DNA from: Savitreella phatthalungensis | Taxonomy: Eukaryota | Direction of reading: 5' to 3' | NCBI GenBank assembly: GCA_051599415.1 | Contig: AP039689.1 | Span: 434,001-498,000 of the forward strand | DNA: 64,000 nucleotides | Position numbers and translations under genes: made by a program | The notes under the pieces: model-generated | Database searches by the model: none | What the model saw: the letters and a program-made list of their open reading frames with translations, nothing else | Told to the model about the DNA's origin: nothing | In this document: positions 1-64,000 of the stretch, piece by piece | Numbering within the stretch: position 1 is the first letter of the stretch | Layout: the number at the start of each line of letters is the position of its first letter

Positions 1-1790
1 GCGGGTGGTCCGATGCCAGATCGCCGCCGCGCTGTGCTCGGACGTGTGGTAGTTCGTATTTTAGACGACGTAAAAGACGATCTACGCGAGGATGCGGGCG
101 AATAAAAGCTGTTGGGCCGAAGGGCAGTCGGTGCTTTAATGTCACTGCTGTGAGATGGAGTAAGGGCTGCGCGTGGACTGGTCGGTCTGTCCAGCGTGGC
201 ACCAGAGATTCGACTCTCCTGCCGCGCTTCTTTGCCGTGCTTTGTCTGCGTCGCCCACCACGTTTTGAAAGCCTGAACGATGCTTCCCTTACGCTGCAAA
301 GACGATGTCTCACGTCTATCGTCGATATGTCCATTCTGCCGAGCACGATCGTTCGCTGGAGAAGACCCTGCATCTGTTACAGGCTTATTTTCTGCGTCTT
401 CCGGAAGCGTCTTTCCTTTCGAGCGAAGATGCGGCCGAAGGTGCTCGAGAAGTGACTTCGTGTCGATAGAATTAGTCCTCAATCGGTTTCGCATGGCCGC
501 AGCGAGTGCTTCAGCGGCAGCCGCCTCTTCCTCCTCAGTCACTGTCTCTGGCACCAGCATACCTTCGAGTCCAGCAAGAGACGAGATGCTGCCGCGCTTG
601 GGAGTATGCCGGCCACGGAAGCGCGTCTCCGGCGCCCGACTATTCGAGCGACTTCGGCTGCGATAGCTCCGTGAAGGCACATTACTGGAGTCTTCAAGCT
701 CATGGCTCTGTTCACTCCGCCTTGCGCTGGCGCTACGATACTTCCGCTCGAGTCTGCGCTCGCGCTGAATTGATAGCCACCAAAGACCAGCAAGCGCGTC
801 ACAACGGTAGTCAATGACGGACCGCTGCATGCGCTCCGTGTCAAAGCCTAAGTCACGCAGACGGTCGATGAGAGACTGCTCCATCGGCGTCTTGAACGTC
901 GGTTCGTAATGGTCGCCAAGAGCTGTGAACTGCTCTGGTGCATGATCACGCAAAAACGGGTGGGACAGGATCTCGACTGCTCGCGGTCTTTTGCTTGAAT
1001 CCTTCTCCAGGAGCAGCCTCAACAGGTCGCGGGCCTCAGCAGTGAAGTGGTTCGGAATCTGCGGTTCCTTCTCAAGAATGGCGGTCTTGGTCATTGCGTC
1101 GTCATCATAGTCGAAAGGTAGACTTCCAGCCAGCAAGGTATAGAGAATGACGCCGAGACTCCATATGTCGACAGCTTCGCCTCGATACCGCTCGCCACGA
1201 ATCATCTCGGGCGATGCATACAATAGCGAGCCGCACCAGGTCTCGAGCAAGGCGCGGTCATTTTCTCGCGTGAAACCAAAGTCTCCAAGCTTGGCATTGC
1301 CTTTATAGTCCAGAAAGATGTTCTCAAGCTTCAAATCGCGGTGTACAACACCACGCGAATGAACATAGGCCACAGCACCGCAGATTTGAGCAAAGATTCG
1401 TGCGGACTCATTGCATGAAAGACGCTTCTGTGCGATGAGGTGCTCGTAGAGCTCACCTCTTGAGCAATACTCAAGCACCAGCCAGACCTTAGACTCCGTC
1501 ACAATAACCTCATATAGCTGCGTGATATTTGGATGGTGTAGCCGACGGTGATGATGAATCTCTCGAGCAAGATTAGCTGCTTCGCTCTTGGAAGTAGACT
1601 TAAGCGCTACTTTCGACCCGAGAAATTTGTGACGACCGAGATAGCATTTGCCGTATGCGCCTGATCCGACCAGCTTTCCAAGAGCGTAATTGCCAACGGT
1701 CTCCACTGACAGGGCTGTGAACGAGCTTATGAGCTCGTTGTAGCTTGCAGTTAGACTGGCTTTCGCGTTGCGATCAAATTCGCTGTGCAT
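1..1790 (-). CDS. Ser/Thr protein kinase, CAMK group, Ppk16-like (3' partial, runs off left edge)
   Basis: Not in ORF track. Manual translation from ATG at 1790 gives MHSEFDRNAKASLTASYNEL...GKLVGSGAYGKC...VALK...REIHHHRRLHHPNI...HRDLKLENIF...DFG...TWCGSLLYASPE, followed by a Ser/Arg-rich tail. Confidence 0.9.
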   Translation of the reverse strand, partial: MHSEFDRNAKASLTASYNELISSFTALSVETVGNYALGKLVGSGAYGKCYLGRHKFLGSKVALKSTSKSEAANLAREIHHHRRLHHPNITQLYEVIVTESKVWLVLEYCSRGELYEHLIAQKRLSCNESARIFAQICGAVAYVHSRGVVHRDLKLENIFLDYKGNAKLGDFGFTRENDRALLETWCGSLLYASPEMIRGERYRGEAVDIWSLGVILYTLLAGSLPFDYDDDAMTKTAILEKEPQIPNHFTAEARDLLRLLLEKDSSKRPRAVEILSHPFLRDHAPEQFTALGDHYEPTFKTPMEQSLIDRLRDLGFDTERMQRSVIDYRCDALAGLWWLSIQRERRLERKYRSASARRSEQSHELEDSSNVPSRSYRSRSRSNSRAPETRFRGRHTPKRGSISSLAGLEGMLVPETVTEEEEAAAAEALAAAMRNRLRTNSIDTKSLLEHLRPHLRSKGKTLPEDAENKPVTDAGSSPANDRARQNGHIDDRRETSSLQRKGSIVQAFKTWWATQTKHGKEARQESRISGATLDRPTSPRAALTPSHSSDIKAPTALRPNSFYSPASSRRSSFTSSKIRTTTRPSTARRRSGIGPP

Positions 1791-2352
1791 GAGTGCTAGC
1801 CACGCAAGCAAATCCTCAAATAGTCATCATGAATGGGGTTGTCGACAGCTCTGCCGTGGTTCGCGTCTAAAGAGCTGCGTGTATGGACCGATAGAGGAAA
1901 CAGCGGTAATCCTGGTGTTATCAAAGTCCTCACAAGTCCGATCAGGCAATGATGCCGCAGCTGTGACTGAAACCACTGGTACTTGTGCGCACTCCTCGGG
2001 GTGACCAGCGAGTATGCGCCCTCCGCGTCTACAATCTCGAGTGTTTTGCCAACGACGACGTGGATGGAGCGGCGCTGCTTCCCTATTGATAGCAACTATT
2101 TTTAGGATCTGCGTCTCTTGCATCACTGAAATCATCATGCACGTGACTGTATACGTACCGAATTCATGGATACGCCATGCTCAAGCAGTCAAACATTTAC
2201 GCGCATATGCTATGTTGCGTAGACTCTGGTCGTATACACCTTCGTGCGTACCTACGCGGGGCTTTCCGACGATAGGCTTATAGAGCGTCACGGCAAAGCA
2301 CACAAGCAAAGGACCCTTCCGGAGCACCTGTGTATATAGCAGAATCAAGCGC

Positions 2353-5300
2353 ATGGTCGACGAACACTGGTCTCACAAGACCTTTGCTTCAGAAGGTAAA
2401 AACGTACACCTATATTCTTCAAATCGATCCGGCTTATCGTGTGTTCATGTCGATCTAGATACGCCGACAGTCAGCGGACATTTCACCCTCGTCACGGAAT
2501 GCTTCGACGATACTGGTAGCCCTCACACATTGGAGCACTTGGTCTTTCTAGGCTCAAAGCTTTGGCCTTACAAGGGTATCCTCGACTCACTTGCAAATCG
2601 AGCCTTTGCACAAGGAACCAATGCATGGACAGATGTCGACCATACAGCATATACAATCGACACAGTCGGTGAAGAAGGTTTTCTACGCATCCTGCCCATT
2701 TTTGTCGATCATATCTTGCATCCTACCCTTACAGAATCTGGCTGCTACACAGAAGTCCACCACATCAATGGCGAGGGACAGGATGCAGGCGTCGTCTATT
2801 CAGAGATGCAGGGAGTTGAGAATACTGGCCCAAATCTCATGAATTTGCGCACTCAGCGGATGATTCACGACAAGAACAGCTCGTATCGCAGCGAGACCGG
2901 CGGGATAATGGACGACATTCGTGGCCTTACTGTTGACCAGATCCGCGATTATCATGCATCATATTACTGTCCACAGAATCTGGTGCTTATTATTACCGGC
3001 AAGGTCGACGCTGTGAACCTGTTACAAACACTTGAATCAGTGGACGAGAACATCCTTGCACAAAAGCCACCGAAGCTCGATGGCTACAGACGTCCGTTCC
3101 TGGCGACGAAGCCAGAGTTTGCTCAATTGACGGAGAGCAAGATTGAGACCCTCAAGTTTCCCGAACAAGATGAATCGATGGGAGATGTTACAGTCAGCTG
3201 GCCGGGTCCTTCGTGCACAGATCATCTGGAGACTTGTGCTTTGGACTTGATCGGTACCTACCTCACCCATAGCGCCGTTTCTCCCATACAAGCAGAACTG
3301 GTCGAGGTCGAAGAACCTCTTTGCACAGATGCAGACTTTTATGTCTCCGATCGCCTACGAAGTATCATCACAATCACACTATCTTCGGTGCCGGTCGAGG
3401 AGCTGGAGACTGCAGAGGAAAAGTTGTTGGAAGTGCTCCGCTCGGTGGTCGAGGATGAATTTGACATGGAACGCATGCAACAATTGATCCATAAAGAGCG
3501 TCTGAAGGTGAAGAATGCGGTTGAGACTGATCCGCATGGCAGTTTTGCCAATCCGATCATCACTGATTTCATCTATGGCTCGCGTGACGGTGAATCTTTG
3601 CAAGAGGCTTTGAACGATGACAAATGGCTCGATGCGGTCGCTCTGTGGACAAGTGAAGACTGGCAAGCATTTGTTCAATCACGTCTTATCGATAGACCCC
3701 ACTTGACGATCCTGGGCAGACCCTCGGCAGAGATGGCGAAGAAACTCGAGGAAGCCGAGAAGACTCGCATCGCTGAGCAGATCGGAAGGTATGGACCTGA
3801 CGGACTGGAGCGTTTGGCAAAGCGACTGAAACTGGCACAGGATCAGAACGATGAGCCAATTCCAGACCACATCATAAACGACTTTCCCGTATCTTCTATC
3901 GACCACGTCAGATTCATCCAGCCGCAGACTGCCAGGTTCGGCGAAACGCCACACAACCTACCTAAGCTCTCGCAAGGTGTTGCACAGTCGATCATCGATG
4001 CAGATAGTCTGCCGACATCGCTACCGGTATTCTATCAGGTCGATACTACCGCGAAGTCGCGATTTGTGACAATCAACGTTTACATTGTGCCTACAGCAAT
4101 CGACGAGGATCTGCTGCCATATATCTCAGTGTTCTTGCACAGCTTCTTCCTCAATCCTCTAATACGCTCTGGGGTGCTTGTCGACTACGAAGATGTGGTA
4201 GAGGAGCTTGAAAATGAGACGGTGAGCTATAGCGCGTCTTTCGGGGCGGGTAGCGGCTTCAACGAGCTCGTGCGTATCAAAATTCGTGCGGAAGCGACAA
4301 AGTATCAAACAGCAATCGATTGGCTGCGCGATCTCCTCATTCATCCTGTGTTCACCGGCGAACGGCTCGGGGTAGCCATCAGCAAGATTGTCAATGATCT
4401 TCCGTCGATCAAGCGGGATGGCGATACAGTCGCTTCCTCGGTCTTGTCAGTTTTGATGCTGAAGAAGGGCAAGTCTGTCGCACGTGCTGGAAATGTTTTG
4501 GAACAGACCAAGTTCCTCGAAGAGCTGGAACAGCAGCTAGAGGAAGACGAGGAAGGTGTGGTCAGAGTGTTTGAACGGCTTCGTCATCAGCTTGTTCGCC
4601 CGGAGAACATGTATATTCATATCGCTGCAGATGTCGAGGCATTGGAAAAGCCGACATCGTCCTGGACTTCGTTCTGTGCTGACCTGCCGCCGAGATCTGG
4701 ACAAATGCTCATGCCGATTCCGAGCTCGAGTGAGTGTCTGTCGACATACGGACAGAACGCACGCGGGAGAGCAACACTTATCACGATTCCTGTGGAGTCG
4801 TGCTATGCGCAGCACTTCAGCGCAGGCATTAAGGAGTGGGACCACCCTGACTTGCCTGCGCTGCTGGTGATGACGAGCTACTTGAACGCAATGGAGGGCC
4901 TCTTGTGGAAGTTCATCCGTGGTTCTGGACTTGCATACGGAGCCGATTTAAAGATTGATCTCGGCATGGGTGTTGTGTTCTTCAGCATCTACCGTGCGCC
5001 TGACGCGTATGCAGCCTGGGCAAAGGCGAGAGACATCATGGGTCAACTTGTATCGGGAGAGGTCGCGATCAATGCTGCTATGGTTGAGGGCGCGAAAAGC
5101 GCCCTTGTCTACGACTATATCTCGCGAGAGGCGACACCGGCTGCTGCTGCGCACGCAAGCTTTGTTTCTCAGATACTGAAGCAGCAGGGCAAGGAGTACG
5201 TGCATGAGCTGCTCAGTAAAGTGCAGCAGGTGACACTGGAGGATATGAAGAGTGCGATGGCAAAATACCTCGTCCAGCTTTTCAATCACCAGACTTCGAA

Positions 5301-5415
5301 CGTGGTTTGCGTATGTGGGCCTACAAAGGTGGACTCGTTGGAGAAGTCTTTCAAGGATGCTAGTTTTGACGTCGCAGCCTCATCACTGGAAGAGTTTGAA
5401 AAGGCTTTCATTTGA
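2353..5415 (+). CDS. M16-family zinc metallopeptidase (YOL098C/Sdd3-like)
   Basis: 1020-aa ORF with inverted zinc motif HTLEH (GSPHTLEHLVFLGS), TNAWT, GVVYSEMQG and C-terminal RGSGLAYGA. Confidence 0.88.
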   Translation: MVDEHWSHKTFASEGKNVHLYSSNRSGLSCVHVDLDTPTVSGHFTLVTECFDDTGSPHTLEHLVFLGSKLWPYKGILDSLANRAFAQGTNAWTDVDHTAYTIDTVGEEGFLRILPIFVDHILHPTLTESGCYTEVHHINGEGQDAGVVYSEMQGVENTGPNLMNLRTQRMIHDKNSSYRSETGGIMDDIRGLTVDQIRDYHASYYCPQNLVLIITGKVDAVNLLQTLESVDENILAQKPPKLDGYRRPFLATKPEFAQLTESKIETLKFPEQDESMGDVTVSWPGPSCTDHLETCALDLIGTYLTHSAVSPIQAELVEVEEPLCTDADFYVSDRLRSIITITLSSVPVEELETAEEKLLEVLRSVVEDEFDMERMQQLIHKERLKVKNAVETDPHGSFANPIITDFIYGSRDGESLQEALNDDKWLDAVALWTSEDWQAFVQSRLIDRPHLTILGRPSAEMAKKLEEAEKTRIAEQIGRYGPDGLERLAKRLKLAQDQNDEPIPDHIINDFPVSSIDHVRFIQPQTARFGETPHNLPKLSQGVAQSIIDADSLPTSLPVFYQVDTTAKSRFVTINVYIVPTAIDEDLLPYISVFLHSFFLNPLIRSGVLVDYEDVVEELENETVSYSASFGAGSGFNELVRIKIRAEATKYQTAIDWLRDLLIHPVFTGERLGVAISKIVNDLPSIKRDGDTVASSVLSVLMLKKGKSVARAGNVLEQTKFLEELEQQLEEDEEGVVRVFERLRHQLVRPENMYIHIAADVEALEKPTSSWTSFCADLPPRSGQMLMPIPSSSECLSTYGQNARGRATLITIPVESCYAQHFSAGIKEWDHPDLPALLVMTSYLNAMEGLLWKFIRGSGLAYGADLKIDLGMGVVFFSIYRAPDAYAAWAKARDIMGQLVSGEVAINAAMVEGAKSALVYDYISREATPAAAAHASFVSQILKQQGKEYVHELLSKVQQVTLEDMKSAMAKYLVQLFNHQTSNVVCVCGPTKVDSLEKSFKDASFDVAASSLEEFEKAFI

Positions 5416-6027
5416 AGTGAGATGTCATCTCTCTGGGAGTGTCGGTATGAGCACGACGCGAAATGCCAAGGATAGATCTACGAAGCATGTGAATCAGTAG
5501 AATCAAGCTATGAATGTGACTGTCGTAAGGATAGATCAGTACCTCAGCATCTACAGCATGTACAGTACCTACGTAGATGAGAGCAACCTAGCAGTGTCTG
5601 GGAGTACACGTACTGCATATGTGGTTTTGATATCACGTGACTGTCAGGTCACAACAGATTGTGCATGATAAGTGATCGAATCTCTGATGACTCGAGCTCA
5701 AATTCTCTTCTTCTGAACGTTATTGAAATTGTGAGTAAAGATTTTTTAAGTTTCAGAAGCGCAGCACACAGCCAGTCCATCAAATCCAGTACGGGCACCA
5801 GCACGAGACAACAGGCGAGGGCCACAGGCAGCCACGATATAGTTAGTTGTTCAACCAGGATACACTGTACTTGGACTATATCTTCTGGTCAAAGGAAATA
5901 TCAGAGGTTCACTAAGTCACCAGACAAGCGCAATAGAAAGGAAACAACTCGCTCTCGAGCCAATCCTTGTCTTCCCCTCCCTCCCTCTTCCTCTCTCTCT
6001 TTCTCGTTCTCTTGCTCTGATTCACTC

Positions 6028-7734
6028 ATGTGCGGCATCTTTTGCGTGCACAAGCATGATGGCGACATCGCAGCCTTTAAACCCCAGGCACTCGAGCTCT
6101 CGAAGAAGATTCGGCATCGTGGACCTGACTGGAGCGGCAATGTCTCACGCAAATCCACGATTCTCTGCCATGAGCGTCTCGCCATCGTCGGCGTAGACAC
6201 TGGAGCTCAGCCGCTCGTCTCACGTGACGGTAAGATTGTTCTTGCAGTCAACGGTGAGATCTACAACCACCAGCAGCTGAAGAAGACAGCTCTCAAGCAA
6301 CCATACGACTTCAAGACACATTCTGATTGCGAGGTCATTATCCCGCTCTACCGTGACTATGGCAATGACTTTGCGGGCATGCTCGATGGCATGTTCAGCT
6401 TCGTCCTCTACGACGAGGAGAAGGATGCCATCATCGCCGCACGCGATCCAATTGGCATCACCACACTCTACATCGGCCGCTCCAGCGCAGCTCCTGACAC
6501 GGTATATATCGCAAGCGAGATGAAGTGCCTTGCGCCCGTTTGCGACTCCATCGATAACTTCCCGCCCGGCCATATGTACGACTCTGCAACGGGACAGCTG
6601 AAGCGCTACTTCAGCCCTTCTTGGCTCGTTTCCAACGAGATTCCACGTAACAAGCTCGACCTGACGGCCATTCGCGAAACCCTCGAGGCCGCTGTACACA
6701 AGCGCCTGATGTCCGAAGTGCCTTACGGTGTCCTTCTCTCCGGAGGTCTTGACTCCTCCCTGATTGCTGCAATTGCCGCACGTAAGACGGCCATTGAGCA
6801 GGCAAAGCAAGCTGCTGGAGAGTCTGATGCTATTGCTTCATGGCCACAACTTCACTCATTCTCAATCGGCCTTCCAGGATCACCCGACTTGCTCGCTGCG
6901 AGAGAGGTCGCCAAATTTTTGAAGACAATCCATCACGAGCACACGTTTACGCTAGAAGAAGGTCTCGACGCACTATCCGACGTCATCCTTCATCTCGAGA
7001 CATTTGATGTTACGACGATCCGTGCATCAACTCCGATGTATCTTTTGTCGCGCAAGATCAAGGCTCAGGGTGTAAAGATGGTGCTGTCTGGCGAGGGCTC
7101 AGATGAAATCTTTGGCGGATATCTCTACTTTGCTGATGCACCAGACGCGGACGAGTTTCACCGAGAATGCGTTGGCCGAGTGTCCAACCTCCACTTGGCC
7201 GACAACCTGCGTGCCAACAAGTCGACCATGGCATGGGGACTCGAGGCACGCATTCCCTTCCTCGACAAGAAGTTCCTCGAGGTCGTCATGAACACGGACC
7301 CGGAGAACAAGCTCATAACAAAGCAGCGCAAGGAGAAGTACATCCTACGAGAGGCTTTTGACACGCCAGAAGACCCTTACTTGCCTCACAACATTCTGTG
7401 GCGCCAGAAGGAGCAGTTCTCTGACGGCGTCGGTTATGGTTGGATCGACCAATTGCGTGACGAGGCGGAGCGACAGGTATCTGACGCTGAATTTGCATCC
7501 GCCACGCCTGACCAATGGATCGATTCCGCACGCGGAACCGAGGACAGGCCGCAGACGAAGGAAGCCTGGTGGTACAGGAAGATGTTCGATGCCCATTTCC
7601 CCAACAAGGCTTGTGCCACCACCGTCAAGCGGTGGGTGCCAAAGTCAGAGTGGGGGTGCAACGCAGACCCCTCAGGGCGAGCACAGAAGACCCACGAGGC
7701 CAGATACGACCTCAGCAACGGTCAGCAGGCCTGA
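6028..7734 (+). CDS. ASN1: Glutamine-hydrolysing asparagine synthetase
   Basis: True start is MCGIF (Ntn Cys2) at 6028. [31 protein letters not shown] and [12 protein letters not shown] are present. Confidence 0.96.
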
Positions 7735-8021
7735 GTGTCTCATCCTCGCACGCTTTCCACCTCACCTTAGCACGATCGGAAACAAGATCAACAACGTAGA
7801 CAAGCGAGCATCGATATTGCATTCACCTAAGCATAGCGTGGCAGTCACGGATCATTGAACAGCTAGGTCAAGACAGACTCGAAAACTGGGTCTGGAAATT
7901 GTGTCTGCCAGTCAGACACATTGTATTGCGTATTCCGTCTAGTTCTAGAAAAGTGTGAGCGAAATGGGCTGGCTGTATGTATTGGCCAACCGGATGTAGG
8001 GAGGAGAGCGCGGGCAGGTGA

Positions 8022-9122
8022 TCATGCCTTTGCGACGGCAGGAATGCGAAGGGTCTTGGCATCGTCTGAGAAAGGGACACCGAGTTCGAGAAGCTTTGTG
8101 AAGACGTTGGCAAAGTCCTTGTAGAACAGGTCCTGGTCCTTTGCGTACTTCTCCACCCAAGGCCGGAATGACTTGTCCTTAATCAGGGCCATGTCGGTAG
8201 GAAGCATCATCAGGGTCTTTGTGGTCTTGTCCTCGTACTGCTTAGGACCATTCCACTTCTTCCAGCTCCACTTCTCGTCAAGCAAGAGCTTGTAGTAGTC
8301 GTTCGTCAGCACAGTAGGGGAGAATGTCCAAGGACCCTCGAAACCGGAGCGGTCCGTGTGGCAGCGACCGAGGGCGTGTGCGCCAGAAAGGGCGACAATC
8401 TCCTGGTCGTTGAAGCCCATGCGGTAGAAGATCTTGCGAAGATGGTCATGGTCGAGTGATGCGTCAGGGAGACGGCCGTCAGGTGTGCAAAATGCTGCGT
8501 CGCGGTCTTCGCGACCTGGACGCCATGGGATCACCACCTCACCGCCAGACATCTCCTGGATGGCAGCAACACCGGCGAGTGTCCACAAGTCAGAGTACGA
8601 GATATTGGGGAACTGAGCATGGACGGTCTCCATGACCGAACGAGCCTTGTGAAGACCGGCGTTTGCGCCGTGGTCAGACTCGGGTGCAAATCGCATCGTT
8701 GCACCGTTCGAGCCACCTGTGTTGGTTGCCTTGTCGTAAGTGCCGGAAGCGTGCCAAGCGAGACGGACGAGGACAGGCCCAAACGAACCATCGTCGTAGT
8801 TCTCGGCATCCTCGGAATCCATTGCCTTGACGATCGCGGCATACACCTTGGTGTAGTCGAGTGGTCCAGGGTGTGCAGCTGCCTTGAGCGCATCAGTACC
8901 AGTCAGGGACTCACCGGCGGAGTTCTTCTGGCTCGAGACATAGTAGTACCCTGCGCCACCAACAGCGACCAGACCAAGTACACCGAACAAAGCTCCGCTG
9001 CCTGAACCCGATGCCTTCGGGGTTTGTGTAGAGTTGAAGCGAGACCGAATGACGGGTCTTGCCACGGCTGTCCGACGTGCTGCTACACGCGCAGCAGTCT
9101 GCAGAGTGGTACGCGAGAACAT
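8022..9122 (-). CDS. CCP1: Mitochondrial cytochrome c peroxidase
   Basis: Arg-rich presequence plus hydrophobic segment, distal [11 protein letters not shown], proximal [12 protein letters not shown], and GPWT. Confidence 0.93.
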
Positions 9123-9225
9123 CGTGACTGAGGAAATTCTGCAAATTAATGTTCCCTTGAAAAAGTCACGCTCACTATGACTGTAAAGATTGTGCCTGGC
9201 AAATGTAACGATGCCAAACGTGTAG

Positions 9226-9243
9226 GTGTGTGTGTGTGTGTGT
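9226..9243. repeat. (GT)9 microsatellite upstream of CCP1
   Basis: Directly visible GT dinucleotide run. Confidence 0.85.
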
Positions 9244-10757
9244 TCGGATGTGACGGTGCCGGATGGACGACGAGCTTGCTGTCAGGATAAAAGATTGAGA
9301 AAGTTTCAGCGGAAGATTGAAGGCGTAATCATGTCACGGCGGCCGGCAATGGCGGAGCTAGCCGAGGGCATGTTGATGGTAAGCTATGGGGGTAGACCCC
9401 GTGTGGTGCTGATACTCCGTGTTTGTGGCCTCGCACGATAGGCTGGAACATTCGATCGAAGTCTCTACGGCGAGATTCCGGGCTCAGAGTAAGGCCAACC
9501 AACATAAGGCGATCATAGAGTTGGCAAGAGTCGGTAGGCGCAGATCTCCCAGTGTAAGAGGAAGTGCTGCAGCAGGTAGATCGAGCGTATGTGGATAATC
9601 TGTATGGAGAGCACGAGCACACACGGGCCGTGGATTGGAGAATGTGTTATGGTAAGCAGACCAGATCAAGTGTACAAATTCTGCTACACATCCCTTGCAC
9701 GCCTGACTATAGCTGACACAGGAACAATGTGTGAAACCCTTTGAGGCACCGAAACAAACGCGCCTAGTATACAGCACCAACACATCGACATTTGGACGGT
9801 GACTGGCTAGTGGACCGCTGAGCCGACGAGTGGCTTTTCTTTGGACATTCAACTGGCAGAGCGTTTTTTCCTCACGAGATCCAGCCAGAGCCACAAAATA
9901 ATATTGCGTTATCAGGCTGCAGATCACTCTTGTCATCCTGGGTAAATGAATCAGACAGATGAATGATTAAAGGATCATTGAAGAATTCAAGGCTGATGGG
10001 AGAGTTGCAAGAAGTGGAAATCTTTCAGCCCATCTTGAATGAATCGTGATACACGACTAAAACTTCTAGTGTAGACGGCTACCAGTCAGTTTGAGGGGCA
10101 CCTGGGAGCATGTAAGAGCCTAATTGACTGAGACTATATTGGCCTTCATTAATCCAGAACTGGAAAGGGGCCGTTGAAACAACACCCGAATCAGTCAGAA
10201 CACATGCCTTGAGCCTCATGTTCCCATCGAGATCAAACAAACGAAATATATCGAGTTTAAGCATATCTGGAATGAAGCCAATGAGTAACAACATTTCGCA
10301 CTGTCTCAGGAATCACACCATATATCAATATATGTGATACTAAATTGCGCTGTGTGTAACGCTTCAATTGGTGTATCACCTGGCTAGATTAGCATCCAGT
10401 ACTACAGTGATACATACACAGGACTGGCGACTCAGGGATTCCGGGCCCCGGCGATCATCCCTTCGGCCCCACCTTGCACGGATCAGACCATTCGGCGAAT
10501 GTAAGAAATAAGCTTCTTTCAACCAAGTCCTGCCTGTAAGTCCTGCTCACAATAGCCGGCCATCGGGTCTAACGATAGCGAGTTCCGAGCCAAGGACCGA
10601 TCCACATAGTGGCTGCAGCCTTGAACAGACTTGGCCGATGCTCATTATATCATTGAACTCTTCGTGGTCTGATCAATCTGACACATCTGCAGGCCAGATA
10701 TAAGCCTGTCTGCCATCTTGTCAGATCGAGAGTCACTGCCAATTGCAAACCCTAGCG

Positions 10758-12266
10758 ATGAGCATGACAAGCACAGCATCTCGCAGACCTGCAGGTAGGC
10801 TACGTCTTTTCCTTCTGGTGTGACCCAAGCCACCGTGACTGACGTCTAAAGGCAATTGTGAACGGCGCTGCATTGCCCGTGATATCGCTGGTCTATATGG
10901 TACTGTGGCCGTATTGGGTCTCTACGTACCTCCGCCAGATCTGAATGATGAGGATGAGATCAAGGACAGTCTCATTGACGCTCTCGAGGTGTGCATTGCC
11001 AAGCATCCAGCTCTTAGAACATGCATCATCAATACCCGCACCAAAGATCCTGTTCTCGTGACTATGTCTTGCGTTAGCGAGCAGGATCACGTCCATTGGC
11101 TCGAGCCAATCACTGACACAACATCATTTTCAGATGCTGCACGAGACACGTTACTTCACGTCCATGCGCAGCCATTCAGAGCCTATGAGGAACGGCCACA
11201 GTGGGAGCTCTACGCGCGTGCCTTTGCGTCAACAAGAAGATACATATTTGTTTTCGCCTACTCACACGCCTTGCTGGACGGTCGATCGAGTGTCAATTTT
11301 CACACAACTTTTTTACAAGCTCTCAGAAACCCTGGTCAACAACCTCCAGATGCTGCTCAAGGAACACCGCTCAACATCGAGAAATCTGCTCGTCTGGAGC
11401 TTTCTCTGGGCTATTTGCTTAAGACTCTCGCGACCGAGTATCTGCCGAAACCGCTGAAACGAGCATGTGGCTTAGCGCCGCCTTCGAGCAAAGTCGCTTA
11501 TTACGGAGCTCCAAAGCGTCCTCCACCGCCTAAGGCCTACCAACTCGTCGAGACAGCCGTTTCGATCGCGCTGGTCGATTCAGAGACGTTGTCACGTGCT
11601 GTGGCGGTGTGCCGACAACACGATGCCCGTCTGACGGGCCTGTTGAACCATCTGTCAGCAAGAGTTCTCGCTCACTCACTTCATGCTAGGGGAACGCAGA
11701 ACTGCCGAGCATTCTTGCTTGATACGGCAATGGACATGCGGCGAGCGATTCCCGGCGGCTCTGGTCAGCTTGCAAATTTCGCATCCACGATGTATGAGAC
11801 ATATGAAATCGCTTCGCCCCCGCCAGCACCGACTGATACGTTGGACGAATCAACCTGGTCAGCAGTACGGAGAACGACGGATTTGCTTGCCGAACGTAGC
11901 AGCTCAACAAAGGACCAGGTGATTGGAGCGCTGAAATATATCGATAATATGCACACCTTCAATCGGCAGCGATCAGTGAAGCCTGCTGAAGAGAGCTTCT
12001 CAGTGAGTAACCTGGGTGTTTTCCCGGGTTTGAGCAATCAGAAAGACACTTGGCAAGTCGCTGAACTTGTATTCACGCAGTCCGGAGACGCTGTTGGTGC
12101 ACCAATCGAGCTGAACTTTGCAAGTGCGGCAGGAGGAAGCTTGTCGATCACGGCGACTTGGGTACCTGGTATGCTAGATGTGGGAGACTATGACCGAGAG
12201 CAGAAGTTTATGGACGAGGTATGTGAAGGCATCGCAAAAGCCGTCATAGCGATCAGTCTGTCTTAG
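10758..12266 (+). CDS. Alcohol acetyltransferase-like CoA-dependent acyltransferase; exons 10758-10794 and 10852-12266
   Basis: HxxxD motif (YSHALLDG) and SFSVSNLG. Intron 10795-10851 (GTAGGC...GACTGAC...AAG) gives an in-frame N-terminus MSMTSTASRRPAGNCERRCIARDIAGLYG, typical of the family. Confidence 0.8.
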
Positions 12267-12476
12267 CAGCGCTGCAGGTACGAGGCACAGACAGGCTTTC
12301 GAGTTCGTCATCAGTTGAGAAAATCATAAGCATGCTACGATCATTCAGTCCTTGGGGGGAAAACAGTGGTCTGCATACCTCCCATCAACTGGGCGGTGGC
12401 TAATCACTAGCTGCAAATGCCCATATATGTTCATGCATTGAAACAATGATTGAAATCTTCTTGCTGTATTATATAG

Positions 12477-12511
12477 TGATGCTGATGCTGATACTGATGC
12501 TGATGCTGATG
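12477..12511. repeat. (TGATGC)n hexanucleotide microsatellite
   Basis: tgatgctgatgctgatactgatgctgatgctgatg. Confidence 0.8.
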
Positions 12512-13378
12512 GCGTACGTCTAGCTAGCTATGAATTCAGCAGTATCACATGTCATTTGATCGCACATCCTGAAACTGTCATCAGTTTTATAGCGAGGATA
12601 TATTTTGACTTAAATTTCCATTTGAGTAGCCAATCTGAACTCGGAGATTTCTAGCAATAGAACATCTATGTGCTCAGCTTCCACTGTGATCGTCAGGCGC
12701 CGCAGCATCTGACATCTGGGCACATGCTCAGTGGTAGAGAAAAAGCAGTAGACGGAAGAGACGTCAATTAATCATCAAACACGATATATCTGCCTGCATT
12801 CCTTACGGACAGTGCAGTCTCTTTTAATAGCGCTGGCCCTGCCATTGTGACGAAATAGATGATAGATTGTCAGGCGTCAGGCGGCAGGCGGTAGGCGGCA
12901 AGCAGCAGGCTTTTGCAGGGCGGGGGAATTGAGCTTAAGGATTTCATCCAATCACCTTTTGATTCTAACAAAAAGTAACCCATTTTCAAATCTGATCACA
13001 TATTTTTAAAAGACAGTACAGAATCACTACAACGATTCGCGGCTCTGGATCTGGCAAAGTAGCTGGCTACCAATACTGAGAAGTGCTGCATCTCTCAAAT
13101 GGACGTTGACATCCAGTAGCAGCATCACTAGATATCGATCTAGATCCATTTAGACTAGCCAGCGGACACATACGTTCACTCACTCGATCACTCACTCACT
13201 TCTGCACTGATTCTTTAGTCCAGTCACTCAGTGCGTCCCACATTCACAGTCTTCTTCTGTTGATTCATCTGGTCAAGACTCTCGTAGTCGCTAGCAATCG
13301 GGCGAAGACAGTCCTGGAAAAGCGGGATCACAGATCTCAACTTGCTGTCTTCCCACGTCTTCTAGAGTACCTGCCAGC

Positions 13379-14641
13379 ATGGTCGCCAAAGATGCGGTCG
13401 TCCGGCCAGCACCAGCTACAGCAGAAACAGACGACACTTCACAAGAAACATCTACAGGATCTGCAGCCAAGGCTTCATCAACGGCTCTCGATACAGATGG
13501 CGTTCGCAGGACTGCGGCTGGCACGGCCAAAGCGACTGGACTGAATACAGACAATCTGCATGAGAGTTCGCCTCCAAAGCTCACCTCGACTCGTCCGTCC
13601 CGTCATGCCTGGCGCGTCACAGGCAGCGAACGGCGTGCACCCCGCCACTTCGCACCTCTTCGTCTCCCGCTCCGGCGACGATTGCAAACCTTCAGCGTCC
13701 TCTATCACACCGTCTCCATTGCCTTCTGGCTGTCCGTCTTCTTGCTCGTGTGCGGCCTATCGCCACTTCTGTGGCCTGCTCTCTTTGTCTACTTCATCTG
13801 GATGATGCTCGATCCAGCTCCGGAGAACGGAAGACCGCGGAGATTCGAATTTATGCGGCACCTCAAGCTGTGGCGCTGGTATTGCGAGTACTTCCCCCTC
13901 CGCCTTCACAAGACGCATGACCTCGATGCCAGCCGAAAGTACATCTTTGGCTATCATCCACACGGCATTATTTCCCTTGGTGCTATGGGTGCGATTGCTT
14001 CGTCAGCAGCAGGCTGGGACGAGCTGTTCCCAGGCATCCATACCACGCTCCTCACTCTCGCTTCAAACTTCCAGATCCCTTTCTACCGCGACTATGCCAT
14101 GTCGATCGGCCTTGCGTCGGTTTCCCGGCGTTCATGTCAAAATTTGCTTCGCCGAGGGCCTGGTAGGGCGATTGCGATCGTGGTCGGTGGAGCTCAGGAG
14201 AGCCTGCTGTCAAGACCTTACCACAACAACCTTGTCCTTCGCAAACGGCTTGGCATGTTCAAGATTGCGCTCAGGGAAGGTGCAGATCTAGTCCCTGTAT
14301 ACGCTTTCGGTGAAAACGACGTCTATCTACAGGTCGACAACACCCCGGGATCCTGGCTTTACACCTTCCAGCAGTTGTTCAAGAAGGTGGCAGGTTTCAC
14401 GCTGCCGATGTTCCACGCTCGCGGGGTGCTCAACTACGATTTTGGCCTGATGCCATACAGGCGTCCGATCGATGTCGTCGTCGGAGCGCCTATACGCGTG
14501 GATCAGAAGGTCGACGACCCGACGGAAGAACAAGCCCTTGAGCTTCAAGCACGGTATATCGAGGAATTGCAGAAGATCTGGAATGATTTCAAGGACGATT
14601 TCGCGCCTGACCGCATCTCCGATCTCGAGTTCGTCGAGTAA
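13379..14641 (+). CDS. DGA1: Diacylglycerol O-acyltransferase (DGAT2 family)
   Basis: PLRRRLQT, YFP, GYHPHG, VVGGAQE and LVPVYAFGEND motifs. Confidence 0.93.
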   Translation: MVAKDAVVRPAPATAETDDTSQETSTGSAAKASSTALDTDGVRRTAAGTAKATGLNTDNLHESSPPKLTSTRPSRHAWRVTGSERRAPRHFAPLRLPLRRRLQTFSVLYHTVSIAFWLSVFLLVCGLSPLLWPALFVYFIWMMLDPAPENGRPRRFEFMRHLKLWRWYCEYFPLRLHKTHDLDASRKYIFGYHPHGIISLGAMGAIASSAAGWDELFPGIHTTLLTLASNFQIPFYRDYAMSIGLASVSRRSCQNLLRRGPGRAIAIVVGGAQESLLSRPYHNNLVLRKRLGMFKIALREGADLVPVYAFGENDVYLQVDNTPGSWLYTFQQLFKKVAGFTLPMFHARGVLNYDFGLMPYRRPIDVVVGAPIRVDQKVDDPTEEQALELQARYIEELQKIWNDFKDDFAPDRISDLEFVE

Positions 14642-15542
14642 GAGATCTACCGACCGCTCCCGATATCCTGCTCTTTCTCGACTCAGGCCGAGCGGTCATT
14701 CTGCACATACATAGACAATACCCTCTGCAAACCACTCTGTCCAAATTATCTGTCTCGAAAGTGAAGTTCATGCGAGGACGTAATTTCAATCGATCGTTCT
14801 AGACTGCTACCGCATGTTTGCTGCTGCTTGCCAAAGGCCATTCCCTCATGATTGATCAGGGCTTGCCGCCGCGCACTGCCGGCTTTGCAGAGCCGTCAGG
14901 ATGATCAGCCGTCTGGGCTTGGTAGAGGTAATATCCCAGGCCCAAGGCGACGGCAGAGGTCAAGCCTACCGTCATCACCATGTTCGAGCTCTTCCTGCCG
15001 TATTCTTTTTGTCACCACCGTTAGTCTATTGCTTTCCAAGCCGCTCTGGGAGGCGGTGCCTATGCGAAGTCACTTACGATTTGCGGTTGATCCGTAAGAA
15101 TCGAATCCCACTTTCCCCTCAGTTCCTCGCATCACGCGGGCTGTCGAGAATGAGAATCGCCCTGCGGATGCTGCTGAGCGAGAGGCCATGAATTTCAATG
15201 TCGGCAACGTCATCTTTGTCTGGTAGGAAGGAAAGCTTAGCACACGCTCTGACTTTTCAAGTAGACGGAGTATCGTGCACGACCGTCATGATGCTTGCAG
15301 ACGACACGCGAATCATGGATTAATCGCGAATCAAATCTCCAGATCGATGACGTCTTTACTCGACCAATAAGATTGCATACGAACAAAGCTCACTCCGAAA
15401 AGGAATTCAGTCAACAGTTCGTGTAATGTTGGTGAGAATCCAAGGTAAACATACACAGATGCTATTTAGTACCTATATGACACAGAGGCGATGCACTTTG
15501 CATGTCCAAGCGCTCAGTTGGTGTGTGCTGTCTGTCGAATAG

Positions 15543-18029
15543 CTACAGCATCACTAGACCGTTGAAGGTCGACCGTAATTCTTGCCAATCGACCGATTTG
15601 ACGCTGCCGCCACGTTTGATCTCGTCCCGCTGAGCGCGGACGCTTGTCATGACGACGGCGGCCGCGCGCTTCCAGCTTGGTTCATTCGCGGCACATTTGT
15701 TGAGCAGGGAGCCGAGACCTTGACGGAGCGACAAATCCGGAGACGTGAGGGCTGCGAGAATCACAGCGGCAAGTGTGCCACGCCGTAGAGAGCCCTTCCT
15801 GTCCCGGACTGCTTTGTTGAAAATACGCGCAATGACGAGAGATGAAGTGTTCAGTGCCTCTTGGGGAACCACAGAACCTGGCATCAACACCTCGCACAGC
15901 AGACGCGTCATGTGGTAATTGCAGACGATCCAATGAGCTGTCGGCACGGCTCCGATCCAGCGGTTTAGGAAGATTTCGTCAATCTGCTCCTTCATCAGCT
16001 CGTCGACAATCTTTGGTCGATGTGCCCAAGCCTCCTCGACTTCGGCATAAATGCGTTGTAATTCTGCCTCAAAGACCTTACGGTCCGGTGAGGTGGGTGA
16101 AGTCGGCGATAAGGGGGAGGTCAAAGGCGCGAGCCCGCTTGCCAGCTTCGACAACTGAGCCTGCGCAGTCATGCATTTCAGTAGCACATGGAACATCGGG
16201 GAGATGACAGTGTGCTCTATTCGCTCGTCCTCCGTCTTTTTCACGAAAGGATACATATTGCCTTGGCCTGGAGTCGGCAACAGCTCGTGCTCGATTAGGT
16301 AGAGCATTACAGAGGACGTTCCGCCGAAGAAACCGCTGTTGATCGACAGGACGGCGTTGGCCCACGTAAGCCATATACCACCTTCGAAAATACGTCCGGC
16401 CTGGGCACGAGCCTCGACAGCGCGCATGGCTGGTGCAAAGTCGATTTGTTGCAGATTCTTCGCACGCGTCAGGTTCACAAAATAGCAAGTAGCGAGAGCT
16501 GCCGTGGACTGTCGCCACTTGGCGTCCTCGAGCTGCTCTATTAGCATCCTGGTCGCCACATCAGTATGCATCTCGGCTTGACCGAGTGCCTTCGTGCTGT
16601 CGACCGTCGGGTGATTCTGGACGTTGTAATGCAGATCAGTCGCTGCGTAGGCCAATACAGCGTGTAACATCGCAGCATCGTCTGAACACAGTGTCGTGAG
16701 TAGCTGTCTGAAGGGGTTATTAAACCCTCGGTCAGGATAATTGAGCTGTCCAGCAAGAACTGCAAAGAAATGCTTCATGTAGTGTTCATCTCCATCTTGA
16801 GCTTGCGGAAGCATTTTCAGGGTGGCAAGCACACTGGACGGCACTTGAGCATAGGCCTCAGCGCTCTCGTGAAGCTCATCGAAGGGGTCACTCAATGCAG
16901 ACGAAGCAGATGGCGAGCGACCGCCCGGAGAGCCGATAGGATGACCCTGATAATGGCCGAACGGCTCGAACGAGGGCGAGATTGCGCTGAGTTGACCCGG
17001 ACTCGAAATGGCTGAGGAAAAGCCTCCCCGAGAACTTCCTGGAGAGGTAGCATAAAGAGAAGCGCTAGGCAGAGACAAGAAATTGCTGCCTCCAATGCCT
17101 CCAGAAGTTGTGCCACTACCGTTGTGCTGATGACCACTATCGAGCCCGAAGGTATTGATGACGATCTGTGGTTTTTGAAGGGGTAGATCAGTGCGGGAGC
17201 TCGTATAGTCGCCGAGAGATGATCCGCCTGCGATACTTGGCGCGTATCCACCATTGCCAGATGGACCTCCGTATGAAGAGCCGTAGTTGGTCGACCATCC
17301 TGGTGATCTGCCGCCAGAGGGCGACGCTGACCCCGGGGCAGGTAAATTGATGCTGAAGTTCGGCGAGTGCGGAGGCGCATGGTGTCCGAGTCCCGAAGAA
17401 ACGTTGGAGCCGGCCACACCTGGGACATTCAGATTAGCTCCGAATGACGGACGCTGCGTCCCGAGAGAGGGTCGATGAGGATTGCTGTGACTCATGCTCG
17501 GTGTGCGAGAATGAATCACAGGAGGCGGCGGCGAGCTTGATGCATAACTGTTCGTATCGAGCAGCTCGTTGTCGATATCGAGCTCTTTGTTGGTCTCAAA
17601 GTAATTTGTGGTATACGTTTTGAATCTGATCGATGAGTTTGACAAAGACCGAGAACGCCTGTAAGCAGCGGGAGTCGATCTGTCATAGACATTGCAGCCT
17701 GCCACATCGGTATATGCCTCCATACGAGAGATTACTCGAGGCGTGTCATCCCGGAAGGTGATACGCGAGTGATATCCAGCGCATTTTAGACCTAGTCGAT
17801 TGCACGTGTGACAAGTAGGCCTGTTCTCATCACATTTGACCTTGCGCTCCCGACATGTCCAGCAGCCAGACTTAGTCCTCGGAGCTTTGCGTCCTCCAGA
17901 TGCTGCACGATCGCTAGTTGGCGTGATCGGTCTGCCCTGATCGCTGCGGTCGTCCCCGCTGTCTGAAATAGACGTCGTGGAGCCAGCTCTGTGAGAGGTC
18001 GTTGGGACTTGAAGCAAATCGTTGGACAT
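15543..18029 (-). CDS. Zn(II)2Cys6 transcription factor with C-terminal fungal TF domain
   Basis: GCWTCRERKVKCDENRPTCHTCNRLGLKC, a Ser/Gly-rich linker, and an NPFRQLL...LHAVLAYAA regulatory region. Confidence 0.9.
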   Translation of the reverse strand: MSNDLLQVPTTSHRAGSTTSISDSGDDRSDQGRPITPTSDRAASGGRKAPRTKSGCWTCRERKVKCDENRPTCHTCNRLGLKCAGYHSRITFRDDTPRVISRMEAYTDVAGCNVYDRSTPAAYRRSRSLSNSSIRFKTYTTNYFETNKELDIDNELLDTNSYASSSPPPPVIHSRTPSMSHSNPHRPSLGTQRPSFGANLNVPGVAGSNVSSGLGHHAPPHSPNFSINLPAPGSASPSGGRSPGWSTNYGSSYGGPSGNGGYAPSIAGGSSLGDYTSSRTDLPLQKPQIVINTFGLDSGHQHNGSGTTSGGIGGSNFLSLPSASLYATSPGSSRGGFSSAISSPGQLSAISPSFEPFGHYQGHPIGSPGGRSPSASSALSDPFDELHESAEAYAQVPSSVLATLKMLPQAQDGDEHYMKHFFAVLAGQLNYPDRGFNNPFRQLLTTLCSDDAAMLHAVLAYAATDLHYNVQNHPTVDSTKALGQAEMHTDVATRMLIEQLEDAKWRQSTAALATCYFVNLTRAKNLQQIDFAPAMRAVEARAQAGRIFEGGIWLTWANAVLSINSGFFGGTSSVMLYLIEHELLPTPGQGNMYPFVKKTEDERIEHTVISPMFHVLLKCMTAQAQLSKLASGLAPLTSPLSPTSPTSPDRKVFEAELQRIYAEVEEAWAHRPKIVDELMKEQIDEIFLNRWIGAVPTAHWIVCNYHMTRLLCEVLMPGSVVPQEALNTSSLVIARIFNKAVRDRKGSLRRGTLAAVILAALTSPDLSLRQGLGSLLNKCAANEPSWKRAAAVVMTSVRAQRDEIKRGGSVKSVDWQELRSTFNGLVML

Positions 18030-20598
18030 GTCTGCTCAAACTTGCGCAGTAGTATGAGAAGAGTCAGGATGTAGGACACTTCCGCGAGGACCGAAAGATC
18101 GGCGAGGCGGTATTGTCGCGCTGGTCTCAAAACACGCGAGTCTTTCGGAACGTGTCGATTCCAAAACCGGTGTAAACAACAACTCGATTGAGGTGAAACC
18201 TAGTGGTCGGCTGTGCTTGCGCGATTGCGACAAGCGATGACTGACGATCGCTGACGTGAGCGATGTATGATGTATCTCCAGACTAATGGGATTTAGGCTG
18301 GATGTGCGCGTGGCAAAGACTTCGCGATGCGGCGCGCCGAGGAACGAGCCACGATGTTGTCAGCGATGTCTGCGACTGTCCGTCGTTTAGCGTATAGCCG
18401 ATCCGAGAGCGCGTGGCGTCACAAGCGCGATGAGACTTCGACTGCTTGAGGGTCGGATCTTATCGGCACTTTGAATTTGTCCGAGACTCCGAGCACACCC
18501 TCGAAGCCTGTCTGGAAGAGAGTCGTTCCGGGTGACTGGGCAGAGTGATGTAAAGTGCAGTGCAGTCTGCGCGTGGTGAGACAATGCAGTGTATCTGCAG
18601 GTGATCGAGCCGGAAAAGCTATGTTCGGGCTGGATTTGACGTCGGCAAATACTTTCTAGGCCTCAACGCGCGTCTCTAGTCATGCCTTGGGTGCGACACT
18701 GCGCGCACTTTCACAACCAAGTGTGCTTGTGGCGAGGCTAAGCTCTCAAGGCGAGAACGACAATCTATGTATGTATGCGACAGCTCGGCGCTTCTTCGAA
18801 CGCGGTCAAACTGGACTCCAGATCTTCTCAGGGGACCCCTAGCAATTGAAGGTGGAGCCAGAGATGCGGTTCGAGGGACGCTAGAGACAAGGACAGGTGA
18901 AACTGGTCCAAATGAGCGAGCACCTTCACAAAGTTCTGCAGGCCAAGGATACCTGAGGCAGCGTAAGCCCAAGCGTCCGAAGCAATTTCATTGCCTTAGC
19001 CACTAGCCCGAACGGTCAAATCGTTCACGATTGAATAGCTGCTACAGCGAGATCTGATTTGACGACATTCTAATTTCTCTCATCTCTAGGACGTCTGGGA
19101 TATCTGCATATGTCAATGGCAATTCGGATCCACTCAAGCGCTGTCGTGCTTGCCAGCTTCCCGTCATACCGATAGCATTCAAGGAAGAAAGGTAGTGACG
19201 GTCGATCTAAGTACCCGGCTGGACGACAAACCTGAACATTCCGGCAGAGGTAGCAGCTCTGAGAAGCGATTGGAAGTGGTCAAACCGGAATTGACTGCGG
19301 ACGTGTCTCTTACGGCTCCCACCGCATAGTCTCGTCTAATCCTCTTAGTCTCGGTGCCATGGCATTCAGTACGGCCACGTACCGAGCAATCTAGCTCAGG
19401 ATACTGAGCACTTCCAGAGAGCCAATATTCTAGTGGCCCTCGTGCTGGTTGGGCAGGTCTAGTATGCTGTGCTTCATCTCTGTAGATGGAGCTAGCTTAT
19501 TTTGAGGAATTTTCACCCTTGTCCAGATACAGTCATTGGAGGAGTTCTGCTGCGCCTCGTCGCCTTAGATTCCTCGACTCGCCAATTTAGCTTTGACTTT
19601 TAGTGCGGACTTGATTTAAGCTCATCCGCATGTACAATTTCACCCGACTGCGAAGCACACAGAGCAAACAGAGCAGACGACGAATCACCCGCTCGGCTCA
19701 AAGTGAATCACGCGCAAATCTACAGACTCTAGATCCAGAGCACGGTTGATCGCTAGGCCTATGCCGACACTACGTAAATGCAAGTCAGTCGGAGTTCATA
19801 TGCACAGTCAACTCCATATGCTCGAGGTTCGGCTAGAGAAATAGGAGAATTGCAATCGGTGTAGGTCTTAGTCCGGGCTCCTATGTTTGTCGACATTGCA
19901 TACGTACGGGTCTGACTAACCAGTTTCGTGTCCAACTAAACCAGTTCATTTCAGCCGCTTTAGCAGCGACGCCTGCAACAAACTACTTTGGGTCAGGGGG
20001 TGCGATGGGTCTTGCCAGACTGTAAGTCTGCTCTGCAAAGTCGGGACGCATTGAATGAATGATCGAGAATAGAACTGCAAGCGAAAACGTCCCTTGACCC
20101 GATAGCTGTTTCGCTTCAACATCACACCAGCAACATGCTGGGAAAGCGAATGACGACATCGTGAATTCAGATAGCTCGTGCATACTTGTACATTTTGGCT
20201 TTCGCTCATGCTGATGATGCAGCTAGCTATTGTGAGCTTACAATGGGCTTTGAGCAATTGACTGTCCAGGCGAAATCTCTGATAGCATGCTTGATTTTGA
20301 CAACGAGCCCGACTTTGTTGTGAGATTAGTCCCCATCTTGTGGAATTAACGACTGCCAGCGCGAATGGGTCTTACGTTTGATGTCTATGTGTGGTCCGGC
20401 TTCTTCTGACAGAAAGACTATGTAACCCATGAGAGATGACTCATACAGCCTCACCCAGCTAAACAGCCGAGCTTTCCAACAACAGAAACACTGACTGGTG
20501 TTGTGTCGGCAATAACCGTGTCTTCTGGCATAACATCGGCGGCGCACTGCTAATAGAAGAGGCTGGCGAGATGAAGCATACGTCAGCCGGCGTAGGAT

Positions 20599-21260
20599 CT
20601 AGAGCTCTTTTTTCGTTTCCGCATCACGACGCGACTCTGCATTAGATGCACGACCAAAAACGGTCTCTTCCAGCTTGTCGAAAACAGTGTCGACAACGGA
20701 TTCGACTGGGTGGTCGAATAGGTATGGCAATGCTGGCACGACGGACAAGCCCAAACCTGTAGGGCCCCACGTCTTAAGCTTTGGATTTTTGACATTGGTG
20801 AATAGGCGGTCGCTCTGCTTGACAACCGTATGAATGGTAAATGCGGGCAGAGCCATGGTGGCAATGGCCTGAAAGACGGATCTGCGCGCGGCCAGTAAGC
20901 CTACACTGGTGTTGTCTTCACCCCTGATCACTTTCGCTTTGTAACCTTCGTATCCAACATCACCAGCCAGATAGAGCCAAGATATGGCATAGCCGGCGGT
21001 CACAACTTTTGACGAGACCACCGGCCGGAAGGATTCGCCAATATCAGATGTATACCCAACATAACGCAGGTTTTTGAGGAAAAGTGCCTTTGTCCGTGAA
21101 AGATAACCAAGGTCTGCTGGTCAGTTTCTTCTCTTCAGACATATGGATACGACATCTTACATCTCAGGGATGTATCAGTGCTATCCACTTGTCCATCTGC
21201 GACTCGCTCGACGACGTCCTCAGCCGCCTCTTTGACTTTCTCAATCGGTCCGGACGACAT
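20599..21260 (-). CDS. MTFP1: Mitochondrial fission process protein 1 (MTP18/MTFP1); exons 21260-21161 and 21113-20599
   Basis: Intron 21114-21160 (GTAAGA...AACTGAC...CAG) joins DSTDTSLRY-LGYLSR to RYVGYTSDIGESFRP, FQAIATMALPAFTIH and LPYLFDHPVE. Confidence 0.88.
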
Positions 21261-22116
21261 AGTGTTAGGATGCGCTTGGATTGGCGTTTGAGGGGGGCCG
21301 GCGAGACGATAGTTAAACAATAGGTTCGTCTTTGCTGAGCTGGGAGCGCCGCAAAGAATACCTGCACTTTCTCCTTACAGGACCGCTCAAATGTTCCGCT
21401 TCAGAGTAGACCTTCTACTTGGTTGCTTTGTTCCGTCAAGATACCCGTCCGGAGAAGATGCGCGTGTGCCAGCACCAATATACCACCACGATTTGGAACA
21501 AGATCGAGTGCAACGTGAACCAGAACGTCATTTTGAAGTCCGCCACGAGTCACATGCCGGCTGTGTGGATCGAGGCTGTGCAATTTCATATTCTCATGTC
21601 TGGACTGAAATCGGTCTAACTGAACCAGACATGTCTACGAAAGGGTGCCAATCCCTACAGCCTGTATATAGTCAATTATAAATTCACTCAGAGAGCTCTG
21701 CTGATTTCCAAGATAGTTCGAGTCCACTTGTATGTATAGCCTTATTGCAGGTCAAGTGCATATAGCTTTGGTTGAATTAGAAGGGAATTTGATAGTATTT
21801 ACTGTGTAACTTAACTTTGGTTATTGAATTCCTGACGCAGCACTGTAAATTCATGCGTGAATTTGCCGACCACGATCATCATCATTCTGCTGACGATGTT
21901 GATTGCGGGGGCACTGTATACACTCATATATTGGATCCTTCTTGCATTTCTTGCAAATCCACCTAGCTAGACGATCAATGACAACATCCAGTCCTGTACA
22001 TCTGATCGATACAGAAGAACGGACAGGCCCGACGATCTGATCTCAGGTGATCCAGTCGCAGAACTCAATCGTCAGAGTAGGCTTCCTGCCGCTCACTGCT
22101 CCACAGCTGTTCACGC

Positions 22117-22362
22117 ATGGCAAAATCCGGCATACAGAAGGAAGTCTTATCTCTCTACAGAGCGTCCCTGCGAGCGATTCGTCGGAAACCAGAAGATACT
22201 CATCACCACTGGTACTTGTTCGTGCGCGAGCAGTATGATGCGCATCGGACGCTACGAAAAAAGGATTTTGCGACGATAGAGTATCATCTCCGGATGGGTT
22301 GGCGGAAATTGGACATGTACGGAGCCGATGGTGTACGAGATATTCATGTCGACAGCACATAG
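22117..22362 (+). CDS. SDH6: Succinate dehydrogenase assembly factor 1 (LYR protein)
   Basis: SGIQKEVLSLYR (LYR motif) and KKDFATIEYHLRMG. Confidence 0.85.
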   Translation: MAKSGIQKEVLSLYRASLRAIRRKPEDTHHHWYLFVREQYDAHRTLRKKDFATIEYHLRMGWRKLDMYGADGVRDIHVDST

Positions 22363-22501
22363 CCTCACTTTGGCAAAATCGCCATTGTACGACAGTCAAT
22401 GTACGGTGTAAATATGGAGACCACACGGACTATCACAGCGCAATGAGAACATGCTAAGCCGTGGAGCAACATGCATGAGATTACGTAATTGTACGCGTCT
22501 T

Positions 22502-24556
22502 TCAAGTATGATGACTGCGCTCAGTGGAACAGCATGATGCCTTGGCCGCTGTTGGGACGTGAAGCGTTGATTTGTTGTATGCTTGGTTGCTGCGAGGAGC
22601 GTCGATGGCAGGGTTCTGCGAGAAAAATCCTGAAGGCTTGAGGGATATCTGAGTAATCTCGCAAGGCATGACAGGGAAATCTTCAGGTCGTGGATTGTGC
22701 GTCAGGCCAAAGACATACCATAGGACGATGTCTTGACCTTCAGTATCTTGTTCGCGCTCTATCCATCGACCCAAGTCATCCGAAGTATCGCCGCGGGATT
22801 GATTCGTGAATTCGCCCGCCGGATATAGCTCATCGTCATTGTGGCGAGTCACCCACAGAGCGTGCTTCGCGAAATTCGCTCGTTTCCAGTTATACGACCG
22901 TGGTTTCATGAGAAGCATTTGAGAAGACGGCCCGTGTATCTTGTACGCGACCGGCTTGCCAGATATCGGGTTCAGCACCGACGCATTTTGAACTTTGAAG
23001 ACCCGGCCCACTTCCGGCGCATTGTCCACAAAGCCCTCCCGAATGATCCTGGTCTCCTGTGCAGTATAACCGATACCGAACGGATTGAGCATATCGTCTA
23101 TTGGTAGTGCGACTGAATCTTCATATGTCGCCGTGTTGCAATGACCGTCAATCGCAGGGTCGATGCGCAAGCAGAATATATGCTGGTGATACGGGGCAGC
23201 CACTCCAGGCCCGACCCGGGTGGCCCATGGTTGGGAGACGCCGTCGGCGATCGGAGTCGTGGCAAGAATACCTGTTGCCCGCGTTTCAATATGAATAGCG
23301 CCGGCCAAATCGAGAACGAAAGCGAGCTCGTACTCGTAGTTGGCTACTGTCGCCACACACTGTAGCCGAAGCTCACGATTCCGCACGATACTTGCCGTGT
23401 CTGTGCGATAGTTTGTATGCTTCCACAGAGTACCGTTGTCCTGCTCGTGTATACAAACGACATTGCGGGCGTGAATCGGCTCACCACGCCCATCGATCAT
23501 GTCTGCGGACAAGTAGGCGATTGTACCCAGACAGTCACATCCCAGCGCCAATCGATTGGCGCTAAGGCCAAAGCCACAGTCGCCTAGATCGAAAGCTTGC
23601 CGGCGCGAGTTTGGCGCTCGTGGATCTCCGTATGGTACCGTCATCTCAGCGAGAGAGATCCTGTAGAAAGTGTCACGACCGTCATAGCGGACATTGTGTA
23701 AAACAGGGCCCTCTCGTGCGTTGAAGGAGATGCGAAAGTCCCACTTCTGCCACTGTAGATGATGACCGTCCAGTTGAAATGATACCCCGTCAGGCTGGGA
23801 AATGTGTAGTGGCTTGAGCACGGGGCGCTTCGACATCAGGCCAGGTGGCAAAAGGTCTGCTGCATACTCGACAGGTTCACGAACCTGCCAGGGCTGAGAC
23901 TCTTGGACCGTCGTGTGGTCGCTCCCGGTGGCAACGCGGTCGATGCGCACAAGCATCTTTGTCCGGGCGTCAAACACCGGCGAGAAATCGAGTGGTAACG
24001 AATAGAAGTTTTGCTCTGGATGTTCGCCTTTCGTAACATACATGTATGCTTGCCAAAGCCACCTGTGACCTTCTTCTGTGTCATCTGTCCCATACATCCA
24101 AGGATCAACGATTACACGGTGCCCTGCCGGAAGCTGCAAGGCTTCGATCTCTTTTTGGACGGTTTGGTCGGCAAGCACGACCTTCTCGATATCGTTCATC
24201 TCGTCGACGTCGATTGGCGGGACCATGGACGGGAAAGTATCACATCGGATGACTGCCAGTTCAGTCAAACTCACGATGGCTTTGTGCACGAGTTGCTCAT
24301 TCCCTGCGAGGTAGATAGCAAAGGCTTCTCGCACAGGCGGGGCCGGACGCTCGCTTCCCGTCCTTTCAGCTTCGAGCCATGGCAAGAAAGAGGTCTTTGC
24401 AGGCTCCTTTAGGGTGACATTCTTGAAGTAGAGCCGCCTTGTAATGGAGCTATGATGCTTGCGAAGAATAGCGACCACGGTACGCATTTCCGCGGCAGAC
24501 AGTGGGTCCAACGGATGACCAGATTGGCCAATATGCGCTGGCTCAGGGGAATCCAT
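22502..24556 (-). CDS. Copper amine oxidase (TPQ-dependent); start probably MDSPEPAH at 24556, with upstream in-frame ATGs to 24685
   Basis: HPLDPLS, AFDLGD (catalytic Asp), LGCDCLG, TVANYEY (TPQ precursor), copper ligands HQH and THNPRPEDFPVMP. Confidence 0.95.
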   Translation of the reverse strand: MDSPEPAHIGQSGHPLDPLSAAEMRTVVAILRKHHSSITRRLYFKNVTLKEPAKTSFLPWLEAERTGSERPAPPVREAFAIYLAGNEQLVHKAIVSLTELAVIRCDTFPSMVPPIDVDEMNDIEKVVLADQTVQKEIEALQLPAGHRVIVDPWMYGTDDTEEGHRWLWQAYMYVTKGEHPEQNFYSLPLDFSPVFDARTKMLVRIDRVATGSDHTTVQESQPWQVREPVEYAADLLPPGLMSKRPVLKPLHISQPDGVSFQLDGHHLQWQKWDFRISFNAREGPVLHNVRYDGRDTFYRISLAEMTVPYGDPRAPNSRRQAFDLGDCGFGLSANRLALGCDCLGTIAYLSADMIDGRGEPIHARNVVCIHEQDNGTLWKHTNYRTDTASIVRNRELRLQCVATVANYEYELAFVLDLAGAIHIETRATGILATTPIADGVSQPWATRVGPGVAAPYHQHIFCLRIDPAIDGHCNTATYEDSVALPIDDMLNPFGIGYTAQETRIIREGFVDNAPEVGRVFKVQNASVLNPISGKPVAYKIHGPSSQMLLMKPRSYNWKRANFAKHALWVTRHNDDELYPAGEFTNQSRGDTSDDLGRWIEREQDTEGQDIVLWYVFGLTHNPRPEDFPVMPCEITQISLKPSGFFSQNPAIDAPRSNQAYNKSTLHVPTAAKASCCSTERSHHT

Positions 24557-25435
24557 GATTGAAGTCGTGGCTGGTACTGAAGATGCTTTGATAGTCAGCA
24601 GACTCGACCTTGCGCGACTTGTGTGACTGTAAGTTGGCGATTCAGACATAAGGTGACACGTATTCGAGACTGCAGCGACGGCCATGGTGAATGCCTATCA
24701 GAGACGTTTCGAGTCAACCCTGTGAAAGTCTATGGGCGGTGTGCTGCTTATATTCCGGTCCTTAATCGGATGTACTTGAGCATAGTGCATGAAGCGCCGG
24801 ACTGACGAATATGGGTCACTGCAACACGGACCACCGTGCCCTGGTGATGACAGCATTCCGACTAGGACATATCGCCGCCGGAGGGATGTACTGCACTGCA
24901 CTGCTCGAGCATAGAGCTGAAGCCAATAATCTGGCCAGTCTGACCAGCTCAGCGGACCCACCGATTTCCCTCGACGACTCGATACCAGTCGTGCCGTGCT
25001 TAGCGACCTGATCAATGATATGAGGTTGTGGGGAACATCCGGCAGATCTTATCTCTTGCCCAATCGGGAACCCTACGGTTGATCTCTAAAATCCAACTGA
25101 TCAATAGTTTAAATTATGAGGTTGCACGGATCACGGTATGGTGTGTGAGCGCGACTATGGCGTCCATAAGCTAGGTGACGCGATGTGACCCGGATGTATG
25201 CAGCACGTCAGCGATTCCTTGCAGATCAAACGTTGTCGCTAGAGAGGCTACTGACTGTTGGCTTCCCATCACGTACTGCTGTAGATTGTCCTCCGCTCGA
25301 ATCGCTTGTATGAAATAGCCCAGGACAAGGATACAAGTGCGATAGATTGTTTCTAATAGCGAGGCTGCTTGTGAAGGACACACGACAGGGTAGTCAAATT
25401 AGCGTTTTGAAACGTTTGTGTCGCGGTATCTTCAT

Positions 25436-26890
25436 TCAGGCCAGATTGACTTCCCATTCAAACAATGCGAGAATCTGCTGCCAATTGGTAATGCGCTGGA
25501 ACCACACCGTTTCCAGGACCTCGATCGCGCGGTCGACGTTGCCGAGGCCAAAGCTGTGCAGTTGCTCCAAACACCTTCGGAGATAATTTCGGTCAGCTTC
25601 GGCGCGTATCTCGCAGCCAAAAGTAAAGAGGGTAAATAGAAGGGAGGAGTCAATGTCGTCATCCCCGCCCGGGCCGGCCGATCGACGAATGTGGTCGACA
25701 CCGCGTTCCAGAGCAGTTTCGACCTCAATTGAGTCAGCCTCAAGTCCCTCAACTCGTCGGTATAGATGTATCAGACTTGCGTAAACATATGCATCATGGC
25801 AATGTGAGTGTTGCCGGGCGAGGAGAGGATCAGTGATGTATTGCTTGACCGGCATATTGCCGAGCCGCTTGCAGAGCTTCGTTTCCAGTGTCGCAGCGTC
25901 CTCCTTTAATTCAGCAACTAGACGTAAATCGGGCGCCGATGTGGTAAAAAGCAACTCCCGCCGTTCTGCTAATTGCCCAATCTCCATGCTCAGCGGGACG
26001 ACGTCGAGTATGTAGCCCATATATGGGTCAAGGGAATATTCACTGAAAGATTCACCAGCATCACCATCGGTCCAGTAGCTGCCGCTCGCGAGCGGCTGGA
26101 ATTTACGTGTGGCCGTCAATGAGCCAGAGATGTCAAAGTAGGCCAACCATTTGATGAGGAAGCGGAAAATTGGCGAGTCGTGCTCACCTCGTGGACCGCC
26201 CATGCACCAGACCAAGCGTTTAGCTCCATCAAAATGCACTGTCCACGAGCTACTAGAAGCTCTCTTTCTAGCAACGACCTCGTAGTCACACAGTGCTACC
26301 ACAGTTGCAAGCGTCTTGATCGATGGCGCCTGTGTATCTCGCATGGTCGCGAGCTCTTGTGAGACTTGCGTTATGGCGTAGTTGATCAACGTGGTCAGAA
26401 GCTCCATTTGAGGCGGCTGACCTCTGAGCGCGCAGTAGTTCTCCAATGAAGCGGCCAGCAGCACAGAAAGCAAGGAATCGGAGTGAACAGCGAAGGGTCC
26501 GAGGATTGTGATGATCGGATTGACTGCGCTGTTGCCGTGTGGCGTGTGTAGAATAGCGAGAGTGCCGAGATAGTGATGCCACAGCATGCGCAATTGCTCA
26601 TTCTCAAGCAACTTCGAAGAGCCCGGGGTCAGTCTGATGGCTGAGTTGATTGAGGACTCGGCAACTCCAAAGTCAATTTCTGTAACGTCATCCTCCAGTC
26701 CTTCGCTATTCCGGAAAGCCTTTGGATTGGGCTGTTGCTGAGCCGTGGGTACACAGGGACATCCAGCTTGCTTGCAGTGAGCACACGGTAATTGATCCGC
26801 ACACTTCAACCTCTTGATCTTGCATCGCTGGCAGACTGCTCGTACTCGTTTGACCGGAGGCCCGAGTAATGGATTTCGTCGACGGGGCAT
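25436..26890 (-). CDS. Zn(II)2Cys6 transcription factor; probable start MPRRRNP at 26890
   Basis: CQRCKIKRLKCADQLPCAHCKQAGCPC, with WTVHFDGA, WLAYFDI and LFTFGCE segments of the fungal TF regulatory domain. Confidence 0.88.
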   Translation of the reverse strand: MPRRRNPLLGPPVKRVRAVCQRCKIKRLKCADQLPCAHCKQAGCPCVPTAQQQPNPKAFRNSEGLEDDVTEIDFGVAESSINSAIRLTPGSSKLLENEQLRMLWHHYLGTLAILHTPHGNSAVNPIITILGPFAVHSDSLLSVLLAASLENYCALRGQPPQMELLTTLINYAITQVSQELATMRDTQAPSIKTLATVVALCDYEVVARKRASSSSWTVHFDGAKRLVWCMGGPRGEHDSPIFRFLIKWLAYFDISGSLTATRKFQPLASGSYWTDGDAGESFSEYSLDPYMGYILDVVPLSMEIGQLAERRELLFTTSAPDLRLVAELKEDAATLETKLCKRLGNMPVKQYITDPLLARQHSHCHDAYVYASLIHLYRRVEGLEADSIEVETALERGVDHIRRSAGPGGDDDIDSSLLFTLFTFGCEIRAEADRNYLRRCLEQLHSFGLGNVDRAIEVLETVWFQRITNWQQILALFEWEVNLA

Positions 26891-27472
26891 TGCATCACCA
26901 TTTGTGCGTGATCTTGTAGTACAAACTACACAGGTGATGTCAGAGCTACATGCTTTTCTGCCATCTTCGACATTTTGGAGGAATAGGCGAGGACGACAGT
27001 TGGGTGCTCGACATGGATAGAAGGGACATGCACATCTCCGCAGTCGATACACCATGCATGAAGTGCCTGGACTCAATGCAAGCTGCCATTCTGATGATCA
27101 AGCTGGAAGAAAGGTCGCGGTACGGAGTTATCATTGGAACACGGGTAGATGACCAATCAAAGACGTGGTATAATCATGGTCAGATACAGTGAAGGTCAAA
27201 ATGATGACAGAACGATTCCCGAGAAGGCAATCTCGCCGAATCAAACTATCTTTTAAGGTAGGTCAACTTGCCGCAGATTGTGATTGTGACAATCGTTCAT
27301 GGGATTCTGTCCGGTTCGAACACGACCAATTACCTGAGCTGATATCTCAGCTCAGTAGCTTCATGCGGATATGCTTTGCCAGTCAATCAAATGATCGGGT
27401 ATGTCACCAAGTCGGTATTCTACTGCCTGGACCTTTGCCTGGCCGACTTACAAGATCTGGTCATCAATAGGA

Positions 27473-27512
27473 CAGCGGTGCTCTATAGGACATGCAGCGG
27501 TGCTCTATAGGA
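27473..27512. repeat. 18-bp direct repeat CAGCGGTGCTCTATAGGA x2
   Basis: Identical copies at 27473-27490 and 27495-27512. Confidence 0.9.
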
Positions 27513-27890
27513 AGTAGCAGTGATGCCTGCAGAAGCTCACTGTCCCAACTACACGGCCAGTAAGTTCCTGATGCTATACAGAGTTTGCAATTGCATTTGT
27601 TCTCCTCCTTATACTAAAATGCCATGCATTGAATGGCTGTCCCAAATCCGTTTTCATTTGACGGGTACATCCGACACACGGACATCGTCAAGCTTCTACG
27701 CGCAGCTTTAGGTCATCAATCAAGAACAGTCGGAATACACGTTAGACCACACAATATGTGATGCTAACGCCATCCTGTTGAATGCCGGGTAGTCTGTAAT
27801 CTACTGAAGGCCATTGAATTCACTCCTTTGAATGAGAAGAATCTAGTCAGCAAGTCTTGTCTCGATGCGAATCTCAAAGGTTGTCGATTG

Positions 27891-28622
27891 TTATCAATGA
27901 GACTGAATACCAAATCAAGTGTATGGATAAAGGAAATGGACGGAGATTAGGTGGAATTTGCCCAATTGATAAGATAAATGAAACTTGATCAATCCGCTCT
28001 TTCTGGCTCAAACGCCTCGGCGAAGTCGTATATCATCCTTGTCAAAGTGCCCACAGGTGTCCATAGGTGCCCGCAGGTGCCCGCAGGTGAGCCACAGGTT
28101 TTCAGGTGTCCGAATCTTCAGGTATCCAAATACCTCATCCAACCACAGGCATACATACCTATCAGGAGATCTCCACAAAATCTTGGCTCTCCCAAATCTT
28201 TGAGATAAGGTTTTTGTTCAACCGATCAAACATGTCTCAAATTTCTTAATTCCGGCCACACGACCAGGCCCCACTCCCACCCAGCGCACGCGATATAGAA
28301 TCTTGCCTTGACAGTTCCTCATTTGCTGGTGTGTGAAAAGACAGAAATTCTGTCGTATTGTTCTTGAAGTGACTAGCCAAGAAAGCCCTGTGACAGAGAT
28401 CACATAATCCCAAGTTCATGCAGTCTCTCAGGACTCGGGAACTACTACGACTGTGATCCGCAGGCTGGATTAACAGATCTACGATTGTCCCGTTGAGGTA
28501 AGCGAGCGCAGATACAATCTCGAAAGGTACATCCGGAGCTCGCTTCATATCACCCTTGCTGATCCCCCACACTTCGATCAGTGCCATCTCAATTCGCGCT
28601 CATCAAACGATCTTGTCGATAA
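27891..28622. promoter_or_regulatory. GATA (HGATAA) sites in the divergent TF/permease intergenic region
   Basis: TTATCA 27891, tandem TGATAAGATAA 27967-27977, AGATAA 28203 and CGATAA 28617. Function is inferred. Confidence 0.4.
28047..28110. repeat. Degenerate ~10-bp tandem repeat (CAGGTGCCCR)
   Basis: gtgcccacaggtgtccataggtgcccgcaggtgcccgcaggtgagccacaggttttcaggtgtcc. Confidence 0.75.
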
Positions 28623-28694
28623 GCCGACTGCTAAGACCGATCTAAGTTCTACCACGTTTAAAAGAGGAAGAAATTCCTCGCTCGGCTCGTGACG

Positions 28695-30491
28695 ATGGTC
28701 GACCGCGATACTGGTAGTCGACCACCAACCACCATCAATTTCGAGCTCAAAGACAGGTCGAAGACCACCTCTACAATGGCTACACCGATGACCGGCGAAG
28801 ATCTGACGCGCATCACGTCCACGAAGAAGTCTGTTATGGGCTCTCCGTCGATGGACGTCGAGACAGGTGAGACCTGCACGTTACACGACAGCGATGCTTT
28901 GAATCGCATGGGCTACTCACAGGAGTTGACACGCAAGTTCAGCTTCCTCTCGATGTTGTGTCTGGCGTTTTCAATTCTGGGGACGTGGCCTACATTGGCT
29001 CAGTCCATGGGCGCAGCGCTCTCCCAAGGTGGATCGATCACAATTCTTTGGGGGCTCATCCTCGTATTTCTCTGTAACTTGTGCATAACCTCCTCTTTAG
29101 GCGAACTCGCCAGTGCCTTTCCAACCTCGCTTGGCCAGGCCTTTTACGTGGCTCAGATCCTGCCACGCGACAGCTTATCTGCCCGCTTTCTCTCTTACCT
29201 CACCGCCTGGATCAACACAGCTGGCTGGATCGCCCTCAATGCTAGCCAAACAGCCTTCATGACCTCCTTTCTGATCGGGATGAAGCTGCTGTTTGATGAG
29301 GACTGGTCCGGCGCAAGTAAAGGCTGGATCAGTTTCCTGGTCTATCTGGGCTTAACAGCTGCAGGCACCCTTTTTAACATTGTTATTTGCAAGCGCGACT
29401 CGCACTTGCCTTTATTCAATAAGCTCATCACAGCACAGAACCTCGTGCTTCTGTTTGTTTTCTCCCTCGGCTTGTTGGTCGCCACAGGTGTTCGACAGGA
29501 CACACACTTCCGATCCGGCCGGTTTGTCTTTGGCAATTGGAGTAACACCGGCGGCTGGCCAGATGGTGTTGCGTTCTTACTAGGCCTCGTACAGGCCGGG
29601 TTCGGGCTCACGGCGTTCGATTCTGTGATCCACCTGATAGAGGAAATCCCCGATCCTCAACGGACAGCACCTCGCATCTTGAATCTTTCCGTTGTGATTG
29701 GAACCCTCACAGGCTTCTTCTTCATGGTGGTCTGCCTTTTCTGCTTGCAATCCGAGGACAACGTTCAGAATTCGGCCACTGGACTGCCCTTCATGCAGTT
29801 GTGTAAAGATGCTATGGGCTTGGTTCTGAGTGCAGCCTTACTCGCCAATTACATTGTTAACGGGATTTTCCAGGCATTTGTCATCGCCACAACTTCTTCT
29901 CGACTGACCTGGTCATTTGCACGCGATGGTGGCTTTCCCTACGCTGCCTACTTCTCTCGCGTCGATCCATATTGGCTGGTGCCTGTGCGCGCCACGCTGC
30001 TTCAGGGCGTCATTGTTGGGCTTATCGGGATATTATATCTGTGCAGCAACCAGACGCTGACCGCCATTCTGTCTGTTTCTACCATCGCCCTCACTATATC
30101 ATATGCTTTGCCGCCTGCATGCCTTCTTGTCGTCGGTAGGCGCGTCCTTCGCCTTCAGAAAGGACCCTATTACCTCGGCGACGGATTCTTGGGCTATCTG
30201 ACGAACATCGTCACTGTCATCTATTGTGCTATCACCACTGTTTTCTTCTTCTTTCCAAGCTCGCCTAATCCAGCGGCGGCCGATATGAACTACGCTATCG
30301 CGGTCTTCGCCGTTGTCTGCATGTTGGCGGCCGTTTTCTGGGTCTTTGTCGGCCGCAAGCGTTTTCTGAAGGAAACGCACTCGCTTGCTTCTTTCCTCAC
30401 CACCTCCACCAGCGGTCAACATCTTCCCAGTGCAGACACGCTTGGGTGTGAAGAGCGCGGCGTCTCACGGCACGGCGGTGTTTCACTATGA
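28695..30491 (+). CDS. APC-superfamily amino acid/choline/amine permease (Hnm1/Uga4-like)
   Basis: MGYSQELTRKFSFLSM, LGELASAFPT, FDSVIHLIEE, SRLTWSFARDGGFP and MNYAIAV, with about 12 hydrophobic segments. Confidence 0.92.
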   Translation: MVDRDTGSRPPTTINFELKDRSKTTSTMATPMTGEDLTRITSTKKSVMGSPSMDVETGETCTLHDSDALNRMGYSQELTRKFSFLSMLCLAFSILGTWPTLAQSMGAALSQGGSITILWGLILVFLCNLCITSSLGELASAFPTSLGQAFYVAQILPRDSLSARFLSYLTAWINTAGWIALNASQTAFMTSFLIGMKLLFDEDWSGASKGWISFLVYLGLTAAGTLFNIVICKRDSHLPLFNKLITAQNLVLLFVFSLGLLVATGVRQDTHFRSGRFVFGNWSNTGGWPDGVAFLLGLVQAGFGLTAFDSVIHLIEEIPDPQRTAPRILNLSVVIGTLTGFFFMVVCLFCLQSEDNVQNSATGLPFMQLCKDAMGLVLSAALLANYIVNGIFQAFVIATTSSRLTWSFARDGGFPYAAYFSRVDPYWLVPVRATLLQGVIVGLIGILYLCSNQTLTAILSVSTIALTISYALPPACLLVVGRRVLRLQKGPYYLGDGFLGYLTNIVTVIYCAITTVFFFFPSSPNPAAADMNYAIAVFAVVCMLAAVFWVFVGRKRFLKETHSLASFLTTSTSGQHLPSADTLGCEERGVSRHGGVSL

Positions 30492-30633
30492 CGAAAACTT
30501 CGTCCCTTCATCGGAATGTCGGCATGCTAGAATGGAATTGTAACTTATAAATACATTGATTGAACGCCGGAGCGCATGTTCTGCGAAGCACACAGCTAGG
30601 TTTATCAGATTACGCCGCCAAACAAAGGGTGTT

Positions 30634-32781
30634 TCATGCGAACGCCTCTGGAGGGATCCCATTCCGAGCACGCAATTCTTCCGTCGTACGAACCGAGGCC
30701 TCCAAGTCAAAGTTCATCTGTTCCAGACACAGGGCTGCATAGTTTTCGTTCAAGCCTGTCCGCTGCCGAAGCTGCTGTAGAAGGCTCTGTTTGGTGGCCA
30801 AGTCCGGGCCATCAGCCGGTCGAGTAGTATTGAGAACGCCATTAATTTGAGGCGCAATAGCCGCATTGGCTGGTACCGATGGATTCGATGCACCAGCTGT
30901 ACCGGGCTCGCTTACTCGCCAAGCGTCACTTCCGCCCCAGGCCCGTAAGAGAAGCATGTCCGACTTGATCTCGACTCCACCATCGATAGCAGGTCCAAGG
31001 ACAAATGTCCTGTCGAATGATCTCCGGGTTTCCTGTTTGTTGACGCGTTCGCTGAACTCTCCATGAACGTTGACTTGTATCAGGGGCGCTCCGGCAGAGG
31101 TCTGAAATGTGAAGGCATCGACACAGAAGAGCGACGCATCCGTGAGATCGTGGCGTGTCGCAGGCAGGTGTTTCAGAGCCTGTATAATCTGCCGGCGCCC
31201 GATATTTGTGCGCGCTATACGCGCATCAATCTGAGTAATGCGTGTGAGATTACGTGACGTGCCGATATACGCCTGCCAGCTGCTGCCGGTGAATGCACCG
31301 CCTGTCTTTTTACGGGGCGCGGTGACATTGAGTGACATCGTAAAGACGCCAGTCTCAGCATAGACCGACTCAAGCTTTGAGCGGTCGCCAGAGTCATAGG
31401 CCATGAAAAAGCGTCCGAGAAAGTCATTGACGGTGGACTGAACACTTTCGTTCTCGTAGAATTCGCGTCTTATAGGAATCTGCAGCTTCGCGGACTTCTC
31501 AGCAGCCGCGACCTCCTCATCCGGCACTCCAAACGAAATGCCCTGAGATACAGCCACGCCGTCAAGCAGCTTTAGCGACGGGAATCGTTTCGTGATCTCG
31601 CTGCGATACTCCACTTCTCGACCTTTCGCAATGTCGTCCTCACGCACGGCATTACCCACGAGAATGAGTTCAGAAAGAGATGCGAGCTTAGTCTTCGCTG
31701 CCCATGCATCGAGATCCCTGTAACGTCGCAGCTCGTTGTGCGCAAGACTAAGATTGCGCAATTTCGGATACGTCTGCGCCAGTGAAGATATTCCGGAGAC
31801 GTCCTTGATTCTGTTGCCCTCCAAGTTTATCGATACCACGTCTAATTTGTCGTCTTGCAGCACCTTCATGAGTGCAGGAAACATCTTCGATGAAGCTGAC
31901 GTATTTGCCTCGAGCCCAATACTCTTGAGAATGGGATCATCTGTCATGCGTGATAGGTCAAGCATCCGTGTCTCTGGCTGGTAGCGCGTCGCCAGGAACT
32001 GTTTTAGCGTATCTATAGTGCTCTCCTTCGCAGCCGTGCGGCCACCGGTAGAGCCGCCACGAGAGGTTGTGCCAGCCATTGAGATATCGCTGTCGCCACG
32101 GGCTTGCGAGATCCGTAGCACGTCACCCGCAAACTTCAAACCGCTGTTCTTCTCAAGAATTTTCGCGTCCTGTGGCGAGAAGACCGCTACAAGGGTCGTT
32201 CCGCCTGTATTGCGGACATTGGTTACTTTGATATGGAGCTTGCGCCAGATGAATGACACAAGGTCTTCTGCACTACCTCCCGAGGCGCCTGTAATCTAAA
32301 ATCGTGTCAGTTGAGGTGGTTCGATGTCCTGCGACTTGCCGCATTCGTCGCCCGCGAGGCCAGACGGAGTGAGAAATTCTGTGTGCACACATACGGCCTT
32401 CAGACATCCTTTCCAGGGTAGGGAGAAGCAGTCAAGGCATAGTGGTGAAAACTGAATCATCGCCGAATATCATCTCGGGCGGGAAGAAGCTGAACAAGAC
32501 CAGGGTCATAGCGTTGGGGAATCTTAGCATACGGTCATATCGATCTGGGTGGCGCGCGTCGAAGCCTGATCGACGTTGGTACCACGTCGACGACTACGCG
32601 AGCCTTTTGAAGCTGCTCCAGCAGCACCTGCACCATATGGGTTGAATCTTGCCGGTCCGGAAGGTATTGAATCGCCCGTCATGTCAATGTCACCATCCCT
32701 ATTCGTGCGATTGGAGGTGCCTACAGAGCCGAGACTCGCATGCCCTCTGCGGCCTGCGCGGCCGCGCCTTGCAGCTGACAT
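30634..32781 (-). CDS. MEX67: mRNA export factor Mex67 (NXF1/TAP); exons 32781-32533 and 32295-30634
   Basis: RG-rich N-terminus, LRR (INLEGNRI, LRNLSLAHN), NTF2-like domain (VHGEF...RSFDRTFVL) and TAP-C/UBA (TGLNENYAALCLEQMNFDLE...IPPEAF). Phase-0 intron GTATGC...AACTGAC...TAG. Confidence 0.93.
32389..32470 (-). ncRNA. Candidate intronic box C/D snoRNA-like or structured RNA inside the MEX67 intron
   Basis: C-like box GATGATT (32461-32455), D box CTGA (32403-32400), and closing stem ATATTCGGC/GCCGTATGT. No target identified. Confidence 0.35.
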
Positions 32782-33247
32782 TGAGGGGCGACAGCAGGGC
32801 ACACAATATACTGAAGTATCCGAGCAGAGCGCGCGTCTGATTGTCTAGGTGCCTGTCCTTATGATGCACACGCAAATCGTCACGTGACCATATATAATGG
32901 ACGGTGTACATGCACTGCTTGTTGACAAATGTGCATCTTTAGAGCCAAACACTATGTTAAGCTGCTTGTGGCAGTGTGTTGATCCACCCCTATCACATAT
33001 CTAGCTGCGTTTTTCGTGATAGACTATCGGGTCTACATCGAAGTCCGGCCGAGGCAGGTTCGTATCGAATCATCTCGACAGCAGCGACATCGGCAGACAC
33101 AGCTACCTCGAGAGGCAGGAATTGTCGAACCTCTACGGTCGCCACGATAGCGCAGCGCACCTTCAAGAATGAAGTTCGAGGTGCAGGTGGCAGGGATTAC
33201 ACTCTGCAATTTACAGCCAAGCTACCAGCTTGTCGGAACGCGGCGCC

Positions 33248-34456
33248 TCAGGTAGCCAAATTGGCACGCTGTGCTTCCAAAGATGCCAAAAATCTTTGCC
33301 TCTCGTCTAGATGTGCTGTCAGCATGTCGATCTGATTCCTGAATACCTCAATATCATCCCGAACAGACTTCAGGCCACTCTCACCGCCTGTACCTTGCCG
33401 TCCAGGGACGACGTCAAGGCGCTCCAGTTCAGCTTTCTTGAACTCCAGTAGTTGCTCAAGCTCACGACGGACGACCCCCTGTGTCGTCTGGCGATCAGAA
33501 TCTAGGGTCTTTGTGTTGGACGATTGCTCCGCTCTCGCGATTTGTGTATCCAAGTCGGCTAGCTCACGTTTTAACCGCACGACTTCCCAATCTCCATCTT
33601 TTATGTCGCCAGCGTCATAGAGAGGTTTTGTAGCATCTAGCCCGGAGCGGGATACGCCGAGTTTGTCGAGATAGTCTCCTCCAAACCTTTTCCCCTTGTC
33701 CTCGCTCGTATTCGAAGCATTGCCTCGCAATTGACCATTGCGGTCATACTTACTCGTGTTGTAGTCAATCTCAGATTTCTGGAAAGTTGCACGAAGGCTT
33801 GCAGGAACGTTTCGCGGGATCCTGTAACCTTGATGGCGTTGATTCAGACAATGGAGGAAGGCCAACAACTGATCTTTCCCGACAGAATCCTGCAGCTTGG
33901 GATTGACCAGCTTCCAGGCACGATCGATGTCTCCAGGAGGCACGCTCAATGATCCGTAAAGCTCTTGTAGCCTGTCGAACTTGACTCCGCCTCGTCGATC
34001 GACATTGGCAGCAAAGATGGATTCGTAATTACGGCGATCTGCTGGAGACATATACCAGTCAAATCCTTCCTTCAGTCCTTCCGCGCGTGCTCCATAGTCC
34101 GGGGATTCTGGTCGCTCGAGATCTAGACCTTGCTCGATCGCATTATTTGCGAGAAGCAGATGCGATTTTGAGGCAGGGACAAGGTGGTCTGGCAAGCTTT
34201 TGGGCAGAACTGATCGCTTCCCACTGAGAACGTCGAAAACGAGTCGCATACTGACGCAAAATTCTTCAAAATCCAGCCGGCCGTCATTATCAATGTCGGC
34301 AAGGTCCCACACTTGCTCGAGTTGCTCCTCTGCTAGACCGGAGTTGCTGAGGACGGCGACCGCTTGCTCACCAGACAGAAATCCATCGGTCGGGCTGAGA
34401 CCAGAGAATATTTCCCAGTATTTTCGCTGCTCTTCTGCAGTGATCTCGTCCGTCAT
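33248..34456 (-). CDS. END3: EH-domain endocytosis protein End3
   Basis: KYWEIFSGL...VWDLADIDNDGRLDFEEFC, a second EH domain, VPASLRATF, and a DWEVVRLKRELADL coiled coil. Confidence 0.93.
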   Translation of the reverse strand: MTDEITAEEQRKYWEIFSGLSPTDGFLSGEQAVAVLSNSGLAEEQLEQVWDLADIDNDGRLDFEEFCVSMRLVFDVLSGKRSVLPKSLPDHLVPASKSHLLLANNAIEQGLDLERPESPDYGARAEGLKEGFDWYMSPADRRNYESIFAANVDRRGGVKFDRLQELYGSLSVPPGDIDRAWKLVNPKLQDSVGKDQLLAFLHCLNQRHQGYRIPRNVPASLRATFQKSEIDYNTSKYDRNGQLRGNASNTSEDKGKRFGGDYLDKLGVSRSGLDATKPLYDAGDIKDGDWEVVRLKRELADLDTQIARAEQSSNTKTLDSDRQTTQGVVRRELEQLLEFKKAELERLDVVPGRQGTGGESGLKSVRDDIEVFRNQIDMLTAHLDERQRFLASLEAQRANLAT

Positions 34457-35038
34457 GTTGCTGTCTGCGCCGCTTCGAGGATTCGACCTTTATGTCGAGG
34501 TGTTGTTGAAGGCCACACAGGTTCTTACATCTTATTATAGTGCATGACGCGCGTGGATAGTTTCCATCATAAATTTGATTTCATCGATTTGATACGACTC
34601 GGTGATCTAGCATCGATGACGGTGGTTTTCCACGCCATGCAGTGATCACCCTCTTATGTGGCTCGCTGTACGCTGATTCCGCCAGTGATACACTCTAGAG
34701 CTCGTTTTCAAAATTCATCACACACACAAACAATATTCGGATACGTACTGCACTGCTGTACAAGCTTTCGGATCAGACTTTCAAACCATGGACGACGATC
34801 TGGTTGATTGGATATGCGCTATAGCGATCTGTGATGTTGAGAAACGGATGCATGATTAGTCTCAGATCGAGTCAGGATCGAAACAGATAGCCCGGAAGGA
34901 GGAATTAGCAGATGAGTCCAGAAAGCTTGTTGTCAAGCGGGAATTGCTGGAAGCCCTTGAGGAGAGTCTTGTGCTGTGATGTCATCCTCATGGCTCGGCG
35001 AGGTTAGACAGAGCTCTGAAGCCAATGACTGGTCGCAT

Positions 35039-35436
35039 TCACGAGCCGCTGGTGTTGACTAGGTGATCGCGCTCGGATTGTCGTTGTTGTCGCTTGGCCA
35101 AACGGACTAGTCGTGAGGAAGAATCGCTCTCTTCGAAGTGTACTCTATGCTGTGATGCGTCAGTCCGTGTCGGGCTTCGAAGCGGACCAGAAGACTCACC
35201 TGGGTAAGATAGTCGCGCAGGCGCTCAATTGACCAGTCAGATGCTTCCGTTGTTAGTCATGACAAATTGATCCGTGAAACAGTGTCCCTACGATCGTCGC
35301 TATATCGGGCAACATCTGTGTCGAACGGCTCTGCAAACATCGTGACGCTCGCAGCAACGACGATCGCTCCGACGAAACCCCAAAAGAGCTGCCTGGACGG
35401 TAGTGCGGTCGCACGATCGAGGAGAGTGCGAGTCAT
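35039..35436 (-). CDS. 99-aa single-TM microprotein with Ish1/HeH-like motif; exons 35436-35292, 35243-35200, 35149-35039
   Basis: Not in ORF track. Introns 35244-35291 (GTAGGG..GACTAAC..AAG) and 35150-35199 (GTGAGT..GACTGAC..CAG) splice in frame to MTRTLLDRATALPSRQLFWGFVGAIVVAASVTMFAEPFDTDVARYSDDPSDWSIERLRDYLTQHRVHFEESDSSSRLVRLAKRQQRQSERDHLVNTSGS. Confidence 0.75.
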
Positions 35437-35686
35437 GTCCTACGCACCGATAGTGAGTTGCGTAGACATGGACTTTGCTCTGTAAAGAACTGATTCTTGT
35501 GACTTCGTTTGGCCCGTTGACCAGTGCCGCTTGCCCGTAATTCCTACGATGACACATGGCCAACAAAAAAGATGCCAAATTTAGATTTGTGGCAGCCACT
35601 CAAGATCTGCAACATGCATTGCGATCAAGTCGCTTCAGAGGAGTGCTGTGTTAATTCGGTCGAGTACTTACGTGGAGGACCGTCTT

Positions 35687-37555
35687 ATGAGCCGCCAACC
35701 CATTGACCTGGATGAGCTCATCAATCAAAAGCGACGTGAAACTGAAGAGCGAGCGAAGCCGAAGTTCCTGACGACAACGGAGCGGCAGGAGCAAAGGCAA
35801 GCCTTGGCATTGGAGCGCCGCGCCAGAGAAGCCGAGCACAGATACCGACAACTGAAGTCAACGCGCACGCTGGACAGAACAGCCAGCGAGACAGACCAGG
35901 ATGCTGTCCAGCCAGGCAATGAAGGGTCTCGCAAGAGGCCGCGACATAACGCAGATTCTCGAAAAGTCAAATTTGATTGGGACGATGCCGACGACACCTC
36001 CCGCGAGGACTCGTTCGTGCCGTCTACAGTGGCGCGGGCGCGAGCTTCAGGCCATGGTCTCGGCTCCATGACTAAACACAATGGTGATGCTGCGTTTTCA
36101 GCATCCGTCATCAATGCCCTACCCCTGGCTTCCAGCAAAATGCCCCGAGATCGAGCGGCGTATCATAACATGCAAACAGATGTTCTCGAAGACGATGTAC
36201 ACTGGTCTGTCAAGCCACTTGCTGAAATGAAGGAGCGCGACTGGCGCATATTCAAAGAGGACTTTGGTATCCAGCTTAAGGGCAAGAGCCTACCCTTGCC
36301 TTTACGTTGCTGGGACGAAGCTGCGGTGCCTCACACAATCTCACGTACTATTCAAGAGATTGGCTACAGGGATCCGTCGCCAATTCAGCGGGCTGCCATA
36401 CCTATTGGACTAGCAGGTCGTGACATCATTGGTGTCGCACAGACAGGCTCCGGGAAGACTGCTGCCTTTCTTATTCCTGTCCTCAGCTGTATTTCGAGTC
36501 TTCCCCCAATATCACATAATCCCAGTGGAGGACCTTATGCGCTCGTGATGGCTCCAACGAGAGAGTTAGCGCAGCAAATCGAAATCGAGGCACGAAAGTT
36601 TGCAGCGCCACTGGGAGTCACGGTCGTGTCAATCGTCGGAGGACGTGCGATTGAGGAGCAGAGCTGGAATATGCGCGACGGGGCAGAGATTCTCATTGCG
36701 ACTCCGGGTCGATTGCTTGACTGCTTGGAGCGTCATGTCCTTGTACTCAATCAATGCTCGTTCATCGTCATGGACGAGGCCGATCGGATGGTGGATCTGG
36801 GCTTTGAAGACGCAGTCAAAAACATTCTCGACGCTCTGCCAGGGGAGAATGACGCGTCACGCGCCCCGGCGCGTCAAACCGTTATGTTTTCGGCCACAAT
36901 GCCATCAGCGGTAGAGAAATTGGCCAACAGATATCTTCAACAGCCCGCAATGATCACCATCGGCGCTGCTGGCCAGGCGGTCTTGACCGTTGAACAACGC
37001 GTAGAAATGATTTTGGGTGAAGACAAGCGACGAAAACGGATGGAACAGATACTGAATTCTGGCGAATTTGACAGTCCTGTGATCGTCTTTGTCAATACGA
37101 AGAAGACATGTGAGAGCTTGGCCCGCTATCTTGCAGATATCGGCTGGCGCAGCACCACGTTGCACGGTGGCAAATCACAAGATCAGCGAGAGTCCGCCCT
37201 TGCGAAGCTACGCGCTGGTCAGGTGGACTGCTTGGTCGCTACTGATCTGGCTGGCCGTGGTATAGATGTTCCAGGCGTCACGCTCGTGATAAACTTCACC
37301 ATGTCGAGGCGCATTGAAGACTACATCCATCGCATTGGCCGCACAGGTCGGGCTGGGCGCAAAGGTACCGCCATTACATTCGTCGGGGAAGACGATGAAG
37401 CTTTGTTCTACGATATCAAGGTCGCTGCCAAAAATGCGCCTAGAGCAATCCTGCCGGCTGTGGTCAGGCAGGCCGCTCGTCCCAGTCGAATTGTTGATTT
37501 ACCACAGCCCGAAGCATCCAGCACACCTCTGGCAATAGATCGCTCGTTGCACTAA
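35687..37555 (+). CDS. PRP28: Pre-mRNA splicing DEAD-box helicase Prp28
   Basis: HWSVKPLAEMKERDWRIFKEDF (Prp28 signature), AQTGSGKT, PTRELA, DEAD, SAT and HRIGRTGRAG. First ATG at 35687. Confidence 0.93.
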   Translation: MSRQPIDLDELINQKRRETEERAKPKFLTTTERQEQRQALALERRAREAEHRYRQLKSTRTLDRTASETDQDAVQPGNEGSRKRPRHNADSRKVKFDWDDADDTSREDSFVPSTVARARASGHGLGSMTKHNGDAAFSASVINALPLASSKMPRDRAAYHNMQTDVLEDDVHWSVKPLAEMKERDWRIFKEDFGIQLKGKSLPLPLRCWDEAAVPHTISRTIQEIGYRDPSPIQRAAIPIGLAGRDIIGVAQTGSGKTAAFLIPVLSCISSLPPISHNPSGGPYALVMAPTRELAQQIEIEARKFAAPLGVTVVSIVGGRAIEEQSWNMRDGAEILIATPGRLLDCLERHVLVLNQCSFIVMDEADRMVDLGFEDAVKNILDALPGENDASRAPARQTVMFSATMPSAVEKLANRYLQQPAMITIGAAGQAVLTVEQRVEMILGEDKRRKRMEQILNSGEFDSPVIVFVNTKKTCESLARYLADIGWRSTTLHGGKSQDQRESALAKLRAGQVDCLVATDLAGRGIDVPGVTLVINFTMSRRIEDYIHRIGRTGRAGRKGTAITFVGEDDEALFYDIKVAAKNAPRAILPAVVRQAARPSRIVDLPQPEASSTPLAIDRSLH

Positions 37556-38503
37556 TATGGGACCTGAAAGCGCCAAGAGAGGACTGGCACGCGAAGGCGA
37601 ACATCCGAACTATTGTGCCACTTGAGCACGTGAACGACGATCATTGTATGGCTATTCGCAGTCATACGCCTCTGCCAATCACGGAGCAAGAATCCACACT
37701 CTTTTCATTTGTCGCTGCCTTCGCGCGGCGGAGCGCTGTAGTACAGAGCGCTTGTCTAAGATCGAGACGAGAACACTACGTATTGTGGTGAGCGTGGAGT
37801 TGACTCCGCATCACAGCCACGCTCTGACTGTATCTATATTAGGCTCAGTACCTCATCAGACGATGCGATCGACTTGCTGGTTCTGCTTCGATGCGCAACA
37901 CCCGCACAAAGTCAGTGTTCTAGTCGGCAGATTGAAGATGTCGCTGCAGTCTTGCGAGAGAGATGCGAGATGTATCTCGTGTCCTTGTCAAGTTTCTGAA
38001 AACCTTGAACCTCAATCGGTTTTCACTAGATGGCTGTTGCAACTTCATAATATTATGGTTGTCGGAGTTTCAGAGTACTGTATACTGTTTGCTTGCACAT
38101 CTATCTATCTGCATGAGGAACATTTCATGAAATATTTAGACGAAATGAGGAGCCCTGTGATTTAGGACGCCTGTTATGTTCTGTTGTCATCCCGATCATT
38201 TTATTTCTCTCTCCAATTTGTTGCTTCTGAGAGAAGTCGACTTTCACTGTCGTGGATCATATCTGTATGGAAAGCTCCAGACGGCTGGATCGATGCAAAT
38301 TGGGAAGATTTGATCCCGTCAATCACTGCGCGGCCAGAATTGATTTGTCTGGTTTATAGTTAATATAGTCAGAATTAGTGAACTGTAGTGGTAGTCTCGT
38401 CAATGTCGATAGTATCATGTAGCTGGTCTGATCTCCAGCCGAAGAGAATGCAGGTAGGCTGGAACCTTTGGACGCCGAAACTCTCTATGCGCGCACTTTC
38501 ACT

Positions 38504-38626
38504 CACACACGCACGCGCGCACGCACACGCACACGCACACACACACACGCACACACACACGCACACACACACGCACACACACACGCACACACACACGCAC
38601 ACACACACGCACACACACACGCACAC
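38504..38626. repeat. Compound (CA)n/(CACACACACG)n microsatellite
   Basis: About 120 bp of CA repeats interrupted by CG every 10 nt, upstream of the 14-3-3 gene. Confidence 0.95.
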
Positions 38627-39051
38627 CTGCGCCGGCGCCATGCGCAGACGACCTGCTGATCCTCCCATCCACTCAGACCCGGCAGGCCACAGCACTGGCG
38701 ACGCGTTCGCTCGCCGCATCATCCAGACAACCAACAGCAACACTGCCTCACTGCGTTGGGCGACCTTGCACGAGAATCGGCCATTCCGTCCGTCGGTCAC
38801 CTGTCTCTCCCGTCTTCGCTCTGTCACTCGATACAGCTCGGGCTGTCGCGGTCGCTAAACCTGGAACAAGGCTTGCTTGACCGTCTGCGCAGAAGTCAAT
38901 TACAGCAAGCCATTGGTGTCAGCTAATCGTTTGTTGACAGCACCATCAACAATCTTCGTCACTTATCGAGTTAGCAGCTTCGCCGAAGCTTTATTATTTG
39001 ACACAGCGATCTCTCATTGCTTCTTGCAAACAGACAGCCCGTACTCGAAAA

Positions 39052-39837
39052 ATGCCCCGCGACGACTCAGTCTATTTGGCAAAGCTGGCCGAGCAGGCCG
39101 AGCGCTACGATGAGATGGTCACTTTCATGAAAGAGGTTGCCAAGGCCGAGACGGAGCTCTCAGTCGAGGAGCGCAACCTTCTGTCCGTCGCCTACAAGAA
39201 CGTGATTGGCGCGCGTCGCGCTTCCTGGCGTATCATCAGCTCGATCGAGCAGAAGGAGGAGTCGAAGTCGTCCGCTAACGTCTCCTCCATCAAGCAATAC
39301 CGCGAGAAGATTGAGCAGGAGCTCTCGGACATCTGTGAGGACATCCTCGAAGTGCTCGACAAGTACCTCATCGCTAAGGCGGGTCCCGGAGAGTCGAAGG
39401 TCTTCTACTACAAGATGAAGGGTGACTACCACCGTTATCTTGCAGAATTTGCTACGGGCGACAAGCGCAAAGATGCTGCCACAGCCGCTCACGACGCATA
39501 CAAGGGTGCCACGGACGTTGCTCAGACTGACCTCGCACCGACCCACCCGATCCGTCTCGGGCTCGCTCTCAACTTCAGCGTGTTCTACTACGAGATTCTG
39601 AACTCTCCTGATCGCGCCTGCCACCTCGCTAAGCAAGCATTCGATGATGCGATCGCTGAGCTCGATTCATTGTCTGAGGAATCTTACAGAGACTCGACTC
39701 TGATCCTACAGCTATTGCGCGACAATCTCACCCTCTGGACAAGTGACAGTCTCAACGATACCGACTCCGCCGCGGCCCCGAAGGAGAAGGCGGAAGGCGA
39801 GGCTGCTGCACCAGCTGTTGAGGATCCTGCGGCATGA
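39052..39837 (+). CDS. BMH1: 14-3-3 protein (Bmh/Rad24 family)
   Basis: [60 protein letters not shown] and [16 protein letters not shown] at 39052. Paralogue identity not resolved. Confidence 0.96.
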
Positions 39838-40332
39838 AAGTGACGATATGCGATAGGAAGGCTCTCTTTGTGAATCTCAGGCTCGTATGTTGGCTCGATT
39901 GAGATCAGCAAGATCATCAAGCCTCTAATTAAATCACAATCAATATCTCGTTCCCTCCCTCTGTCTTTTCGTAGCCTCTTCGCCTTCCTGGTTGCAGGCT
40001 GACGCCTCTGCCGACTGGGCAAGATTTCGTCCACACATCAATGCGTGCCTCCGCGCCCCATGATTCTTGTCCTTCAACATCCTAAGCCCACCATTTTTCT
40101 GACAACAATGTGTAGGTCAATGAGAAGTCATAGTCTGTTCATAAGGCGCTTTCCTGGTGGTTGTGTACGCAAGGTGCGTTGTCAGGCTGAGTGGAAGGTC
40201 TTATACGTCTGAATGTGCATCTGAGCTCCACACCTTCACGATATATTTCCTCACGAGGCATATACTGTTTACACGAAAACCTTACCGACAGAGACGACAG
40301 ACTCGATCGTCATCATATCTGGCGCTCAAGTG

Positions 40333-40641
40333 ATGACGACCGTGCGGGAGTTTGCAGGGCCAGACCCCACATCGAAGGATATTCGCGACAAGTTTGACCA
40401 TGTAAGATACAGCCCGGCGTCTTTCTACACTAGGCGTGGCAGCTACTGACATATCCGATTCAAGAAAGGACGGTCGAAGTTTTTTGATCCATGTGCAGAA
40501 GCCTCGCGTGCCTCGATGCACTGTCTCGATCGAAACGGACATGATCGCGAAGCATGCGCGGACTTCTTCAGGGCATATCGTGAGTGCAAGTCTCAATGGC
40601 TCAATGAACGCAAAGAAGCGCGACGTCGAGGTGAGCTCTAA
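40333..40641 (+). CDS. COX23: Cytochrome c oxidase assembly factor Cox23 (twin CX9C); exons 40333-40401 and 40465-40641
   Basis: Not in ORF track. Intron 40402-40464 (GTAAGA..TACTGAC..AAG) gives ...KFDHKGRSKFFDPCAEASRASMHCLDRNGHDREACADFFRAYRECKSQWLNERK..., 81 aa. Confidence 0.9.
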
Positions 40642-40707
40642 AAGAGAGACGTCCTCAGTGGACAGGCGAACAATACCTTCATCAAGGACTGGCTGCTCGG
40701 CATATTG

Positions 40708-42021
40708 TTATGAGAACGTTACCGGCAGCGATCTTGATTCATCATGAATCCTGCGAAGTGCATCGGCACGTGTATCATCACTACCGACGTCTAAGCGTCG
40801 TTGCTCGTCTTCTGCGGCTGGATCAAGCTCTGTCGCGGTCAACCGGAGGATCTGGCCGCTACTGTCTCCAGCATACAGCTCCGGGACACTGCCAGGACCA
40901 CGGTGAGCCAGGCACGTTACACGACCATTGAGCACGAAGTGCTTGCCGAACAAGTACCCAGTTGTCAGTCCATATCGCAGGACCGTGCCTTCATCCGATG
41001 GATAAAATAGCAAGGCCTCCTCCGGCTCGACTTGGCCAGTGAAGCTGTCAATCACAAGCGGCCGCACTTGTTGCCAATGCGTATTCAGTGGCCAAGTGCC
41101 ATAGTTGACAAGCATATTACAACCTCGAGCACTATCCCAGAGCCGTAGCTTATTGTCATGCCCTGTAGAGACGATGTGCAGACCATCCGCCGTCCAAGCA
41201 AGCCCGTTGCATATGTCAGCATGGGCTGTCGGCAACTTGCCCGCTGCGCTTGCATATCCGACCTGATACGCATTCCGTTCTCTGCGGTCGTTAGAATTTT
41301 CCACTCCAGCGTTATCGCGGTCAAGGAGTGCGAGGGCGCCGTCCGCCCGGCGAACATCCCACAATCTCAGAGTTCCATCTGTGCCCCCGGTCGCAAGCAC
41401 ATATGCTTGTGTAGGAGACCATCCGACGGTACAGACTGCCCCGCGATGACCCGCCAGCATGTGCGCCGCTGTGCCCGTCCTCAGATCGCATAAGCGCACA
41501 GCGGGCAGTTCGCAGGCGCATGCTAATAAGCTATGATCTGCCCCTGGACTCGCTGAAGCATCGTGCGCATACACTTTTGAGCCGAGATCAAATTTACACG
41601 CCTCGGAGAATGTGGCTGTATCCCAAACTTTGCAGGTGCCGTCATACGAGCTCGTGGTGAATAGGCCAGTATCAAAAGGATGCCAATGAATATCGGAGAC
41701 GCCATAAATATGTGCCGTACGTGCAGAGAGCGATTCTGTAGGCGCAGCCTCGAAGTGCGACGTTGTCGCTCGCGTCAGTCGTCGATAGCCACCATGAGCA
41801 TCGGCATCGTAGAGATTTATCGAAGAATCCCCGTTGCCAGAGAGCAACCACCGCTGCTCGATTGCATCGAATGCGAGTGCATTGATACTGCCAGACTTTA
41901 GTTTCCTGAACCTGCGCAGCGGATCTGGTGAGAGACCGTGAAAGAGCCTGACATTCTGCGCATTTCGAAGTGCGCTAGCAGGATTTGCACCGACCTCGCG
42001 CAGGCGCAGGTAGCTCTCCAT
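40708..42021 (-). CDS. WD40 DNA excision repair protein, CSA/ERCC8 (Rad28/Ckn1) type
   Basis: WHPFDTGLFTTSSYDGTCKVWD, VRLCDLRTG, GTLRLWDVRR and GCNMLVNYG. First ATG at 42021. Confidence 0.85.
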   Translation of the reverse strand: MESYLRLREVGANPASALRNAQNVRLFHGLSPDPLRRFRKLKSGSINALAFDAIEQRWLLSGNGDSSINLYDADAHGGYRRLTRATTSHFEAAPTESLSARTAHIYGVSDIHWHPFDTGLFTTSSYDGTCKVWDTATFSEACKFDLGSKVYAHDASASPGADHSLLACACELPAVRLCDLRTGTAAHMLAGHRGAVCTVGWSPTQAYVLATGGTDGTLRLWDVRRADGALALLDRDNAGVENSNDRRERNAYQVGYASAAGKLPTAHADICNGLAWTADGLHIVSTGHDNKLRLWDSARGCNMLVNYGTWPLNTHWQQVRPLVIDSFTGQVEPEEALLFYPSDEGTVLRYGLTTGYLFGKHFVLNGRVTCLAHRGPGSVPELYAGDSSGQILRLTATELDPAAEDEQRRLDVGSDDTRADALRRIHDESRSLPVTFS

Positions 42022-42418
42022 ACATATCAACGGCCAGAATCAAGCTCGTCTGGTGAATATGCTACGAGAGCTTGTTGAACTCAGCGCTCCTCCAGAACTA
42101 CTTTTCAACGGACCGCGTTGAAAACTGCAGAAGACTCGCACGCATGATTGAGATGCTTTGTCACCAAATCAGACAAGAATGACGTACTGTATATGGGTCG
42201 AAGCAGATCATTGTTCCCTCGAATCTAAATTTAGAGCTTTCTTGCACACATAGCGCCATCGTAATCCGATATATCAAGTGCAAGACCAACACTCATCAAT
42301 GCGGCCATTCTGCACCGTAACATTTGTCTAGCACAGGGGCTATGTGTTTCCAGCTTGGATTCTGATCCAATGCACAGACGGCGCCGTTGCATGCAGCGAG
42401 TGTCGCAAAGCATTCGGT

Positions 42419-45400
42419 ATGGTCAAGGTTTATGAGGTGCCGGAAAGCGCCATCCGCTCTATCAACCTTGCAGCGCTCGACCAGTTTGAGAACAAAGATC
42501 GAAGCTCTTCCGCCGGGAACGATGTTAGAGCGAAGAAGAGACGTCGGTCATCTTCCAGCGCGCGAGCGAGCGATCGATCTGAGAATGACGACAACGTGAC
42601 CTGGTGTGACGTATGCTTCAGCGCGCCCATAGTAAGTCAAGGAGCTCGCAATCTCACAGTACATGAATTCGAAGTCGGAGCATCGTCAAACATCGGCAAC
42701 CAAGGTCATGGCCAAGTCAAGTCCAAGGGAACGAAAAATGGGTCAAAGAGCTCGAGCAGATGGCAGATTGTACTGCCGAATGCGCAAGTACTTCTGGAGC
42801 TTGACGATTGGGAGCATTCACAACTTCTGCGCGGCTTCAATATCCTCAGCGACCCAACAATGTCTGCTGTTCGCACGGAGTATGCCGACGTTCGCATCAG
42901 TCGTCGGCTGCATGTTTCTATATCGCACATCAAGGTGTATCTTACAATTACTTCAAGGTCGCGTGTGACTTGGTCACTCGCCACGATAAAGCTTGGAAAG
43001 CATCCGCTGTTCCGTCGGATTTTGCTGGCTTCTGCAAGAGAGGTCCAAACGAGAGTGGCGACTCCAGAGCTTTTCTACGCGAGTGCTCCTGCCCCGCAAG
43101 CGAAATTGCAACACGACATTCCGGGACTGAAGACGAAGCTGCTCAATTATCAACGTAAGAGCGTCGCATGGATGCTCGAGCGTGAGCATGGTGCTGCTGA
43201 AAATAGCAGCGCTTGGGCGATGTCTTCACTGCTCAATGGTCAGATACGTGGGCTTCAACTTGAGCTCGGTCTCGTGGCATCTACAAGCGCGATAGCAGCT
43301 CAAAGGACCACTCTCGACTACGTGGCTGGTGGTCTGCTTGCCGACGAGATGGGATTGGGCAAAACCGTGGAGGTCTTAGCAACGCTACTCATGCATACAA
43401 GGCCTCCCTCCACGGCTGACACAATTTATGACGTCTGGTCCGGTCAAGAACTCGAGTCAACCGGTGCGACCCTGATCATTACACCGTCAACGATCGCAGC
43501 CCAATGGCTTCTTGAGATAGGCAAGCACACAGGGCTGAAAAGCCGTATGTATACCGGAGCCGCTCACGATCAGCAACTCTCCAGCGATCTCAACCAATAC
43601 GACATAGTAGTCACGACATACCGCGTGCTCACGTCCGATGTCCATTATGTGCGAGCGCAGAGCAGCACGCGCGAGCTCCGCGGCGAGCGCAAGTATGAAC
43701 AGCGTCGCTCGCCACTTCTCTCTAGGCAATGGTGGCGAGTTGTCATGGATGAAGCACAGATGGTGCAGAGCGGCTCCAGCGCTGCTGCAGAAGTTGCAGC
43801 TCTTATTCCTCGCGTGCATGCGTGGGCTGTCACTGGCACTCCTGTTGGTACGACCTGCAGCTCCCTGTTCGGGGTCCTTCATTTCCTCCGTCTGCGGCCC
43901 TTCCATGGCAACCCGAGCATCTGGCATTCCTTGTGCAATACCAGCCCATTCGCCCAGGATCAGATTGCGTCCATCTTTGGGCCTATCACTTGCAGGCAGA
44001 CGAAGAGCGGTGTACAAGCCGACTTGGACATCCCCGCGCAGCGTCGGTTCGTTGTGCCGATCAAGCTGTCGCCCATCGAGGAATCAAACTTTCAGGATCT
44101 TCTGGCGGAAGCTTTCCGCGACATTGGTCTGGATGAAGACGGTCAGCCGAGAGACGATACGACGTGGGACGACCTCAAGGAGTTCCAGATCGCGCGCATG
44201 TTGCATCACATCGGGCTGCTCAGGCAGGCCTGCACACACCCACAGATTGGCGCTGCAGCCCGCGTGCGCTTTGGAATCGATGGCAGAATCAAGCCTATGT
44301 CTGAAGTTCTTCGGCTGATGAGGAGAGGTACAGAAGCATCGCTCGAGATTCACGGACGGCAGGTTGTCTCCCTGCAAATCACCCGAGGTCAAATTTATGA
44401 ATACGTCAAGCAACCCGAGGAAGCTCTGAAGATCTTCCAATCTGCTGTGTCGATTAGCAGCGACCGCATTGCTGTTCTCGAGACACTCGTTGAGCATGTA
44501 CCAGAAGCAAAAGGACTTGACGGGGAGCCAATGAACATTGACTTGGGCGATGGGATTGATGCGGTCGATCTTCAGCGTTCTCGTGCCGACAACGGACTGG
44601 ACAGCATCGACTCACAGACCGACATCCGACTCTGGAAGGAGATTTTGCACCGCGCATTGTTTTTCACGGCTAGCATCCACTTTCAGCTGCAGCAAGAGGA
44701 AGAGGAAAGGCGCCGATATACCGAAGCCAAGTCTGTTCGCCACGCTCTTCTGGGCGAACGTGAAACGGCAGTGATAGAGATCCGCGCCAAGGTCATTGAA
44801 AAGCAGCGGATGCAGAGCTTCATCGAGATACCTGAAATGCGCTATCCTCAACTTGCAGGCCTGTCCGGTCACTCGACCCTGCTCAGTTTGGAGAAATTGA
44901 CCGACATGCTCAACGATCAGGCAAATGAGCTCGACAAGTTTCGTGAAGCTTGTATCGAGAGGTTGACTGGTGCGCTTGCCGATGAAAATGACGATCCGTC
45001 CGGTGAGGAATATCAGAAGTCTCTCGATGATCAGGAGGAGAGCTTCCTGTATCTTGAACTCATCAAGATTATGCTCAACGATCGCTGTCGCATGCTTGAC
45101 CACCGCCTGTATACGAGCCTGATGCGTGACGACCTGCGCAAGTGGACGGAGACCGAACGCCAAAAGGCCGGTAAAATTTTCATTGATGGCATGAAGGTTC
45201 GGGACAGTCTGCGACCTCTGCCTGACCCGAGCACCACCATCAACCATGTCAACGCATGCACTGAGGCTGGATGTCTGAAGGATATCCGGGACGATTTAGC
45301 CTCAAGAGAGATGCGCTATCGTGGTTCAGACACGCATGGGGCACGCATGGAGCGCGAGCTCTTGATGCGTACGCTTTCCGAGCTCGATCGCACCATTGCG

Positions 45401-46684
45401 TCGCAGCGCAAAGCGTATGATGGCCTACGCCAGGAGGAGAACGAGCTGCGGAAACTGTACAACCTCCGTGTGCTCTATTACCGGCAATTCCAAGACCTGT
45501 CAGACGCTGTGCAGGCTTTCACCGTGCTCCGAAGACAACATGACAAGGATGGTCTCGACCTGGCCACCGGAAAGCATCTGCCGAACGAAGAACTGACTGA
45601 AGAAGACATCAGCGAGTCTGAACGCGCTCATCGACTGGCAAATATGACTGCGCGGATTGAGGCGAGCATTGCCGAAGAACAAGCAGCTGTCGATCGCGGT
45701 CAAGCTCGACTCAAGTATCTGAACCACCTTTCTGACACCTCGAAAGCTGTTGAAACATGTATCATCTGTCAGACAGATTTTTCGCGTGGAGCTTTGACAT
45801 TTTGTGGACACCTTTACTGTCGCGAATGTTTCCTGCAGTGGCACCGATCACACGCGACCTGTCCTATCTGTAAGACAAAGCTTCAACGGACAGGTTTCTA
45901 CGATATCTCCCTCGGCGGGACCAACATCGTGAAAAATGAACCATCAGATGGTGGCGATTCCGCACACAATCCTGTGGCAATACTGGGGTATGAGGCTTTG
46001 CCTGTTGCCGAGCTCAGTTCATTGGCAAGGCAGACGCTGCAGAGAAGCTTCTCGTCAAAAGTCGACAGCATCGTTCAGCATATCAAATCCTTCCAAGCAG
46101 GGACAAAGTCAATTATCTACAGCAATTTCGCCGACGTGCTATATATGTTTGCCGAAGTACTGCAGCAGAACGGGATCGGAGTATCGACGTTGCTGCTCGG
46201 AAGCCACCTGCAGCTGAACAACCAAATCGATCGGTTTTTGGCCCAGCGAACGACAGAGGTCTTGCTGATGACAGGCAGATCGCAAGCAGCTGGTCTGAAC
46301 CTGACTGTCGCTACCAAGTTGTTCCTGGTGGAGCCGCTCGTCAATCCGGCAATCGAAGCACAACTGCAGGGGCGAATCCATCGTATTGGACAGCACGAAA
46401 GCACAAGCGTCTACCAGTATTATGTTGTCGATACTGTAGAGGAAGCGATATTGCGTGGAAACGTCACACGTGGTGTGTCGACTGACGAGGGCAATAACAG
46501 ACAACTGTCAGACGTCCAAACATCTAACTCCGGCGGATTACCGCCCGGTCACGGAGGAGCCTCAACCCGTGCAGGCGAACGAATCGGACGAGCTGATGTC
46601 TTGAGGCTATTTCAGAGCAATCTGGGTCGCAAAACGAAAATTCTGGAGACGAGTCACCAGCCCGCTCGCCCTAATTGTGAATGA
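42419..46684 (+). CDS. SNF2-family helicase / RING E3 ligase (IRC20/SHPRH-like)
   Basis: GGLLADEMGLGKT, WWRVVMDEAQMV, WAVTGTP, LRQACTHPQ, RING CIIC...CGHLYCREC...CPICK, and GRIHRIGQ. First ATG at 42419. Confidence 0.9.
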   Translation: MVKVYEVPESAIRSINLAALDQFENKDRSSSAGNDVRAKKRRRSSSSARASDRSENDDNVTWCDVCFSAPIVSQGARNLTVHEFEVGASSNIGNQGHGQVKSKGTKNGSKSSSRWQIVLPNAQVLLELDDWEHSQLLRGFNILSDPTMSAVRTEYADVRISRRLHVSISHIKVYLTITSRSRVTWSLATIKLGKHPLFRRILLASAREVQTRVATPELFYASAPAPQAKLQHDIPGLKTKLLNYQRKSVAWMLEREHGAAENSSAWAMSSLLNGQIRGLQLELGLVASTSAIAAQRTTLDYVAGGLLADEMGLGKTVEVLATLLMHTRPPSTADTIYDVWSGQELESTGATLIITPSTIAAQWLLEIGKHTGLKSRMYTGAAHDQQLSSDLNQYDIVVTTYRVLTSDVHYVRAQSSTRELRGERKYEQRRSPLLSRQWWRVVMDEAQMVQSGSSAAAEVAALIPRVHAWAVTGTPVGTTCSSLFGVLHFLRLRPFHGNPSIWHSLCNTSPFAQDQIASIFGPITCRQTKSGVQADLDIPAQRRFVVPIKLSPIEESNFQDLLAEAFRDIGLDEDGQPRDDTTWDDLKEFQIARMLHHIGLLRQACTHPQIGAAARVRFGIDGRIKPMSEVLRLMRRGTEASLEIHGRQVVSLQITRGQIYEYVKQPEEALKIFQSAVSISSDRIAVLETLVEHVPEAKGLDGEPMNIDLGDGIDAVDLQRSRADNGLDSIDSQTDIRLWKEILHRALFFTASIHFQLQQEEEERRRYTEAKSVRHALLGERETAVIEIRAKVIEKQRMQSFIEIPEMRYPQLAGLSGHSTLLSLEKLTDMLNDQANELDKFREACIERLTGALADENDDPSGEEYQKSLDDQEESFLYLELIKIMLNDRCRMLDHRLYTSLMRDDLRKWTETERQKAGKIFIDGMKVRDSLRPLPDPSTTINHVNACTEAGCLKDIRDDLASREMRYRGSDTHGARMERELLMRTLSELDRTIASQRKAYDGLRQEENELRKLYNLRVLYYRQFQDLSDAVQAFTVLRRQHDKDGLDLATGKHLPNEELTEEDISESERAHRLANMTARIEASIAEEQAAVDRGQARLKYLNHLSDTSKAVETCIICQTDFSRGALTFCGHLYCRECFLQWHRSHATCPICKTKLQRTGFYDISLGGTNIVKNEPSDGGDSAHNPVAILGYEALPVAELSSLARQTLQRSFSSKVDSIVQHIKSFQAGTKSIIYSNFADVLYMFAEVLQQNGIGVSTLLLGSHLQLNNQIDRFLAQRTTEVLLMTGRSQAAGLNLTVATKLFLVEPLVNPAIEAQLQGRIHRIGQHESTSVYQYYVVDTVEEAILRGNVTRGVSTDEGNNRQLSDVQTSNSGGLPPGHGGASTRAGERIGRADVLRLFQSNLGRKTKILETSHQPARPNCE

Positions 46685-46723
46685 TGTCCTTGTGTCATTC
46701 TCAGGACGTACTCTCAGAAGCAT

Positions 46724-47128
46724 TCAAAAGTCAGTGACACGACCACCGAATGAGTAATCGCCGTGTCTAAGCGGATCGTTCTTTGGACCGCCGACCTCGC
46801 CTGTGACTGGGTTGCGATCGCCTTCAAATTCCGGCTGCGGCTTTCGACGAACGTCTGGATGGAAGTAGACTTGCTGAGAACGCTCTTCTGCAGATTTCTG
46901 TAACTTGCGCCACTCAGCCTGATCTTCCTTGGGCAGTGACGGAGGTGCCGGTGCCGGAGGTTGGAAGTCGGTCTTGGCCTGAGGAGCACGTGAGGGCACC
47001 GTTGAGCCTGGGGTGGCAGGTCTTGTAGAAATGCTACGCACGATGATGGGGTTGATCGGCGAGTCGAAGAGTGCGCGAGTGTTTCTCATAAGCCAGAACG
47101 ATGCTGTGAGTTTAGAAGGACGGCTCAT
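46724..47128 (-). CDS. SDH8: Succinate dehydrogenase assembly factor 4 (DUF1674)
   Basis: C-terminal EFEGDRNPVTGEVGGPKNDPLRHGDYSFGGRVTDF and a basic presequence. Confidence 0.9.
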   Translation of the reverse strand: MSRPSKLTASFWLMRNTRALFDSPINPIIVRSISTRPATPGSTVPSRAPQAKTDFQPPAPAPPSLPKEDQAEWRKLQKSAEERSQQVYFHPDVRRKPQPEFEGDRNPVTGEVGGPKNDPLRHGDYSFGGRVTDF

Positions 47129-48861
47129 GATCAAAATGTATCAGGAAATCGATGACAATGCTGAAGATCGCACGACCAAAGTATGTCGGGATGATGATCT
47201 GGTGTGATAATACTGTAATACGTAGCCGTTTGCTCGACTGACAAATCATGGTCTGGCTTTACACGTGCATGTAGCGTATAGACGTCCGAGCATGCATATG
47301 ACAGGATTTGAATATTTTCCTGAATTCGAATGGGTTTTGTTCGTCAGCTACAATTGCGACTGATGGATAGCGTACCTCATCAACGCATTCTGAGATCTTC
47401 TTGTCTCAACACGTTGATCTGCTGCATTGCTCCGATGACGATAGTTCCGAGCACTGCACTGGAACATGTGACACTCTCCAGGAGGATGACCGTATTCGGC
47501 CCGCTGTGCTAGACAGTCATCAATACTGTCACGAACGAAGTCAAATGCATTCAAATGAGCCTGCAAAAGGGAAACCGTGTAGTTAAATTAGGAGAACCCA
47601 GTTCGTAGCACGATGTAGCACTATGCAGCATCCTATATCTCTGAGCCACATGCACGTTCGTGAGTGGTTCTTCTGAAGCTCACATGTCATGGGTCAAAGC
47701 TTCGAAACTACACGTCAAATCAGCATATATATGTGGCAATGAACGCAACGAACATTCGATTCCTGTGCTGGGAAAGATCAAAATGAATAGTTCGAGACCT
47801 GGAGCAGATATGAATCCAAGTCAGATAGCAGCTGGAGCTACACATTTCGAAACTACGTCATCTTTTTCCAACACAAGTCTTGTGGTCTGTTGACTAAATG
47901 CACCATTTCAAGAACCAGAGGGTCAAACTATCATGCCGGAGTACTACTGAAGAGTTCGATAGTTGTCACTGGATCTAGTTTGATCTGGAAACTGTGCTGG
48001 GTATAAGTCTCGATAAGCAGTGTCAGAGCATCCAAAGCAAAGAAACTGATCTACTTAGCTAGTTACCTGCAAATTGAGACAGCTCAGCAAAGCGTTTCCA
48101 GACTGTCAAAGGAAGGAATGATGTCCATGTGCTAGCTCAAGCTGACCTAATTCACAGACAATAGAAGGATGAATTTGCATGAGAAATACAGAGATTTGGT
48201 GCTCCTATGGCAGCTTGCTCATCAGCCAGTTGATAGACGAAATATCACACCGAGCTTTAAAATTAGCCAGTTTCAGAGAAGGTAGTAGACGCAATCTGGG
48301 CGCTGTCCAATTTGGGGGGAACCAAAATGGTAAAAGGCCAAAGGCAGTGGCAGAACGTCATCGCTAATCCACCTTGTTCGTGCTTGCTTTTCCTTCTCCA
48401 TCCCGTAGAGAAGAAGCATACGTCAATAGATCCAGGCGGATTAGCCGATGGTATCATATCCACCACAGTCCAACGCACAACCCGTGTAACGCAGAGTCGA
48501 CAGTGACGATCAGCCGATAATCGCGATTACGAACCCGCAGTCCTTTCCCTGACAACCATAGACGTCTACACAAGCCAGTACGCCAGCGCCGCTAATTGAC
48601 GACACAATCGCTTTCTTGGTCATTCGAAGGTCAAGTGAACCAAACGGGATCTCGCTCAGTTTCAATTCAAGCTCCAACTGTCACTTTGCTCGAACAGTGG
48701 TAGCGAAACCCCAGAAGTTTTGCATTGCAATAATCCAGCCTGCACTGTCACGAGAGCTCTCGTTGAAGTTCTCAGAATCAATAGAGCGAAAGACAACACT
48801 TCAGGATAGACCTTGCGACAGACAACAACGCCGCTCGACCCAACGACACTTTCGATACAAC

Positions 48862-51720
48862 ATGCCTCCGAAGCTGGAGGATCCAAGAGATATAGACACG
48901 ATGAAGTGGCTCGCGGGCACAATCGATGCTACGCCAGCAGGCTCATCAACACGGGTCGGCCTGCCCGCCCCGGCCTTGACCCAGGACTCCGAGGTTAGCG
49001 CAAATGCAGCGGCTCTAGCGACTGAGAAGGTACGTTCTTCTGCTCTAGCCCCGCCTATCGATGGAAGGATCAATTCATCGCCGAGCACTGCGCGCAACGC
49101 CGCTATAATGAGCGCCACTGCGGGAACAAAAACAGGCTCTTCTAGTCCGTCGCGCAATTCCGTTCCTCCCATCAGCCAGCACGGTGAAAGCGCAGCGTTT
49201 AGAGCTTCCCAGCTTGCCGCTGCAGCTTCGACCGACTCCCTGTACTCGGCACGCGCTGACTCCTCGCCACAGAAATCGTTCCGCCTGTCTAGTGCAGGCG
49301 CTGCTGCCAGTCTGGCTCATGCCGGTGCTGCCGCTGGCGGCGTCAGCAGCAGTTCGAGCTTCGCTCAGCGCGATGCGAGTAATCATTCGCTCGCTTCTCG
49401 GGCTGGCGCAGCCAACAAGGCTGCTTTGCGGGCGACCAACGAACCTGTTGTTACCGACGTCCCCCAGCGAAGTCTACCATCTGCAGCAGGTACCGCTGCT
49501 TTGCTCGCTCATCACGACGCCAGATCTTTCGCTATGCCAGAACACCGCTTATCCGAAAACGCCGGCAAAGCAGCATTGCTTGCGGCAGAGCATCCGGTTA
49601 GCGTTGAGCTCCCATCTCACCAGTTGTCCGCATCTGCAAGTCATGCCGCGCTGCTCTCAGCCGAGCACCCTGTGAACGTCGAAACACCGGTTCACAAGCT
49701 GTCCGCGAGCGCGAGTACTGCTGCATTGTACTCCGTGCATAATCCGGTGAGCGTAGACCTGCCGGAACACGAGTTATCGAACAACGCCAGCAAAGCAGCA
49801 CTACTCGCGCATCACGATCCCAAAGCACAGGCTCAGCCTCAGGCCAATCCTGCTTCTGCCGCGAGTGCTGCAAATGCTCTCAAAGCAGCAACACAGGCGC
49901 ACCATGATCCCGCAGTTCAGCCAAAGCCACGTGAAGACTTACAGTCAAAGGGTGCAGCGAACGCCCTTAAGGCAGCGACTCAGGCTCACCGCGATGCTGC
50001 TCCCCCATTCAGATATCAACACCCGGCGGATGATCCGGAGATTGGTGCGCTCGCCCGTCGTAATACACAAGCATACATGAAAGAGATGGACTTTCCCGAG
50101 CCATCTGCAGACACACTCGCCTATGCCAACATCAGCTTTCAGCAAGCCCGCGATCGCGAATTATTTGCGGCAGAGGCGCCGTCACAGACCGCTCTTCAGA
50201 GCGCAAGCGTCAGCCACAGCACTGCGACTGATCTTCGCGGTCGACCTGGCCGAGACCGCAGCAACACGGCCGGCACAAGTGCGAGTGATCTGCTCGCGAT
50301 TGCGCGTCGCAATGTCGACACCCAACTGGCCGAGAGGGGCCTCACTCGCACCGAATCTCACGAGGGAGTGCAGAAGACAGACCAGGCTCAACGGGCTTCT
50401 GGTCTGGCCTTCCAAAGTGGCCAAGACCGGCAAGCCGATAACGATCGCGAATTGGCCGGATATCAAGACGAGCGAGAGATCTCGGCACGCATATCTCGAG
50501 AGATGGCAGCTTTTGATCGCCAACGCCGCATGAATCAAAGCAATTCACAAGTGCCATCGGCCTTGATGGCAGCTGCACAACGTAATGCACGCTTGAGTAT
50601 GCAGCAGCTCGACATCGGAGCCGGATATCGTGCCCCAACTCTCCAAGAGACTTCGCGCGTCGAAGATCTGCTCAACGAAGAGCGTGCAAAGGCTCGCAAG
50701 GACCGCGGCGACGATCGTCAGATTGATATCGGCGGTGGTCATTTCATGTCGCAAATCGAGATCGAACAGGTTGCTGCACGCCGAATCCAGCCTGTTTTTG
50801 ATGAGATGGACGAGCAGGTTGCATTGATTAATAAACGGAAGGAAGAGACACGTCAGCGCGAAGAGGCCGAGAAGCAGCGCCGAGCTGAGCAGAAGGCAGC
50901 TGAGCGAGAGAAAAAGGAGCAAGAGCGTAAAGCTAAAGATGAAGCAAAGGCAGCGGAGCGTGCGCAAAAGGACCAGTCCAAGCGGGAAGCTGCCGAGGCT
51001 AAGGCCGCAGAGAAGCAGCGCAAACAAGAAGAAGACTCGAGAAGGAGAGCTGAGGCAGCCGAAGCCTCACGTCTCCGCAAAGAACAGGCTGAAGAGTCTT
51101 CTCGTCAGCGTCGTAAAGAACAAGAGGAGGCATCACAGCAGAAACGCGCGTCGAAAGCTGCAGTGCCACGTAGCGCTTCCACTGAAGCTGTTGCCACAGC
51201 AGGCACAGCCGTTCCTCTCAATAATGATGTCGAGCCCGTTCCGACCGCCAACGCCGCCGTCGTGGGCACTGCTCTCCCAGGGGATAACGCTCCGCTTCCG
51301 GGTCAAAAGAATGATGTGAAGGGCAAATCAGCAGTCGAGCCAGCAAATCTCGAAGCTGCAGCCGGTGTGGATGCAGGTGAAGGCACCTCGAAGGCTGCGA
51401 AGACAGAAGGCGATCCGATTGCAACATATCAGGTCGACAATCCTGTTGGCATGCAGACCGACACTGAAAATGAGACCGAGGATGAGTGGGTCGACGCTAT
51501 TGAGGAGACTCCCGCCGTAGAGCGAGACGATCCCGTCGCAGCAAATGCGGTTCACCTACGCGCCAAGGATGATGCTGACAACGTCTCAGTTGCTACAGCT
51601 CGGCCACAGACAAAGGATGGCGATTCTATCACAGCGCTGCCAATTGATGGCACCACTATACACAGGACAACCTCCGCCACAGGCGGCAGTACCAGCAAAT
51701 TCGTGGAAATTCTGCAGTGA
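48862..51720 (+). CDS. Eisosome protein 1-like (Eis1/Seg1 family) coiled-coil protein
   Basis: LLAIARRNVDTQL, MAAAQRNA and IDIGGGHFMSQIEIEQVAARRIQPVFDEM, followed by a charged coiled coil. First ATG at 48862. Confidence 0.75.
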   Translation: MPPKLEDPRDIDTMKWLAGTIDATPAGSSTRVGLPAPALTQDSEVSANAAALATEKVRSSALAPPIDGRINSSPSTARNAAIMSATAGTKTGSSSPSRNSVPPISQHGESAAFRASQLAAAASTDSLYSARADSSPQKSFRLSSAGAAASLAHAGAAAGGVSSSSSFAQRDASNHSLASRAGAANKAALRATNEPVVTDVPQRSLPSAAGTAALLAHHDARSFAMPEHRLSENAGKAALLAAEHPVSVELPSHQLSASASHAALLSAEHPVNVETPVHKLSASASTAALYSVHNPVSVDLPEHELSNNASKAALLAHHDPKAQAQPQANPASAASAANALKAATQAHHDPAVQPKPREDLQSKGAANALKAATQAHRDAAPPFRYQHPADDPEIGALARRNTQAYMKEMDFPEPSADTLAYANISFQQARDRELFAAEAPSQTALQSASVSHSTATDLRGRPGRDRSNTAGTSASDLLAIARRNVDTQLAERGLTRTESHEGVQKTDQAQRASGLAFQSGQDRQADNDRELAGYQDEREISARISREMAAFDRQRRMNQSNSQVPSALMAAAQRNARLSMQQLDIGAGYRAPTLQETSRVEDLLNEERAKARKDRGDDRQIDIGGGHFMSQIEIEQVAARRIQPVFDEMDEQVALINKRKEETRQREEAEKQRRAEQKAAEREKKEQERKAKDEAKAAERAQKDQSKREAAEAKAAEKQRKQEEDSRRRAEAAEASRLRKEQAEESSRQRRKEQEEASQQKRASKAAVPRSASTEAVATAGTAVPLNNDVEPVPTANAAVVGTALPGDNAPLPGQKNDVKGKSAVEPANLEAAAGVDAGEGTSKAAKTEGDPIATYQVDNPVGMQTDTENETEDEWVDAIEETPAVERDDPVAANAVHLRAKDDADNVSVATARPQTKDGDSITALPIDGTTIHRTTSATGGSTSKFVEILQ

Positions 51721-51857
51721 ACGTCAGACCCATCCAATGTCAAAGCCAAAAAAAGACAGTACACCTAGCTCTCAACAGTAGTCTAACATGTTTTCAGAAA
51801 TAGTTCCTAATCAGGTCTCACACCTCTCTCTCCTCTTAAGTATTATCGAAGCGCATG

Positions 51858-52676
51858 CTAGTCAAGGCTCAGGAGAGGCTCCCCGTTATTGAAAGCTTGC
51901 AAGAAATCGATGTCGGCAGTGCTACTACCGCCATGATGTTCTTTGAAGCAAGACTGGAGGAGGAGAATATTGTCGAGATAACGATTGGCTGCGTCCGCTT
52001 CACGTTGCTTCCAGAAAACTGTGTCTCTGTCAGTCGGTAGCCAATGATGAGTGTGCGCGATAACCATGCAGGGTAGTCAACGCGTTGACGCAATATCTCA
52101 CGCTTGTTTTCCATTTGCTCGGGGTCTTTCAACATCATGTCGGCCAGCTCGAGTTCCAATAGCGCATGCCTTGTGCTCAGCGCTGAGACTTTCTCAAGTT
52201 GTGCAGCGCGATCGGACTATACCGGGTCAGAATGCGCGCCACTAAATGTCTGGCACACTGACATTGACTCCTCGAAGAATCCTTTCACCCTCGATCTCAT
52301 GTCGAATGAGCATAGCCTGCTCATCTAGCACTTTCGTCTCACATTCGAGCTTCGTAACTCGCCTTTGTCTGTCCAGAGCGGCAGAACTGCGGAGTGCCCA
52401 GAAATAATTGGTCGTGCCGATTTTCTCTTTCTGCACCAGACCGTCCTTCAGTAATTCCAAAGTCAGTCATCTGCTTGATGCAATCGAAGTTGAAATGTCA
52501 CGTCATACACTCACTAACTCTGCAAGCACGTCTTTAACAGCAGATTCTGGCATCTTTTTGTCCTTGCTTGCGTGCTTCTCAACCTCTCTCTCTGTGAAAA
52601 ATGTGCTCCTTTCTTGAAACCAAGACTCCAAGCGGACACGTTTGTCCGCTGCAGAAACACCTTTGCTACGCGACAT
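51858..52676 (-). CDS. MND1: Meiotic nuclear division protein Mnd1 (Mcp7); four exons, introns 52446-52508, 52217-52262, 52019-52101
   Basis: Spliced product MSRSKGVSAADKR...VKDVLAELVSDGLVQKEKIGTTNYFWA...DPEQMENKLFWKQREADAANRYLDNI. All introns are GT..CTGAC..AG. Confidence 0.9.
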
Positions 52677-53128
52677 CCGGGTCGTGCTATACCGTTTGGT
52701 AGCAATTTGAGCCTATCAAGAAGAGGTTGTCGACCAGGTTGCCAAGGAAGCCCTCCGTTCTAAACTTGAGGCGCCAGCCTGAATGGCCAGTCGGACCTTC
52801 ACTAATGGCTAAAGGTTGAGTGTTCTTTCCGTGACTTGAGACGTTGCAATGACGAACGACACGAGCTATACGCATCAAAGGACTCGGGTAGTCGATGAAT
52901 TGACACGCGTGGCAAATTGATCACCGCAATTGCACAGCGTGCATCGGATTCGGTTAACACGCTGCATGATGCTATTTCAATATGCATCTGCCGTCTACGC
53001 AGTGATTCTAATAGCAATGCTACATCTACTGGTTTTCCGGTCGTCTGATTGAGAATCCAGCTCGATGATGCCGGTCAAGAGTGAAGGCGGAAAGTAGAAC
53101 TGCAAACGCGTCAGCGTGGTCCTCTGGC

Positions 53129-55183
53129 ATGTCAGCTAGGATCAGCGAGCTGCTCGCTGCGGACCCGGTCGACCTGCATGCGCTGGCCGAGACTGTTCGT
53201 CTTGTTGGATGCCCGGATCAGCCGCGATCTGTCCGACCACGCGTCTGGCGTCTGCTGCTCGGCTATGAGCCGCCAGAGCAGTCAAGTAGTAGAAGACGCT
53301 TACGACAAGAGCGGGAGCTTTATTATACCTTCGTAAACGAGCTCCTAGTCGATCCTTTCCTCGAGGCTGCAAAAAGCCCGCCCAAAACGGAGGCTCGTAC
53401 GAGAGATCTACAGAGCGACAATGCTCAAATAGACGCTCTCCAGCACTCCAAGTCAATCGGCAAGGATGCGGGCGCGCGATCGGGTAAATCCTCGCGAAGA
53501 GCTAAGGCGGCGGCTAGCAAGAGGATGGCTGCGACGAACATCGACAGTGACCCCCTGGATGCGCGCTTTGACGCGTATCATGCTGACAACCTCATCCTTG
53601 AACAGATTGACAAGGACGTACGAAGGACGTTGCCGGAGATAGCTTTTTTCCAGCAAGAAGTGCCAGTGTCGCACATGTCTCCATTGTCGCCACATATCAA
53701 AGCGCGCATGAGCCTCGATACGGAGCGCCCGTTGACTGATTTTCGACTGGAACCGGAACTTGCGCCGCTTGAGGAAGAGAACATACCAGATGAGCATCGC
53801 CAACCTTCTCAGACTGGCATTCCCCATAAGATCAAGACGCGACGAACAATCTTCGCACGGATCCGACATCTCAATCGTGATTTTGGGGCCCGGGAACATG
53901 GGTCTGCTACAAAGGCCGATGATAACAAGAGCCAGCGCATTATGCAGAATCGCACAAGCATGGACGAGGAGGAAGTATCTGACCTGCATTGGGAAGCAGT
54001 AGAACGCATTCTATTCATCTATGCCAAGCTCAATCCCGGGATCGGCTATGTTCAGGGGATGAACGAGCTCCTTTTTCCGATATACTACGTCCTTGCCAAC
54101 GATGACTCGAGTCATCAAGTACATGCGGAGGCGGACGTCTTTTTCACCTTTACGGCCCTAATGACAGAGTGCAGGGAGTTATTTGAACGCACTTGGGATC
54201 ATGAGAAGCGGAACAGTGATGCGAAGGGCATCGCTGCCGTGCTTGCAGCTTTCATGGCGCGCTTGGAGCAACACGACGGAGAGCTTCATGATCGCCTGAT
54301 CCATCAAGATATTGATCCGACTTATTTCGCCTTTCGCTGGTTTTGCTGCTTATTTGCCCAGGTTTTTGCATTGCCTGAGGTGATCAGACTATGGGACTCC
54401 ATTTTGGCCGGTAAGGTGACAGACACGTCTCTTCTCAAGGGCCATGCCCTCGAATTGGCGTGTGCAATGCTTGTCCAGGTCCGTGAGCGGATTCTGCGGC
54501 AAGACTTTGCGGAAAATGTGAAAATGCTTCAACAATATCCGGAGCGCGATGATGTTGCAGCGATCCTAAGTTGTGCTGAGGAGCTTCGAAAGCAGTCGAG
54601 ACAATCTGGCTCGAGCAGTCCTTGCGCAAACTTCGCGCAACGGCTCTTATCTACGCCTCATGCGTACGCATCTGCATTTCCTTCCTTAAAGAGCCTTTCA
54701 GGTTTGTTACCAAGATCCGCGCCAACAGGTACGATCGACAGTAAAGCTGCAGAGCAGCGTGACGACGAGCAGCTCCCGGTACACCATGTGCCCGCCACGT
54801 CGAATGTGACTGAGGATAAGTCGCGGCTTTCACTGGACTTGATACCGCCGGCATTATCACAGCTTGTTCTTCCCAGTGGACGATGGCTGGGCATTTCGCC
54901 AACGGCTCGAACCCCCGTGTACAGTCGAGACAGGCAGGACTCACATGATGAGCGGCAAGCAGCAGAGGAAGCGGAAGAGGACAGAGCTGAAGCAGAATTG
55001 GTCGAGAACGGTGGAGAGGAAGGCGGCAGTGGCAGACCAAAATTTGCACAACTCCGCAATAAATCATCTTTCTTCATGAGAAGAGCAGCTCAAATGCTCA
55101 ATCACGGGAACGCACGAGCGCTCGGTGACAGAAGCGTCTCGGACGCTAGTGCCACTGGCGATGACAAGCTTGCTCTGAAATAA
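53129..55183 (+). CDS. TBC-domain Rab GTPase-activating protein (TBC1D13-like)
   Basis: RPRVWRLLLGY, IDKDVRRT (Arg finger), GYVQGMNE (Gln finger), FAFRW and VIRLWD. Confidence 0.9.
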   Translation: MSARISELLAADPVDLHALAETVRLVGCPDQPRSVRPRVWRLLLGYEPPEQSSSRRRLRQERELYYTFVNELLVDPFLEAAKSPPKTEARTRDLQSDNAQIDALQHSKSIGKDAGARSGKSSRRAKAAASKRMAATNIDSDPLDARFDAYHADNLILEQIDKDVRRTLPEIAFFQQEVPVSHMSPLSPHIKARMSLDTERPLTDFRLEPELAPLEEENIPDEHRQPSQTGIPHKIKTRRTIFARIRHLNRDFGAREHGSATKADDNKSQRIMQNRTSMDEEEVSDLHWEAVERILFIYAKLNPGIGYVQGMNELLFPIYYVLANDDSSHQVHAEADVFFTFTALMTECRELFERTWDHEKRNSDAKGIAAVLAAFMARLEQHDGELHDRLIHQDIDPTYFAFRWFCCLFAQVFALPEVIRLWDSILAGKVTDTSLLKGHALELACAMLVQVRERILRQDFAENVKMLQQYPERDDVAAILSCAEELRKQSRQSGSSSPCANFAQRLLSTPHAYASAFPSLKSLSGLLPRSAPTGTIDSKAAEQRDDEQLPVHHVPATSNVTEDKSRLSLDLIPPALSQLVLPSGRWLGISPTARTPVYSRDRQDSHDERQAAEEAEEDRAEAELVENGGEEGGSGRPKFAQLRNKSSFFMRRAAQMLNHGNARALGDRSVSDASATGDDKLALK

Positions 55184-55272
55184 CTGCAATCATACATATT
55201 ATCCCTTTCGTACTCGCTTGAGTCGACTAATACAATGTGGCGTACGTAGCTTGGGCTTCACGCTGTCGTGCT

Positions 55273-55744
55273 CATTGGAACTTGATCATTAGAACTTGAT
55301 CATTAGAACTTGATCACTATATGTTGAACCTCGGCGTAGATAACACGTGCTCGGATGCACGTGTTTATCCTGAACGGGTTACACGCTGGGACGACAAAGA
55401 AGGTATTGTTCTTTCAACAAGGACAGTAGGACAAAGAACTAGGTTCTTTGTCCTAACGACAATGTGCTAGGACACAGCAGAAACACACTCTATAAGAACC
55501 CTGTAGAGTACGTAGAAATCTACCACTTCCACACACGATTATAGTGCGCGCCTAGTTGACCTAGTCGCACGTCAATCTACTTGTTACCTTCAGCCACATG
55601 TCAAGCCACACACGTGTCAACTCCGAACACTATAGAACTTGATGATTAGAACCCGATGATTAGAACTCGGTGATTAGAACTCGATGATTAGAACTCGATG
55701 ATTAGAACTCGATGATTAGAACTCGATGATTAGAACTTGATCAT
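55273..55744. repeat. 14-bp tandem array (TAGAACTYGATSAT), 3 copies left and 8 copies right of the LTR
   Basis: Units at 55273-55314 and 55633-55744 read directly. Confidence 0.92.
55322..55629. mobile_element. Solo LTR of an LTR retrotransposon (308 bp)
   Basis: Termini TGTT...AACA, flanked by identical CTATA (55317-55321 and 55630-55634), with an internal TATAAGAA at 55491. It interrupts an otherwise continuous tandem array. Confidence 0.75.
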
Positions 55745-56582
55745 TTAAGTTGTGCATATCCATGGCTGGATGTCATGTCATTCACATATTTTAAATTCAC
55801 TTCGATCAGCGATACTTCTCGATCCATATGATATATATTGAGTCTCGCATGGACATGCACGCGTATTTATTGCGCCGACGAGCACGAAGCAAAACAAGTG
55901 CACTCTCGATCGCATGTGTTATTAGTGAGCAGAAAAACACATGGTAAGATGTTTGCATTGGAACATTCGAACCATCTTTGAACCTTGGAAATTTGCAAAT
56001 TGCTGCGCCACCAAAAGAATTACAGTACACCCCTTTGCCTCAAGGTGACGTGTGATCCAATCGACGTGAATCTGTCCAGAGTATGTGCCATCGGCCACAG
56101 CAGCCTTTCAATTCAATAAACAAATCTAGTGTGACCCACGGCACAGCAGAAAATTCGACCTAAAGCTCTAGCGATAGATTTGATTAGCTATAAATTTAGT
56201 CGGGGAAATTCAATCGGTGGAGTCTACTCCCATTGCCAGTGCGCGTACTTGCACACGTGCGCCCCCTCTCTATGGATCCGGGATCGCGATCCCCCCCCCC
56301 CCATTTTCTCACCGAGCCACACCCAGACACCACCACAACCATTCTCACCAGTGCACCTTGCACCACCACAACGACCGGGCCACCTACACAGCCAAGGCGA
56401 AGTGCACCAGCCCGATAGGCAAAAACTGTGAGGCCACACGAAAAGAATTCTTATTCTTCAAAGCTAGCTAGATTCAGCCAGTCTCGAGCACCGTTCGTGT
56501 TTGACGCCTCGAAAGTAAACATCACAAAGCACGACCATACAGCATCGATTCACAAGATCTGTCAAAGTGTGACAACGATTAA

Positions 56583-58085
56583 ATGAGTCTATCAAATGAC
56601 TCGTTTGAGCGAACCGGTTCGCGTGATCCTTCTTCAACAGGAATTGCTCCTGATGGTCGCACCGTGGTCGAGGAAATTGGCGACAGTAATGCAGTTTCCA
56701 TTTCGACAGAGGAGATGGGCTCAGGTCATCAACCTTTCACGCCTGCCACACCAAGAGATGCTGAGATCCTCGAATCGCTCGATGAAGCCGATCATGCGAC
56801 CCAATCGGCAGGCCATTTGGATGGTGCGAACCTCTATGAGACAATTAAGCCTGATGGTCGACGCCGATATGACGAGCAAGGTCAACTGGTGGATGGAGCA
56901 GAGCCTCTTGTCGATGGCGAGGAACAGGGCAACGCACCACATCAGGCCAATGTAGGGATACCGGACTCTCCGGTCAGCGCCAATGGCACAACGAGTCACA
57001 AACGCAAAAGGTCTCTTGAGAACGACATTGGAGAGCTCACTCCCCTGCACGATGGACAAACGACGCCGCGCAATGGACAACTAGAGTACTTTGTCGGCGG
57101 CGACAAATTTATGCGCGGTACGCCCGGCAGCGAGGCTCGCAAAGCGCACGTTTGCGAGCACTGTGGCGCTAACTTCACCCGTCAGCACAATCTCAAGTCT
57201 CACCTTCTGACCCATACGTCAAATAAGAAGGAGTTTGTGTGTAAAGAGTGCAATGTCGAATTCCGCCGCCTTCATGATCTGAAGCGCCACGAGAAGCTCC
57301 ACACCGGCGAGAAGCCATACGTATGCGAGATTTGCGGAAGACGATTCGCCCGGGCAGATGCCCTTGCTCGCCACTCCAAGTCATCTCCAGAAGGCGGCTG
57401 TGTCAACTCTAAAAAGCAGGGCCGAAGGAGTTTCGGTCATTTCGATGGAGAAGCCGGAAACGACAGCAGTGTGCTCGAGGGCCCTTCGACCGCTGAAAGC
57501 CACGCTGCTGCAGATGGGTTCCCAGTCGGCGGCGACGAACACGCCGGCGAGAATGGTCCTTCAGGCGACACCGCCGTTGACCCTTTCTTGGAAAGTGCAC
57601 TAAACACGTCTTCACATCTCAAGGATGTCAAGGGAGGTTCCAAGGGGTTGCGTGGTGGGAAAAGCGTGCGAATGACCATGGATCTAGATGACGACATTCA
57701 CGCGCATTACAATGCTCTGAAGGAGCAGTACGAGCAGCTACAATTATCTCACGAGCGTTTGGCACAACGTCTGCGCGAGCTCGAAGGCGGGAACGACGAC
57801 GAGGCCGGCGCAATTGAAGTAGTTGATGATCAAGCACAGCTTATCGCCACCACGAATGGGACTTCAGAGGTCGGAGTCGCCGGACATATTCCGGACGATG
57901 AGCAAGAGGACACCCGCGAGCATCAGGAGCATCATCAGCATCAGGTTGACGAGTCAGAAGGTCAGTTTCCTCACCAGTCGGACGATCTAAATCAGGAACA
58001 CCAACAAGTCGACGACCCGGAAGAGCGGCTATTAGACCACAACGATGATGTACCGGTCGATCCGCAGATGGTTGAGGTTGATTGA
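56583..58085 (+). CDS. C2H2 zinc-finger transcription factor (three fingers, Crz1-related)
   Basis: CEHC..FTRQHNLKSHLLTH, CKEC..FRRLHDLKRHEKLH-TGEKP and CEIC..FARADALARH, followed by a short coiled coil and an acidic tail. Confidence 0.9.
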   Translation: MSLSNDSFERTGSRDPSSTGIAPDGRTVVEEIGDSNAVSISTEEMGSGHQPFTPATPRDAEILESLDEADHATQSAGHLDGANLYETIKPDGRRRYDEQGQLVDGAEPLVDGEEQGNAPHQANVGIPDSPVSANGTTSHKRKRSLENDIGELTPLHDGQTTPRNGQLEYFVGGDKFMRGTPGSEARKAHVCEHCGANFTRQHNLKSHLLTHTSNKKEFVCKECNVEFRRLHDLKRHEKLHTGEKPYVCEICGRRFARADALARHSKSSPEGGCVNSKKQGRRSFGHFDGEAGNDSSVLEGPSTAESHAAADGFPVGGDEHAGENGPSGDTAVDPFLESALNTSSHLKDVKGGSKGLRGGKSVRMTMDLDDDIHAHYNALKEQYEQLQLSHERLAQRLRELEGGNDDEAGAIEVVDDQAQLIATTNGTSEVGVAGHIPDDEQEDTREHQEHHQHQVDESEGQFPHQSDDLNQEHQQVDDPEERLLDHNDDVPVDPQMVEVD

Positions 58086-58291
58086 GGTACGCCGAGCACA
58101 TGATTCAGCCCTCCTACAGCAATGCCTTCATCGTGACAGCATCATCGAGCTGCCGTATGAACAGTGAGCGATATTGAAATTCATGTATCTTGTCGTGCAT
58201 AAGATGTCCGCACGTCCAGCTCGATTCGGAATACTCCCTTTGTCATCATCATCAATAACAGAGCGTCGCGCTCGCAAGCGCTGATAGTGCC

Positions 58292-58816
58292 TTAGTTCCT
58301 AACGACGAGTCGGAAGCAGTCTGTGTCTATGTAATAGTTTCCGCCGCCGTCTGAGGCTGGATCGCGTTTGAGAGTGAAAATTTGAGAGAATCCTCGTGCT
58401 GTATGTTCGTCGTCGTACTTCACGCTGCCCGAAGTAGCCACGATGATATCGACCTTTTCGTCGGCGGCTGGGTCGACGATACCAGCGTGAACACCACCGC
58501 CGGCGCCTCCAGGCACGAGAGGGTGGCAGTCGAAGCAGCCGATTTCGTGCTCGCTTCGTCTTGGCAAATTCGATGCGTCAGAGCTGTGCGTAGCTCCGCC
58601 TACACCATCGCCGCCAAGGAAGTAGCGAGTGAAGGCGGCTTCATCCTGTGCCGGCAAAGGCAGACCATTATGAACGACCCGCGAGTGTCTGCGATAGAGT
58701 TTAGGCACAATGTGTCTAGACGCGGTGGAATCGAGTGATTTATAATACAAGGATACGAATGACTCTGCACCCTTGGTTGTCAAGTCGATCGCAGCCTTCG
58801 TCGAATGATCTGACAT
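58292..58816 (-). CDS. NXT1: NTF2-related export protein Nxt1/p15
   Basis: AESFVSLYYKSLD, VVHNG, FDCHPL, TSGSVKY, FSQIFTL and YYIDTDCFRLV. Confidence 0.8.
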   Translation of the reverse strand: MSDHSTKAAIDLTTKGAESFVSLYYKSLDSTASRHIVPKLYRRHSRVVHNGLPLPAQDEAAFTRYFLGGDGVGGATHSSDASNLPRRSEHEIGCFDCHPLVPGGAGGGVHAGIVDPAADEKVDIIVATSGSVKYDDEHTARGFSQIFTLKRDPASDGGGNYYIDTDCFRLVVRN

Positions 58817-59214
58817 GTGTCTCGGACAGTATAACGTCTATGGTTGTTTATCCGGACTGTGTCTCTAGCATATGAACCAATATCTGATTTGCATATGCGT
58901 TGCATGTTTTCCAATTGAATCTATTAATCAGTTGGGTTGCGAAGACAAAACTCAAGAAATGCTGCCTTGTGCCACCGCATGATGAGCGCTTCGACTACTT
59001 GAATTGTACGTACAGCCTCAGCGTCCGAGGTCCATCAATGTTGTTCCTAAACTGCAACTCACGCCTCCGCACTCACATTCTCTTCATCTCTGAATGGAGT
59101 GCTATCTTCCGCTTCTGCCCACTTTGTCTTGTATCCATCATCTTTTGAATGCCTTAACATTCAGGTGGCCCAGAATGATTTGGCGTGCATCGATGGCTGG
59201 CCAATTCGTCAGCA

Positions 59215-60246
59215 TCAATGGACCAGAGAAGCAATCGCCAAAGGCGACCTGCGTGCTTGTCTAGTTTCGCTGTCATTTATGCTGCGTCTACGCTTTCCAC
59301 GGGCTGCCGCTGATGCCTCCCGGTCGCTTTCGAGCTCGCTGTACTCCTGGGAATTGTGGCTCAGAGAATCTTCATTATTGAAATCTCCTTTCGCCACAAC
59401 TTCGTCCTCGCATATTACTGGGTCCACAGGAGACTCGTTTCCGCCGGCGCGTTCTCTTTGAAGACGCGCTGGAGGCTCAAGCTTCTCAGGTCTTCCGTCA
59501 ACCTGCGCAGCAAGCTGCTTGAATTTCGCCAGATAGCGACGGTATTCCTGGTAGGCTGATGTGCGCCGGTAGGACGCAACGGCTGCGTCGTATACAGCCT
59601 TAGCCTCTGCAGCCTTGTGCTCATGTCTGTTTTTCTCTGCACGGTCCATATGTTTCCAGCGTTCTCCAACAATCTTAGCAAGCTCGGAGAACGAGCAGTC
59701 GGCGCCTTTTTTTTCTTCCCGAACTTGGTTGGAGAACAGAACGTAGGCAGATGGTGGCCTACTGGGTGCATTTTCATCCGGCTTCGGATGGCGTTTATAG
59801 CGCCGTTTAGAGCTGTATAGGCCAGCCCGCGGAAGGTTCAATTCGCCTCGATGAAATGAAGTCGTGGGCGTCGGCCTGATTTCCAGGGAGTCTGCGGCGT
59901 TTGCGCGCAGACGCTGCTGTTTGTGCACTTCCCCGGCAACCGCCGAACTTTCAAGTGGCTCATGCAGATGAATGCCCCGTAGAGAAGCAGCATACCGCAT
60001 CAGGACGCGTCGATGGCCGAGTAGGATACCGAGCGCCTCGAAATCACTTTCGGAAGCATCGAAGATCGTTTGCCAGTTATTGAAGCCGTAGTGGTACAAA
60101 CTATTCCTGGTCAGCCAATTTGCTCGTTTCTCATCAATTTTGGCACAGTACCGTTCGACGTATCTGCCCAGACCGAGCTGATGCAGATCCGTATCAAAGT
60201 CGTCTCTTGAAGAGTGTGTCGCCGGACCGGAAAATGGCGTTGACAT
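59215..60246 (-). CDS. SAM-domain plus HMG-box protein; probable in-frame intron 60101-60151
   Basis: SAM-like LGLGRYVER/LYHYGFNNWQTIFDASESDFEALGILLGHRR and HMG box KRRYKRHPKPDENAPSRPPSAYVLF...AKIVGERWK. First ATG at 60246. Confidence 0.87.
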   Translation of the reverse strand: MSTPFSGPATHSSRDDFDTDLHQLGLGRYVERYCAKIDEKRANWLTRNSLYHYGFNNWQTIFDASESDFEALGILLGHRRVLMRYAASLRGIHLHEPLESSAVAGEVHKQQRLRANAADSLEIRPTPTTSFHRGELNLPRAGLYSSKRRYKRHPKPDENAPSRPPSAYVLFSNQVREEKKGADCSFSELAKIVGERWKHMDRAEKNRHEHKAAEAKAVYDAAVASYRRTSAYQEYRRYLAKFKQLAAQVDGRPEKLEPPARLQRERAGGNESPVDPVICEDEVVAKGDFNNEDSLSHNSQEYSELESDREASAAARGKRRRSINDSETRQARRSPLAIASLVH

Positions 60247-62875
60247 GGTCTTGGCAGGTTGCAGGCGTGTTAATTTTGATGGCCCAGGCTCCGCCACTTT
60301 CCAGATTTAACGTCCAAATGATGCCATAGATGCTATCTTTCGGACTCCTTCCTTGCGTCTTGCTTCTGCCCAGTCAGCAGGCAGCCTTATGTTAGTTCCT
60401 TCTCCCACCGCAATCCCACGATGCCCCGCCTGATGCCCTATTTCGAGAGATTTCCTGTGGTCCGTCAAGCAGTCCCAGTAACTTGACTCTATCTCTTCTT
60501 ATTGAACGACAAGGACAGGTGCCGGGCTGCAAGACTCGGTGCTATTGACAGGCCAAGGGCCGGTGAGAGGATTCGATCGCGCCGCTCTGGCTGTCAGAGG
60601 TTGATGAACTGTTGATAGAATTTGAGCGGGCGCACACTGAAAGAGATCGAATCTCCCTTGGCTGTTCCTTCTCGCGGTGTTGCGGATGAGGGGAGTCTAC
60701 TCAGATATAGGAATCTCGACCGATGTATTCCAGCCGAGTGTCACAAAGCGTTGTTGATGTGTAGGTAAAGCAGATAGACCTGATGATGTGCGGCGAGAGT
60801 TTAAAGTAGTAAGATAGATTAGAAGTTTGCGTGTGTTTACAGTGTGATCGTTGACAGATGTGGCTCAACAGGGGAAGCGACCCCGGCGACTCGCAAGTGG
60901 AGTTGTAATCGACCACAGCACAAGCTGGACTTTAAGCCGCGCGACTCAGCACGTTCTAAGCGCAATAGGCTAACAACTTTCGCCACTCTCGAAGCGCTGG
61001 CACTGTGCTGTCGCACACAAACTGGGATCTGAAGATCTATGGGTTCACGAGATCATTCGAGCCAGGAGGATCTCAGCAATCACGTTGCAGCAGCTGCTGC
61101 ATTCCATTGCCGGACCGCCTAGTGCTCCCTCTAGCGCTTTTACATCAGCGCATTCCAACCGTAATGCTTATACCGGCAGCTTGGATCCTGTCGACGGGAT
61201 CTGGATCAGCCCGTAATGCGGCGCGACCTCGGATACTGCGGATAGCGTATCAGCAAGCCCGAGACAGTTTGCCCCAGCCAGCTCGATAGAATTGTTTCTT
61301 TTGATGTGAAAAGAGGCTAGAGACGACGGAAAATCGAGAAATTCATGATTGACCGTAAAAATCGATTAATCAATTGTGCGTACAGTCCCGACATGTACAC
61401 GTGTGTATGCACTCAGAGGATTTTAACCCGGCCGCAACCATTATCAGTCACAGACCCCCCGAGACAAAATCACAATCGTTGGTGACTTTTACAAGCTATA
61501 GCGCTTGTCAAGTGCCATACCTGCAGGCACACCAGAAGCAACAATTTAATAAGTCGACGGATAAGTCTCAAGAGGCCGATGCGGAGAAGACTAAATCGAG
61601 TAACGGCTATCATTTCTGGATCGAAACTATCCTTCCCCCCCCCCCCCCACCCACCCACCGGAAAATTCTCATCGTGGATCTTGAACATCTTTGTAGAAAT
61701 CGCCGCGAGCGGATGATTTTCTCTGTTTTGCAGAGGTGCTCTCGATTTCATTGGTTGGGCAATGTCAACATTGTGCATGCACATGTCAAGAAACGTCAAT
61801 ATCGCGACGATGCAATCTAATATCGGTCAAATTGCCCCTAGCAATCGCCAGCTCTGTGCTGGGATGAGTATCTCTCTAAGCTGGAACGTAAATTTAGGGT
61901 AATTTACACCCAATCAAAACTCATAACAGTATGACTACGCTTCATTTGGATTGAATTCAATCATGTACTTTACTCATTTGTCCGTGTCTGGTATAGATTA
62001 ATTTCATTGCCCTTCCGAATACCGTCGGGAAAACAGAAATTCATTATGAAAATATTGCAATCGTGTTCGTGGATGGATTCATACGAAGTCATCGAGACTC
62101 AAACTGTCGAGTTCAGCTTCCGTGTAGCTGTGGCTTGGGTGAGATTTAAGGTTGATTGACGGTTCGTCCGGTGGGGCAGACGAAACGGGGTGTCTGTAGC
62201 TGATTGTGGTACGCAGTGATACTGTTGATTTGCGCCACCGCGAGCTTTCATGGTCGCCGACGTTGCCAAACGCCGATAACCTGCCGAGAAAAGCGCGAGA
62301 ATTGTAAATCGAAAGGTTCAAGAGAGACAGTCTGGATATTCAGAACCTCTCGTCTCTGTCAAGGAATTGTACTCCGTCTGCAATATAGACGTACATTGAC
62401 GGGCTCAAAACAAGACACAGGCCAGTGTCACTTCAGACGTCATTTTATCTCCTGCGTCTGCGTCACGAGCTCCGGCGGGCTTGAGGCAAAGGAGGTATCA
62501 CGCTTGTATTTTTGTAATGGAAAGACGGCATGTCATCGAAACGATCGAGACGTCCGCGCACTCAGTGTTTGAGGCATCTACACAATGACAAAAATTTCGA
62601 CGTTTCCTAGCTTTTGGACGAACAGTGCCAAGACGGCGCTGAGTCGGGCAACGACGTGCCCTATCGTGGCTCTGAAGAGCTGTGCACGACCATCGTGATC
62701 ACATACTAAGAGCGATCCGACGACCTGCAGAATCGCATGCAAAGCTAGTCTTTATGAGAGCGCCTCAAGCACGAGTTTATATAAACGCATATGATATCTG
62801 ATAAGTACGGTTAGGTCGAGTCGTGAAGAAACTAAATTGAGGCTAACAGTTTGGAGCATTAATCATCGGCTCGAA

Positions 62876-64000
62876 TTACAACAGGCACAACTTTGTCGTG
62901 CTGCCCAAAATCGTCAGTTTGCAGACGCCCACAAGGCACTGTGATGTGTCTGAGCATTCCTGATTAAGCCCGAGAGTCGGTGCGCCGGTGCCGGTCGATC
63001 CGGTGCCGGTGCCAGTCCCACTACCAGCTCCGGAGCCGGCATTGCTCGTTGGAGTGCCGGTGACCGTGACAAAGCCGGAAGACGCCGTGGTAGTGGCAGG
63101 AAGCTGTGCGCAAGTGCCGCCAGTTCCAAGCCCGGCGACGTTGAGTCCAAGGCAAAGACCGAGGCCCGCGGATTGGCACTGAGCATCAGACGTGCATGGA
63201 TCACCGACTTTCAGTGGTGTCCCAGTAACACCAGGAATCAGCGCGGAGGATGATGGCAGAACCTGTACGCAGACTCCTAGAATGCTCGTGTCTAGCACAT
63301 TCAGGCCAACACAGACACCGAGTCCTGCATTCAGGCAGTCCTGATTTGAACGACAGCCTGTGCCGATGATTGGGGACGAAGTGGATCCAGCTGCTGTGCC
63401 TGTCGTGGTCATAGGATTGTTTGAGGGTGAACCAGTCGTGCCAGTAGCAGTGTTAAGATTACCACCAACTGGCAAGCCACCGATAGCTGAGCCAGAAGGT
63501 GCAGCTGTGGGTAGGCCTGAGATGTTGATTACCGGACTGCTTGAGGATAGACCCACCTGTGCGCAAGTGCCAGCAGTAATAAGGCCATTGACATTCAAGC
63601 CTAGACAAAGTCCAAGTCCAGCAGCCTGACATTGGGCATCCGAAGTGCATGGCGAACCGATGGAGATCGGAGCAGTCGGGGCGGCAGTCGCGCCCGAAGA
63701 AGCGCTGCTTGGGGCGAGCTGAGCACATGTGCCAAGAATGCTCGAGTCCAGGACATTGAGGCCAAGGCAGAGGCCCAGTCCTGCATTGAGACAATCTTGG
63801 GTATCGCGGCATCGCACACTAGTGGAAGATGTCCCGGTAGGTGCGGCGGAGCCCGTGCCAGATCCACCGGAACCGCCGCTGAAACCAGGAGTCATGCTGC
63901 CTGTACCGCTGCCGGTATTGCCATTCCCGGCACCCGGGGATGTGGTGCTTGAACTTGGTGGCAAAGCCGCGCACGAACCTGCCACTACAAGTCCATTGAG
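62876..64000 (-). CDS. Ser/Thr/Gly-rich protein with repeated 4-Cys modules (5' partial), probably extracellular
   Basis: Frame stays open to the window edge (LNGLVVAGSC...). It has four C-x5-C-x2-AGLG(L/V)C(L/V)GLNV-x6-G-x-C modules and a terminal 4-Cys module, separated by S/T/G/P linkers. Confidence 0.85.
   Translation of the reverse strand, partial: LNGLVVAGSCAALPPSSSTTSPGAGNGNTGSGTGSMTPGFSGGSGGSGTGSAAPTGTSSTSVRCRDTQDCLNAGLGLCLGLNVLDSSILGTCAQLAPSSASSGATAAPTAPISIGSPCTSDAQCQAAGLGLCLGLNVNGLITAGTCAQVGLSSSSPVINISGLPTAAPSGSAIGGLPVGGNLNTATGTTGSPSNNPMTTTGTAAGSTSSPIIGTGCRSNQDCLNAGLGVCVGLNVLDTSILGVCVQVLPSSSALIPGVTGTPLKVGDPCTSDAQCQSAGLGLCLGLNVAGLGTGGTCAQLPATTTASSGFVTVTGTPTSNAGSGAGSGTGTGTGSTGTGAPTLGLNQECSDTSQCLVGVCKLTILGSTTKLCLL

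Follow-up and report, generated by a model that had tools for sequence, protein, structure and literature searches.

Organization of the locus

The window, by which we mean the full 64,000-nt stretch analysed, carries at 22502-30491 three single-exon genes side by side, encoding a copper amine oxidase (CAO), a Zn2Cys6 transcription factor (TF) and an APC/ACT-family permease (Table 1). The trio proposed by the first-pass annotation is real: the open reading frames (ORFs) lie where it had placed them and their Pfam identities match. Its description of the genes as intronless agrees with the finding that each protein can be aligned over its full length, without a change of frame, to its relatives, to 3LOY or to its Pfam profile. 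As it had also observed, the permease is divergently transcribed, TF (-) and permease (+) standing head to head, and the CAO follows the TF in the same orientation. The genes on either side converge on the trio, leaving 139 bp (left) and 142 bp (right) between them and it. They had been named SDH6 and MEX67; the right one is indeed Mex67-like, whereas the left one is identified to family level, as an LYR protein (all Atlas clusters for it are Complex1_LYR), with SDH6 as a candidate name.

The CAO ORF spans 22502-24685 (-), 727 codons counted from the first ATG; because its own database entry has 684 aa, we place the true start near 24556. For the TF ORF (25436-27055, minus strand, 539 codons) we place the start near 26890, because its own entry in the protein collection has 484 aa and the N-terminus MPR(K/R)RR, found in 8/8 relatives with an N-terminus present, aligns to the window's Met56. 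The permease has 598 aa in its own entry as well as in the ORF. Pfam scanning of 69 ORFs in the window found no aldehyde dehydrogenase domain, in keeping with the earlier remark that the cluster includes none. A second Zn2Cys6 gene lies in the window at 15543-18029.

Table 1 Features of the locus, with positions in the window
Feature	Position	Strand	Basis
LYR-family protein, 81 aa, convergent with CAO; left boundary, outside module	22117..22362	+	PF05347, 2.5e-12
Copper amine oxidase gene, 684 aa, single exon	22502..24556	-	PF01179/PF02727/PF02728; 3LOY best structure match
CAO upstream intergenic region, 879 bp, presumed CAO promoter	24557..25435		between TF stop and CAO start
Zn2Cys6 transcription factor gene, 484 aa, single exon	25436..26890	-	PF00172 + PF11951
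Divergent intergenic region, 1,804 bp, common to TF and permease	26891..28694		between head-to-head starts
Perfect 18-nt direct repeat, candidate cis-element	27473..27512	+	repeat search; two copies, period 22 nt
APC-superfamily permease gene, ACT type, 598 aa, single exon	28695..30491	+	PF13520/PF00324
Mex67/NXF-type mRNA export factor, convergent with permease; right boundary, outside module	30634..32295	-	NXF_NTF2, LRR_NXF1-5, TAP_C, RRM_9

Identity of the three proteins

The CAO matches PF01179 (E 2.9e-153, profile positions 1-407 of 407 in one stretch) together with the N2 and N3 domains. Asp323, Asn-Tyr407-Glu-Tyr, His457, His459 and His620 are all intact, and the catalytic base, the TPQ tyrosine motif and the three copper histidines are kept in 17/17 aligned CAOs, relatives included. 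Judged by these residues the enzyme is catalytically intact, and its designation as a TPQ copper amine oxidase stands on the full domain set, the motif and the copper ligands. Among solved structures 3LOY matches best (626 bits, residues 14-656). We take it to be Hansenula polymorpha HPAO-2, an enzyme preferring aromatic (mono)amines; the two share the three-domain architecture, TPQ motif, copper histidines and catalytic Asp. A Lys42/Asp445 salt bridge agrees with this assignment, with an index offset of one (PMC3382800, in part). Unlike HPAO-2, the window CAO falls within a separate 12-row clade (SH-aLRT 99) and has a different C-terminal tail, and its identity to CAOs of named fungi is at most 54%. 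The peroxisomal methylamine oxidase HPAO-1 of methylotrophic yeasts (PDB 2OOV, 3SX1), of the same family and chemistry, is a much weaker match at 424 bits, and diamine oxidases and lysyl oxidase reach 89-110 bits. HPAO-1 prefers small aliphatic amines (PMC3382800, in part), and work on yeast physiology has shown that the peroxisomal enzyme takes part in assimilating nitrogen from amines (PMC5023269, in part). The window CAO differs from HPAO-1 in its end as well: it terminates in SHHT, without a PTS1-like tripeptide, where two named relatives have SKL or HKL as their last residues, and is for that reason probably not peroxisomal. It is probably cytosolic.

The TF matches PF11951 (3.2e-47) and PF00172 (7.8e-5, 23.1 bits against a cutoff of 21), and its six cysteines (ORF residues 75, 78, 85, 91, 94 and 101) are invariant in the eight relatives covering the region, which upholds its naming as a Zn2Cys6 factor. 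The C-terminal WEVNLA is invariant in 10/10 aligned rows. An exhaustive HMMER search of 1.84 billion representatives returned only two non-self representatives at E<1e-70; the next matches beyond the orthogroup are 33-35% identical and mostly much longer, and the orthogroup itself was found only in the window's lineage and the related sequence sets described below. In named fungi identity does not exceed 27%. We read this distribution as that of a lineage-specific regulator.

The permease matches PF13520 (7.3e-49) and also PF00324. Saccharomyces cerevisiae Hnm1 (choline/ethanolamine) and Uga4 (GABA/putrescine) belong to the ACT family (TC 2.A.3.4), which carries choline, ethanolamine and GABA-type amines and, in some members, putrescine. 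With these proteins the window's permease shares the APC fold and TIGR00907 as best NCBIfam model, so that the earlier label Hnm1/Uga4-like holds at family level. It does not extend further, since the TIGR00907 score of 366 bits is under the cutoff of 598 and the protein sits in a 9-row subfamily (SH-aLRT 100) separate from a 30-row clade with proteins labelled Hnm1p or choline transporter. Many homologues are labelled 'choline transport protein' or 'Hnm1p' by their sources; those of named fungi are at most 58% identical.

Linkage in related sequences

Linkage was scored as presence on the same contig, recognised by exact size in bp and source, and thus denotes co-presence rather than gene order or spacing. 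By this measure the CAO-TF pair occurs on eight contigs (26905, 13822, 8154, 14186, 18492, 21464, 23053 and 21665 bp) in four related sequence sets (A-D), and 8/13 CAO proteins of four related 90% clusters match the contig of the TF orthologue. All three genes share three of these contigs (26905, 18492 and 14186 bp), and a 7,279-bp contig holds TF and permease. Co-occurrence in other fungi, which the first-pass annotation had named as a check, was found for the pair and, less widely, for the trio. No CAO was seen on the 52,455-bp contig that carries the TF homologue P0129.

In global alignments the window's proteins are 61-62% (CAO), 45-49% (TF) and 55-56% (permease) identical to those of the related sets, and the path length from the window's CAO to theirs (0.85-0.88) equals or exceeds the distances between fungal classes in the same tree. 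With CAOs 78-87% identical, sets A-D are near neighbours of one another, and the arrangement is thus represented in only two deep lineages. The window's copies stand beside the same fungal group (A-D) in all three gene trees, on long branches outside it. In 16 metagenome loci whose CAOs are more distant (31-49% identity) the neighbours are different ones, and neither this TF nor this permease was present. One distant CAO keeps an adjoining MFS transporter in two related metagenome loci, though a flanking gene has moved.

Adjacency in one genome could be chance, because Zn2Cys6 genes are common, as the second one in the window illustrates. Recurrent CAO-TF pairing on the contigs of relatives is not chance, and we regard the oxidase-regulator pair as the conserved core. 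The permease appears as its looser, exchangeable and less stable partner: the CAO/TF-linked permeases of sets A and B fall in the sister half of the 9-row subfamily, not in the window's half; two proteins nearer to the window's (P0133 and P0134, 64%) lie on short contigs matching no CAO or TF; and the three set C contigs, of 21-23 kb, showed no permease of the subfamily.

Intergenic regions

No Pfam domain was found in the 5 ORFs of the CAO upstream region or the 10 ORFs of the divergent region, and no Rfam family or tRNA in the latter. HGATAR sites number 4 in the CAO upstream region (4.6 per kb) and 8 in the divergent region (4.4 per kb), against a mean of 2.66 per kb in other intergenic regions. 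This density is above the mean but not distinctive, because 5/20 other regions reach at least 4.4 and a sixth 4.2. The CAO upstream region has eight paired CGG/CCG triplet arrangements (spacing 0-12 nt), none of which occurs in the divergent promoter, and the two regions have no word of 11 nt or more in common. The 18-nt direct repeat contains a CGG triplet and is unique in the window, being confined to the divergent promoter; two matches arose in 0/100 shuffles, and its 9-nt core is not enriched elsewhere.

Interpretation

On balance, we consider it probable that the three genes make up a small catabolic cluster through which a primary amine serves as nitrogen source. The ACT-type permease would import the protonated amine, which the probably cytosolic CAO would turn into aldehyde, ammonium and hydrogen peroxide; the adjacent TF may switch on the CAO and the divergent permease when the amine is present, with general nitrogen control probably acting on top. 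Our best guess at the substrate is a medium-sized monoamine (phenylethylamine, tyramine, benzylamine-like or C2-C6 alkylamines) or possibly ethanolamine. Yeasts degrade primary amines, from which CAOs release ammonium, and probably use them as nitrogen sources (PMC5023269 and PMC3382800, each in part). We counted for the module its chemical coherence, a permease of the amine-carrying ACT family (TIGR00907 best) with an ammonium-releasing CAO, and the parallel of the distant CAO with its MFS neighbour. Of the uptake-deamination-regulation module proposed earlier, the protein identities, the CAO-TF linkage and the restricted TF orthogroup speak for the idea, and the permease is not a stable member.

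The three genes might instead be neighbours by descent only, the permease serving lipid or general metabolism (choline/ethanolamine or another ACT substrate), the TF acting elsewhere and the CAO answering to general nitrogen regulators, with linkage reflecting slow rearrangement. The lack of a promoter motif common to both regions, the unstable permease partner (the other subfamily half in relatives, none seen in set C), the restriction to two deep lineages and the frequency of Zn2Cys6 genes would all fit. We hold this to be rather unlikely, since CAO-TF pairing persists across at least between-class distance, the range of the TF orthogroup does not extend beyond that of this CAO clade, each of the two deep lineages has a linked permease from one and the same 9-member subfamily, and another CAO lineage keeps a transporter neighbour through local rearrangement. 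The module might also act on a diamine, a polyamine or an omega-amino compound (of the putrescine, cadaverine or agmatine type), or detoxify biogenic amines from host or substrate, rather than draw nitrogen from a monoamine; in either case unlinked enzymes would process the aldehyde. The missing aldehyde dehydrogenase and the ACT members that carry GABA and putrescine would suit this reading. The CAO family also accepts putrescine, cadaverine, agmatine and histamine (PMC3382800, in part), and yeasts can break down a wide range of biogenic amines (PMC5023269, in part). Such a role appears improbable given that the closest structure is 3LOY, presumably the enzyme for aromatic monoamines, and that diamine oxidases score far lower; no sequence feature separates detoxification from nitrogen use.

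The suggestion that the trio was acquired as a block found no support. Horizontal transfer, with a member of the A-D group as donor or as recipient, might have inserted the trio between LYR gene and MEX67. This would fit a group of accessory genes set among housekeeping genes, with 3' gaps that are very short, and with all its nearest relatives in A-D rather than among named fungi. Yet composition and codon usage look native: GC (0.53-0.54), GC3 (0.57-0.63) and codon-usage distance (0.26-0.37) all fall within the spread shown by 17 neighbouring genes (0.51-0.58, 0.51-0.71 and 0.24-0.50), which argues against recent acquisition. No flanking repeats >20 nt and no mobile-element domains or remnants were found around the trio. 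Isolation is a property of the genome as a whole rather than of the trio alone, since eight conserved neighbouring genes are likewise singletons at 90% identity, and the concordant trees, with long branches outside A-D, are as vertical descent predicts. We therefore think such a transfer very improbable.

As a proposed nitrogen-use module, the trio resembles known systems. The proline (prn) cluster of Aspergillus nidulans combines enzyme, permease and pathway-specific Zn2Cys6 regulator. The nitrate cluster of Hansenula polymorpha comprises YNR1/YNI1/YNT1/YNA1/YNA2 (PMC4559421, in part). As in these, enzyme, dedicated transporter and zinc-cluster activator adjoin and a divergent promoter separates regulator and transporter; unlike them, the enzyme is a CAO, there is one enzymatic step only, the transporter partner varies between lineages, and co-regulation is our prediction. 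A full-text literature search found no published description of the combination of CAO, Zn2Cys6 factor and permease. The trio probably belongs to the known class of fungal catabolic clusters, and would be a fairly ordinary nutrient-use cluster.

Gene content and layout

The three genes named by the first-pass annotation, for a copper amine oxidase (CAO), a Zn2Cys6 factor (the transcription factor TF below) and a permease, are single-exon genes lying where it had placed them, and Pfam confirmed the identity of all three. Its divergent permease is likewise present, TF and permease standing head to head with 1,804 bp between them, and CAO follows TF on the same strand after 879 bp. Neither CAO nor TF truly starts at the first ATG of its reading frame (24685 and 27055, respectively); the annotated proteins of the organism are 684 and 484 aa long, and all eight TF relatives that include the N-terminus start at the position matching Met56.

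Positions of the trio and of other features of the window discussed in the text
Feature	Position	Strand	Remarks
Second Zn2Cys6 factor	15543-18029		828 aa; PF00172, 4e-10
Stretch between second Zn2Cys6 gene and MTP18	18030-20601		2.6 kb
Copper amine oxidase (CAO)	22502-24556	-	single exon, 684 aa; Pfam
Promoter region upstream of CAO	24557-25435		
Zn2Cys6 TF	25436-26890	-	single exon, 484 aa; Pfam
Divergent TF/permease promoter region	26891-28694		
18-nt repeat, first copy	27473-27490		
18-nt repeat, second copy	27495-27512		
APC-superfamily permease	28695-30491	+	single exon; Pfam
DUF1674 ORF	46724-47128		PF07896, 1.2e-19

The trio is bordered on the left by an 81-aa LYR-family gene and on the right by a gene for a Mex67-type export factor, both tail to tail, with gaps of 139 and 142 bp. 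For the left flank, previously called SDH6, the LYR family holds and the specific name could not be confirmed. Elsewhere in the window, Pfam identified housekeeping genes: M16 peptidase, asparagine synthase, haem peroxidase, DGAT, MTP18, End3, DEAD-box helicase, 14-3-3, a SNF2-RING protein, an eisosome protein and RabGAP. None of the 69 window ORFs scanned has an aldehyde dehydrogenase domain; the first reading had noted that the trio includes no such gene. A secondary-metabolite cluster was rejected, since PKS, NRPS, terpene synthases and tailoring enzymes are all absent from the window. Among 40 intergenic or flanking ORFs scanned with Pfam, 34 gave no domain; the remaining six comprised one overlap of the second Zn2Cys6 gene, three of MTP18, one of Mex67 and one weak OmdA match (E 0.004). 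No Rfam family was found in 18000-34000 and no tRNA in the whole window.

The second Zn2Cys6 factor lies 4.5 kb to the left of the trio; MTP18 and the LYR gene stand between, and we found no evidence for its membership of the module. Between this gene and MTP18, the 2.6-kb stretch lacks any Pfam-recognisable ORF, Rfam family or tRNA. Six additional window ORFs yielded DUF1674 and NTF2 domains. If DUF1674 is, as we assume, the SDHAF4/Sdh8 family, the window would hold two succinate-dehydrogenase assembly-factor-like genes (22117-22362 and the DUF1674 ORF) 24 kb apart.

The copper amine oxidase

CAO matches PF01179 in one stretch over the full profile (1-407/407, E 2.9e-153) and carries the N2 and N3 domains (PF02727, 9.2e-14; PF02728, 8.4e-10), while its score against the primary-amine oxidase model NF008559 (596 bits) is under the model's cutoff of 651. 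Alignment to solved structures identifies Tyr407, within the motif N406-Y407-E408-Y409, as the TPQ precursor, Asp323 as the catalytic base and His457, His459 and His620 as the copper ligands. These align with Y405, D319, the His-x-His and the third His of the peroxisomal enzyme chain, and the base, the TPQ tyrosine and the copper histidines are kept in 17 of 17 aligned CAOs. CAO thus has the domains and residues of a Copper (TPQ) amine oxidase (EC 1.4.3.21), and is predicted to deaminate primary amines.

The closest solved structure is 3LOY (626 bits), followed at 416-425 bits by entries for peroxisomal methylamine oxidase (HPAO-1 of Hansenula polymorpha), at 331-336 bits by Arthrobacter phenylethylamine oxidases and at 89-110 bits by diamine or lysyl oxidases. 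Taking 3LOY to be HPAO-2, the second enzyme of H. polymorpha, CAO appears nearer to HPAO-2 than to HPAO-1 or the bacterial phenylethylamine oxidases. PMC3382800 gives no PDB code, but the Lys42/Asp445 salt bridge that it cites can be placed on the 3LOY chain when the index is shifted by one. HPAO-2 is described there as preferring aromatic primary amines (PMC3382800). In our CAO tree, the clade of the window's enzyme is separate from all named sequences.

CAO ends in SHHT, without a PTS1-like tripeptide, and is therefore likely cytosolic; a peroxisomal location is unsupported for the same reason. A PTS1-like ending is also absent from the four related sequence sets (A-D) with CAO homologues, while two named relatives, from Dactylonectria and Myotisia, end in SKL or HKL. 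A conserved Cys-Cys dipeptide was seen 0-9 residues from the C-terminus in 16 of 17 aligned fungal CAOs (P0001-P0008, P0102 and relatives), the exception being P0096 from Sugiyamaella.

The transcription factor and the permease

TF combines the two features by which we recognise a Zn2Cys6 factor, the pattern CX2CX6CX5-12CX2CX6-8C and a fungal-specific middle domain: its cysteine motif is canonical (C75-x2-C78-x6-C85-x5-C91-x2-C94-x6-C101), with PF00172 at 23.1 bits, narrowly over the cutoff of 21, and PF11951 matches at 3.2e-47. All six cysteines are invariant in the eight relatives spanning the motif (the truncated homologue P0129 does not cover this region), as is WEVNLA at the C-terminus among the aligned relatives. 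Between zinc cluster and middle domain, TF lacks about 70-80 residues of a variable linker present in all eight full-length relatives (alignment columns about 100-240).

Close homologues of TF form only eight clusters, at 41-48% local identity, after which identity falls to 27%. When 1.84 billion representatives were searched exhaustively with HMMER, only two non-self matches reached E < 1e-70, both from the A-D group; the next were 33-35% identical and mostly much longer. Because those two are the only ones, we consider the TF orthogroup confined to the lineages that carry the CAO clade; as judged from these searches, it occurs only where that clade occurs. In a TF tree of 18 rows, the window's protein groups with sets A-D on a very long branch (1.69).

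The permease covers nearly all of PF13520 (profile 1-426/427, 7.3e-49). Among NCBIfam models, TIGR00907 (amino acid/choline transporter family) matches it best (E 3.2e-109), although the score of 366 bits falls short of the model's cutoff, 598.3. It had been described as Hnm1/Uga4-like. Orthology with a characterised choline or GABA transporter is not supported: in a tree of 39 rows the window's copy belongs to a nine-row subfamily (SH-aLRT 100) distinct from the 30-row clade that holds the proteins labelled by their sources 'Hnm1p', from Sugiyamaella, and 'choline transport protein', and it shares 52% identity with 'Hnm1p'.

Linkage in relatives

The nearest CAO homologues fall into four clusters at 90% identity, 61-62% identical to the window's CAO, and the best named fungi reach 52-54%. 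For the relatives, linkage was inferred from an identical contig size in bp together with the same source, an indirect test that would place genes on one contig rather than give their order in DNA. Set A comprises the contigs of 26905 and 13822 bp, set B the ENA contigs, set C the contigs of 21-23 kb and set D that of 8154 bp.

Contigs of relatives on which members of the trio were matched
Contig	Matched together	Member without a match
26,905 bp	CAO + TF + permease	
18,492 bp	CAO + TF + permease	
14,186 bp	CAO + TF + permease	
13,822 bp	CAO + TF	permease
8,154 bp	CAO + TF	permease
21,464 bp	CAO + TF	permease
23,053 bp	CAO + TF	permease
21,665 bp	CAO + TF	permease
7,279 bp	TF + permease	CAO

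Eight of the 13 related CAO proteins were matched to a TF contig and three of the 13 additionally to a permease, the five unmatched ones coming from contigs of 4.9-12.3 kb. Counted from the TF side, eight of 18 related proteins were matched to CAO and four of 18 to a permease. The truncated TF homologue P0129 is on a 52,455-bp contig on which no CAO was detected. Among top matches, Protomyces, Fusarium sarcochroum, Cylindrodendrum and Aspergillus taichungensis carry the CAO and permease families on different contigs; the exception is Sugiyamaella, with both on one 4.96-Mb chromosome.

CAOs of sets A-D are 78-87% identical among themselves and 61-62% to the window's, so the evidence comes from two deep lineages only, one being the window organism and the other the A-D group. 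In a CAO tree of 61 rows, from which the fragments P0260 and P0261 and some 70 mostly Aspergillus and Penicillium rows were left out, the window's sequence and 11 from A-D form a clade (SH-aLRT 99) with the window's as sister. At 0.85-0.88, the path from the window's CAO to A-D is longer than those separating classes of Pezizomycotina in this tree. Adjacency appears conserved across diverged lineages, for CAO and TF in the window and sets A, B, C and D, and with the permease included in the window and sets A and B. The co-occurrence of the trio in other fungi, which the first-pass annotation had put forward as a check, was found for CAO-TF in four sets and for the full trio on three contigs.

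The permease is the weak link of the trio. The three contigs of set C, 21-23 kb long, yielded no permease of the window's subfamily. The nearest partners of the window's permease within the subfamily, the homologues P0133 and P0134 (64% identity), are on short contigs to which no CAO or TF was matched. In sets A and B, the linked permeases group with that of Protomyces lactucae-debilis and share only 55-56% identity with the window's. Either the two lineages may employ different permease paralogues in the cluster, or the permease split may mirror the species tree.

Promoter regions

Comparison of the region upstream of CAO with the divergent TF/permease region gave no common word of at least 11 nt and two common 10-mers against a shuffled mean of 2.9, a result that we rejected as evidence for a shared promoter motif. 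In the divergent promoter, an 18-nt sequence with a CGG triplet is perfectly repeated in direct orientation; 4 nt separate the two copies, and its last 6 nt recur once more just upstream. This repeat is unique in the window, and two matches arose in none of 100 shuffles. The region upstream of CAO lacks it, and its core shows no enrichment in other places. It may serve the adjacent Zn2Cys6 factor as a binding site or be a simple microduplication. HGATAR sites reach 4.4-4.6 per kb in the two promoter regions, the mean of the other intergenic regions being 2.66, a mild and not distinctive enrichment given that five of 20 other regions have at least 4.4 and a sixth 4.2. Taken together, these signals speak neither for nor against co-regulation of the trio.

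Discussion

We lean towards regarding the trio as a small catabolic cluster with the CAO-TF pair as its conserved core, following the same logic as classical fungal nutrient clusters. An ACT-type permease would import a protonated primary amine, the probably cytosolic CAO would convert it to ammonium, an aldehyde and hydrogen peroxide, and the lineage-specific Zn2Cys6 factor would control both oxidase and permease. We infer the amine substrate from two lines, similarity to 3LOY and the transporter family. In PMC5023269, yeasts are described as degrading a broad range of amines, which is attributed to amine oxidase activity, and as probably using amines as nitrogen sources.

The adjacency could also be plain conserved synteny without common function, which we consider doubtful. 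A metagenome scan with CAO gave 16 loci with CAOs 31-49% identical to it, and tblastn of TF, permease, Mex67, LYR and End3 (E 1e-5) matched nothing on them except CAO. Pfam was run on 99 of 249 listed ORFs, from six fungal-looking loci; L010 and L012, with 90 ORFs in all, were excluded, as their densely packed, overlapping reading frames resemble those of high-GC bacterial DNA, and so were 60 shorter overlapping ORFs of the other six. In three loci (L009, L015 and L007), whose CAO lineage is 40-47% identical to the window's, a Rad51-family gene is directly upstream of CAO, and a WLM-domain ORF is found on the upstream side in L015 and on the downstream side in L009. No transporter is immediately next to the oxidase in these loci, and the arrangement resembles conserved synteny with housekeeping genes. 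In L005, only housekeeping genes are near CAO. In L001 (9198-13948) and L002 (10001-14703), with CAOs 45-49% identical to that of the window, the gene next downstream of CAO encodes an MFS transporter, and L001 has a Fungal_trans factor about 4 kb downstream. Between these loci CAO is about 88% and the MFS protein 75-84% identical, and a 5-FTHF cyclo-ligase gene stands on opposite sides of CAO. Since the CAO-MFS pair is kept despite the moved cyclo-ligase, an oxidase-transporter pair recurs with another transporter family.

A diamine, polyamine or detoxification role seems improbable to us; among the structural matches, the diamine or lysyl oxidases score lowest. Least probable of all is block transfer, the origin that the first-pass annotation had entertained, and a recent one is unsupported: GC (0.53-0.54), GC3 (0.57-0.63) and codon-usage distance (0.26-0.37) of the trio are all within the range of 17 neighbouring genes, and no long repeats or mobile-element domains flank it. 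Eight conserved neighbours (14-3-3, DEAD-box helicase, End3, DGAT, peroxidase, LYR, HMG-box and C2H2) are exact annotated proteins as plain ATG-to-stop ORFs. Seven of the eight are alone in their 90%-identity cluster, DGAT clusters only with a 51-aa fragment, and 14-3-3 has no relative of at least 90% identity among about 15 billion proteins. As these neighbours too are singletons, the genome as a whole is isolated in the databases, not the trio alone. Together with the plain ATG-to-stop ORFs, this places the organism in an intron-poor ascomycete lineage that has been sampled very little.

Beyond the small catabolic cluster that we favour, a broader proposal is possible, and we make it tentatively: a lineage-restricted amine regulon, in which a Zn2Cys6 orthogroup found only beside one putatively cytosolic, HPAO-2-like CAO clade has stayed linked to it across class-level divergence, while the transporter slot is filled by alternative paralogues of one ACT-permease subfamily and, in another CAO lineage, by an MFS protein. 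If this were true, amine catabolism in fungi would repeatedly follow one plan, 'oxidase plus exchangeable importer'. Our full-text literature searches found no description of a cluster of CAO, Zn2Cys6 factor and ACT-type permease.

The trio changes no general concept, and its practical value is modest, lying in amine-degrading enzymes for food and biocatalysis and in the nitrogen ecology of a poorly sampled ascomycete lineage. The enzymology of fungal copper amine oxidases has been studied well; their natural substrates, importers and regulators are, to our knowledge, for the most part unknown. Through a conserved oxidase-regulator pair and its linked permease, genetics could reach these directly, and an exchangeable transporter slot would show how small catabolic clusters are assembled. 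Once found, the inducer of the Zn2Cys6 factor would probably reveal the physiological substrate of the oxidase.
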